Below are positions 1-64,000 of a stretch of DNA of 64,000 bases, in pieces. Positions within the stretch are counted from its first letter, which is position 1; each line of letters starts with the position of its first letter. A program made the position numbers and the translations under genes. Where the stretch lies: positions 806,001 to 870,000 of the forward strand of contig CM060734.1 of the NCBI GenBank assembly GCA_030704615.1, written 5' to 3'. Origin of the DNA: Takakia lepidozioides. Lineage: Eukaryota > Plantae > Bryophyta. The notes beneath the pieces were generated by a model. That model saw only the letters and a list, made by a program, of their open reading frames with translations. It did no database searches and had not been told where the DNA came from.

Positions 1-1232
1 TGGCCAAGCTTTTGCTGAATTGAAGCAGCGGATGGCGGAAGCTCCAGTCTTGAAAATCCCGGAGTTCGATCGTCCGTTCGAGATTCATACGGATGCGTCG
101 GACTTCGCGATTGGGGGTGTACTTATGCAAGATGGACGTCCAGTGGCTTACGAAAGTAAGAAACTAAATGAAGTGGAGCGACAGTGGCCGACGCACGAAA
201 AAGAGATGAAGGCGGTGGTGCATTGCCTTGAGCTTTGGCGCCACTATGTTGGTACCAACCCAATGAAGGTGTTCACGGACAATGTTACGGTGAAGTATTT
301 TGCCACGCAGCCCAAGTTATCCCCAAAACAACTTAGGTGGCAAGATACTTTGGCAGTGTTTGACGTGGATATCGTACAAACCGGGACGTGACAATGTGGT
401 GGCCGATGCTTTAAGTAGAAAGCAGCAGCTCATGTTGGTGTACAGGGGCGAGACGGCGCTCCAAAGGAAGATCCGGAAGGCTTGCCGGAAGGATGAGCTG
501 GCGAAGTCCGTGATGCAGGACTTGAGGAGGGGGGTTAAATCGCAGTTCCACTTGCAAAATGGACTGCTCCGGTATAAGCAAAAGCATCTCTACGTGCCGA
601 AGGGAGGGATCAGAGATAGTCTCTTGAGAGAATGCCATGATAGCCCGCTTGCGGGCCACGGCGGAGCCAAGCGCACTGCGGCACTCTTGAAGAAAGAGTA
701 TTTCTGGCCCAAACTGAGGGAGGAGGCAGAGGAGTATGTCAAGACATGCATTACATGCCAACAAAATCGGAGCGAGTACAAAAATCAAGTGGGGCTATTA
801 CAACCCTTGCCGATTCCAGAGGGGACTTGGGAAAACGTCTCGATGGATTTCATGACTGCTATGCCGCTGTCAAAAGGATTCGATTCAATCATGGTGGTGG
901 TGGATAGGTTCAGTAAAATGGGCCATTTCATCCCCATCAAGGAGACGGCAACGGCACAGGAAACATGACGACTTTACTTCGCTCACGTCTTAAAGCATCA
1001 TGGAGTCCCGAAGGATATTGTCTCGGACCGCGATCCAAAGTTTACGAGTAAATTTTGGAGGGCACTTTGGAAGAAGATGGGGACGAGGCTGAAGATGAGC
1101 ACCGCCTTCCGACCTACGACCGACGGCCAAACGGAAAGAATGAATTCCGTAGTGAAGCAGATCTTGCGGAATTACGTGTCGGCAGACCAAACAGACTGGG
1201 TGGAACACTTAGACACGACAGAGTTCTGTTAT
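1..1232 (+). pseudogene. pol: pol fragment (RNase H plus integrase), frameshift near 373, in-frame TGA at 966-968, truncated
   Basis: ORFs 20-391, 300-968 and 1077-1286: HDSPLAGHGG, CITCQQN, SMDF, VSDRD, TDGQTER. Confidence 0.93.
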
Positions 1233-1594
1233 AAGGGGGTTCGAGATGAACCCTTGCGCAAGGTGATGCCAAAAGCGGCATCATGAGCGATCGCAAGCAA
1301 TGTTGTTGCAGTAAGGCGATTCGATCCTCGGGGAGGATCGTTCCTTGGCCTTGAAGTAGGCCAATAAGAGTGCACTGGGAGGAGCTTGAGAGGCTCCATC
1401 CCTGGCCGAGACTTGGAGGAAGTCGGCCGAACTAGCTAGTGGAGAGTAGAGTCAAGTGTGGGGTTTGGTTCTTTGCCATGGGACGCCATGGTACGGAAAC
1501 AAACTCCTTGATGTGGGACGCCACAACTTGGATGTTCGTTTCTACAAAATGGACAAGTCGATGAGGACATCGACTCCCTGTTGGTAGGGGTGTG

Positions 1595-2338
1595 TGTCGC
1601 GGCCCTTTGCCTTGAGGGCAGGGGGTCGGGACACATGAGGGGCTGCCCCTGTGGTGGGGGCAGTGGCAGCAATAGATACGGGGGGCTGAAGCACCTTTGA
1701 GTGCCCAAGGCACTCAAGGAGGCGGAGGTGCTTACTAGGTGGAGCCCCGCACACCGGGATGCGGTGGGGGTGGCTTCACAAAGGGGTGGTGGCTTCATAA
1801 AGGGGTGGTGGTAGCTTAGCGGGACTTAGTGGGGGTGACATAGGACTCACCTTGGGGCGGAGACCTCGTGGTGGGAGTCGTGGGGAGTCTTGGGACTCAT
1901 CACGGTCCATAGGGGCCGTGGTGGATGGGCCAAGACTCACCGCGACTCATCACCGGGAGTCGAGGGTTTTCGTGGTGGTTCGCCATAAATGGCATGGTTG
2001 TTTGTGAAACCCCCGCGGACAGCTATAGAAGTATATATAGGGAGTAGTAACCCCGAGAACGGTGCAAGCCCGTTGGTGACAAAAAACTAGTGAGTAAGCG
2101 AGCGAGCCGGAAGCGACCAAAGAGTGGGGAGCTGTTCCGGACTGCCAACTACCAAAGGGAATTCCCACTGGGCCCAAATCGATGGAGGGTTCTTTGGGAG
2201 ATCAAAGGGGGACCGTTATGCCCCGGTGAGCAGCCGAAGCTCCAAGTTGGCCCGGCGGCCAGGTTGGGAGTTAGGCGCGCGCATCAAAGCGAGTAACTAT
2301 GACTTGAAGGGGAGCTTACCGAAGTGAGGTGCGCGACA
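1595..2338 (+). repeat. 3' LTR of copy C
   Basis: Termini TGTCGCG...CGCGACA form a 7-bp inverted repeat; preceded by PPT; homologous to the LTRs at 22888, 26537 and 32775. Confidence 0.92.
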
Positions 2339-3832
2339 TGGTGAGGGTACTAAGATCAAGTTTGGATGTGGGGGGGTCATGTCTGGGCGAGGATGGGGTA
2401 GGGGGGTCTGTGGGACTGTTTTGTGTGGCTGGAGGGTCGTATCCAGGTATCGGGGTGGTTGCATTGAGTGTGGCGGTAATAATGTCTGTAGAGAGGAATG
2501 AGAATTTGCTAGTGATGTGGTTGTGGTCGTGGTACGATGTGGAGACCGATGCCAGTTGGTCCCCCAGGATATTATGAACAACCCCGGTTTGGGAGTCAAG
2601 TAGTTTGAGGGAAGCATGGATCTCGGCTAAGTAGTGTGGGGGGGCCATGTATTCAATAGAGAGTGGTGGCATCAAGCTTAGTTGGCATAGGAGAGATCGG
2701 ATTTTTGAGATCGAGTGAGAGTTAAAATATCCGTTGCATGTTTCTGGTGGAGGGGAGATGGTTACGACAAGCGAGAAAATGAGTTGTGGGGCGGAGAAAG
2801 TCTTGAGTTTAGATAGGGCTGTAGCAAGTGCTGGGGGGTAGCCCGAAGGTTGTAATATGGTGAGCGGGGGTGTTCTTTGTGTTTTGGCATTTTGGGAGGA
2901 AGGGACTGAAGTGGTCAAGAATATGTCGGTAGCTATGTATAAGAGAGATAGTGTTCAGTTGAAAATATAGGGTATATCTCTCTTGCTCGTCTTCGGATAG
3001 AGTCTTGATAATTTCGGTAATGGTGGGCGGACCGGGGTTAGGGTGAATATCACCACACCTCAGGAGGATTAGGCCTTGGCACGAGTGTACATATGCTTGG
3101 TGAGGGTTAGGGGGGTGATGGTAATAATGTTTAGATTTTGCGGGGAATTTGTAATGTCGGCCGTATGGGCCATGGATGAGGGGATTGATGCATTGGTGCA
3201 CGTGGCGGGTTGTAAGGATGTGGGAGGAGCTGATGAGTGGTAGGGAATTATGGTGGGTAGATTAAGAGAAGGTGGAGCTGGTGGCAGTGCAGTGTGTAGG
3301 AGAAATATATTGGGGGTGGGTTGGTTGGTCGTATTAGGAAACGTTATCATCCACTTTATCTGGTTAGGGAATAGCCTGTGTGGCGGCCCTGTATATAGGG
3401 GCGATATAGCTGTGTTTGTGTAGTGGGTATACATAAGGTGGCGGGGAGGTAGGTGTTGCATATGTGGTGGACTTAGGTGGGATATATTCATCCACGAACT
3501 TTTTATATCCGTTGGTAATGAAATAGATTTAGTGTTTGTATAAGAGGGTATAGTTTGGTAAAGATGATTGGCCAGTAGAGAGATGGGGAGAAGTGGGCCG
3601 TTAGCTTTCCGCGTATACGGAATCTGGGTGACAGACGCAGATGTCATATTATTGGGTTTGAATAAGTTTAGGGGGGTGTTTTTATAAAAGTGGCGGGACA
3701 GGTGTCAAGCGGTGGGTACGGGAGTGACGAGATGGCGGGCGCAGGTAGGCCCTGTACGCGGGCCCCATAGAACGGGTGCGGGGGATGGGGGCTGTCGTCA
3801 GGCAGGGCACAGTGGGTTCTCGAGATGAGGGG
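2339..3832 (-). pseudogene. LINE ORF2 N-terminal region containing the 2A-like motif ILLRCGDIHPNPGP (3028-3069)
   Basis: ORFs 2809-3201 and 2316-2918; ends LDLSTLTM where the other copy reads DLTIISWNV (APE motif I). Confidence 0.8.
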
Positions 3833-4388
3833 TAGGGAATGGAGAAAGAGCCATAAATTGAAAGATTCCAAAGCCCGGGACAATATTCCAAAGCTTGAGA
3901 CAATATTCCATAGCCCAGAACATGCAATGTCTCGGGGTTTTGTTCCTCAAAAAACCACAGGCCTGGGGTATCCTATGGGAATGTAAGGGAACATTTTGTG
4001 GCCAGCAAGTGAGCCTTGGACCCGGGCCTGGGGTATTTCAGGAATCTTTCTAGCCTAGGACAGATTCCTGAAATGATTCTATATCCTAGGCTCGGGCCTA
4101 GGGTCCAGGGCTACCTCATCGTATATACGACTACTATGTATATACATACGAATATAGTATTGTTTCGAGTACGGAGCGGGCTGCTACTGCCAGAACGCGA
4201 AAAGACAGTTTTGTGAAGGTGCGAGCTTGGAGTGCGAGGGAGGAGGAACGCTGGAACCCTGTTGTGTGCTTGCACACAAATCAAGGAATGAGCAAAAGCG
4301 GGATTGTGCCAGACATCATTTTGGAGACGATGCAATCACAGTCTGCATTACCAGGCCGCTTCCCTGTCCTACATCGTCTGGCGCGGAT
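3833..4388 (+). repeat. Left terminal inverted repeat (~556 bp)
   Basis: Reverse complement of 14740-15275 with a few indels; the ORF track shows mirrored translations at 4016-4216 and 14893-15090. Confidence 0.95.
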
Positions 4389-5860
4389 GGCTATGGCCGC
4401 TTGAGAATGCCGAGCAGTGGAAGCCCGTTTCATGGAGGGCGTCGACCTTTTGTCACCGTGACAGCGGTCTTTGGAGGAAGCAAACCAAAAGTTTCAGTTC
4501 CTGACATCTGAATGAGTACACATATTTCTATTTCTCTTGTATGCTCTCATTTTGGATCTGTATCAATGTAGGCTGAATTTTCTACCCGAATGGGTTTTTC
4601 TATGAAAAATCAAGCTTCAGGACAGATAGTATGCAGCAGGGACTTGTCCTCATTGGCCCACATTGAAGGTTAGAGACGTATGGCTGAAAGGGGTGCCGGT
4701 GAGTTGAGGTCTCTGCTGTGGGGCAGAATCTGTTTTGCTGGGTCATCTTAACTCCCTGGACATTTTGGGCATGGTATTTTGAGACGTTGCCCAACGACAG
4801 CTTGAACTAAATCAACGCTCAATCCCCTTCAATCAAAGTGTTTCGCTGAGTGAGGAGGAGCAGCATGTCCTGTGACTAGGGTACACAATTTAAGGGCCCC
4901 CTTTCAGGAAAAGGTGCGAAGTATGTTAAGTTTCAAGTATTGCCTTGTCCTGTTGCTATTTTCAGGTCCCTTAAGCAAGCTCTTTTGCTGACAGGGATTG
5001 CATTTTCTTCTCTGCAGGTGATAGATCAGATGATGGCCAATGCCATTCATGTCTATGCACACAACACTCAGGCACCAAGAATCCTACTATTTTCGCATGC
5101 TATTCAAAAATCTTTTCCCCAAGTCAGTGCCAGTTTGTTGTTATGTTTTTTCACGGACTTCTTTGCATCACATGTCAGTCACAGTTGTTCTTGATTACCT
5201 GGGAATCAACCCCTAGCATTTGTTCTAGGTGACTGTCTGCCAATGGTGCTGCATGGATATCTAAATTTACAACACCGGGGTTTTCCAGCCTTGTGCGAAT
5301 AAGTCTGTCTTATACATAAAAAATTGGACAGGTGTGGACCTGGACAGTTTCTTACATCGGGGTGAAGATTATGGTTTGCAGATGTAAACCAGTCACCCAC
5401 TATTTCCTGGTCGTAACGCTGAATTAAAATAGTGGATTCAGGGTGAGTGGGTATAGATGGAGACACACCCTATGGCACCCAGTTATGGCACCCTAAAGTA
5501 CGCAATAGTTGGCCAATTTTTTCTCTTTTTGGTCCTTTCTGGCTGTACTTTTCTTTTATCTTTGTACATATGTGGGCACTGTCTAACACAGTAGAATGTG
5601 TGTGGCAGCAATCAGCGCGGTTGACAGTGCCAGGAGGGCCAAGTGTGGCGTGCAGTACAGCTGTGGCCATAGCCTGGGATGAGGCATGGTCCAAAAACTT
5701 GGATCCTGGGCAGCTGCAGGTGTGCATGTGGCAGCCTACAGGGATGCGGCTCCTGTGGGAGTTGCAAACAACACCCCTGATGAGATTATAGAAGAAACCA
5801 GAATGCCTCCCCCTCTCTCTTCTGTGGCTTCTGTGTCTTCTGTGGTTCGACATCTGGTAG

Positions 5861-6128
5861 ACGAGATGTGGTCTCATGGAGTGCCATGATTGCAGGATAT
5901 GCTCTGCATGGATGTGGTAGGGAAGCTTTTGATATGTGCAATACAATTATACAGGAAGGGTCATGCCCAATAAGGTCACATTCATCTGCATTCTCAGTGC
6001 TTGTGCCAGCCTGGGAGCCCTGGAAAAGGGCAAAGAGATCCATGCTGACATCATCAAGGCTGGAATGTCATGCTGGAAACTGCCCTCACTGTCATGTATG
6101 CCAAATGTGGGAGGGTAAAGGATGCACG
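5861..6128 (+). pseudogene. PLS-class pentatricopeptide repeat gene fragment (about 2.5 motifs, frameshifted)
   Basis: RDVVSWSAMIAGYALHGCGREAF / MPNKVTFICILSACASLGALEKGKEIHADIIKAG / MYAKCG. Confidence 0.9.
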
Positions 6129-7327
6129 CCCTTAGTGGAAAGTTCAACACTTGGGGTTCCGTTGAGTTGTCATGCTGATGACAAGTTACTTTACTGGAAG
6201 AGGAGGTTTCTCTAAAAGGCCCCGAGTTTTAAACTGTAGTTTTGCAGCTTGAACTTGGGAACTGCATTGATAGGATATTGACTAAATACTCAAAGAAGCT
6301 TCAATTGAGCGGCACCTATGGCTTGAATTGAAATGAAGTTTGTTGGTGAGCTCGTTATGAATGATATGTGATGCCTGCTGCAACGCACATCAAAACTACA
6401 GTTGAACCAGCAACTAACTGCTGTGAGGGGAAGCATCAGGACCACTCAGTGGCAAGCAGAACAAGTGCACTAAATTGCTGTAACTGCATACATCGAAGCA
6501 TTCCAGCAGAGATGCAGTGAAGGAGACCAAGCCATCCATACAGTAAACAAGTCCACGAGTCTTTGTGATTTCCTAATTTTGCAACAGCTGTTTTTGTTTG
6601 TGCAGCAGTGATGTAGCTATTCGACTGGTTGTTACCCTCACAAATCCTTGATGGTGTCTTGTATTTAATGTTTTACCCCGTCATACATAACTATCACATA
6701 CTGAACGTTAGAAGCCTAAACCACAGTTAAGGCTGTTCAGTGGGCACATGGCTGGACATCAAAGCAAAGGAGGCTTGCACCCCCATCACTCAGGGAAGCC
6801 AGGCCACTTGCTGAAATTACCACAAGAGAAGCTGAACAATCAACTAGTCACCCCAATCAACCCTTTAACGATGGAGATGATGGTGAGATACCACAGCACA
6901 AATTTCGCAGCACAATACTTGAAACCGTTCTCAGTCTGCTAACTCCAAATTCATGTTGTAATTTCAGACATACATCTGTTGCTGCAGTTCTTCCCTTCCA
7001 ACTTCCACAGACAGAAAAAATGGTCGCACAACAACAGTAACTCCACAGATCAAAAGTCAAAAGTCAAAAGTCTCAAAAACAAGTATTTAATCAAGAGAGG
7101 GGAGAAAACAGCGTATCACTATCAACCTCTGATTCCAGGGTGCCTGTTTGTTTCAAATCGGGGTCGAGGAACTGGCACCTTGCTCCATCTCCACAAGCAG
7201 CCGGAGAGCCTCATGACTTAAATCAGAATCATCGATCAAATCCAACTGATCCACAGAAACTGCCTGCTGAGATGCCATGTCACAATATCGTGAGAGAAAA
7301 TAATGAAGCTTGTAGCACTCAACACTA

Positions 7328-9546
7328 TCAGGTTGCTCTCCTCCCAACCTCGTAAGCTCTGTCTCGTAGGTCAGCAAAGGCTGGAGTAAGCTCAACTCTT
7401 CTAGCCTGAGGGATGGGTACTGCGCCTCTGGCTCTAATTGCCCGCCACTGTTGATTACCATGTGGGCCCAAATCTTGGGTGCCGATGGTGTTGGGATCTT
7501 CCTCCACATGGGGATCCTCAAGAAGGTGGTCCCTCCATCTGCACAAAAGATGGAATTCTCTTCAATAAAGCCACAAGAAACAATGCCACTTTAATCACTT
7601 TCACAAATGTATGATTTCCATCAAATTCTTACAACCAAAAATTGAACCTTGCATACCCAGGAAGACGTTCGTATTGCCTGAAGTAGCGTGCAGGCACATG
7701 TGAGGCACGGTATCGGCCATTCTTGTTGATCTTGCGCACTCTGTGGAGATTCCACACCTCCACGTACTCATCAACAGCCGCTTGAAGGATTGGAACAAAG
7801 ACTGCAACAAAAGATGCACTCTGCCAATCATCGTCCACATCCAGGAGGCCTTCATTGGCCATAACCTGGAAAGAATTCTTGTAGAAGAACACCACACGCT
7901 CCCATAGTTGGCGCCACCAGTGCTCGATCCTCTACAACCACAAAATCATTATTTGAAGGGTTTTACACACAACTCAACAATGGTTGGGAGGCAGGAACAT
8001 CTCCTAACGTCCAGCCCTAGGGCCCTGAGCTGATAATCTCTTCAAGTAGAAACCCTATAGCTTCTGTAGAGATCCCCACGTCACAAGACAGTGCCTACCA
8101 TTACGCAGTCAGATACCAGATGTCTCCAAACACTGATGTAGGCTTGCTGAGGCCCCAATGAGGCATAGGCTCACCACAGATTGACATGTTCGGATGTTCA
8201 CAGAAGACTGGTGGCAAATAGCAGCCCAAGCTGATCTGGGCTGTTCTTGACTTAACTGTGACTATGAAGACAATGGGGTCTACAACAACAAACTGAACAA
8301 TCCATTGAGCGGAAAACATGCATAATCGTAGCCTAGGAATTAGGCACCCATGTAGGGCAGCCTGCAATTCAAGAGATATCAAACTATGAAATTCTAAGCT
8401 GGACAAATATGAGACCCCTTCCTTTGCTTCTCTCTTTCCTTTTCCAGAAGGGTGCCCATAATTTAATCCGCACACCAAGAACTTGGCAGGTCCCTACAGT
8501 GTAGTAAAACTCTCACTTGCTTTTGATTACTTGCACAGGTGCACAGATCACTGGTGTGGCCATATAAATACATTGTGCAGAAATCAGATACTACTGGCAC
8601 CAAATCCCTTATGCAACCCATATTATAGTCCAAAAAAATACCAGTCAAGGAATGAGAAAGCAAATCCAAAAACAGATAAGAAACTAGGCATGGCTTCAGA
8701 AGGTCTCAAACTTGGTTTTTTGTAGAGGATCCCGTTGCGAACGGGTTGCGAACATCTGTCCGCACAGTTTCCAGGTGTTCTCTGATGAGGCTGTGTTCTG
8801 AATCAAAATCAGAGCGAATCCGCAAAGGTGGCCCGTATTTCGTTACTGCATCCATGTAGCCTACAAAAATGGTCTATGCCCTTTTGTTGTCGGCTACCTT
8901 TGCCCACAACACAAAGTGGGAGGCCCCGTCTATCCCTGCATGTACCCGGATGTTCCCAAACATCGTGAGCTTGTCGTAAGCTGCAGGGACAAACACAAAC
9001 ATGTGCATTTAGTATTACAGTTGAGGTTGATGTGTGGGTTTGGAAACCTCATTACTATACTGATTGCATGGTTTACTCTTTAACTATTGATCCCTTCTTT
9101 CTCTCTCAACACAAACAAGGGACTGAACTTACAATCGATGTGCCACAATGCCATTGGCTTTGTCACATTGTACTGGCCTCTCTGATGAGAGATTGTGCTC
9201 TACGCCTCCGATCATAATGGTACCCAGATATGATCCTCAACGCACAAGCAACTTTCCTTTGAGAAACCCTGATGTCCCTCCTTGCTAGGGCAACCTTGAC
9301 CTGCATAATGCCCCAATTCACCCCATTCTCTTCTGTTGGAACCACCTCTTCAATTTTTCTGCAGAGCTCTTCGAGAGTAAACTCATGATAGGCTTTGAAA
9401 GGGACACCAATAATTTTGGACATTACTCTCTTTAACTGTCTAACATCCTCAAGACCTAGCGCACTTGCAATAGCCTTGAGAGATTCCCCTTCTCGAAGCA
9501 TGGTTCGCATAAAAACTTCCGTATCATCTACAGCAGGCCGCTCCAT
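7328..9546 (-). pseudogene. Intron-containing DDE transposase with integrase-like core (IS3/IS481-related, IS3EU-type); frameshifts near 9175 and 8880
   Basis: Spliced exons ~9546-9133, 8980-8712, 7931-~7653 and ~7538 onward read PMALWHID/SYDKL..VHAGIDGASHFVLW..PLRIRSD..TGSSTKNQ/RIEHWWRQL..WNLHRVR; GT-AG junctions restore the motifs. Confidence 0.88.
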
Positions 9547-10725
9547 GTTTAGGGACACCAATCATCAAGCCAAGTTTGTAAGACCCAAAGCAAAGCAAAG
9601 CAAGCAACATTGTTTAAGCAAAGCAAGGTTGTTTAAGGGTACATCACTAAACGGGTGGTTAGTGACAGAAGGGACAAATCATCCATAATGCTAATGGCTG
9701 CTTTATGAGATACACCGAGTTCTTCTTCCTCAGAGCTCATCCATTCCTCGTCTTCAACAGGAGGCCAGAGTTCTCACTATACCTGAATTCTCCAAACAGA
9801 TCCTATTGTCCAAGGTCTGAACAAGGGTGTGGACTGCAAGAATTGGAGTTGGTAAGGGTAGACAGTACCCTTTATCCTTGAGATGAGTTATCCATACTGG
9901 CTTTTCTTTGTTGTTCTGAGATTCACAAGCACTTTGTCAGTTTACGTATGAATTAATTAGTCATCCTCAAACCAGAGGTAAAGAAAGATTTTGGAAATTG
10001 TAGTCACATTCTGTTTAGTCTTAGTGATCTTGTCACATTAATGCTGTGAAACATCATATATGTGTATCTCTGGTGTTTCCTTAGCCACTGTCGAAAATCA
10101 AAAGCTCATTTCATGGTTTCAACTGCATATCTTGTGTATGTCTTGTTCTCTTTCAGAAACCATGTTGGAAACTTTCATTAAGTGCCTTATGTAGAGTGAT
10201 CACAGCATTTTGGTATAAGCAGAGATACAAGAGTAATTCTTTTGCATAGTCAAACCCTGAATCATGTGACATACAGGTAATCTGTTGGTGTGCCATTTTC
10301 AAGGTAAGTGAGCACATCATATCCCTTTTCTTATCATTATCTTTCCAGGGAATATCCCTATAACTTGTGGCTATTTCACAGTTTCTCAAGACAAGGTGTG
10401 AGAATCCATTTCAATTCCAGATCTCTTAGTGAATCCAAATTAGGCCTATAAAGAATGCCAGAAAAAACCTAACAGTGAAGTATCAAAAGTATCACAAGTA
10501 TCCCTGTCAAGTCATCTGAGTATTCTCCTAAAGGCCAGAGTGGAGGGATCTGAAATTCCTCTCCTAAACGCCAGCCCCTAGCACACCGCTCCTTGTGTTT
10601 GCACTTGTACTCTAATAGCCTTGACTGAACAGGATGGGGATGCTTGTAGCAGGGTCAAACAAACCTCGGGATTCCAGCAAACATACGGAGGCTCATAACA
10701 AGTGTAAGCCCCATCCACACTGAAG

Positions 10726-11859
10726 ATGGCCACTGAGGAGAGTCATGATGAGGTCGTGGGTGGAGCTGGCGGAGCTCCAACCCCTGCACCTGTTCCCCGT
10801 CCCCGAGTGGCTGTATTTCCTACTCCACAGTCTAGAGCACCTGTCTTTCCTCAACAAAATCAGGCCCAAGGGCAAGAATTTTCCTTCCCCCGCAGGTTTG
10901 GATCTTCTAGAGCAGGCTCTTCCTCTAGGCACCTACAGACTCCCAGCCCCAAGCAAGTAACAAGGAGGATATACTTATGGCCACAGTCCACCCAATGGAC
11001 CCATGTCAATGGCATCCCGGTGCCTACTGTTGCTGCCTGGCCATCTGATTTGCCTTCTATTTTGGTGACTCTTTCAACTTCCACTGTCTGGGGAGGGTTT
11101 ATCCACCCAGAGCCCTTCTCTCCACAAAGTGCAGAGTTTCACATTGCCAGGCTTTTCACGACTCCTGCAACTTCAGGCCTTTTTGTCAAGAGGGCAAAGA
11201 GGTCCCGAGGTTCGGGTACTAATAAAAGCTTTCTCTTGGAGCCCTACCGCCGCGAGGCAGGGAAGTTTTGGGGTTCGTTGCCATCACAAGCCTTCGTAGT
11301 CTACTGCCCAGACCCCCGCATAATGCCAAGTGAGGGTATTCAGGCCTACATAGACAGCCTCCGATGCCCTATCAGAGATCCTCGATCTGCACTTGGTTTA
11401 GAGGATGCATTGGAACAGGGGCAGCCCTCTACCCGGCTCCCTCGTGCAAGTACTACAGTTGCAACTCCACGCGGTTCATCCGGTCTTCGAGTAGCAAGAC
11501 CAGCTCAATCTCCTATACCTGAAGCCACAACCAGTTCTTCAGATAGTGACTTTGAGGAACTTCTCCGAGGCCAACCTCGTCAACAGAGAGATGAGCAAGC
11601 TAACGATGCTAATCCAAATCCCAGATTGCCATCCTTCACTGTAGGCTATACAACAACAAGTACGACAAGTACTTTTCCAGCTCCAAGTACAGCGTTGGCA
11701 GACAGGGCGCCATCATTCAGCAAACCAGCAGGCACATCTTCTTTCCTGTGGCCAACTCAATCACGTCGACATACCTCTCAAGCATCTTCATCATCAACCA
11801 ATGCACTAGGGGAGGTCAATGCTCACCTTGAAGGTTTATCCACTCATCTTCTGCTCTAG
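10726..11859 (+). CDS. Uncharacterised 377-aa ORF, divergent from the transposase; probable second gene of the TIR element (may be only the first exon)
   Basis: Long uninterrupted ATG-initiated ORF with P/S-rich flanks and a hydrophobic central segment; no domain recognised. Confidence 0.55.
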   Translation: MATEESHDEVVGGAGGAPTPAPVPRPRVAVFPTPQSRAPVFPQQNQAQGQEFSFPRRFGSSRAGSSSRHLQTPSPKQVTRRIYLWPQSTQWTHVNGIPVPTVAAWPSDLPSILVTLSTSTVWGGFIHPEPFSPQSAEFHIARLFTTPATSGLFVKRAKRSRGSGTNKSFLLEPYRREAGKFWGSLPSQAFVVYCPDPRIMPSEGIQAYIDSLRCPIRDPRSALGLEDALEQGQPSTRLPRASTTVATPRGSSGLRVARPAQSPIPEATTSSSDSDFEELLRGQPRQQRDEQANDANPNPRLPSFTVGYTTTSTTSTFPAPSTALADRAPSFSKPAGTSSFLWPTQSRRHTSQASSSSTNALGEVNAHLEGLSTHLLL

Positions 11860-13419
11860 ACTATTCAGCAGTTCAAATTATCTCGTAATCATCTCCGTCG
11901 TGTAACAGTCCACTCCTACGTGGTCTAGACTGCCCTGGGCTGGCATCCTCTTTTTTTTCATCTGGCAGACTGGAAATCAAATGGTCTATGGTCCATAGGT
12001 AAGAAAGTTACCTCGCCATTGTCAAAGAGGGCCACCATGTGGATGCAGCTCTCATCAATAAGGGAGGAGGGCTCTGCACATGTATCGAGCAGTGCCCACA
12101 ATGCACAGAAGGCTGAAGCCAATCCAACCTGCCTGCAAACACAAATTCGTCACGAGCGCCAAGTACTACCCTTAAACTTTACATGGAGGGAAGACTACTG
12201 TGGGCAAGCCTTTCTGCAAAATCACTTTTTGGAGGGTTAGTTGTTTGTTCTCATTTCAGGTCAGCAGCCACTCCGATTGATTTCATGCCAGTGTTGCCAA
12301 ACAGTAAATTCCCTTGTCACAGGCATATCCTACTCAAAAAATGGTCTTGCAGGCCTAGCCACAGATTCACATTGATTGGATCGAGCATTCACACTTGACA
12401 ATTACAAAAGATGGAGAGAAAGGTACATGGAAATCAATTGAGTAGCCAAACGCACAAGTCTGCCCCCAAACAATGTGACTTAGACTCTGTTTGCAGGGAC
12501 CTCGTGGCCACAGACAAGCATCCAGGTGATGAGGGACAGAAAACAGCGAGTAGGGGGAGAAACAGAGATCAAAGGGGGGCCACTACCAAGTGATAGACAC
12601 TTTGACAGCATATAAGTGATTGAAAACATTATTGTGTGATTGAAACCCTCATGAGAGTTTGTCTATGTGGAGGACAAATTTCTATGGTGCCATCAAACCT
12701 GCTCAATACATGACCTCAGAAGTGAGGTACCTGGATTCACTGAAAATGGGTTCTCCAAAGTAACCCAGAAGACCTCATTTCAACCCAGTGTATAGAGTGT
12801 GCAGCCAACATACCTTTGGTGTACATACATCCCACAAGCAAGGAATGTACTAGGTCCAAATTACTTATCTCAGCACAGAAGAGTAGTATTGAATGCACAG
12901 ACACATACCAAACAAGCTCACATCAGGATTTTGCCAGACAGTACCTGCTACCATTGCTCACACCGGAGGTCAATCCAATGGTACAGCTCTGCACGGTGCT
13001 GGTACAGAAAACAACACTGGAAGTCGTAATCCCACTCTGTATCCCCATTTACACTATCCTGGCATTTCATCAAAGTCCTGTTTGGCTTAAGAAATGCAGC
13101 GCATGGACAGCCTGATACCTGTATGATCATTCCATTGTTCAGCATCAGCCGTATGCACATAAATAATCATATGTTCCTTCCCAGAAATGTGAAATGTGAA
13201 ATGGAAAATGTCAGATGTGATCTCCTAACTTACATGCCTAGTGCCGCTAAAGTATAAAAAAAGTTTTATGTCTCCACCCACAAAACCTAGGGTTGAATTC
13301 ACATTATAAGCTGGAGCTAGACCTAAACCACAACCATTTCTGAACACCATCTAATAGACTTTTCAACTTGAGACCTGATTGATCTTCCCTCATCTCATGA
13401 CAGTGAAATTGGACCTGAC

Positions 13420-14443
13420 CTTCTTTTCAAGCAGCTGGACATGATGCTTGGCAGCCTTCGATGAAGCACGCTCTGACAAGAGCCTGGCTCGTAAAAAGTC
13501 GATGGTCATGGTGGATGAGTCTTCCCCCAATGAAGGCTTCCTACACAAGATACCCGAGTACCAGCCCAAGTTCTGAGTTTGGTTTGAAACATAGTCGAAC
13601 TGCCCGGTCAAAGGCAAATGGGGACACACGCTTTTATGGAAGACTTCGCTCATTGCATCATTCAACAGGGATCTTGAAAAAACTGAGAAGCTGGGAACAG
13701 CTCAGGATGACCACTTCCTTCTACTCTGCACCATGATTATGAGTTGTCTTTGTTCACCTATGATGGAGGATGTTGAAAAACACAAAGCAGGTTGCATCTC
13801 GGAGTTTTGGTCATTAATTGTTGTAAATTTTATTGTGACAACATAATGTTAAGTTCTTTTTCATATTATGGATTGCATCTTTGCTGGCCCTTCTATGCAA
13901 AGGCACCTAATGGGTTCAAACTCTGCACCCAGCAAACACAAGCGTATTGACAATTAGCTGCCATGGTGCCTGGAGTTTCATTGAATAAGAGTTTAGTCCC
14001 TGCTAAGTTTGCATGGCACGTGTGTGTGCTGGAGATTCTACGGAGTTTTAGCATCGAGCTGTCTATGTACAATCAAAGGGCTTCTGAGAGATGTATCCTT
14101 AATCTTACCTCTCCAGAGAAGGAAACTCCATATCACTGCTGGGTTCAGTGCCCTGCTGCCCCTTTGCCAGTGAAGATTCATCTGATGATTTGGTCTGACA
14201 GTCCACACCTTGGCCAGTGCTTGGCTCCATACACCGTTGCTGCTCTCTTACATTCTCATCTAGCCCATGGGTTGTCACTTCTTCAGAACCAGAGAGCTCT
14301 TCGCTATCGCGGATAATTTCACCTGGCACTCTTTGATTGGAGCCCTTCCCTGCATCTTCTTCTCGCTTGGAAGGTTTCCATTTCAATGTGTCAGGGATAT
14401 TAAAGGAGTTACATTTCCGGGTGTGGCAGAGGGACTGCTGCAA
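13420..14443 (-). pseudogene. Exons of a conserved land-plant coiled-coil protein gene (MTIxFLRARLL motif), apparently captured and 3'-truncated
   Basis: EDSSTMTIDFLRARLLSERASSKAAKHHVQLLEKK followed by GT; upstream exon ends GAGAG/GTAAG near 14108; I recognise the motif from uncharacterised plant proteins. Confidence 0.7.
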
Positions 14444-14739
14444 CCTGGATCCCTCTCAAGCTCGCTGGATGTACTTGACCTTCTGCAAACAGGAAAGCCC
14501 GCCAAATGAGCAATCATAGAACTCAAAAAACGTCTGATTGAGAGTATCTGTAGGTTTATGGTGAGGTCATAGTGACTCCACTACCTTTGCCAAGAATAGG
14601 TTCAATCTAAAGCACAAATCTTTTGCACATCCACAAACCAGATCATATTACAATAGATGTGGTGACAACTCCCAAATTGGAGCTTTTGTCAATCTGCTGA
14701 CTTGAGAGCTCTTTGGTCAGTCCTCACCGGGTTCAATCA

Positions 14740-15275
14740 ATCCGCGCCAGACGATGTAGGACAGGGAAGCGGTCTGCATCGTCTCCAAAATGATGTCTGG
14801 CACAATCCCGCTTTTGCTCATTCCCTGATCTGTGTGCTTCTACCGTCAGGGGTTCCAACGTTCCTCCTCCCTCGCACTCCAAGCTCGCACCTTCACAAAA
14901 CTGTCTTTTCGCGCAGTACTCGAAACAATACTATATTCGTATGTATATGTATAGTAGTCGTATATACGATTAGGTTGCCCTGGACCCTAGGCCCGAGCCT
15001 AGGATATAGAATCATTTCAGGAATCTTTCCTAGGCTAGAAAGATTCCTGAAATACCCCAGGCCCGGGTCCAAGGCACACTTGCTGGCCACAAAATGTTCC
15101 CTTACGTTCCCATAGGATACCCCAGGCCTGTGGTTTTTTGAGGAACAAAACCCCGAGACATTGCATGTCCTGGGCTATGGAATATTGTCTCAGGCCTTGG
15201 AATATTGTCCCGGATTTGGAATCTTTAGCCCGGGCTTTAGAATCTTTCAATGTATGGCTCTTTTTCCATTCCCTA
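14740..15275 (-). repeat. Right terminal inverted repeat (~536 bp)
   Basis: Inverted copy of 3833-4388. Confidence 0.95.
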
Positions 15276-15650
15276 GAGGGGGGAGGGGAGTGTGAGGTGC
15301 ACCAGCCGGCGGAGCACGGCGAGTGTTGACAGTGAGCGGTGCTGTGGGTGCGGCGGCCGTGTATAGAGAGTTTGGGTGTTAGTTGGGGCGTTGCGGAGTC
15401 AGTATAGTAATTTGAGTGTGGGAGTTGAGTGCATAGAGATGTAGTGGGACTCACTAGGTAGCATAGACATAAGGGAACAAGTTCATTGTGTGCGCATTGC
15501 GTTGAGAAGCAGGGGAGAACAAAATGGCCGCAGCCAACATAGAAGAGAAGGATCGTGTATAGAGCTAGCCAAGAGATAGAGTAGTAATGCTGGTGGCCGA
15601 GTACGATTGTTCGTTGAGTGGCCCTTCTGCTTGTGGGTTGCTTGTGCTGT

Positions 15651-17800
15651 TTACGCATTCGGGTGCTTGGCTATCATGGTATTGGAGTCACCTTTCGTAG
15701 TGTCTGTGGCGTGCTGGGACTCGGGGGGCCCCTGCCTCCCAGGCACGGGTGCAGGCTGAGTGCAAAGGAGGCCTGCAGTGCCCAGCTTATGAGGGCCCTC
15801 ATGCTGCAGCGCAAGAAGGGCCATTGGCCGGAATCCCGCGTTTTGGCTGGCTGGTGGGTTGCTGGAGCCGCCTTGCCCCGTGGAACTGGTGACCTTGCTG
15901 GGTGGGAGTGGGAGCTTGTCTAACACCATGTTCGCATGATTGTAGAAGTTGGCCAAATTGGCCCCCAGATTCTTTGTGATAGAGTCTTGTAGAGAGACTA
16001 GATAGGAGTGATTCTCCTTTTGTTGCGCTGCCATGGTGACGGCCACCCTGGATTCCATAGCAGCCAACTCGCCTCTAATGTCGGTTTTGATGGTGATGGC
16101 ATGTTCTGCAAACTTTCTGTCTATTTCTAGCATCATGGTATCATGACCTTTGCGGGGATCCGGGTCCGTTTTAATGATGATAGAGTTGACGGTATCTGCC
16201 AGGGCTTGATTTATATTGGCGACTCGGAGGCGCTCCAGAATTTCGTTGGCAGGGGGTGCTGAGCCATTCAGGCTATTCGTGTGTGGCTCGAATTTCACCA
16301 GCCTGCCTATCACCTGTATCGGGGGCTTGTTACACCACTGCGTGAATATGCTGGGATTCGTGTAGGTGATGAGTGCCATGCCTGAGTGTTTGGTTTTCTC
16401 CATTGGGGTGATTTTACTGAAGTAGACTTGAATGATGTTATCTTTGCCGAAGGCATCCCTGAGAGCAGCTTCTGTAACCTCCAGCTGGGAGTGTAACGGG
16501 TCCAAGCTTTTTACAACAAGTGTAAGTGCATCCCTCTCTACCACTATCTCTTGGGGGTGGCGGCAAGACCTGTCGTGCTGCCTCGGCGGGTACGCAGCTG
16601 CGGCCTGATGAGGGTGTGGTCGATGCGGACTCCCATTTCCAGCATGCGTTTTTTTGTATCCACGGCAGCTAAGTAGATAAAACAGAATTTTTTGTCAGGG
16701 CCTGGCTTGTACACGTTCATGATTTTGAATTCGTCACCGTGGTAGTACGTTTCCATGATGAAGTGCATTGTGAGCTTGTAACTGATGGTGCCCAGCAGTG
16801 TCTCACTGTTCAATTAAAAAGAGAGGTAGTCCGGGGATGCCAGCAGGTTAAAGGCCTTTTCAATTTTACCTTACAGCTTGATCCCGGAAGCCATCACCAT
16901 AACAAAGGCCCTGTTGCCCTTGAGCAGTGCAATCCCGTCAGTGGCCGGGTTCAGCAGCTCGACTTTGAGTAACCCTGACCATAGTTTGCTTGAATGTTTG
17001 GTGTATGCCGTGATTGGGGAGTACAAAACATTCTCCAAGGGGATGTCTGTGAACCTTTCCTTTGCACGGTATAGAGCCTGCTCCTTGGGCATGTCTGTAT
17101 CCTTGTCAAATCGTATGATTATGTGATGTGGTGTTGCAAACAGGCCCGATTCGGGGTCGACGTTCGCGCCCTTTGGAAGCTGGGTGAGTGGGTACAGCTG
17201 CCCATCTTTCCCATCTGGTCTAGTGGCAGGGAAATATAATTGTGGTACGTGGGGAAAAGCTTTCAAGCAGTACCTGAGTTCATGGATTTCGGAGGCCTTT
17301 AGCCCGAGCTGTCGGAGCTCCGCGGTGGATCGCATCTCCTTGATTATGGGCAGTTCCGTGTCCAGCGCATGTTGCTGGAGGACCTGATAGCCCATCCACA
17401 GTTGCGGCGGAGGCTGGGAGTTAGTGCCTTCGAGAATTGGCGGATGTTCGTTTGAGGGGGGGCCCCTGGATTTCTTGGGTTTGGAGTGTGAGCTGCCTTC
17501 GTCACTGTTGACGGTGCTGGAAAGTTGCTTGAGGTTGGGGCTGGTATGAACCGCCCTTGCTGGCATGCTGGATACTGTAGGCGGAGGGGCTCCTCGTTGG
17601 GGAGAGAAATCGGCCTTGGATGATCGCATTTCCTGGAGCGAGTTGACCTCTTCGTTGGTGATCTCTATCGGGTCTCGGGCGGACTTGGGTTGTAGTACTT
17701 GGTCGTCAGCAAAGTATTGCTCATCGGAGACGTGCATGTCACTGACCTCTTTGTCTTCAATTGGGCTCAACTGAGCAGAGCCTTCGTCTTCGTTGCTCAT
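15651..17800 (-). pseudogene. LINE ORF1 (RRM-like nucleic-acid-binding protein), two frameshifts
   Basis: ORFs 16871-17935, 16544-16813 and 15651-16544 are homologous to 52735-53980 (PATDGxALL, ERDxLTLVVK, ERLRVANI). Confidence 0.8.
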
Positions 17801-20352
17801 CTTGGCCGTATCCTGTTTCACTAGAGTGTAGAGGTTGAGGGTGTGCAGCCTATGGGGTGCTAAACCTGTTGAGCAGGGGTGTCTACTGTTGACACGAACT
17901 TGGGTCAGGGTGCTACTTGGTTTAGAGTGATACAAGCATGGAGGTATGTTGTGGTGGAGCAGTGGGGCTAGGAGGGGAGAGGCGTGAGAGCTAGTGGGAA
18001 GGAGGAGTGTGCTTAGTGGGTGGGTAAGTGCGGTACTGGCCTTTTTGTATGGAATTCGCTTTGTGGTGGCGGCGAGACAGTGTGGGTTGCCAACAAGCTG
18101 CAGCGGAGATTGGGCATTGCAGTTACTGCATTGGCCAGCTTGGGTGGTCTCGTGCTTTGTGTATGCAAGTAATTTGGTGGGGCAAAGACGGCTGATGCGC
18201 TAATGTTGCAGTGGGTTGGGTCTGGCGTGAATTAATCCAGTCGCATGGTGTAGTGAGGTCATTGGCAGGGGCATTGAGGTGGGGGGGCAGCATTCGTGTG
18301 TGGGAAGTTGAATGTATGGCTGTCACAGAGACTGATCGTAGTGAAGGGGGGTTATGGCAGTTATTGGGGGGACCAAGTCTGGGTATATTTGTTATGAAGG
18401 TGAGGGCTGTATAGAGTAGATCTTGAGTGTTGTGGGTGCCATATGGCTGCCATTGTGTGCAGGGGTGTAATGTGAAGATGAAGGTGTCATCATGAGTTTG
18501 GTTATTTTTGGATGAGAGGTGTTGTTGGAGCAAGTGAGTAACATAATTGAGATGGTTAGGGTATAAGGTGTGTAGTAGGGGTTGTCTGGTTTGGGTGTGA
18601 TCATTGGGGGTAGAGTTATACACATCTTGGGTAGGGAATGGATGTATCCAAGTAAATGGTGATATGGTGTTTGATATTTGTGGTTAGTCGGTTGATGAAT
18701 TGGATGTATGTATTGCAGGGATGCTGGAGGTCCCTCAGTGAGGTGTAGCTTAGGCAGGAGGGAGCACATCAGTTTGACGCATAAGTTTTGTGAGGGGTAG
18801 TGGTATTTGGGGGGGTCTCTGGTGAATTTGTGTAGGAGGTCTGTGAGGTGGGGGCATATGTTGATAAGGGTGATCTGGGTGGGTGTGGTATTGGACATAT
18901 TATGGAGGGGTGGCCAGAGGCGGGCTTGATGGGGTGGTCTGGTAAGTATTTGCGTTTGATTGATGTGTTTGTGATAGTCCTGGCTGGGACATTTTAAAGT
19001 GTGCACATTGAGAGCTATAAACGGGGGTGTGCCCTTCGGGCAATGGTTAACATGAATACTGTAGTAGCTTGGCGAGTCAAAGCTTTAAATATTTTGGACG
19101 TGGAGCCTGAGTAGCAGTGCAGGCCCATCTTGGGATATAGACAACTTTGTGAATACTTCATTATCAGAGAAAATGATTGAGAGAAGGATGCCATCACAGG
19201 GAAGTGTGGCATAGTGAATCATGTTTCCAGAGTGAAGGTATGTTGCTGGCAGAAGATAATTGAAGAGGGCATGTTTGGGACTTGGAAAGCAGGTCAGCCA
19301 GCACCACAAAAAGCAGTGTGGGTGGATTGACAGTGGCCTGATGATTTGATTGAAAAGAGAACCTGAAATGGAGGTCCCACGAGGTGGGATAATTCTGCCT
19401 TGGCATGCAAAGTGAACTTGAATTGGGACGGAGGTTCCTTTGGTGTGTCCACTGTGGGCTCTCACATCTGGCTCCTGCCAGATCTAGGGTTGTTAGCTGG
19501 CCACAGGGGGCATGAATATCTCTGCCATGTAGTGATTTGAGCTGAGCTCCAGGTGAGCTCGTTTGGGGATAGTGAGAACGAGTAGTCACTGTAGGGTAAA
19601 AACACAAAAAGAGGTTAGATGCAAGTTCATGAGTGCAACAGGAGTGTAGAAGGACATTGTAAATCAGGAAACATGCTGGTGCATATAACTGTAAAAGCAA
19701 TGAAAGGGGTGGGGAGTATAGAGGGCTTGCACCTTTTTTTCATGCGGGATGTCAGATCTGTGTTGGTGGCTGGTGTGACAATTGAGACAGTTTCCTTGTC
19801 AACATTTAACCAATGGAGTGGAGGGGGAGGTAGGGACTGGGAAATCTTGTTTAGAATTGTGGAGATGTAGTCTCTGACCTGATGTGTGGACATGATATAT
19901 ATATAAGGCCCAGGGGGTGTCCCATGAGGGGTACCTGATGAGCTGGGCCCTTATGCTGGCATGAGTGTGTTTGCAGATCTGCCTGCAGCTACATACGGAG
20001 TTCTCGTCATGCCAGAGTGAGTGGGTTGGCTGATACAGATGGGTGGACGAAATGAGCAGCAGGGTGCAACAGTGGAGGGTAGAGGGATACGACATAACCA
20101 GACATACACAGGTCATGCCTAACATAGAGTTAAGTGAGTGGTGTGGTTGAAATCTGCAGGCATCTTGGTGTATGGGAAGAGAGAGAGAGAATTGGGGGTA
20201 GGATCTTAGGGGTAGATGATATGAAGGGGGGACATGGATTTTTCCAGAGATAGTGGATGGCGGCGTAGTGGATGTAGGGAGGGTATCCCAAGAACATCTC
20301 TCAGAGATAGTGAGATATGAGGCAATATACAGGGAGGGAAGGGTGAGTGGGG

Positions 20353-20490
20353 GGGTTACTTCGGCGCCGTAGCGCCTGGTACTCGGACGTTGGCTCGCTA
20401 ATGCGTTCCACTTCTCGAATCAGGAATCAGGTTCTATGGTCGGTCTGTGACCCCTGGAGTGTGGCATGGGTTACTTCGGCGCCGTAGCGC
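20353..20490. repeat. Exact 23-bp direct repeat GGGTTACTTCGGCGCCGTAGCGC, two copies 115 bp apart
   Basis: Copies at 20353-20375 and 20468-20490. Confidence 0.9.
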
Positions 20491-21734
20491 AGAGGGGGGA
20501 GATCTGTTGTGGCTTGTGAAGTGAACATGTAATGACCCTGAACTGTGATGTAACGTATATGTTGACTCCATAGACTGGTAAGAGTAGATAGTGGAGTGAG
20601 TACACCTGAATCTGTAGCAGAAGGTCCAATGGTGCCATTTGGGGGTGGGTTGTTGACACCATGCGTCGTTTATGCCCTTGCGCAGACGGGGATGATCACG
20701 TGGGCACGGAATTGCCCTCCACCAGCAGCAGGGGGTGGCGGCGTTTGTAATTTCGAGTCTTGGCTGGTCCGGAATCCAACAACATTCAGTAGGGTGATAG
20801 TCTTGTAAGAACATTTGGGCAGCTGCATCAGCCTTGCGATTTATGTAGTTGTATCCCCAAGACCCCGCTAGCACTCCTTGCCTCCAGGGGTCTGTCATAG
20901 TGCTAGATTGACTTGGTGGTGTGGAGTTTAGAACCTGTGTGGTGATGCGATTGGGGTGGGTCAAAGTCGATTTAGACGAGAAGTGGGCTACTGGGACCTT
21001 GATGATCGTTAGCTGCAACGGTTGGTAGCCGGTTCGCGTGTGGCGAAGTAGCTGTACTTTTGAGGTCGCTAGCTGAAGCATCATATTGGTCGCTCGTGAT
21101 GGATGTAGATTAGCCTTCCACTCGTAGTGAGTGGTACCGGAGGTGTGGTGCTCCTGCATAGAGTTTGTCCCCGGACTTGGCCTGATATGAAGGTGATGGA
21201 ACGTCGCCTTTTGGAGGCACGGGCTGGCCTGGGCATTCGTAATGAGCAGCAGACTAAGTACAATCCGTGTAAAAAGAGAGACATGATGGAAAATGTGTAT
21301 ACCATTATGCTCGCGCCGAGATGGGTAGAGCGCAAATCGCCTGTTGCAGGCGAGTCTTCTAGGATAGGCATGCGTGTAGCTATCCTCTGTTGGAGTGGTA
21401 ACAATGTGGCTGGAAACGCCTTGCACCAAAATCTGCGTGTTAAGATCGTCTTCACATGGTATGCTTGAGAGTGATAGAGGGGGTGTAGAGGGGGGGGGGG
21501 CCAGAGAGATCCAACATAACACGGAAAGCAACGAAAAAGCTATGGCGGCTGAGGAGCTTGCTACGTCCACGATAGTCATGGCTAGAGTGGCGGCAGCGCC
21601 AGCTTGCGAAGTGGATAGGGTAAAAAGAGAGCAGAGATAGCCAACCCTAAAAAGATAACCATGACTAAAGACATAGCTAGATCGGAGGCGGAGCTCCGCC
21701 TCCCGGGGCTCTGGCATCGCAAATCCAGGCACTC

Positions 21735-22480
21735 CTGAAGACCAACATATATCTCTAGTATTCATTGTGTAATTTTGAACATCTTTCCAATGTAGCCTAA
21801 AATGTCATTGACATTGTCTAATCTTTGACTGCAAATCAGACCATCATCAACAAATATCGCCAAAATGAGCTTGGGTTCTTTGTGCTATTATACACACAAG
21901 GATCGGCTGGGCTTGGAATTAAGCCATAGGTCTGAACAAAGCTGTTGAATTTTCGATTCCATGCCCTGGAAGCTTGCCGCAACCCGTACAACGATTTCTT
22001 GAGTCGGCAGACATTTGTAGGTTGACTGGATCAACAAAACCACGCGCGCTCCATATAAATTTCCTCGGTGATTTCTCCATAGAGGAACGCAGTCTTCACA
22101 TCAAATTGCGTGATATCTAAATCCAACACTGTCGCAACTGATAATATTGTGCAAATGGAATCAAATTTTGCAACAGGCGAAAAGGTTTCGGTGTAGTCAA
22201 CACTAGCACGCTGGGTGTAACCTCTAGCGCACATACGTGCTTTGAAGCGCTCAATGCCTCCATCGACGTTAAGCTTAAGCTTATACACCCATTTGCATGT
22301 GATTTTCTTTCTCCCAGGTGGCAGAGGCTCGAGCTGCCACATCCCATTCTCCAAGAGTGACCGATACTCCACCACCATAGCTTTTTTGCACTCGTCGCTT
22401 TCGCTACAGTTTAGCATTGCGTCATAGTTGTCTGGCTCCTCGAACACGTGGCCATCATAGTTGGCGATACATGCATGATG
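21735..22480 (-). pseudogene. Ty1/Copia reverse transcriptase fragment
   Basis: ITCKWVYKLK, RFKARMCARGYTQ, DYTETFSPVAK, QFDVKTAFLYGEITEEIYM; downstream LYGLRQASRAW and AIFVDDGL in another frame. Confidence 0.93.
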
Positions 22481-22887
22481 CCGACCAGGGAGCGACGCTA
22501 CGGCGTGAGCGGTGAGCGCACGCTCACGTGGGGCTGACGTGGCATGAGCACAAGCTGACGCACTGTGACGTGGCATGAGCCCACACTCATGCCACGTCAG
22601 CGTGAGCGGATGTCGTGTTAGCCCGAGCGGAGGCCACGTCAACAAATGCTAGAGGACGGGCGGTCGAAGAAAGGGTACCTATTCCCGTTAGACCTATATC
22701 CGTGGGAATAGGCATGTACAATATGATGAAATTAGACCCCATTATGTAAGAAGACCCCATGGCTTCAATGAATAGGTAGGATTGTAAACCGTCGACCTAT
22801 GCTGCATATTGCATACAAGACGACAAAGAATCCACCATCTTCAAAAGCATTCAATACATAGCAGAAATGATGTGCTTTGAAGCACAC

Positions 22888-23613
22888 TGTCGCGCACCTC
22901 ACTTCGGTAAGCTCCCCCCTCAAGTCATAGTTACTCGCTTGATGCGCGCGCCTAACTCCCAACCTGGCCGTCGGGCCAATTTGGAGCTTCGGCTGCTCAC
23001 CGGGACATAACGGTCCCCCCCTTGATCTCCCAAAGAACCCTCCAACGATTTAGAACCAGCGGAATTCCCTTTGGTAGTTGGCAGTCCGGAACAGCTCCCT
23101 ACTCTTTGGTCGCTTTCTGGCTCGCTCGCTTACTCACTAGCTTTTGGTCACCAACGGGCTTGCACCGTTCTCGGGGTTACTACTCCCTATATATACTTCT
23201 GTAGCTGTCCACGGGGGTTTCACAAACAACCATGCCATTTTATGGCGAACCACCACGAACACCCTCGACTCCCGGTGATGAGTCGCGGTGAGTCTTGGCC
23301 CACTCACCACGGCCCCTATGGACCGTGATGAGTCCCAAGACTCCCCACGACTCCCACCACGAGGTCTCCGCCCCAGGGTGAGTCCTATGCCACCCCCACT
23401 AAGTCCCGCTAAGCTACCACCACCCCTTGTGGAGCCACCCCCACCGCAACCCGGTGTGCGGGGCTCCACCTAGTGAGCGCCTCTGCCTCCTTGAGTGCTT
23501 TGGGCACTCAAGGGTGCTTCAGCCCCCCATACCTATCGCTGCCACTGCCCCCACCACAGGGGCAGTCCCTCTTGTGTCCCGACCCCCTGCCCTCAAGGCA
23601 AAGGGCCGCGACA
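22888..23613 (-). repeat. 3' LTR of copy A
   Basis: TGTCGCG...CGCGACA termini, adjacent PPT. Confidence 0.93.
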
Positions 23614-24220
23614 CACACCCTTACCAACAGGGAGTCGATGTCCTCATCGGCTTGTACATTTTGTGGAAACGAACATCCAAGTTGTGGCGTCCCACATCAA
23701 GGAGTTTGTTTCCGTACCATGGCGTCCCATGACAAAGAACCAAACCCCACACTTGACTCTACTCTCCACTAGCTAGTTCGGCCGACTTCCTCCAAGTCCC
23801 GGCCAAGGGTGGAGCATCTCAAGCTCCTCCCAGTGCACTCTTCTTGGCCTACTTCAAGGCCAAGGAACGATCCTCCCTGAGGATCAAATCGCCTTACTGC
23901 AACAACATTGCTTGCGACTGCTCATGATGCCGCTTTTGGCATCACCTTGAGCAAGGGTTCACCTCAAACCCTCTTTGACTAAGAAGATAACCTTGAACCA
24001 ACCGCGGCGCCCAATCACTACAATTGGGTCCGCCTTGGAATGCTGGCCTGAGGTACGGGAACACGCCGAAGCCGCACTACGACTTTGTCCCGAGGCTACA
24101 CGATTATAGTACGTGAACGGAAACACGTAACTTCCGCGTTAGCCCGTACTACAAAGCAACCCCCTCGGTAGCGCAGTTATAGTATGCGCACGCGCCAGGT
24201 GCGCACTAGCACGTGAACTC

Positions 24221-26002
24221 CTAAAGAAGGCGCAAGTTTCTTTGCCCCTTTGGATGGAAGTCACCCTGTGTAATCACATGCCCCAGGAACTCCACTTTTG
24301 TGACCCCGAATTCGCACTTTGAAGCTTTGGCATACAGCTTCCCTTCCCGCAATTTCTGGAACATCCTTTTGAGGTGCTCCAGGTGCTCCTCCTTTGTTTT
24401 CGAATACACCAAGATGTCGTCGATGTACACAATCACAAAGTCATCCAACCACTCCTGGAAAAGGCTGTTCATCAGCGTGCTAAAGGTCACGGGAGCGTTG
24501 GTGAGTCCAAAAGGCATCACCAAGAACTCATATGAACCATACTTTGTCCTGCACGCGGTCTTCTCCTCATCTCCTTTCGCCACTCGAATTTGATAATAGC
24601 CGGAGCGCAGATCGATCCGGCTGAAATACTTCGCTCCTGCCAACCGATCGAAAAGGTCGTCGATCCTTGGCAAAGGGTACCGGTTTTTTATAGTCACCTT
24701 ATTCAAAGCCCTGTAATCGACACACATCCGCAGCGTCCCATCCTTCTTGTCTGCGAATAGCACCGGGGCTCTGTAAGGTGACTTACTCGGCCGGATGTAC
24801 CCCTTTGACATTAGATCTTTGAGCTGAGTCTTTAGCTCGATCAACTCTCTGTGGCTCAACCGGTAGGGCGCCTTGGCAGGCGATTCCGATCCCGGTACCA
24901 TGTGCCCAGGCTCCCTGCAATTGAAACACACTCCATCAAAGGTCGCCTTCTGTCCGCCATAAGCCGCTCCACCCACTTTTCCTTTCGAAGCACCGGGTGC
25001 CGCCTTGACTTGTGAAGGCCCTCCCTTCGATTTCCACGTGCCATTGTCGCCGCGTGGCCTATCCCACTTCTTTTCCGGTCGGAAGGAGTCACCTTCCCGC
25101 CGGGTCTTCTTGTGGTTCAGCTCCGTACGGCCTTGTCTTTCACCCTTAGGGACATCCGAGAAACATTCAGCCCTCTCAATTGCCTCGTTCAAAGTCTTAG
25201 GTGGCTTCTCCTCCAACTTCCGCCTGGCCCATGGGGCCAGTCCCGCCACAAAGTTGAAGACCATTTCTGGTTTTGCCATGTCCGCGACTTCGAGCAACAG
25301 CACATTGAAAGCCTGGACATATCCCCAAATGTCATCTGTTTGCTTCAAATTCCTCATCTTGTCCCGGGCGAGCCAGGACGCGTTGAGGGGCACAAATTGC
25401 CTCTTCATCAATTCTTTGAACCCACTCCAGTTCAAGGTTTCCAGGCTTGGACCTCGGTCGTGAAGGCGTTTCTGCCACCATTGTTGAGCATAGCCCCTCA
25501 AATAGGTGGGAGCCACTTCCACCCGATCCTCGTCACTCAACTTGGCTGCCCGGAAGTATTGCTCCAGCTCCAAGAGCCAGGTATTGAGTGCCTTCCGATT
25601 TCGGACGCCCTCGAAGGTGTCGGATTCCTTCGGCTTCACCTTAAACTTTGCCTTAGTGGAAGTGGTATTAGCCGCCTTCAACACGTCTTTCAACGTCCCG
25701 CCAAATTGCGCCAACAACCATTCCCATAAGGCTGCCGGCATGGGAGGCATCTGTTGGTCGGTAGGAGCTCTCAAGGATTCCTCAGGCTCCGACTCCTCAG
25801 ATTCCTCTCGCTCTTGAGCGGCCTCGTTTTCGAAAACACGCATTGCTTCCTCAAACGGCCGCCTCGGTGACACGTCGCCCCCATCGGGCTCACCAGGATC
25901 ATCATCTTTTGGGCCGTTCCGCTTTCGTTTTGGCTTGCCCGACCCCATGATGAGGCCAATCCCAAGGACGATCGCGTACTGAACTCTAAGCTCTGATACC
26001 AA
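24221..26002 (-). CDS. Gag fused in frame to RT; protease, RNase H and integrase deleted
   Basis: 593-aa ORF: gag, broken zinc knuckle [10 protein letters not shown] joined to [11 protein letters not shown] motifs MPFGLTNAP and YIDD. Confidence 0.88.
25990..26001 (-). promoter_or_regulatory. Primer binding site for initiator tRNA-Met (copy A)
   Basis: TGGTATCAGAGC two bases from the LTR end. Confidence 0.95.
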
Positions 26003-26536
26003 GTATCGCGCACCTCACTTCGGTAAGCTCCTCCCTCAAGTCATAGTTACTCGCTTGATGCGCGCGCCTAACCAATTTGGAGCTTCGGCTGCTCACCAGG
26101 ACATAACGGTCCCCCCCTTGATCTCCTAAAGAACCCTCCAACGATTTAGAACCAGTGGAATTCCCTTTGGTAGTTGGCAGTCCGGAACAGCTCCCCAGTC
26201 TTTGCTCGCTTTCTGGCTCGCTCGCTTACTCACTAGCTTTTGGTCACCAACGGGCTTGCACCGTTCTCGGGGTTACTACTCCCTATATATACTTCTGTAG
26301 CTGTCCGCGAGGGTTTCACAAACAACCATGCCATTTTATGGCGAACCACCACGAACACCCTCGACTCTCGGTGATGAGTCGTGGTGAGTCTTGGCCCACT
26401 CACCACGGCCCCTATGGACCGTGATGAGTCCCAAGACTCCCCACGACTCCCACCACGAGGTCTCCGCCCCAGGGTGAGTCCTATGCCACCCCCACTAAGT
26501 CTCGCTAAGCTACCACCACCCCTTGTGGAGCCACCC

Positions 26537-27263
26537 TGTCGCGCACCTCACTTCGGTAAGCTCCCCTTCAAGTCATAGTTACTCGCTTTGATGCGCGCGC
26601 CTGACTCCCAACCTGGCCGCCGGGCCAACTCGGAGCTTCGGCTGCTCACCGGGACATAACGGTCCCCCTTCGCTCTCCCGAAAGACCCTCCACCTATTTG
26701 GGCCTAGTGGAATTCCCTTTGGTAGATGGCAGTCCGGAACAGCTCCCCACTCTTTGGTCGCTTTCCGGCTCGCTTGCTTACTCACTAGTTTTTGGACACC
26801 AACGGGCTTGCACCGTTCTCGGGGTTACTACTCCCTATATATACTTCTGTAGCTGTCCGCGGGGGTTTCACAACCAGCCATGCCATTTTATGGCGAACCA
26901 CCACGAAAACCCTCGACTCCCGGTGATGAGTCGCGGTGAGTCTTGGCCCACTCACCACGGCCCCTATGGACCGTGATGAGTCCCAAGACTCCCCACGACT
27001 TCCACCACGAGGTCTCCGCCCCCATGGTGAGTCCTATGCCACCCCCACTAAGTCCCGCTAAGCTACCACCACCCCTTGTGGAGCCACCCCCACCGCAACC
27101 CGGTGTGCGGGGCTCCACCTAGTGAGCGCCTCCGCCTCCTTGGGTGCCTTGGGCACTCAAGGGTGCTTCAGCCCCCCATACCTATCGCCGCTGCTGCCCC
27201 CACCACAGGGGCAACCTCTCATGTGTCCCGACCCCGCTGCCCTCAAGGCAAAGGGCCGCGACA
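26537..27263 (-). repeat. 3' LTR of copy B
   Basis: TGTCGCG...CGCGACA termini; PPT follows on the + strand as CACACCCCTACCAA. Confidence 0.93.
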
Positions 27264-28166
27264 CACACCCCTACCAACAGGGAGTCGATGTCCTCATCGA
27301 CTTGTCCATTTTGTAGAAACAAACATCCAAGCTGTGGCGTCCCACATCAAGGAGTTTGTTTCCGCACCATGGCGTCCCATGGCAAAGAACCAAACCCCAC
27401 ACTTGACTCTACTCTCCACTAGCTAGTTCGGCCGGCTTCCTCCAAGTCCCGGCCAAGGGTGGAGCCTCTCAAGCTCCTCCCAGTGCACTCTTCTTGGCCT
27501 ACTTTAAGGCCAAGGAACGATCCTCCCCGAGGATCGAATCGCCTTACTGCAACAACATTGCTTGCGACCGCTCATGATGCCGCTTTTGGCATCATCTTGA
27601 GCAAGGGTTCCCTGGAACCCTCTTTGACTAGGAAGATAACCTTGAACCAACCGTGCGCCCCAATCACTACAATTGGGTCCGCCTTGGAATGCTGGCCTGA
27701 GGTACGGGAACACGCCGAAGCCGCACTACGACTTCGTCCCGAGGCTACACGATTATAGTATGTGAACGGGAGCACGTAGCTTCCGCGTTAGCCCGCACTA
27801 CAAGGCAACCCCCTCGGTAGCGCAGTTATAGTACGCGCACGCGCCAGGTGCGCACTAGCACGTGAACTCCCAAAGAAGGCGCAAGTTTCCTTGCCCCTTT
27901 GATGGGGGTCACCCGATTTCGGCACTACGCAAACACACGATTAACCCAATTTACCTCTCCCACTTTTATAAGCTAGCATGCATTCTACACACTAGCCAAC
28001 CATACCATGCATCACCATTCCAAACAAAATAGGACGCACAACATTTGGAACCATTTCATTTATAGCACGTTTTGTACAATACAAGTTTTTGCAATCGGAT
28101 TCCTAAGCTAGCTAAGCCGGGCTAAGCATGCATTTCCTCCCCCATGCTCCAAGGTTGATGTCCCCA

Positions 28167-31100
28167 TCAACGCTTCTTCCGCTTTTGAGGTCGCCCTTCG
28201 AAAGCTGCAACCGCCTCGGATGCGTTTCCCATTTCTGAGGCACGCACCCAAGATGCCTCCACATGATGATAGCCCTTCCATTTGACGAGATACTCCGTTT
28301 CTCGGTTCCTGAACCTCCTCGACTTAAGTATTGCCTCCACCTCGTACTCAGGTTCATTTTCATGATCCAACAGCATAGGTGGCGGACGCAACACTTGATG
28401 CCGATTCGGACGCGCTTCATCTTTGAAGTAAGGCTTCAAAAGGGAGACATGGAATACTGGGTGCACCTTGCTGTTTGCCGGCAGCTCCAATTCATACACA
28501 TCCTCATTCATAACCTTCCGAATGCGAAAGGGTCCCGCATACGGAGGTACGAACTTCGGACTCACTTCCGGAGGTAGTCGGAAATTCTTGATGTTCAACC
28601 AGACCTCTGTGCCTGCCTCAAACTTCACTTCCCTCCGCTTCCGATTCGCCTGCCTTTCATACCGTTTCCTAGCTTTGACAATATTGTACTTTGCGAGCTT
28701 CAACAAACGCTCGCGTTCTTCCAGTACCGCCGCTACTTCCGGTTCCTCAACGTCCTGGGCGGCCCAACTTGTCGGCACCAGAGGTGCTTTTCCATAGACC
28801 AATACGAAAGGGGAAACTCCCGTTGCGGAGTGTTCTGTGTTATTATAACAGAACTCTGCCGCGTCTAAGTGTTCCATCCAGTCTGATTGGTCTGCCGACA
28901 CGTAATTCCGCAAGAATTGCTTCACTACGGAATTCACTCTTTCCGTTTGGCCGTCCGTCGTAGGTCGGAAGGCGGTGCTCATCTTCAGCCTCATCCCCAT
29001 CTTCTTCCAAAGTGCTCTCCAGAATTTACTCGTAAACTTTGGATCGCGGTCCGAGACAATATCCTTCGGGACTCCATGATGCTTTAAGACGTGGGCGAAG
29101 TAAAGTCGTCATGTCTCCTGCGCCGTTGCCGTCTCCTTGGTGGGGATGAAATGGCCCATTTTACTGAACCTATCCACCACCACCATGATTGCATCGAATC
29201 CTTTTGACAACGACATAACAGTCATGAAATCCATCGAGACGCTTTCCCAAGTCCCCTCTGGAATCGGCAAGGGTTGTAACAGCCCCGCTTATTTTTTGTA
29301 CTCGCTCCGGTTTTGTTGGCATGTGGTGATGTCTTGACATACTCCTCTGCCTCCTCCCTCAGTTTGGGCCAGAAATACCCTTTCTTCAAGAGTGCCGCAG
29401 TGCGCTTGGCTCCGCCGTGGCCCGCAAGCGGGCTATCATGACATTATCTCAAGAGGCTATCTCTGATCCCTCCCTTTGGCATGTAGAGACGTTTTTGCTT
29501 ATACCGGAGCAGTCCATTTTGCAAGTGGAACTGCGATTTAACCCCCATCCTCAAGTCCTGCATCACGGACTTCGCCAGCTCATCCTTCCGGCAAGCCTTC
29601 CGAATCTTCCTTTGGAGTGCCGACTCGCCCTTGTACACCAACAAGAGCTGCTGCTTTCTACTTAAAGCATCGGCCACCACATTGTCCCGTCCCGGTTTGT
29701 ACTGGATATCCACGTCGAACACCGCCAAAGTATCTTGCCACCTAAGTTGTTTTGGGGACAACTTGGGCTGCGTGGCAAAATACTTCACTGTGACATTGTC
29801 CGTGAACACCTTCACTGGGTTGGAACCAACATAGTGGCGCCAAAGCTCAAGGCAATGCACCACCGCCTTCATCTCTTTTTTGTGCGTCGGCCACCGTCGC
29901 TCCACTTCATTCAGTTTCTTACTTTCGTAAGCCACTGGACGTCCATCTTGCATAAGTACACCCCCAATTGTGAAGTCCGACGCATCTGTATGAATCTCAA
30001 ATGGACGATCGAACTCCGGGATATTCAAGACTGGAGCTTCCGCCATCCGCTGCTTCAATTCAGCAAAAGCTTGGCCACAAAAGATGTTCCATGCCCAGAC
30101 TTTAGATTTACACAGAAGGTCCGACATCGGCCCCGCGATCTTGGCAAAATTTCTCACATACTTCCGGTAATAGGAGGCGAGTCCTAGGAAGGATCGCACT
30201 CCCGGGACCGAAGTCGGAGGCTCCCAGTCCAAGATCGCCCTCACCTTCTGTCATCCATTTTGATCCCATCCTGTGTAATCACATGCCCCAGGAACTTCAC
30301 TTTTGTGACCCCGAATTCGCGCTTTGAAGCTTTGGCATACAGCTTCCCTTCTCGCAATTTTTGGAACACCCTTTTGAGGTGCTCCAGGTGCTCCTCCTTT
30401 GTTTTCGAGTACACCAAGATGTCGTCGATGTACACGATCACAAAGTCATCCAACCACTCCTGGAAAAGGCTGTTCATCAGCGTGCTAAATGTCGCTGGTG
30501 CATTGGTGAGCCCAAAAGGCATCACCAAGAACTCATATGAACCATACCTTGTCATGCACGCGGTCTTCTCCTCATCTCCTTCCGCCACCCGAATTTGATG
30601 ATAGCCGGAGCGCAAGTCGATCCGGCTGAAATACTTCGCTCCTGCCAACCGATCGAAGAGGTTGTCGATCCTTGGCAAAGGGTACCGGTTTTTGATAGTC
30701 ACCTTATTCAGAGCCCTGTAATCGACACACATCCGCAGCGTCCCATCCTTCTTGTCTGCGAATAGCACCGGGGCTCCGTAAGGTGACTTACTCGGCCGGA
30801 TGTACCCCTTTGACATTAGATCCTTGAGCTGAGTCTTCAGCTCGACCAACTCCCTGTGGCTTAACCGGTAGGGTGCCTTGGCAGGCGGTTCCGTTCCCGG
30901 TATCACCTCAATCTTGTGGTCAACTCCTCTTCGCGGTGGCAAGCCGCTTGGTAAATCCTCCGGCATCACATCCTGGTATTTCTCCAAAATCCCCTTGATC
31001 CAATCTGGGCTCGGCTCCCCATCGCCTTCTCCCTTCACTTCTCTAATGTAAAGCAAAAACTGGGGTTCGTGTGTCTCCTCCACGGCCCACTCCCTTGCTG

Positions 31101-31383
31101 ACAAAAGGTTTATTCGCCCTCCCACGGATTTGGGCGTTTCTGACACTCGTAAAACCTCGCCACCATTCCCACATGGCAGCGTGACTACTCTCTTGCGGCC
31201 ATCTATGACCGCTCCGGATTTGCTCAAAAAGGTCATCCCCAAAATGAGATCCACTCCATCGATCTCGCAGATGGTGAAGTTCTCACGTCCCTCCCAACTC
31301 CCCAGTTGAAGAGGAACATCAATAACCAACCTTGTCGCCAAGTGTGGTTCTCCTTTGGCAGAATGCAGAGGCCCCCACGTCAC
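28167..31383 (-). pseudogene. pol: pol: protease C-terminus, RT, RNase H, integrase and C-terminal chromodomain; several frameshifts and stops
   Basis: ORFs 30241-31383 (YIDD), 29444-30244 (TDASD) and 28167-29000 (GPF; EYEVEAILKSR..YLVKWKGY..ASW chromodomain). Confidence 0.95.
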
Positions 31384-32719
31384 TTGTCGGGAGTCCCAGC
31401 TTTTGTGCCGTTGCAGGTGTCATGAAGGAGTGCGACGCTCCTATGTCCACCAACAACGACACATTAGTTCCGGATATTATCCCATCCACGAACAATAACT
31501 GACTCCCTTTTCGTAAGGCGCCAGTTTCCTGATACAACTCACAAGAAAATTTGCCTACCTTGCAAGTCCTGGCGACCACCGCTTCCACCAAGCGACTGAT
31601 GGTATCTTCCGACAGCTCCGTGGTTGCCCGAGTCATGTTCAATTGTCGAGGTTTTGTGCACTTCTTGGCCATGTGCCCGGGCTCCCCGCAATTGAAACAC
31701 ACTCCATCAAAGGTCGCCTTCTGTCCGCCATAAGCCGCTCCACCCACTTTTCCTTTCGAAGCACCGGGTGCCGCCTTGACTTGTGAAGGCCCTCCCTTCG
31801 ATTTCCACGTGCCATTGTCGCCGCGTGGCCTATCCCACTTCTTTTCCGGTCGGAAGGAGTCACCTTCCCGCCGGGTCTTCTTGTGGTTCAGCTCCGTACG
31901 GCCTTGTCTTTCACCCTTAGGGACATCCGAGAAACATTCAGCCCTCTCAATTGCCTCGTTCAAAGTCTTAGGTGGCTTCTCCTCCAACTTCCGCCTGGCC
32001 CATGGGGCCAGTCCCGCCACAAAGTTGAAGACCATTTCTGGTTTTGCCATGTCCGCGACTTCGAGCAACAGCACATTGAAAGCCTGGACATATCCCCAAA
32101 TGTCATCTGTTTGCTTCAAATTCCTCATCTTGTCCCGGGCGAGCCAGGACGCGTTGAGGGGCACAAATTGCCTCTTCATCAATTCTTTGAACCCACTCCA
32201 GTTCACGGTTTCCAGGCTTGGACCTCGGTCGTGAAGGCGTTTCTGCCACCATTGTTGAGCATAGCCCCTCAAATAGGTGGGAGCCACTTCCACCCGATCC
32301 TCGTCACTCAACTTGGCTGCCCGGAAGTATTGCTCCAGCTCCAAGAGCCAGGTATTGAGTGCCTTCCGATTTCGGACGCCCTCGAAGGTGTCGGATTCCT
32401 TCGGCTTCACCTTAAACTTTGCCTTAGTGGAAGTGGTATTAGCCGCCTTCAACACGTCTTTCAACGTCCCGCCAAATTGCGCCAACAACCATTCCCATAA
32501 GGCTGCCGGCATGGGAGGCATCTGTTGGTCGGTAGGAGCTCTCAAGGATTCCTCAGGCTCCGACTCCTCAGATTCCTCTCGCTCTTGAGCGGCCTCGTTT
32601 TCGAAAACACGCATTGCTTCCTCAAACGGCCGCCTCGGTGACACGTCGCCCCCATCGGGCTCACCAGGGTCATCATCTTTTGGGCCGTTCCGCTTTCGCT
32701 TTGGCTTGCCCGACCCCAT
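31319..32719 (-). CDS. gag: Gag with CCHC knuckle plus protease N-terminus (active-site DTG reads DIG)
   Basis: [44 protein letters not shown]. Confidence 0.92.
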
Positions 32720-32760
32720 GATGAGGCCAAACCCAAGGACGATCGCGTACTGAACTCAGG

Positions 32761-32772
32761 GCTCTGATACCA
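32761..32772 (-). promoter_or_regulatory. Primer binding site for initiator tRNA-Met (copy B)
   Basis: TGGTATCAGAGC adjacent to the 5' LTR. Confidence 0.95.
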
Positions 32773-32774
32773 AG

Positions 32775-33507
32775 TGTCGCGCACTTCACTTCGGTAAGCT
32801 CCCCTTCAAGTCATAGTTACTCGCTTTGATGCGCGCGCCTGACTCCCAACCTGGCCGCCGGGCCAACTCGGAGCTTCGGCTGCTCACCGGGATATAACGG
32901 TCCCCCTTCGCTCTCCCGAAAGACCCTCCACCTATTTGGGCCTAGTGGAATTCCCTTTGGTAGATGGCAGTTCGGAACAGCTCCCCACTCTTTGGTCGCT
33001 TTCCGGCTCGCTTGCTTACTCACTAGTTTTTGGACACTAACGGGCTTGCACCGTTCTCGGGGTTACTACTCCCTATATATACTCCTGTAGCTGTCCGCAG
33101 GGGTTTCACAACCAGCCATGCCATTTTATGGCGAACCACCACGAAGACCCTCGACTCCCGGTGGTGAGTCGCGGTGAGTCTTGGCCCTCTCACCACGACC
33201 CCATTGGGCCGTGATGAGTCCCAAGACTCCCCACGACTCCCACCACGAGGTCTCCACCCTATGGTGAGTCCTATGCCACCCCCACTAAGACCCGCTAAGC
33301 TACCACCACCCCTTGTGGAGCCACCCCCACCGCAACCCGGTGTGCAGGGCTCCACCTAGTGAGCGCCTCCGCCTCCTTGAGTGCCTTGGACACTCAAGGG
33401 TGCTTCAGCCCCCCCCCCCATACCTATCGCTGCCGCTGCCCCCACCACAGGGGCAGCCCCTCATGTGTCCCGACCCCCCCCCGCCCTCAAGGCAAAGGGC
33501 CGCGACA
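32775..33507 (-). repeat. 5' LTR of copy B
   Basis: Homologous to 26537-27263 with scattered substitutions. Confidence 0.93.
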
Positions 33508-33687
33508 CACCCCCACCGCAACCCGGTGTGCGGGGCTCCACCTAGTGAGCGCCTCTGCCTCCTTGAGTGCTTTGGGCACTCAAGGGTGCTTCAGCCCCCC
33601 ATACCTATCGCTGCCACTGCCCCACCACAGGGGCAGCCCCTCTTGTGTCCCGACCCCCTGCCCTCAAGGCAAAGGGCCGCGACACAC

Positions 33688-34545
33688 CGTTTTTGCCCCA
33701 TCCAAAAGGCTCTTTTTGATATCTCTTCAGACATCAACAGAAAGCATGGAGGGTAATTGAAAGGGATTGCGTACATAGCAAAAATGGGGTGCTTTGAAGC
33801 ACATCGTTTTTGCCCTTCCCAAAAGGCTCTTTTTGAGGTCTCTTCAGACAACAATAAAAAGCATGGAGGGTACTTGAATTGGATTGAATACATAGCAGAA
33901 ATTGTGTGCTTCAAAGCATCTAGAAAAGAGGTCAGACAGGATGGTGTGCCGCGCCGCACACTGTTTTTCCAACCAACCACACCACACCACTTTCCTACAT
34001 TGTTGTGAACCCCAAACAACAACCCCATCACCTGCGCGGCCTTGCTTTCATAGTATGCATCCTCCACATCTTCCTCCATGTCCTTTGTCTGGACCTCCTC
34101 TGTCTCTACATGTGGGTTCTCGACAACCACTCTGTGCATCTTCCCCTACAATGTTTCGACAGACGGGTCAGTATCCGGATTGCAGAGATGGTGTGCGGTG
34201 CCGCACACCACTTTCCTACATTGTTGTGAACCCCAAACAGCAGCCTCCATTCCTACCCTTCCAGTACACATTCAGAGGGAGCTTAAACGGTGTGCAGCGT
34301 CACAGACCGTTTGTGCATTCTTCTCTATCCTCTTCAACATTCCATGGAACCTTCTCCATGAGCTTGACGGGGTCCCGAACTCGGTGTTTTTCAAGGGGCA
34401 GAAAGGGTGTACGGCGCCGCACACCGTTTTCCCAACCAACTAGGAGGATAATTTTATTTTTTATTTTTTATTTTTTTATTTTTTCCCTTGTTGGTTGGAA
34501 AATGGGTGTGCGGCGCCGCACACCGTTTTCCCAACCTTCCAGGGG
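33688..34545. repeat. About 127-bp tandem units followed by five GGTGTGCGGCGCCGCACACC-type palindromes
   Basis: CGTTTTTGCCC..AAAAGGCTCTTTTTGA recurs at 33688 and ~33805; palindromes near 33944, 34190, 34290, 34406 and 34505. Confidence 0.75.
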
Positions 34546-34959
34546 GAAAGTTTTTTTGTAAAACAAGGTAACGAACTCCTGACACTTAAAATGGCATGTG
34601 TGATTTCATTGGTGGCAGTTGTGCTCTCTGATTGACATGCACCTTCCCCAATAGTTTGTAGACAAACCAGTCTTCCATTGATAGACTCCTGCAAGCTAAA
34701 GCAAGGGAATAAAAGTGGCGTAACTAAGCACTTTCCACATTTTATGGGCAATGCTGAACATAGTATCTGGACTTCGGAGAGTCAAGTTCTTAACAAGACT
34801 AGCAGGGTTTATAAGATTCTCCAGCTCACAGGAATTAGCTTCCAGAGTTATAAGTTTGGTGTATATTTATCTATTTCAAGAGAATGATTGCAGGACATGA
34901 GTACATTCTCTCTCTCTCTCTCTCTCTCTTCCAGTCTGTGACATGGGAGGGACCATCAT

Positions 34960-35340
34960 GGATGAACCTCAAGCGTTTACCCACCCTCGGCACTAGACTG
35001 AAATTTAAACTTAGGGCGGGAAGTCTACCTTTGAACAGCACAGCTGCAGAGAGGAAAGAGGGATTGCAATTGCCCGTTTGGTTAGGAAACCTGAAGGCTA
35101 CTCATTTTCTGGTTCATTGTCCTGGATACTCTCATGAGAGAGACGCCCTCTTAAAATCCATCAAGGGAATTGTGCCGGAACCTCTGTTTACCAACTTTGA
35201 AAGTCTCACCAGCTGGCAGATCAAACGGGTCAATCTCTTGTAATTTAGATTGTGTGGGAGCACTATGGCCAAATCAGATGCTGTGCTGGTTCTTGGGGGA
35301 TGTATGGCCCACTGGGATTATGCTCATGACATAGCCCGTC
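34960..35340 (+). mobile_element. 3'-end fragment of a LINE (C-terminal zinc-knuckle region)
   Basis: GTRLKFKLRAGSLPL...HFLVHCPGYSHER. Confidence 0.65.
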
Positions 35341-35428
35341 CGCCCTGCAAAAAGAAACCCCGGAAATTTATGAGTAACGATTTTCTCTTTCTGATCTATC
35401 GTTAAATTTCCCTCTGTATTGGTTGCAG

Positions 35429-37113
35429 ATATATCGGACCGACTTTTCTTGTCCTGCCTGGTTTTCAGCAAGCGCTCGAAAAATGATGTTGAAGATATTA
35501 GACCCAAACCCTAAAACTGTAAGTGTACAAGGACCCGCTCGGTTTCACCTATTTCATTTTGCATCTGTGTGTAGCATTCTTCTTTCTGGTATTTCATGGC
35601 AATGGGTGGGGTCATTGTTATCATTACTGTGCAACTCACAATTCTGTATTGGAAAAGCAAAGTCGCGGGTGAAAATATGTTCTTCAATTTTGAAGTTTGT
35701 TGGATGTGGAAAGTTTTTATGTTGGAGCATAATTGTTGTTACTCTAAAAGATCCTTCGTCTCATTGAGTTTCTGTCTTTCGCCACTTGTGCGCTGATCGG
35801 AAGTGTAGCCAGGACAGCCAAGGTTCGGAACCTTGACTTCTGTATTGGCTTTGTTGGGTGGGATGTTGCAGCGGATAACTGCAGCACATATTTACAAGAA
35901 TGACTGGTTTAAGAAGGGTTATTCACCAGCCAAGCTCAAAGAGGAGGATGACATCAAGCTTGATGACATTGATGCGGTTTTCAGTGGGTCAACGGTAAGT
36001 CAGCTATTCTTCAAGCGACTTCGTGTTTTTCAATCAGTTAATAAAGGTGTTATTTAGGTGAGTAGTGCCAGTTTTGTAGAAAAACTTGTGCCGGTAGTCT
36101 GCATCTTGTCGGTTCAAAAATATTTATTCTCATATATGGGTACTAGCTGTGTTTTGGTTGTGTACACCCTGCTGTTTCTTGTTTAAGCATGCATTTACGT
36201 TGAACTGGTGAGGGATGCACGGGCAGTCTTCTGTCTCTTTACAGAATAATCTCCTCCCTAATGGGGGATAACATCATGGCTCTTGTACCATAGAGCTGAG
36301 GGTTTTTATGTTTGGAGAACAGGAGCATATGGTGACAGAAAAGAAGGAGACAAAGCCAGAAATAATGAATGCCTGCGAGCTCATTTCTCTCTCTCATGGA
36401 CTCAACCTTTCTGGCCTCTTTGAGAAGGCTCAGGTATGATGGCAATACTGATATAGTTTCTTTCATCTCTTGTCATAACTCTAAAAGGTTTCGAGGTCAC
36501 GTTTAGTCAGAGTCTGAGATCCATCAACTTAACAAGTTTTTTTTTCCTTGATTATGGAAGACCTAAAGTAGAAGGCAGTTCCAAAAACAATAAAGAGGAG
36601 CAGCATGTACTTTTGAAGGTGTTGGCATCCCTCCATGTGTAAAATCTGGTCCAACTTGTTGCATCTATCATCAGGTAGACTCCTGTAATTCTGTAGTTGC
36701 AGAATTTACATTCTGGATGGAGATGGCATTATGAAGAACAGAAATTTCTGGAGTTGATCTTGGAGAGAATGCAGGATTTGGAGAAGCGGGAAACAAGATT
36801 TACAAGCACAAAACCGGCGAACGAGATCATTACCACAATCGAGGAGGCTGCAAAGCCGCTTGGCTTCAATGTACAGAAACGTAATTACAAGGTTAGTTGG
36901 AAGGAGGAGGCTGGGTGATGTGCAGAGTGATGGTTTTGCTTTGCTTCAACATTAGTGCTGTACCGTTTTCACATGTTGGTACAAGTTTTAAGTGCTATTA
37001 GGAGATCCTTGTGGGCTTGGCTGAGATGGGGTGGGCTCTGTTGTATGTGGTCTCAGATGAAGTTGCAAGGAGATAAACAAGGCAGAAATGGACATCTCTC
37101 AGTGGCCACTGAG
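35429..37113 (+). pseudogene. CIPK: CBL-interacting protein kinase (SnRK3) fragment, five exons: 35429-35518, 35872-35994, 36323-36433, 36775-36891, 37057-37113
   Basis: FSCPAWFS..ILDPNPKT / RIT..NDWFKKGY / PEIMNACELISLSHGLNLSGLFE / KRETRFTS..PLGFNVQKRNYK / MKLQGDKQGRNGHLSVATE; last donor is AT instead of GT; N-terminal kinase exons absent. Confidence 0.92.
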
Positions 37114-38549
37114 ATATGGACTTCTCCTCCGTTGCTGCAAAAATATCTATTTCACAACTAGAAGTTTGTAATACTAGCGCACCAGCTTGATAGGGTCTGA
37201 AAAACTATAGAGTATGTCCCACCTCTAACAACTCTTTTATATGTTCTTCTCCTGTCTCCATGGACCCAAAAGTGCATACCAGCTAACCTGCATAAGGCAC
37301 TACACCTTTGAGGCTTGATATATTCTTCAATTTCAGTAGGTCTGTTGTGTGTTGTTGTGCTGTCCCATTTGTTCTCTGTTCCTCGAGTGCAATTTTTTTT
37401 AGCTCCTTCTTTCTCTCATCCTTTGTGCAAGGGATGGGGTTGGATTTGGTGTTGTTCTACTTTGTTGTACGACGGTGTCCCAACAGCCTTTTGGGCCTTT
37501 GTAGACATTGTGAACTGCTTACCCACAACTGTAGGAGGTACATGGAAGTACCTTTGGAGCAATTGATGAAACCAGCCCCTTAACAGTTGGCCATAGTATA
37601 TGACTATCTACATGCTTACCTTAGTATGATTTACATTTCAGCTGCTTCTGCTCAGTGGCCATTTGTGTATAATGCTTATAAACCCTGGCTGAAGTCTTGC
37701 TGCTCTTGATGGCTCTTCAGGCAAGAATGAACTCTTACAAGGATGCAGCTGTCCATGTTTCTTGAAGCTGTGGAATGGTTGTTTTCTCAACATGGTGGTA
37801 GGTTCTGCTCTTGTTTGATCTTTGAGGACCCTTCTAGTTCGGTGCTGCCATCATTTCTCTTGCATTGTCTTTTCTTTGTCTCAAGCTCTCTCTGAGCTTT
37901 GTGTGGACATTGTTACATCTTAGACAATCCCTTAATCAACAGTCGTTGTTGTTGACTTTGTCTTCTCCTTTGTAAGGGTGTAGTTCATGGAATTTTGACA
38001 GATTTTGGAGGTGAGGCTGACAGGGAGCTCTAGTTGTGGAATAAGTGCTAACTACTGGCCCCTAAAAGTATTAGATAAGAATTGTACGGGCACCATGGAA
38101 GGGGTCTGGTTGTCCGTGGCTGCCAGTGGTGGGAAATGCGTTGGTGAGTGCTGAGATTCCATGAGTGTTGCAAGCTGCTCCACCTTCAGTCTTGTCCTTT
38201 CAAGCTTGTGCATGTCCACCATTGGTATGCAGCTTGCCTCTACTTTCTTCATTCTGTCTGCAGAGATATCTGGAACCTGTAGTTGCATTCAGATGGTGTA
38301 GAAGGAGAATAACAGTCACAATGCCTTGCTTTAGAAGGTTGTATTACTGGATGCATATCCACTGCAGCTTTTAGGGTTGATTGTCAAGTTAAGGGAGAGT
38401 GGTTGCACACAATCGTAGGGCTCAATGAAGCTGATCTCTTGACAGCACATCGAGAGAATCGTGTGAGTGTCGTTGGTCGGCTGTCCAAAATTCGATTGAA
38501 AGGCACATTTGCACTTAGCCCTGTCTCTGAAATTGTAGGTTACAATGCA

Positions 38550-41500
38550 GCTTAGATAGTTTGATTCAAGTTAGTTTGCGTATATTTTAGTCGCCGCCAT
38601 TGAATGCAAAACATTGACCACAAAACTAACTTTGACAATGTTCGTGGTTCACGATCTCGTTTCAAAATATTTCATTTTTCCTATTCTCGGTTTCAATGCC
38701 AGTTGCAAATGAAGATTGTTACTGAATATTATATATTAATTTTGTTGTTGAATTGTTGTTATCTTCTTATTGAAAAAATAATGTTTGGTAATATGCAAAA
38801 ACAATTCAGCTTTTCAAAATCTTTAGTTTTATTCAGATCTTAGGTCCCTTTATGTCCCTTAAGATCCATCAATTTATATACTGTTTTTATCTTCTTGGAG
38901 TTCTTAAATACCATTGGAAAAAACACTGTAATAAATCGATAAATTTATACCATAAGTAAAGTATACACATTTATCAATCATCAATTCTTCTTAAATTTGT
39001 TTATATATAAATAAATGTAGGTGATTTTGTATTTTAGATTAAACAATTTTCCCTGTGTAAGTAATGACCACATTTTTCCAACTTTTCAAAAGCTTTAGAT
39101 TTTTTCAGATCTCAGATCCCTTCAGGTCCCTTTAGATCCATCATTTTATTTACAAATCAAGAACTAACTTTTTTAAAACAACTAAGTTGCAATTGAAGAA
39201 CTATTTTAAAAAAAAACTATATGTAATTTTTTTCAGATCTTCAGATCCCTTCAGATCCCTTTAGATCCATCAATTTTATATATCATTTGACATCCACTAA
39301 TATTTACGATACAAAATCACATTTAAAAAAAAAACATATACTCTTAAGGTTTTCATAATTATTTATCATATGCCTTTATATAATATAATTTATAATTTAT
39401 AATTCTGACTCATGATGAGCTATATTTTGATATCTTATTATTAATAATATATATCTTCACCACCTATTTTTTTATGCGATATCATTTATAGTGAATCAAA
39501 TCTAACTAAAATTAATAAATCATAATAGAAAAAAACTTGTAATCATTTATTACTCAGATACATATTTTATACTCAAATCATTTTTGAACATGATATAGAT
39601 TTTGTCTTGCATTCTAAAAATCTCGAACGAGTAAAAAAATATCCATATATCGTCGGTGATTGTTTGTTTGACTCTATTACATTTTTATTGGAGTATGCGT
39701 ATGCATCCAAAGAGTTGCGACAACAAAGCATGACTTATTTCTTACAGAATTATCAAACCTCAAATAACGATATGTTGGAGATGGTTCAAATATATTTTTC
39801 TCAAGAAATTCTTTTTGAATTACACGGCGTCCATACTTTCCAAGAACATATGGATAGAATGGCTTTGAGTGTTGAAAATGGGGGTCTAGAAGGTGACAAT
39901 CGCACTATATTATGTTTGGCCAATTATTTGCAAAGACGAATATTAGTTTGGTCAAATACAACAAAAATAATTATGGTATCAGCAGCGATGAGTTTGTTTC
40001 GCAAACCCCACTTCAAATACTTTTCTCTACTTCTCCTATTTTGTCAAGTAAAAGTGGTCATTACGAGCCGATCATCTCTCGTCTCTCAACATCGAGTCCC
40101 CATATGTGAGGATATATCAACAGTGATCCCAACACATACTCGAAATGACACCCATCAAAGCTGTGATCGCAATTGTTTAGAAGTTCATCCAAACATTGCA
40201 AACCATGTGACAACCACTAATTTTCAATTATCTATAGACAATAATGAATATATGAACGTTCATACTAAACCAACACATGTTAAATGGTTATCTATTCATG
40301 ACAATTTCATGTTTAATTTAATGGAAAATTATCCTTCTTCCACTCTCAAACACATAGCAGAAATTTTTGCAATACAACAAATAAATTTACAACTATCGTT
40401 CTCTCAAATCTACTCTCACCTAAAGTATATCATCCAAAAATGAAGAAATGTTGCAAAATATATTGATAGTTCAATAATACAACTTGACAATATATCAAAC
40501 ACTGTACAACCAAGTAACGAGAACTCTGCCTCCACTCCAATTTCAGTCTCAAATGTTGATGAAGAAGTCAGTTCAAACTCATCATATAATCATAAATACC
40601 AATATACTGAAAAATTGCTTGATAGTTCAATACATCCATGCATGTATTGTCATAGACTATGTTTCAAAAAACAAATATCCAAACTTACAAAAACAATTCA
40701 AAGAAAAACTTAATATTTATAATTCTGAAAAAATGATATTATAAATAATACAAACGAACAAATATTTATATGTCGAAGTTGTAAATTACTACATGCTAAG
40801 GTTGAAATTCCTAAATACCAAGTAGCAAGTCAAATATCACTCAATAAATCGATAGATTCTGTTCATAATTAAGCCAATTAGAAGAAAGACTAATAGCACC
40901 GCGTATCGCTTTTGCACAAATATACCAATTACAAGGGTATGGACAGTACGGACTCCGTGGTAGTATAATTAATGTTCCATCTAATGTAAATCAAACACAA
41001 ATGGTTTTACCTCGTCTACCGCATGACGAGGCTACAATTGGTTTGCTTCTAAAACGTCGTCTCGAATACAAATCTCCGTACTTATCAGGCAATGTTCGTC
41101 CTAACTCTATCATGAGTGCTTTGTATGATCTCGTCAATACACCATTATACATAGAAAATCATGTCACTATTCGTCCACAATGGTCAAGTCTATTCGCCAC
41201 GTCTCAACAAATACAAGAACAACTATCAACAGACGATTGCGATCTTCCAATAGACTTTCAAGAACATTCCACGGTCAATTTCAAAGAAGTCGAAGAAAAT
41301 GTAGTAACCGATACATTAGTTCAATATATCCTAAATTATGAACAAAATTCAAATATATGACGATGATATTTTGACTGTCGCACCTAGTCAAGATTTTAAA
41401 CCACTGGGTCTTTTCTACGATATCTATAGCGAAGAATTAAATTTTCCAACTCTATTTTTTGGTTTTCCTCGTCAAAAATCTAATTGTTCGAAATTATCTT

Positions 41501-42625
41501 ATCAAGTAATAGCAAAATGGGAACTCTTGCATAAAGACCACAATTTTGCCGCTCGCATTCCTAACCTATTTTTCAAAGCAATTAAGGTAATGATACATGC
41601 AGTCACGTGTCATCATCTTGGATACGCATTCGGAAAGACAAACTTCAAGGTAGACAATTAAAAGCACAAGACCTAACTAACAAACCTAATTTAGATAAAT
41701 TATTGCATTTCAGATTTGGGTTATAGAGATTTAGAAAGACTACGAACATCACCTAATTATTTGGCTCGATTACGCAAAGATGCTTTCGCAATGATTCAAC
41801 AATTAGGACCGCCTACATTTTTTGTCACATTCACAAGCGCGGAAAGCAAATGACAACCATTATTAAAATCACGAAAGACTAGAAATTCCGAATAGCCTAG
41901 ATCATTTATAACCTAATGTCGCTGAATTGATTCAATCAGATCCTGTTACTTGTGCACGTTACTACGATCACAGAATGGGAGCATTTAGAGATTTATGTAA
42001 AAGAGATCCAAGTATTTTTGGTCCCGTACAAGACTACTTCTTTGTCACTGAATTTCAAAGCAGAGGAAGTGAACATGACCACGGTATGTTATGGATAGCA
42101 AATGCACCATTCTATGGCAAAAATAGTAATGACGAAATCACAACCTTCCTAGATAATTATATTACATGTGACAATGATCTTAGGAAAAGAAAATCAAGTG
42201 GTATGTCGTTTTCATTATCCATTACCTCCCATGCATTCAACTGTGATTTTAGAACATTTTCAACACGACTGAGATGACAATGATACAAGACGATATGCAA
42301 AAATAGCAAACGATATATTTGATACACTAAATAAAATGGATGCGAATACAAATATTTCATTCGACGAATTATTACATTATTTAATTTAGAAATGGACACA
42401 TATATAAGAATTTTACAGAGTCGATTGAAAAAACCAACAATATTTTTAAAAAGAGCATGTTAAGATATTCGTACAAATGCTTTTAGCAATCAGGCGGGCA
42501 ATCTTTGGCAAGCCAATACTGACACACAATTTATACTCGATCCATATGTTGCAGCCAGTTATTGTACATCTTATCTAACAAAAGTGGACAAAACTATTAC
42601 AAACGAATTTCGGATTATAATAAAT
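38550..42625 (+). mobile_element. Degenerate rolling-circle transposon (Helentron/Helitron2-type): OTU-like protease and Rep; truncated before the helicase; left boundary approximate
   Basis: GDCLFDSI..GHY; EERLIAPR..INVP; EELNFPTLF; LGPPTFFVTFTSAE; SDPVTCARYY; EFQSRGSEHDHGMLW; ANTDTQFILDPY..SYCTSYLTK; sharply AT-rich. Confidence 0.88.
38833..39275 (+). repeat. Three AGATC..GGTCCCTT..GATCCATCA subterminal-type repeats
   Basis: Copies near 38835, 39107 and 39236. Confidence 0.7.
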
Positions 42626-42718
42626 GTTGGCCCGACGGCCAGGTTGGGAGTCAGGCGCGCGCATCAAAGCGAGTAACTATGACTTGAGGGGGAGCTTACC
42701 GAAGTGAGGTGCGCGACA
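42626..42718 (+). repeat. 93-bp 3'-terminal LTR fragment of the chromovirus family
   Basis: Matches 2247-2338 and ends GCGCGACA. Confidence 0.92.
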
Positions 42719-42720
42719 TT

Positions 42721-43800
42721 GGTTTTCTGGTGAACCACATGAAAACCCCGAATATCATGTCAAAATTTTTGTTCAAAGTTGTTACTCCAATCAAGCTTCG
42801 AATAATGCATATTGGTTGATCTGGTTCCCTACGACCTTAAGGGGAAAGACATTGACTTGGTATTGGCAGCAACCTGGGGGTTCATTTCAACATTGGACTC
42901 AAATTCGGGATGTTCCTAAATCATTTCAGAGCAGTATATCAGTTTACAAGTGTTTTTATGGTCATTGCCAAAATTAGATAGGGACCAAATGAGGAAGTTC
43001 ATGTTTGTGAAACGCGCTTCAAAGAGCTGATGCGATTGCAAAATCCTGTAACACCCTTGGATGATGGGGTTCTGAAAGATTGTTTTATGAGTGGGTTACG
43101 AGAGGATATTCACTTGTTTGTGTTGCAAAAGAGACCTGCTACACTAGCAGATGCAATCAACTCAGGAAAAGAACATGACAACATGCATCGTCAGGTACAA
43201 CGTGAGAAGATGCCAGAGATGACGCTTCTTTCGTACATTGCAGTTAATCCAACGATTGCAGTTTCGGGAACGTCTCCTCCTCCCTATTACAGACCGACAA
43301 TGACTGGAGGGATGATTCATGCTGCCACGATGTCACCTGCAATGCCTTTGGTGGCCACCACCACTTCCTCAGCTCCATCAATACATTTTCAACCAGTTCC
43401 TGCTGAATCATATACACGGGATCCACTAGCATTGGTCGGATGGGACATTTGGATAAACAACTAACATCTGTGCTGAGAGCTGTTGATTCCATGGGGGACA
43501 TAGTAAGTGCCATCGGTCAGCTGGTTTCTAGTTATGTCCATCATAGGGATACTCAAGTTCCATTAGCTGAGATAAGTCATAATGCGTCCAAATTATGGTG
43601 CTATAATTGTCGAGGGTCAGGGCATGATCCCCAACATTGTCCCAACCCTATCCGGAAAGGGAATCTCCTCCAGTCCAGAAACCTCCACTAGGACAGGGAT
43701 AGTTATCCGTCGTGTGAGAAGTGTGGTCGGTCCAGTCACAAAACAGAAGATTGTTGGAGAGATGTCACACGTCTTCATTGTGGACTAGGTCATCCTTGGA
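42721..43800 (+). pseudogene. gag: Degenerate gag of a different LTR retrotransposon, two zinc knuckles
   Basis: FSGEPHENPEYHV, FPTTLRGKTLTWY, FMSGLREDI..PATLADAI, CYNCRGSGHDPQHC, CEKCGRSSHKTEDC. Confidence 0.8.
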
Positions 43801-44654
43801 GCGCTGCCGAGCGAGAAATGTTGAGAGGCCAAAACCAACAACCCAATGATAAGTTGACCAGAATCTACGGGTCAAAGAGCGCGAGGGTAGCTACCGTGTG
43901 AGCAGCTCACATGAGCACGCTCACATTTTGCACACTAATCAGCAGAATCCCTTAAGCGTGAGCACATTGTAAGCGTGAGCAGATTAGGGAAACGGAGCCT
44001 ACAGCCGAGGTAATGTAGGGCCTATTGCCGTGGACGCAAACACTTCTGAATGGAAATTCACGTAGGTGGCCAGGACCAAAGATGCTCCATGCATACAATG
44101 TGGGATGAATATGTGATGAAAAACTGCCGAATGAAAAAAACATGGATGAATTAGAAGTGAAGGGATGAATGATGGATGAATGTGAAATGAAAATCCGCAC
44201 TGATTAATGGAGCATGGATGGACTGAAATAAGATTGATTGTACGACAAACACGACAAACACGGAAAATTCTAAACCCAGGAAAACACGGGAAACCCTAAC
44301 CACAAACACTGATCCCGCAACCCAAACTCCAAACCCCCAAGGCAAACCATAAGCCTAAAAGCCAAGCCCGCACTGATAAACCCCAAACCCCAAACCCCAA
44401 AGAATAAACGGAAACCACACACCCAGAACGGTAACCCTAATTCGTGAAAGTGTACCTTACAGAATAAACCCCAACCAGCGACAATATAGAAGAGGTGGAG
44501 AACCGAAGCGAAAGGTGGCTTAAATTTAGAAGAATAGGTGGAAAAAATTCAAGTGTCGTAAAGAAGCTCAACAGAAATTGTATGTGTTGTTGAGTTTAAA
44601 TAAGTGTATTTTAATTTGGCCGAAGCTTCATTCCAGCCCAAAAGACCAGCCAAA

Positions 44655-45135
44655 TTAAGCTAGCGTCAACGCCACCTTAATCTGGCACATTCGGGGAAAA
44701 AACCAAAAAAACCAAAAGAAAAAAAAAGAAAAACGGATTTTTTGGTTTTTTTTTTTTTTTGGTTGCTGCTTTTCTGTTTTTCAATATCCTTCTGCTTAGA
44801 GGGGTGGAGATTAAGCTGGCATCAACGCCATCTTAATCCAGACCCAGACAGACAGACAGGTAGACAAGTAGACAGACAAACAGACAGGGTTCTTGACTGG
44901 TTTCTGCTTTTCTATTTGTCAATTTCTTTGTGCTTAGAGAGGTGGAGATTAAGCTGGCGTCAACGCCATCTTAATCCAGACATGTAGGCAGACAGAGAGG
45001 TACACAAACAGACAAACAGACAAATACACAAACAGACGGTAGGACTTCAGTGGTTACTTCTTTTCTGTTTTTCCTTGAGCTTAGAGGGGTGGAGATTAAG
45101 CTGGCATCAGCGCCATCTTAATCCAGACCCAGACA
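44655..45135 (+). repeat. Four hairpin repeats TTAAGCTGGCGTCAACGCCATCTTAA with CAGA-rich tails
   Basis: Starts at 44655, 44811, 44949 and 45096. Confidence 0.9.
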
Positions 45136-45315
45136 TGTAGCCATTCAGACATATCACTCTATTTTCATCCAGATTTTTATTGGTACTCTGAATGGTTTAC
45201 CAATTCTCAAAGTTTACACAAGACGAGCAAAATCTACACACGGGGTAACTGTCCCCCCTTTGCAGAACGGTTGGCTGTCCAGGAGCAATCTTAAGCTACC
45301 TAGACGACAAACAAT

Positions 45316-47320
45316 TCACATGCAAAGGGCTGGCTTGCGGCTGGCCACTTTCAACTTCTCAGGGCTGATTAACCAAAGGAAACAACTCATATCTGTGCTG
45401 GGCAAGAAACATGGGAAACGTCGGATAAATTGGTTGGAGATGTCATTGGTTATAAATGGGCAGGTAAGATGTGTACTCTCAAGGCAGCCTCTGCCAAACG
45501 CGGTCAAAAAGGGGTTGGATTCTTTGTCCCTGATTTCTTGTTTGACAATTGTGAAATTATCAACAAGGGTTTGAGGTATGAGCATAGTATCTGGCTAAAG
45601 CTGAAACTGAAGGGCGGGCATGAGTACGAAGGACCTCTTTGTGGGTTGTGTTTACATGCCCACAGAGGGGACCCTTAGTGTGACGCAGACAAAGCCTTTG
45701 AAGATGTAAAGCTAGACTGTGCTTCGTTCCTTGCCAAAGGTCAATTGATTTTATTGGGTGACTTCAATGCCCGGGTGGGTAAAGGTCTCCATCAGGATGA
45801 TATCATTCGGCCTTTTGGTGAGGACGAGCTGAACTCTAATGGCAGATGGTTAATTAACTGTCTGGAAGAGCTTTAGCTTCTGGCCTTGAACAATAGAGCA
45901 AAAGGTGACCAAGTGCAGTGGACTCGTGAGAAAGCCCACACTGGGGAACATTCCATTGTGGATTATATCATAATGGACAAAAATTTGTTTCCCCAGAGTG
46001 CCGATGTGTTGATCGACAGAACTGATATTGGTACCTCTGACCACTTCCTGGTTTGGACTGAGATCAAAAGGTGTTTTCTCAACACCAAGAGATCTGTGAA
46101 ACGTTCGATTCGAAAATGGCGCCTAGAAAAATTCCATAAATGAAGAGGTCAAGGCTGAGTATGTCCAGGCCTTGCAAGAGGCTCTTCCTCATTTTGTCCA
46201 TTCGCTCCAAGACCTTCAGTCTCGCGCTGACAATGCAAGAAATGAAGTCGAAAGAGCAGTGGATTCTTGGGAGAGTTTCGTCTCCTCTGCGGCTGACAAG
46301 ATCATTGGGAGGAAACTAATTGTCTGCAGTAGAGCTGTTAATTGGTGGACCAATGAGATTAAACTCAAGATAGCTGAGAGACGAGTCATTTATAAAGAGT
46401 GCTGCAATTTGAAAACCAACAAAGAATTGTGGGCGAGGTACTACCAGATCCGTAAAGATATCAATCTGCTTGTAAGGGCTCAGAAGAAATTATACTGGGA
46501 CAAGTTATACAGTGAAATAAACTCAAACCACCATGGTGGTAATGACAAGAGATTCTGGTTGGCCCTTCAACGCTTGTACAAGCCAAAAAGCTGTCGACTA
46601 CTAAGGGTGCAGTGGTAACTTCACCGGTTGACATTGTCAAAACCTTTGAAACCCACTACAGTATCCTTGGCAGAACTTCTAGGTCTAACAGTGAGGGGTC
46701 CTCTGATGAATGGAAGGACACAGTTGGTAAAACTGTTCCTATGATTAAAAACAGCCCTGATGATCTGGAGTATATTTCAAAAGCCTACAACGCTCCCATT
46801 AGTTCTTCTGAGATTGCGGAAGCAATTGAACATCTAAATGGATATAAAGCAGGTGGTCCTGATGGCATAGTCAACGAGCTTATCAAGCACGGTGGCGATC
46901 CCATGATAGAGGCCCTAGTTCTCCTCTTTAACCTTATCTGGAAGACTGAAATGATCCCATTTCGCTGGCGACAGGGGTCATTGTCAATCTGTATAAGAAG
47001 GGTGACAGAGAAGACCCGGGGAACTATCGTGGCATCACGCTCCTCAATGTTGTTGGCAAGATATTTTGCAGAGTTATAAGTACTTGTCTCGAGGTTGATC
47101 TGGAATCTAGAGGTTGTTTTCACGAAGGAAGAAGGGAAACCCACTTATGTTTTTTTATTGGATGTCAAAAAGGCTTATGACACAGTTTGGAGAGATGGAG
47201 TTGTGTCACTGTTAATGGACACAAGTCTAACTTCTTTGACATAGACCAAGGTGTAGCTCAAGGATGTACCCTCTCCCCTTTGCTCTTCAATGTTTTCATC
47301 AATCAACTTCTCTGAGGATG
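45316..47320 (+). mobile_element. LINE family 2: APE endonuclease and RT pseudogene with frameshifts and internal deletions
   Basis: LATFNFSGL, KGVGFFV, LLGDFNARVG, SIVDYII, SDHFLVW; KAGGPDGI, NYRGITLL, DVKKAYDTVWRDG, QGCTLSPLLFNVFIN. Confidence 0.92.
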
Positions 47321-48129
47321 TGGAATGTGAGGGATTTGGATTTCGCGGATGCCACCTATTTCCGCGGAACTGTAGGCGACTACCATGCCCTAGATTTGCC
47401 AACTTTATTTTCCGAGAAGTCTCCTCCCTCATCCAAATCTTGGTCAGATGAGAAATCAAGGGTGATTTGTGGATGGTTTTTGACCACGGGCACAAGATAT
47501 TTCAGAGAGTACAATGTCATGTTGCTTAATGATCACGAAGGAGAATGAGTTTGTTCTAATGAAGTTCCTTCACCCAATTCACATCCACTTTTCATTGATA
47601 TTCGTTCTCCAGACAAACACCAGAAAATCCCTAAAGCATCTTTGCGGTTTATGAAAAAACATGGTAGCATAACAGGTCGGCAACACTTGCAATGCAAGAT
47701 ACCATTTATTAACACAAGGTTCAACAAACTCCATTAACTGCTCGAGGTTCCAAAGGAACCACTTTCTGACACGGTAGTAATGTCATCTACATATACGCTA
47801 GCCTATCTGCCCCGTTCTTTTCTGCCAAGTCCCCCATAGAGAGGGGAGCTTGATTGCTGGGACATCACACGTGCGCATGCTTCGCGTAAACAGGCAACTG
47901 GTATCCACGGGGCGGACTTGGAGTCAAGTTGTATCCCTGGTAACCGAAGGATGTCGCCGATGGATGGTGCCGCACTCTGCAACGGACCAACCGGAATCGT
48001 GTTAGAAGTCACAATTGCGAAATCAGCAATTGAAGGAATCATTTGTATCAAGGTGGGGAAGAATCAATGGAATGCAATACCGGTTTGCTCGACAACAAAC
48101 ACGACTTACTCACACTCAAAATCAGAGTC

Positions 48130-48445
48130 CATGTCAGATCTTCGTCAGGAACGTCGGCCTCCTCGAAAACTGCCTCCGTGCGGGGGGCTGATGTTGAGCC
48201 CGATGCAAGCTGTTCAAGCTCGCAGGAGAAAAGCTCTGCATCCCCCTCCATGCCGAAGAAGTGCCTACCGGCACTTTTGCAGGCATGGAAAGAAGCTCCT
48301 GCAAACCCAGCATCAACGAAAAGGTGAACCAGGTTCCACAAAAACAAATTGAAGCTTTCACAATTCTGCTTTCACAAACAAGTTTAGGGCCCCACCTGTG
48401 CCCATAGACAAGTCCACCACCCGCCCACCGTGCCGGCTGCATGTC
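48130..48445 (-). pseudogene. SAM-binding C-terminal module of an N6/N4 DNA methyltransferase-like protein (module 2), intron 48299-48395
   Basis: Spliced reading CSRHGGRVVDLSMGTG/ASFHACKSAGRHFFGMEGDAELF. Confidence 0.75.
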
Positions 48446-48746
48446 GCTGGCGTCTTATAGCAGGCTCAAAGTTCACAGGCCTACAGGTCTTTTGCCGAGA
48501 CATAATGCTGGCTGCCTCCGCATAGACTGGCAGCACTTAGTCTTGGGGAGGACTTGAAATCTGTGCATACAGCTCTGCAAGCGCCTTTGGTGGACTTGAT
48601 CCAAACGAACTCCTGCAAAACATAAACAAGAAATAGCTGTGAGGACTCTGCCAAAATAGAAGCCTAAACACAGTTTCGGAATCTCCAGAATCACAGAAGA
48701 CACATGCAACACCCTCAATGTGGATGGATTCGAAATCAGGGTGGAC

Positions 48747-49160
48747 TTACTGACATTCGAAATCGTCCTCCACGTCCTTGTCTTCTGGCTCCACCTCCTG
48801 TTGGCGCACCACAACATCCGTTTGGGTTCCGGAAGATGAACCAGACTGCAGAGGGGCAAGGATACTGTTGTACAGGTCCGAGTCCCCCTCCATGCCAAAT
48901 AGACTCCTCCCACCAGTCTTGCAGGCACGGTAGCTAGCACCTACCATAAACAATTCATCATTCCTTCAAGTCATTGCTCAAGCACTGCGAGATACGTGAA
49001 CGAAAACACAATCGGGAAATGGCGAGAAGAACGACGAACCTGTCCCAAGTGATAGATCCACCAAGCTCCGTCAATGCTGCAACACTCTATAAGTGTCTGC
49101 ATGAATGCAGGGCTTCGCTCCCTGGCACCTCTCCACACCAATCCTCACTTTAGTCCAACA
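48747..49160 (-). pseudogene. SAM-binding C-terminal module of an N6/N4 DNA methyltransferase-like protein (module 1), intron 48941-49039
   Basis: WRGARERSPAFMQTLIECCSIDG..VDLSLGTG/ASYRACKTGGRSLFGMEGDSDLY, with one frameshift. Confidence 0.78.
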
Positions 49161-52100
49161 AACAAGTCCAGCTTCGTGTTCCTTTCATTAGCTTGGCATT
49201 AACTATCTCATCTTTCCTAAATGATAGCTGAACAATTGTTACCCTGAGTGGGATCATTTCTCCTACCAAAACCTGAGACAAGTCATACCACAACAGACCT
49301 GAGGCCCTCTACTAGGTGTGAGGACGAACAATAAGAATGGGAGAGAACACACTTGTGGAAACAAAAAACCTATGACGGCTACCTGATTATTGCTCCTCAG
49401 CCATTCATGTGCATGACTGTTGAATACAAAGAAGGAAAAAATCATAATAAGGACAGTCTACAAGCTCTCAATGACTTAGGGTTTATTCACCCAGAAATCC
49501 AATACTTCTATGCTAAACTGACAAGGCAAAGTAACGCATTTTGAGTATAACTGCCAAAACACAGCATTACTGAAGCTTTAAATAACAGCACATGTACTTC
49601 CCCAATCTTCCTACAATTGCGTCAACAGGATGCCATCGCACCTTGTCAGAAACAGCTCTTTCATTGAGTCAATGCCAATTGATGCATGCCGCTTCCCTCC
49701 CTTTGACGTCACCATCCCTACACCAAACATGCTCACCATGTACAGTAATAGTCCCAAACTGTTGAGAAGCTTGTATACAGTCGTATTTCTTCTAGACAAT
49801 CTATTGCTGAGCGACAGGCTGCTCAGCTACATATCTATCATGGTGGCAACAAAATGTACTTGGAAAATCATTCCACACCTGAAATAGAGACACAGGCTAA
49901 ACCCTGAACCGTGAAGGGCAATCGAGAATAAAACTGACAGGCCCTACACCAGTGTGACAACCCATTTAGCCAGATTCTTTAACTAGGTGCTGGGCAACTT
50001 CAACTTCCTGGAGGAGATCTTGTAGAGGATCCTGAACTATGTCATTCCAGCCCAAACAACTAGGTCTCTTTTTCTCTAGCTAAATTACAGAATTCAACAA
50101 GCAAATTCAGGGACGAGTCTGATGAGAGGGCAAAACAGGCTGAAATAGGTTGAAGAAGAAGGTGCCCTCACCACATTGTCCTCGACTGTTCCACCATTGA
50201 CTGTGGGTGGAAACGTGTTCATTCCATAGCTTCTCCTCGTCTCTGTTATCTGTTCTTCGATACTTTCATGTGGCCACATTGGCAGTAACATGTCAAAATC
50301 ACTCCAAAACCACCATACATCCACCAACGAGCTAACTTGCAGAATTCAACCTGAAAATTTAGGGCCGACTCTGAAAACAGGGAAACATTCATGTCCACTT
50401 CCACACACAGTGTCACTACCCACTTATCAAGGTACAAGTCCTCTACTTCTCTGCCAACGAAGACGTAATCTCCACACAGGTACCCCCTATGGCTCCTCCT
50501 CCCCCTCGCAGATCACTTTATTTTCTCATATGCTGTTATACTCCTCTTCCATGAAGGGGCTCCCTCACCTCCATGTGTACACGCTGCCTATTACCCTCGA
50601 TTATTTCCATCACACTCCCCAAAACTGGTCTCCTGCTCTCACCAGACCAAGTCAATTGTTCCATAACACTGTTTCCCCTTTCAATCACACTCTTTGTTTC
50701 CATACCGGTCTTTGCTGCTGTTTCAAACACATGCCATGCCCAGACTTGCATCTGTATTCACAGTTTTGTGCCCAGCCTTTGTCCCCTGATTTCCCCACTA
50801 AGTTACACCCCTTGAGCCCTATACAATATTCTAACTCTCATCTGTTTCTTTCAGGCACAGTCTCGAACAAGGATCACTCAACATCCTATACCCACTATTC
50901 TCCAGATTCCAGGACATATCGACCTCACTTCTTCCACACACTTACACACAAAGACTACTCCCATTTCATGATTTTACACCATTATTTTTACTCCATGCCA
51001 CTGCTCCATGACTATCTCAAAATTTATCATTATCATTATCACTTTCATCGGCTCCCCGATGCATATCATTCATCCTCTTTTCGTCGTCGCCTATCAGATC
51101 CTTCTCATCCATACATTACTCGTCGTCCCTTCCTAGATAATTATCATCCACTTTCCAGTCAATACTATGCACAACTCCTCAGCCAAGATCCGCCTGCCCA
51201 AGTTATATCAAGGCTATACACGCACTCCAAACATCCCAAGCCCAAACCCCCCCACAATAGCCTAATATTACCCATCCAATCCTCCTCATGGACTTATATC
51301 ACACATCTCATTTGTACACTTCCTCACTCCTCTGTCACTAATTCCCAACATTCTGCCAAATCCTTACCAATCCCCCGCATGCTTGTAACTCTGCAACCAC
51401 ACTCCGCCAAATCGCCTTTCATAGTGTGCTTGCCCATAACCTCTCATATGCTGCTCCCCCTACCCTCTTCCCCAAACCCTCTACTGAAAGACACACATCA
51501 AGGACCATCCCATAACCCCCCGCCACTCCTATTCCATCCTCCCCCACCGACAAAAAAACACATCGTGTTTGCAAAATACACGCTTACATCCCAATCCCCC
51601 TCGCTTTCATTCTACTCAACACCTCACTTCCTCACATCTTACCCTGGCCAATGTATTTACCAAAATGCACAAGCTGTATTAAATATGTGGCAGCCTCACT
51701 ACACCATCCCTCTCTCCCAAAGTATCATTCCTTGTCTTAGTGCTCGTACAAGGCCACAACACCTGGCCAACATTTTGTACCTCCGGCCACTTTATTCAAC
51801 ACAGATGTTCTCTGTACACATAATCAAACTTAGAAACCACCACCCTCTAAGCAGATCACAACCCCCGACCCTCAATATGTCTCTCCGCCCACTGTACCCC
51901 ACACAACTCCTGGGTCTCTCTAGATCCAATATACGGATCACTGTATGAGCAGCAGATCCCAATCCACGCCGGGCTTTATGTATTCATATGAGCCCAGTCA
52001 TACCCACCCCCATCGCTACAATGGATTTTCTGCTATGATACCCGCTAATACAACCCGCCAGTCTTCCAACTCATGTAGCACCCCACAACATCTTATCACC

Positions 52101-52734
52101 CACTCCTTGATCGCCCATTGTATCGGGATATTACGCCTCCGCAGACTGCCACCCCGAGACCTCCCGTCACATGGCACTCCACGAGCCTGGTGTCACCTGA
52201 CACTACACCCCAAACCCAGAATAGCATCAGTCCTGCTGCATACTCAGTTCCATAAATCCCTACATCGCTTTGCCCCAGCCACCAACCACCCTGTCCACTC
52301 TCACTTCATGATAGTCTCTGCCCCACAGCCCCACCCTATCCCACCACTCCACGTAATCGTCATATTAATGACCCACATCAGATCCCCTACAAATTGGCCT
52401 CCCACCCCTCCTCAAAACGCTCACAGCCACTCCCAATCTCTCTTCATGCCGTCTCTCTTCATCTCTTCTCCCCCACAGTGCACATCACCCACTCAGCACT
52501 CGTTGCCTCCATCTTCCACATATTAGTACAATCCCTTGCCAATCTCCCTCACCCCCATTGCCCCCCTCTACAGGCCCTCGACTCCGCATGTCTAGCTCGA
52601 AGATAGGCAGTGTCCAAAAACGTGCTGGAAGCATTCACAAACAGCCTCGCTCTAAAACTAGTATAGAAACCCGTAGTAAGAAAGCTAGCGCCCGCGCACT
52701 CTCCACACCTCGCTTTGCTACCAGGAAACAACAC

Positions 52735-53980
52735 ATGGAAGGCGACGATGACATGGAGTTCCACCAAGACGGCGACATGGACGTCAGCGATATGCACCCC
52801 TCCGACGAGTTATTCTTTGCTGAGGACAACGCTCTTCGCACACGCTCCACCCAGAGCCCAGCACCGACCAATGCCAAGCCAGCCCCCGCAGGCCGTGTCA
52901 CCCCGCCACCACCATCCTCGTCATCGCCAGAGAGACTGCTCAGGCCAGCCACTGACGGCCTAGCTCTCCTGCGCGACAACCGCGCCTTTGACATGACAAT
53001 GGCCTCGTGGGGCCACTGCAAGGTAAGATAGAGAAAGCGTTTGACTTCCCTACATCATCTGACCATCTCTCACTCTACCTGGCGTGTGAATCCTTACTAG
53101 GGACAATTGGCAGCAAACTGACCGCTCATATCATCATGGAAGCCTACCAACACGGCGACGAGTTCGAAGTCCAACATGTATACAAAGCAGACCCGTATAC
53201 AAGATTCTGCCTCATCTACCTAGTTGCCGAGGACACAAGGCAGCGGATGCTGCAACAAGGTGTCCGAGTCAACCACACAGTCATCAAGCCACAAGTTCGT
53301 ACCCGCAGGACCAGCATGACAGGGATTACTACCACCCCCCAGGAGATCATTGCAGAGCGCGATGTCCTTACATTGGTGGTCAAGAACCTAAACCCCTCTC
53401 CACACGCAATCCGCCACTGAAGCTGCACTCCAAGGTATCATCGGCAAAGGCAACGTTGCACATATCCATTTCGGCAAAATCTCTAGGTCAGAGAAAACTA
53501 AGCACACGGGACTGACCCTCATCACGTGTAAAAACCCGAGTATCTACACTCAATGGTGTAACAGCCCTCATGTTTTAGTAATAGACAGATATGTTGAGTT
53601 TGAGCCCCATACAAACAGCCTGTACGGATCTGAACCCCCAGCTACAGAAATCCTCGAGCGACTGCGTGTTGCCAACATTAAACAGGCATGGGCGGATACC
53701 GTTCAATCTATTAGCTTCAAAGCTGCCTCGAACCACACGAAAGGACATGATACTATGATAGCGGAGATTGACAAAAGACTAGCTGCTCATGCCATATCCA
53801 TCAAGACAGACATCAAAAAAGATCTGGCGGCCATGGAGTCCAGGGTTGCCCTCACCATGTCAACCCAACACGAAGCACACCACAAATATCTAGTCTCGCT
53901 TCAGGAGGATAACCTCGGAGCCAACCCGGACAGTTTCTACCACCATGCGAACAGGGTTCTAGCCAAGCTGCCCCCACCCC
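52735..53980 (+). pseudogene. LINE ORF1 (internally deleted, frameshifted)
   Basis: Homologous to 15651-17800. Confidence 0.8.
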
Positions 53981-54643
53981 TGCGAATCAGAGTGGGATTC
54001 GAAGTATTGGTTACATGCCTCAGGAATGGGAGAGATGATAATGAGGGAGAAGATGAGACACTGTGTAGGAAAGGCTGCGAGTTTTTGGGTAGCCTGGGAG
54101 AGTGTTGGATGTTTACAAGTAGGAAGACCAAAAGTGGAGATGTGTTGTGTGGGTGTGGGGCTGGTGGGTTGTGTTTTAGGGAGAAAGGGAATGAAGTGGT
54201 CGTAGATGTGTAGGTAGTTATGCGTAAGCAATATGGTGTCTGGTTGAAAGTATAGAGCATACCTCTCTCGGGGGTCCAAGGGTAGCTGTTTAATGATATC
54301 TGCGATGGTGATAGGTCATGAGTTTGGGTGTATGTCGCCACAGCGTCATAATATAAGTGTTGTGCAGGTGTTTAGGTATGCATTATTTTGTGAGGGGGGG
54401 GGTGATGATAATAGTGCTTAGATTTATTGAGGTATTGATGACGTCTGTCGTGTGGGTTGTGGCTTAGAATACTTAAGTTGTGATATATTAGGTTAAATAA
54501 TATGAAGAGGTTAGGGCTTGTATAGCGTGGGTGGGATATAGAATTGGTGGTTTGAGGGTGAGTACGAAGGGTTGTGGAGCTAGTGGTTAGTGAGTGGATG
54601 GGGGATATATATTGGGAGTAAGTTAGGCATAGGTTTATAGGCA

Positions 54644-56959
54644 TTCCCTCTTATCACAACTACAACGACTACCTCCACACCCACTTAACTACCAGGCCCC
54701 TCCCCACTACTTATCAAAGACCCACTCCTCCCTTAACATCTTGCACTTTTGGATCACCTCGCAACAGTCCTCCCAACCCACCAAAAACACCATCTCACCT
54801 CCGAAAAATTCCCATTTCTCTATGATAACATTCTTTCGGCCACACTCCGGGCAGTCACCCCACTACCTGGCTATGAACCCCCTATAGTCACATCATCCAA
54901 AACACCCCCACCAGACCCCCCATCTACCTATACCCCTCCCACCCCCAGTCAACGCGCTAATGACCTTACCATTATCTCTTGGAATGTAGGGTCCCTGGCT
55001 ACTAGTATACAAAGCCTCCTTCACCTCTTCACTGAATCTTTCCAGCCGCACATCTTCCTTCTGCAAGAAACCAAGCTTCATACCACTAACACCAGTAGCT
55101 CTTACATAAATAAACTACTACCAGATTACTTCATCCTGTACCGGATCCCCGCAACGGCCCAACAAAGTTTGTCGCGGAGATCCGCACCTTACAAACCCAC
55201 CCATGGTGGGCTCGCACTAGGGATTCTCCACACACACACCACTCCCCCAGCACCACCACCAAAATAACCATACCTCTCCCCCTCCGCTCACATCTACAAA
55301 TCATCCAACTACACCCCCCCTCTCTCTGCCCCATAACCCTCATACACTTATACATGCCCTCCCTGGAAGACCTCCCCCTTATACCTGACATTCTTCATAC
55401 CATCTCCCAAACTATCACCCACACGGACGTTCAACACCACCATGTCATCCTTGCAGGCGACTTCAATCGAGATATTGCAATGACCGGCCACTCATACAAC
55501 GGAACCCACCAACCCCCATCATCAGTGGACCATGAATGGACCCGCTTTACCCAACACCTACAACTTCAATACATCCCCTCCGACCATCACTATTCCAGGC
55601 AAGGCAGTCTTAATTACTCATCATTAAGCCTACTTGATGGCTTTTACCTCAAACCTAACAATACTATACCATCCTACCTTACGAGCCATGTTCATATCCA
55701 AAGCTTATGCAACTCTGACCACTACCCGGTCTCCATCTCTCTTCCCCCATCCTTTGTCCCCTTCCGACCCCTCCCGGATGTCCTTACCCCACCCCCGCAG
55801 CCTCGAATCCTTTCTCCCATACCTCAGTGCAATATCAAAGCTTTCCAAAAACACTTTCACCAAGCCTTGACAAACTTTATACACAAGGTATCCCCAATAC
55901 TCTCAGATACCAGCCTTTCCCCTGCCACAACATGGGCCACAATCGAATCCATACTCACCACCACAATGCAAGAGATGACAAAAAATGTATTAGCAACATG
56001 CTCCTCTCCCCCGGACCTCCCCCAAACTCCACGCTCCAAACTAAATAGCGGCTACCTCACTCGTACCCAAAAACATGAATGGACTCGACACCTCAACATC
56101 TATCATTCCATTAGGCGTGCCCTCTCCATCACTCCTACTTGCCCAACCCCGTCATACAACAACTGGCAAGCCAACCCACATATTACTGCCAAAAAACTGC
56201 ATATGCCATCACAAAACAAAAAGCCACCGAAAACCACAAAAAAATTTGTTACTTCCTTTGGGAAGTTACTACACGACCACCCCAAGAGAGCCCACAAAGC
56301 CATCTTCAACCCAGACGTTAACCCGCCCATCGATTGCATCAAACATAGACCTAACACATGCTAACCAAACCCGAGGATATCAAACATGAAATCTGGCTAC
56401 AAGCCTCCACCTCATACACTCCCACGGTTATAAATTGCTTACACCTGGACAAACACAAACCCAACTGTATATGCAAAGTAAGGCACTACCCATGGCATGA
56501 TCTTGACGTCTTCTCGCTTGAGAAGCGAGGTCACCCGACGACCAACATTTTTTACCCCGGACCTATTTAACTCATGTTTAAAAGCCCTTTCCAAATCAAA
56601 AAGCCCCGGGCCCGGACCTCATCCCTAATGCCATTTTACAAGCACTTGACCCCCAGTTCCACTCTCTCCTCTTCAAATTTTTTCAACTCTGTTATCTACT
56701 TCAACGTATCCCACTTTCCTGGAAACATAGCCGGCCCATTCTACTATTCAAAAAAGGTGACTCCACGGATCTCAGCAACTATAGACCCATTGCCCTATTT
56801 ATAGACCCATTGCCCACCCACAGTGATGGCGGTCTGGAGAGACAGGGCAAGTCTAAAAGGCAGAAAATAGGGCAGGCAGTAAAGATTATTTACCCTAACA
56901 AGGATGTTGTCTAATTATGGAGAACAACACCAGATTCTAAGTGACCCCCAAGAAGGGTT
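54644..56959 (+). pseudogene. LINE ORF2: APE endonuclease and RT N-terminus
   Basis: ORFs 54749-55267, 55354-56364 and 56358-56570 plus downstream frames with APE/RT motifs. Confidence 0.9.
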
Positions 56960-57584
56960 TGTTGAGCGGCTTTTACTCACCCATCCCTTAGCTATCCGAG
57001 GTGGAAACTCCAAGATAGAAGAGTTGGATATCTCTAAGTACTCCTCCCGCTCAGAACAATCAGTCATGACCTACAGCTAGTGTATCATGGGGGTGCTTTC
57101 CTATATCTATTATTTCTTGCATTCATGTTTAGTAAGTTACTTTACTGCCTAGGTTTAAGTATCAGATTGCTTCTGCAATCTACCATGTTCCATCTACTTA
57201 AGCATTCATTCCACAGCTTCACTCAGTTCTCTCTACACAGTGTGTATATGAAATAGGAATCATATTAATATCTATCAAGTATCAGGCCAAAGCCATGGTG
57301 TCTCTATTCTGCCCTACAGTACATCTCTACAGCTTGCATGTATCAAGCAACATCAGATCATCTCTCCTCCTCCGTGTACTCTCCATCTCTATGCTCCAAG
57401 ATCGTACTCTCCCTGTGATGCCAGAAGCGATCCAAGAAGTGATCCGTTCCCCCTCCTTCCGCTGGCTCTTCACCTGCAAGCTATAACTGTCTAACTGTGC
57501 CTCTAACCGCCAGTCAGCTCGTAACTACACTGTGTCCCCGCTGGTGGTGTTCCCGCCTCCTATTCCCCGTCTGTGGTAACAGCG

Positions 57585-57775
57585 CTTGTGACCTGTGTCG
57601 AGTTGTGACCGCACAGTCATGAAGCACCACAGGTTGTCACACCCTGTGACTGTGACCTATGACGTGTGTTGGGTTGTGATCACACAGTCATGAAGCACCA
57701 GAGGTCGTCACACCCTGTGACTGTGACCTGTGATCTGTGTCGGGCTGTGATCACACAGTCATGAAGCACCACAGC
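57585..57775. repeat. 71-bp tandem repeat, about 2.7 copies
   Basis: CACAGTCATGAAGCACCA at 57612, 57683 and 57754. Confidence 0.9.
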
Positions 57776-59299
57776 TGCGCAAAAATTAGGGGTACCCACA
57801 CCCGATTCTGCCTAAGTCCCAGACAGCCCTATAACATTATCCCTCCCTCTCCAAAAAAGCCGTGCCCTCACGGTTAATGTGTGGGGTCTTCATACCTTGG
57901 TGAACGGGCACCTTTTTCGTGGACGAGAGTCGGTGCGAGGGCTTAGAGTTTTAGCCCGAACTGCATCTGTCCATGGCGGAGATGGCTGTCTGCTGACTGG
58001 AGCTGATTGTCCTGGCCTAATATAGTTGGGAAGCCCTTCAGGAATGGAAGAACTTTTCCTTGCTCTGTCATCCATGACCTGTTCATACTGCTCCGCCATG
58101 TCCAACACATCTTTACTGGACGAACCCGAGACATGGGGTGCCTTCGCATTATGCTGGCCCTTCTAGCTCCTGTACTGAACTAATAGGTCCATTGGCATCC
58201 CATCAATGCCTACCATGTCTGGAACATTGTCAAGACAAGCTCTGTCTACTTTCTTCCAAGCCAGAGCAGTATATGTGTGCAGTGCACCCTCCGTGTAATT
58301 GGGTGGTTTGTGGAGATGCTTGGAGGTCTCAAGCCATTGTCTGGCCATCTGCCTCTTAGGAAAAAGATGATTATGATCCCAGAGAATCTGTCTCAGGTGA
58401 TCTTTGAGCTGTCTGAAACCAAGACCGGAGCTGTGTGTCATGCTGGAGCACAGGATGCCTTGGCGTGAGCGCAGCCAGGCTCACGCCACGTCACCAGCTG
58501 ATTCGCCACATCACCGCTCGTGCATGCCACGTCACCGCGTTCCCATCGCGCCGAGGAAGAAACAGAGTGTATTTCCACGGTATAGCACCCTTCACCGCGG
58601 GAAACAGAATGTGGTCATTCCCCACTGAAAGCGTCAGATGAAGGTAGGATGGATGAACAAATAATGGATGAAATTTGGATGGATGAATATGAACAATGCA
58701 AAGAATGGATGAATGGGCATTGGATGAATATGAAATGGATAAATGTTAAGTGGATGATTTTGTAATGGATGAATGTGCTGTGGTTGAAAATGTCATGAGT
58801 GTGTGGGGTTGATGGGATGTATTCATGAATTTGAATGCTCCTCCAGGACAAGTGGAGAATCTATTACATTTTCTATTATGCCGGAATAAATCAGATGCAG
58901 TCGGATCAATTCAAACTTACATTATGAGTTCAAAAAAAGACCATAAAAACTACGAAGGTCAATATGACTCCGAGTCACTACAATCTATCCCCGCCTCCTC
59001 TGCATCCAAGTCCAAGAATTTCATAACTCCTGAACTACGATGTCTACGGCAGTTATCAAACAGCAAGGGGTCAGGGGATGGAGCCTCAGCATGCGAAGTG
59101 CATTGCTTTGGCATACACAGGAAGCACAAAACTGTGGAGGGGGCTGTCATATGCAGTCTCGTCACTTATTTTCTTCACTGCTGAAGACCCATAGCTGCCT
59201 TTCCTACATGCCACAATAAGAAAAATGAAACTACTCATAAGATGAAGTTTGGGTATAACATTGAACCCAAAAATGAATGAGAAGTCAATGGCAGACTTA

Positions 59300-61147
59300 C
59301 TCACATGAAAAGTCGTTGTCGACCTGCTTATCTTCTGGATCCTCATCATTCCGGATTTAAATGTTTTCAGTCTGTGTGCCTGACGTAGAGCTAGACAGAA
59401 GGGGGAGGAGCACACTCTTGTATAGGTCAAAGTCACCCTCCATGCCAAAAAGGGTTCTTCCGCCTGCCTTGCACGCATGGTAAGTTGCTCCTGCCCCAAA
59501 CAGGAGGACATGAACAGGTTGGACCTCGGGGGGGCATATACGAAGATGAAACTAGTGAAAGAAAACCAAATCTGAAGGCCGAGAACGAACCTGTGGATAC
59601 TGAGAGGTCGATCACCCGTGCAGAATGGTGGCTGCATGACTCCAGGAGTGTCTGCATGGTTTTCTCCTTTGCACCTCTCCAGAGACTGTCATCTGGTCTC
59701 TTGAGAGTATGACTGGACTGCATGAAGTTGTACAACATGTCATCGACATGCGGCTCATACGAGGGGTTGGTGAAACACCCCTGGTCAGAAATCTCAAAGC
59801 TGCGGACGGAGGATGATGTCTTTGAGGTGCGAATCCTCCATAGGTAGATCGCCTCGAACATCCTCGTCTGGCAAAGACTGAAGGTTAGGGTGCCAAACAC
59901 AAATAATTATAGAAGTTTGTAGATTGAACGAACAAAACATAGGCATGCAACAAACTGATCTGTCAAGTATTTGTGATGATCGGTGCCGATCATCACAGAT
60001 TCTTCAAGAATTACGCTGCAGAGAACACTGAAACGCAGCATGAAAGCATAATGAGGAGGGAGGCATCATATCAGCTGTCCAAGACAACCCCCTTTCACAA
60101 GGTAGAGGATGTTCACACAATTCCATGTGCACAGAACTTCAAACCCAGAGGACTTCAGGTATGATGCCAATGCCCGACAACTAACCTTGTCACATGACTG
60201 AAAGAGCAGAAGTGTCCCTGCATCAGAAAGGAAATTATTGCAGAACGCGAACACCCAACTCCAGTAGTTGTCATCGAATTTGTTCCAGCTTGGCGTCTTG
60301 CCCTTTGGAAAAACGTCTGAAACAGCCTGGCCATCCGGGATGTCAAGAATGACCATGTCAGCAGCAAACGTTTTCTGCACACCGCACACGAAGGAGGGAC
60401 CAGTGCTCACCTGCGACAGATATGTTCAATTTGAGAACGAAGAGAAGAATGTTTGAAAGAAACAAAGATCAATACTGCCAATGTCACTTACAAATGCACA
60501 GGAAAGAAAGTGAAATTCCCACCAGATTAAGGAAAGAGATCATGTTATCCCAAGTAGGCGAAGACACCCAATAATGTATCCTTTCTTCCGACTCTCCATT
60601 ATCGCTAGCCATCCCTCATTGACAATCTTAATCTCCCCTGCCAAATCAGCACGGGAAGGGTGTGGCCTGACATCGAACACGCACTGAATTGTGCGGGTAT
60701 ACCTCCCGGCGGTGAACTCCTTCTCCTTCTCCTTCTCCTTCAATTTGTCTTTATCCTTTGTCTTCGCAGGTGACTTGGCTATGCCATCAGAATCCTTTGC
60801 ATCCTTGTCTTTGGTCTTGCCCCCCCCCCCCCCCCCCCCTGGGTTGTTTCCTGCGCGTCCGGCTCCTTGGCAGCCAATGCTACTATGTTTTTTTGGTACT
60901 CCTCATCGTTCAGAGGTGCCAGCATCTCAGCATGATTGTTCAAATATTTCATTTGCTGCTCTTGAAACGTCGTGTGCTCAGGAGGGCAGTCCAGGTACCA
61001 ACCACATCCCTGAAGTGTGCAGGACTCCAGTCCCTCAATATCCCTGCAGTGTACATGGTTGGATCGTTGCCAGGGTCCGACCACATGTCGAGATAATCAG
61101 GGATACCGCTGAGGTGATTTCCATCCATAAGCACATTATTTGTGTAC
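59300..61147 (-). pseudogene. Intron-containing beta-class N6A/N4C DNA methyltransferase-like gene
   Basis: ADMVILDIPDG (motif IV-like, 60333-60344), PSWN, FLSDAGTLLLF, WRGAKEK..TLLESCS..RVIDLSVSTG/ATYHACKAGGRTLFGMEGD; intron 59491-59590; in-frame stops present. Confidence 0.78.
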
Positions 61148-61383
61148 CTGCAAACCATGAAACAAAACCCAACCACCAAAGCGTGAAGTCAGAAAGAAGT
61201 TCGGTGGCGACAATCACATTCCTGAAAAAGAGTACGTTTCATGGATATGCAAACCAGTACACTGGATCCAGACAGCAGTACTACAGAATGAAATAATCGA
61301 CCAAGAAAATGAGGTTACAATTTACAAACCACTTGCTTTCCTGTGTATTCTGCAGGGAAATTTCCCTACCGTATTAGAAAGCA

Positions 61384-61705
61384 ATCTCTCTCTATAGAAG
61401 CCCACAGCACTCAAAGTGAATATCGGCACCGACATTCAAAACATTCCTATGAATAACACTGCCTAAATTGCCAATGTGCCCTACAAAACGTACAAGAAAT
61501 CTCTCTCTATAGAAGCTCACAAGCTCTGGATATGATGGTCAACACCGACATTGACAAAATTCCTGTCAAGAACACTTCCAACACAGCCTAAGTTCCTTAA
61601 TCCATGTGAATGAAATATCTATTTGTAGAAGCTCACAACAATGGAAGTGATTGTCGGCACCGACATTCACTTCTTATCAGTGAAGAACTCTGCAAACAAA
61701 GCCTA
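61384..61705. repeat. Three diverged ~116-bp tandem units
   Basis: ATCTCT..TAGAAGCTCACA...CACCGACATT recurs near 61384, 61498 and 61616. Confidence 0.75.
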
Positions 61706-63208
61706 AGGATTTCTCACAAGAGGCATGTAGATGCATATATTGGTACACTTTTCTTTTCAGATCGTTTTTGATCATAAGACAAGCCGTTTCGGCATTGTAC
61801 TGCCAAAACAAGTTAGTTTGTTAGTTGTCTGGAAATCGTTGGTAAAGCACGTTGGAAATTAAACAGTGTCTGCGACGACCATGGAGTGGAACTCTTGCGT
61901 CAAGATGACCGTAGGAAGCTGCATCGACAGCAGATTAGGCTGCCAATTCGGTACCAGAAACGACGAGTTAATCTTGTTCAAACAATACAGGACGACTGTT
62001 CCAGTCCCAGATTGCGATCTCTCTTTTCTCCCGCCTTTCAAGTCCAGTACGAACACACAGTGAGGAGCTTGGCAATTGGTGGAAGCGACATGTATAGCGA
62101 TGAAATATCGCAACAAAGCAATTAGCCGCATTGGAATGACAGCAAGTCAGGACGACTTCAAACGGCAAAGCGTGGACTTGTTAGCGGTGCGGGACAATTG
62201 GAGGGGACTCCGGACAACCTATGACTCAGTGGCAGGGTCAAAGACCCCAGAGCCATCACCGGGATTTGATTTCCAAATATACCACAAAATATGTGTGTAG
62301 TGAAAATACGACGAATGGCGAGAAGCGCAACGTTTTACCACCGATGGAGCTGAGAATTTACAGGCTGATACGGGGTATATAATTGTAGTTTGTCACTAAG
62401 TTTGGTGATTTATGGAGCTGATTAGCAGCAGGGCCAAATTATTGAGTCGACGGCACTCACAAGGCCTATTATTTGCATTTCTACTTCTTGGATGGATGAA
62501 AAATCCTGGAATTCGCCTTGAGGAGCTGGATGGATGAAATGACAACTCGCGCCAACTCCAATTGGATGGATGAAAAGACAGCTTTCATTTGCCTCTAAGA
62601 CTTTTCATCCATGTGGAATAGTATATTATAGATCCTCCAAAGAAACAACAGTTTAATGAATATTTTCCGTTAGTCTATTAGGCACAAGTATAAAAGAGGG
62701 GGCAAGGCTTCTCTTATTCTTCATCTAGCTCATTTGCTTAGTTTCCTCTTGCTTGTTGTTGTAGTGTTTGCTAGCTTTTGGCTTGAGGAGGGGCTAGATC
62801 CTAGGGAGTGAAGCTTGAAGCTCCCTAGTTAGATAGGATTCTTGTAAGCTAAGGCAAAGTGGCCTAGCTTGTGGGCCTTTGAGCCATTTTCATTTGTGAA
62901 GGAAGAGGACAATTTCATGTGGAGGAAAGTGACTTGAGGACGAGTAGGAGGGGCTGGTATGGACTTATGGATGAGAGCCCAAGTGGAGGCCGCATAGAGT
63001 ACCATTACTTGAGTCGATAGAGCATCCCAAGCACTCTCGCATAGAAAGGTTGATCCCATCTTACCATTTTCACCATTTGTGTATGTGATTCATTTATTTT
63101 CCAAGCAAAGCTTGAAGTTGAAAATCTGATTTAGACTCTTCAAAAGAGGAGAGTGCATTGTGGAATCCCATTATTTCATGTCTAGAAGTGACAAGGGGAA
63201 GACCCCAT

Positions 63209-63528
63209 AGTCTTGGCCCACCCACCACGGCCCCAATGGACCGTGATGAGTCCCAAGACTCCCCACGACTCTCACCACAAGGTCTCAGCCCTATGGTGAG
63301 TCCTATGCCACCCCCACTAAGACCCACTAAGCTACCACCACCCCTCGTGGAACCACCCCCACCGCACCGGTGTGCGGGGCTCCACCTAGTGAGTGCCTCT
63401 GCTTCCTTGAGTGCCTTGGGCACTCAAGGGTGCTTCAGCCCCCATACCTATTGTTGCCACTGCCCCCACCATAGGGGCAGCCCCTCTTGTGTCCCAACCC
63501 CCTGCCCTCAAGGCAAAGGGCCGCGACA
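63209..63528 (-). repeat. Partial LTR of the chromovirus family
   Basis: Matches 23291-23613 and ends CCGCGACA. Confidence 0.92.
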
Positions 63529-64000
63529 CTTACACTTGAGATCTTCTATAACAGCTCACATTAGATGGCAGGTTGATTATCTGACGCATTGTGTCCAGTG
63601 CCGGTATTTTGCAAACCATTACATGATCCGCAGAGAGCATTGTAATTATTGCAACCAATCTCCTCCACCAAAATTCCAGAGGAACAGATCCTAGACTTAA
63701 ACGTAGATTATTTTGCCAACAATTAGGAAAAGATTTTTTCAATTACCAAGAAGAACAGTTCAAGTAACAACGTCTGAAGAAAAAATGGAAGAAACTTCGA
63801 TTAATCAACCCATAGAGCACTTGAATATACATTTGAACGGACAAGACTCTAAAGTTCTGAATCCTCAATATCATCTCTATCTGTAGGCCCGACCAAACCC
63901 AGTAGCCCGACATCTAATCCACCGTTGAGTCCGAGAGGTTCAATGGCGCAATCGCAACCACCTCCGGCACCTCCGGATATCCCAATCGTGGTGCCAGCAG

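Follow-up and report, generated by a model that had tools for sequence, protein, structure and literature searches.

A structurally complete, coding-dead DNA transposon, very probably of the GingerRoot/IS3EU type, with half-kilobase terminal inverted repeats in the bryophyte Takakia lepidozioides

A single element of 11,443 bp, occupying positions 3833-15275 of a 64-kb stretch of the Takakia lepidozioides genome (GCA_030704615.1, contig CM060734.1, 806,001-870,000 of the forward strand; this whole stretch is referred to as the window, and all coordinates are window-based), is, with high confidence, a GingerRoot/IS3EU element, a cut-and-paste DNA transposon of class II residing in a bryophyte genome, and a copy that is structurally complete but coding-dead. 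Its boundaries, delimited by terminal inverted repeats (TIRs) and a target site duplication (TSD), are as follows.

3827..3832 (no strand): left copy of the TSD, GAGGGG, identical to 15276-15281
3833..4388 (+): left TIR, 556 nt, from its alignment to the right TIR
3865..3916 (+): 20-bp subterminal unit, 2.6 tandem copies in the left TIR (TRF and alignment)
14740..15275 (-): right TIR, 536 nt, from its alignment to the left TIR
15276..15281 (no strand): right copy of the TSD, GAGGGG, identical to 3827-3832

The original prediction, which had proposed a complete element of ~11.4 kb with TAGGG...CCCTA termini, TIRs of ~550 bp and a 6-bp GAGGGG duplication, proved accurate on all of these points: the 5' tip reads TAGGGAATGG from 3833, the 3' end finishes with CCATTCCCTA at 15275, and the TIR pair is 95.5% identical over the aligned bases (with four indels), the similarity beyond the TIRs being at random level (25/100 matches). 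The duplication is exact, and, as the bases adjoining GAGGGG differ between the two sides, the TSD is exactly 6 bp long. The 20-bp subterminal repeats of the left TIR are mirrored at the right end of the element in the alignment and are putative transposase-binding sites. No further copy of these TIRs was found within the 64-kb window and the TIR tip pattern had 0 matches among the metagenome contigs, so both the TSD length and the link between the transposase and the TIRs come from this one copy; a protein-based scan of metagenome contigs returned one distant 2.9-kb contig, which was uninformative, and Rfam gave no match in the window.

Within these boundaries, a transposase gene of four exons lies on the minus strand.

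9133..9546 (-): exon 1, with the ATG at 9546, a weak helix-turn-helix (HTH) region and WHID (first catalytic D); a single frame in relatives
9132-8981 (-): intron 1, 3' of exon 1
8712..8980 (-): exon 2, KL..IDGAS..RSD..STKNQ, with the second catalytic D; Pfam rva_4, E 5.5e-6, profile 50-103
8711-7932 (-): intron 2, 3' of exon 2
7657..7931 (-): exon 3, beginning with RIEHWW (catalytic E); Pfam rva_4, E 2.8e-13, profile 104-172; splice sites
7656-7539 (-): intron 3, 3' of exon 3
7153..7538 (-): exon 4, C-terminal region, stop at 7155-7153; matches the Ceratodon loci L003/L004 and locus L001

A spliced integrase-type transposase had been predicted, and WHID, RSD and NQ/RIE are indeed all present once the gene is rebuilt over its canonical GT..AG introns, with the NQ/RIE junction coinciding exactly with the boundary between Pfam profile positions 103 and 104. 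The Pfam check that had been suggested for the spliced protein was made here with the exons used singly as homology search queries, and it yielded collinear matches to PF24764 (rva_4, integrase core) on separate exons, two of which lie above the curated cut-off; full-length family members show a strong rva_4 and a weak rve match. Pfam matches of the N-terminal exon to HTH domains are weak, as is an rve_2 match of exon 3, and Pfam detected neither a zinc finger upstream of the transposase core nor rve, HHCC or GPY/F on the transposase exons, while a sequence search of solved structures returned marginal matches to retroviral integrase cores and TnsB.

Ceratodon, a moss, and Calypogeia, a liverwort, provide the closest database relatives, those of exon 3 (60% identity to bryophyte relatives) having been obtained by an exhaustive representative search; a word search with this exon gave none. 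The transposase pieces can be aligned, in unchanged order, to full-length relatives and to loci L001, L003 and L004; in these loci, neither DNA similarity to the TIRs nor convincing element ends were found. L001 and Ceratodon have an intron at the same position following WHID; the NQ/RIE intron, at 780 nt in the T. lepidozioides copy, measures ~110 nt in Ceratodon and is absent in a third relative, which shows intron gain or loss between close relatives. A tree of the exon-3 region, built from these database relatives, placed the element among bryophyte rva_4 proteins: it groups with Ceratodon in a clade of 26 rows (SH-aLRT 96), itself nested in a clade of 60 rows that includes Calypogeia (98), and the animal and fungal rows lie elsewhere. 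The IS3EU classification that had been advanced is supported not only by the PF24764 matches but also by the published motif alignment: YNVT.KPMALWHIDSYDKL, IDGAS, RSD and NQRIEHWW correspond to the IS3EU/GingerRoot block in Figure S1 of PMC10045372, with the best agreement seen for the Selaginella GingerRoot rows (S. lepidophylla SL_GR-020), and they do not match the Ginger, IS481EU and Polinton rows of the same alignment (PMC10045372).

The transposase gene is dead, as it is interrupted by two frameshifts and one stop: a frameshift within an AGAGAG run at 9183-9178 in exon 1, an in-frame TAG at 8876-8874 in exon 2 and a frameshift at ~7351-7325 in exon 4. The anticipated inactivation by frameshifts is confirmed for both sites by relatives in which a single reading frame runs through uninterrupted (the two window frames of exon 4, for instance, form one continuous frame in Ceratodon L003/L004 and in L001), the in-frame stop being an addition to what had been foreseen. 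In exon 1, the HTH region and the DDE part occupy overlapping reading frames that differ by one step, an arrangement shared with bacterial IS3, and a programmed -1 frameshift was considered at this site and rejected: two relatives are single-frame, and the AGAGAG run is without a slippery heptamer. Because the relatives read through and there is no such heptamer, the frame change of exon 1 is a mutation.

By analogy with known DDE transposases and with the IS3EU/GingerRoot superfamily, an intact enzyme, with its N-terminal helix-turn-helix region and RNase-H-like DDE core, would bind the TIRs, probably via the 20-bp subterminal repeats, would cut the element out at its TA tips and would join it into a 6-bp staggered target cut, the repair of which would give the GAGGGG duplication. 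The T. lepidozioides copy would itself be unable to make a transposase and could presumably be moved only with the enzyme of an intact relative recognising the same ends.

Besides the transposase gene, the element carries the following stretches.

5784..6212 (+): degenerate piece of a PPR gene (PLS type) in which the frame changes; matches to Pfam PPR, E 3.6e-5 and 4.8e-5
10726..11859 (+): S/P/T-rich ORF of 377 codons, no detectable relatives
11961..12178 (-): probable M18 aspartyl aminopeptidase gene fragment, ~65 codons, with a frame change; Peptidase_M18, E 5.6e-4

The PPR fragment, whose second repeat lies in a different frame, is read from its sequence as captured host material. The Peptidase_M18 match is below the Pfam cut-off, and the best Atlas matches are all M18 (score 0.87); this stretch is probably an M18 aspartyl aminopeptidase fragment, read as a second captured host piece. 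Both would have been acquired at the DNA level, as has been described for the GingerRoot elements of Selaginella. The 377-codon ORF has no Pfam match, no homologue and nothing similar in the related loci, and its Atlas recognition is low. Between 9.6 and 14.7 kb, the sub-threshold M18 fragment is the only Pfam domain seen in the open frames tested, which comprised every one of at least 55 codons in 11.9-14.7 kb and, outside that interval, the longest. No HECT domain was detected in any open frame of at least 55 codons in 11.9-14.7 kb or in the longer frames tested in the rest of the element. The expectation of two genes did not hold for the T. lepidozioides copy, in which no conserved second gene was found, the transposase region alone being conserved with relatives; a second gene may have been lost from this copy. 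In IS3EU elements, a second gene is a usual trait and not a defining one.

Judging from the sequence of its flanks, the element is inserted in a LINE-like repeat.

2316..3832 (-): left flank, where the LINE-like repeat of the right flank continues with the stretch preceding the endonuclease in the paralog; collinear with 54.6-55.0 kb
15282..17935 (-): right flank, a stretch of the LINE-like host repeat that resembles ORF1; match to 52.9-54.0 kb

The right flank matches 52.9-54.0 kb (nucleotide identity of 66% across 1,064 nt; tblastx matches in collinear order), and both flanks follow the order of a diverged paralog at 52.9-55.0 kb, which runs on into an APE-type endonuclease (Exo_endo_phos); a strong GC skew is the same on both sides. 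The claim that a host LINE frame rejoins upon removal of the element stands in part: once the element is taken out together with one copy of the TSD, a 179-codon open frame on the minus strand spans the junction, but such a frame is weak evidence on so C-rich a strand, the collinear paralog being the better evidence, and no LINE Pfam domain was found in the immediate flanks. An empty site was looked for in this LINE-like paralog, but the uninterrupted target site is not visible in it, the spacer being too diverged.

As only one copy is seen, its ends and transposase are linked by co-location, and the element demonstrably contains foreign gene fragments, both of which would suit long TIRs belonging to some other superfamily (hAT, MULE, CACTA, PIF or foldback), with the GingerRoot-type transposase a nested or captured passenger. 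TSDs are, however, 8 bp long in hAT, 9-10 bp in MULE and 3 bp in CACTA elements and read TWA in PIF, all of them incompatible with the 6-bp GAGGGG, whereas a 6-bp TSD combined with TA..TA tips is the published IS3EU/GingerRoot signature; neither another transposase domain (Pfam, tested frames of the element) nor, immediately about the transposase gene, a second pair of TIRs or a TSD inside the element was found, and this explanation is considered very unlikely. A still slimmer chance is given to a different integrase-type superfamily (Ginger1, Ginger2/TDD, IS481EU, Polinton) or a rearranged LTR-retrotransposon integrase, to which the RNase-H-like integrase fold common to all these groups, the weak rve matches in family members and the marginal profile matches to retroviral integrase cores might seem to point. 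Ginger1 and Ginger2 (TDD) are characterised by an integrase of the rve type that includes HHCC and GPY/F modules and by TSDs of ~4-5 bp, whereas the present element has no rve, HHCC or GPY/F match, a 6-bp TSD and different motifs, its Pfam match being to rva_4, not rve, and without a zinc finger. The motifs are those of the IS3EU/GingerRoot rows rather than of the Ginger, IS481EU or Polinton rows, and the TSDs of IS481EU, at ~4, 15 or 25 bp (PMC10045372), differ from the 6 bp found here. In addition, the element is bounded by inverted rather than direct repeats, and a search of it for RT, polymerase or capsid genes found none.

Domesticated transposases exist in plants, and a non-mobile host gene of integrase origin lying between chance inverted duplications could be imagined, with nothing specific in its favour; the two frameshifts and the stop in the gene, the repeats that stop precisely at a perfect 6-bp duplication and the flanks that rejoin as one LINE-like repeat all speak against it and leave it next to no chance. 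The reading as a GingerRoot/IS3EU transposon is the one followed below. That the element might further represent a separate bryophyte GingerRoot lineage, characterised by half-kilobase TIRs, 20-bp subterminal repeats, the lack of a HECT/accessory gene and "Pack"-type carriage of host fragments, is a tentative suggestion that we rather doubt. What the element offers is a well-resolved bryophyte example of GingerRoot/IS3EU, with exact ends, a TSD, four exons and mapped lesions, and a case of gene-fragment carriage from outside Selaginella; beyond annotation, its significance is small.

Among the known systems, bacterial IS3 and IS481 share the N-terminal HTH region followed by an integrase-type DDE core, but the T. 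lepidozioides gene is eukaryotic and spliced, and bacterial IS3 ends in TG..CA and makes TSDs of 3-5 bp (row labels of the published alignment) instead of TA..TA and 6 bp. The IS3EU elements of Repbase have the same 6-bp TSD, TA..TA termini and catalytic motifs (the Pacific oyster element IS3EU-1_CGi has an identical WHIDSYDKL), but two proteins are reportedly encoded by the described elements; those of fungi carry TET/JBP and alpha-kinase genes, whereas the T. lepidozioides copy is without a recognisable second gene, and those of rust fungi end in TAYGG..CCRTA, as opposed to TAGGG..CCCTA here (third base G), a difference that, like the length of the TIRs, counts against the GingerRoot/IS3EU reading. 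What had been called a little-described plant lineage is in fact GingerRoot, described in Selaginella lepidophylla and bryophytes by Cerbin et al. 2019 (PMC6839031) and united with IS3EU as one lineage with 99% bootstrap by Kojima 2023 (PMC10045372). The published traits of IS3EU and GingerRoot include a 6-bp TSD, TA..TA termini, GC-rich TSDs, gene-fragment capture and presence in bryophytes, as well as an HTH-like N-terminal region in place of an HHCC zinc finger before the core (PMC10045372); the present element has rva_4-type DDE motifs (W-H-x-D..KL, IDGxSR, RxD, NQRIE), a 6-bp TSD (one copy), TA...TA-tipped TIRs and an HTH-like N-terminus without a zinc-finger match. The likeness to the S. 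lepidophylla GingerRoot extends to the GC-rich TSD, the TIR-bounded structure, a size within the published 3.9-12.9 kb, near-identical core motifs when compared at the protein level (..PM.LWH.DSYDKL.., NQRIEHW), the carriage of host gene fragments, repeat-rich surroundings and a non-seed land plant host. The differences lie in the host lineage, the nearest relatives of the element being those of a moss and a liverwort, and in the TIRs, which are 536-556 nt long in the T. lepidozioides copy and 100-150 nt in published GingerRoot elements, and which exceed every published value that was found for IS3EU and GingerRoot; TIRs of this superfamily can thus reach ~550 nt, and it is this roughly fourfold length that is new in an otherwise well-documented, ordinary element.

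The element at 3833-15275 is genuine and its borders are exact: it starts with TAGGGAATGG from 3833 and finishes with CCATTCCCTA, whose last base is 15275. In the single copy examined the TSD is exactly 6 bp long, as the bases adjoining GAGGGG differ at the two sides. Its parts are as follows.

3827-3832 and 15276-15281: GAGGGG TSD copies, directly outside the element ends
3833-4388: left TIR, 556 nt
5784-6212, plus strand: degenerate PLS-type PPR fragment, between the left TIR and the transposase
9546-9133, minus strand: transposase exon 1, ATG at 9546
9132-8981, minus strand: intron 1, GTAAGT..CAG, phase 1
8980-8712, minus strand: exon 2
8711-7932, minus strand: intron 2
7931-7657, minus strand: exon 3
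7656-7539, minus strand: intron 3
7538-7153, minus strand: exon 4, stop at 7155-7153
10726-11859: S/P/T-rich ORF of 377 codons
11961-12178, minus strand: short M18 aspartyl aminopeptidase-like stretch (Pfam E 5.6e-4, below the cut-off)
14740-15275: right TIR, 536 nt

In a global alignment, the two TIRs share 95.5% identity over aligned bases, with four indels of 6-20 nt, and past their inner limits the likeness falls to random; the original prediction, which had TAGGG...CCCTA ends, a 6-bp GAGGGG TSD and TIRs of some 550 bp, thus described the borders accurately. Near the tip of each TIR a 20-bp unit is found in two to three tandem copies, and these units may be transposase-binding sites. The 64-kb window contains no further TIR copies.

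The minus-strand transposase gene does not form a single ORF; a gene model built from directly read splice sites and comparison with related loci resolves it into four exons, so that removal of intron 1 gives WHID-S-YDKL and removal of intron 2 gives STKNQ-RIEHWW, much as had been proposed for a multi-exon gene rebuilding WHID, RSD and STKNQRIE. When the exons were searched singly against Pfam, they matched PF24764 (rva_4, “integrase core domain”) in collinear order: the WHID piece at profile positions 2-16, the RSD piece at 50-103 (E 5.5e-6) and exon 3 at 104-172 (E 2.8e-13). The RSD match ends at 103 and that of exon 3 starts at 104, which puts the second exon junction between two neighbouring positions of the profile. 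The N-terminal exon gave only weak helix-turn-helix matches, and no hAT, MULE, CACTA, PIF or mariner domain appeared in these exon searches, in keeping with the expected unlikeness to those groups.

An exhaustive search with exon 3 returned 112 relatives, the nearest named ones, at 60% identity, being proteins annotated as “integrase core domain-containing” in the moss Ceratodon purpureus, followed by proteins of the liverwort Calypogeia fissa and then by mollusc and fungal ones; full-length relatives match rva_4 strongly and rve only below threshold. The nearest relatives of the transposase and the PPR fragment point to a bryophyte host. In a quick maximum-likelihood exon-3 tree (126 rows and only 90 columns, without bootstrap or Repbase references), the window sequence falls with the Ceratodon proteins in a 26-row clade (SH-aLRT 96), nested in a 60-row clade including Calypogeia (SH-aLRT 98), and the Patella, Aspergillus, Letrouitia and Elaphomyces rows lie outside both. 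Every piece of the window transposase, the two C-terminal ones included, is collinear with the genes at L001 (a eukaryotic contig in an ENA assembly) and at L003 and L004 (both on Ceratodon chromosome V), conservation with these loci being confined to the transposase region. The intron following WHID is common to all three (window, L001 and Ceratodon), the one splitting NQ|RIE is 780 nt long in the window, about 110 nt in Ceratodon and missing from L001, and both L001 and Ceratodon have an additional intron inside the region equivalent to window exon 1. L003 and L004, at about 89.4-89.5 Mb and ~80 kb apart, are ~8-kb segments of 99% identity carrying the rva_4 gene and differing by a 1-kb insertion; clear TIRs were not found around them.

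The gene carries three lesions. The frame shifts in exon 1 inside an AGAGAG run (9183-9178), and, as the helix-turn-helix and DDE parts overlap here in frames one step apart, an IS3-like programmed frameshift might be thought of; this reading is rejected, since L001 and Ceratodon keep a single frame through the stretch and there is no slippery site, and the change is therefore a mutation. Exon 2 has an in-frame TAG (8876-8874) at a site that ordinary residues occupy in the closest relative, and two window frames in exon 4 jointly match one continuous frame of Ceratodon and L001, which places a second frameshift near 7351-7325. The predicted inactivation by frameshifts is thus borne out, with a stop codon in addition; without its lesions, the gene would have ~446 codons, inside the span of 430-530 seen in full-length relatives.

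Of the remaining contents, 11961-12178 is probably, though not certainly, an M18 aspartyl aminopeptidase fragment, an Atlas feature search having returned M18 clusters exclusively (best score 0.87). The 377-codon ORF has no Pfam match, no homologue and nothing matching in the related loci. Neither a HECT domain nor any other accessory gene turned up in the open stretches searched, which comprised all those of at least 55 codons at 11.9-14.7 kb and, outside that range, the longest; shorter exons of a decayed gene could escape such a search.

Both flanks show a strong G-over-C skew, broken by the element, and contain no Pfam domain in their immediate parts. Read on the minus strand, they match in collinear order a diverged plus-strand paralog (right flank 16957-15900 with 52936-53979; left flank 2696-2361 with 54645-54952), which runs on into an APE-type endonuclease in two halves; this identifies the host sequence as a LINE-like repeat, and the element sits between the ORF1-like part of that repeat and its endonuclease. 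The LINE host that had been proposed stands on this collinearity, whereas the rejoined frame (179 open codons spanning the junction once the element is removed) proves little because the strand is poor in stop-forming bases; the paralog, although collinear, is too diverged at the insertion site to act as the empty site sought. Other features of the window are listed below.

20-968, plus strand: Gypsy RNase H-integrase fragment, at the window start
3028-3075, minus strand: 2A-like motif LLRCGDIHPNPGP (NPGP at 3039-3028) inside ORF 3201-2809, between the ORF1-like part of the host repeat and the stretch preceding the endonuclease in the paralog; H replaces E of canonical D(V/I)ExNPGP; NPGP occurs once in the window, and the motif did not turn up in the paralog
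22031-22645, minus strand: Copia-type reverse-transcriptase fragment (RVT_2, E 3.8e-25)
24221-32719, minus strand: chromovirus-type Ty3/Gypsy with gag, protease, RT and integrase with SH3 and chromodomain; ORFs 24221-26002 and 31319-32719 have the same gag N-terminus, which suggests tandem or nested copies
39607-40443, plus strand: OTU-like cysteine-protease match (Pfam E 3.1e-4, narrowly short of the cut-off) in an ORF of 278 codons; the surrounding DNA at 39-42 kb is markedly AT-rich, with a GC of 0.27-0.36
50290-56364, plus strand: second, diverged copy of the LINE-like family, with P/T/H/S-rich frames of 552 and 193 codons (no Pfam match) before the endonuclease halves

Among IS3EU families, the complete ones have ends of the form TA..TA and TSDs that are usually 6 bp long, and GingerRoot, known from Selaginella lepidophylla, joins IS3EU in one group with a bootstrap of 99% (Kojima 2023, PMC10045372). 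GingerRoot elements have 6-bp, GC-rich TSDs, mostly TA..TA tips, TIRs of 100-150 bp and sizes of 3.9-12.9 kb, often carry host gene fragments and sit in gene-poor, Gypsy-rich DNA (Cerbin et al. 2019, PMC6839031). In the core alignment of the Kojima supplement, the window motifs YNVT-KPMALWHIDSYDKL, IDGAS, RSD and NQRIEHWW match those of the IS3EU and GingerRoot rows and fit none of the Ginger, IS481EU, Polinton, retroviral, IS3 and IS481 rows. As all the defining features tested are present, the element belongs to IS3EU/GingerRoot, as originally assigned. Its billing as a little-described plant lineage was overstated, however, GingerRoot having been published in plants from lycophytes and bryophytes, and only from these (Cerbin et al. 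2019, PMC6839031): the copy, though new, is a dead representative of a superfamily and a host group that are both already in the literature, and nothing sets it apart except TIRs of unusual length and the lack of any accessory gene that could be recognised; its core motifs are closest to those of the Selaginella GingerRoot row SL_GR-020 in the supplement's alignment.
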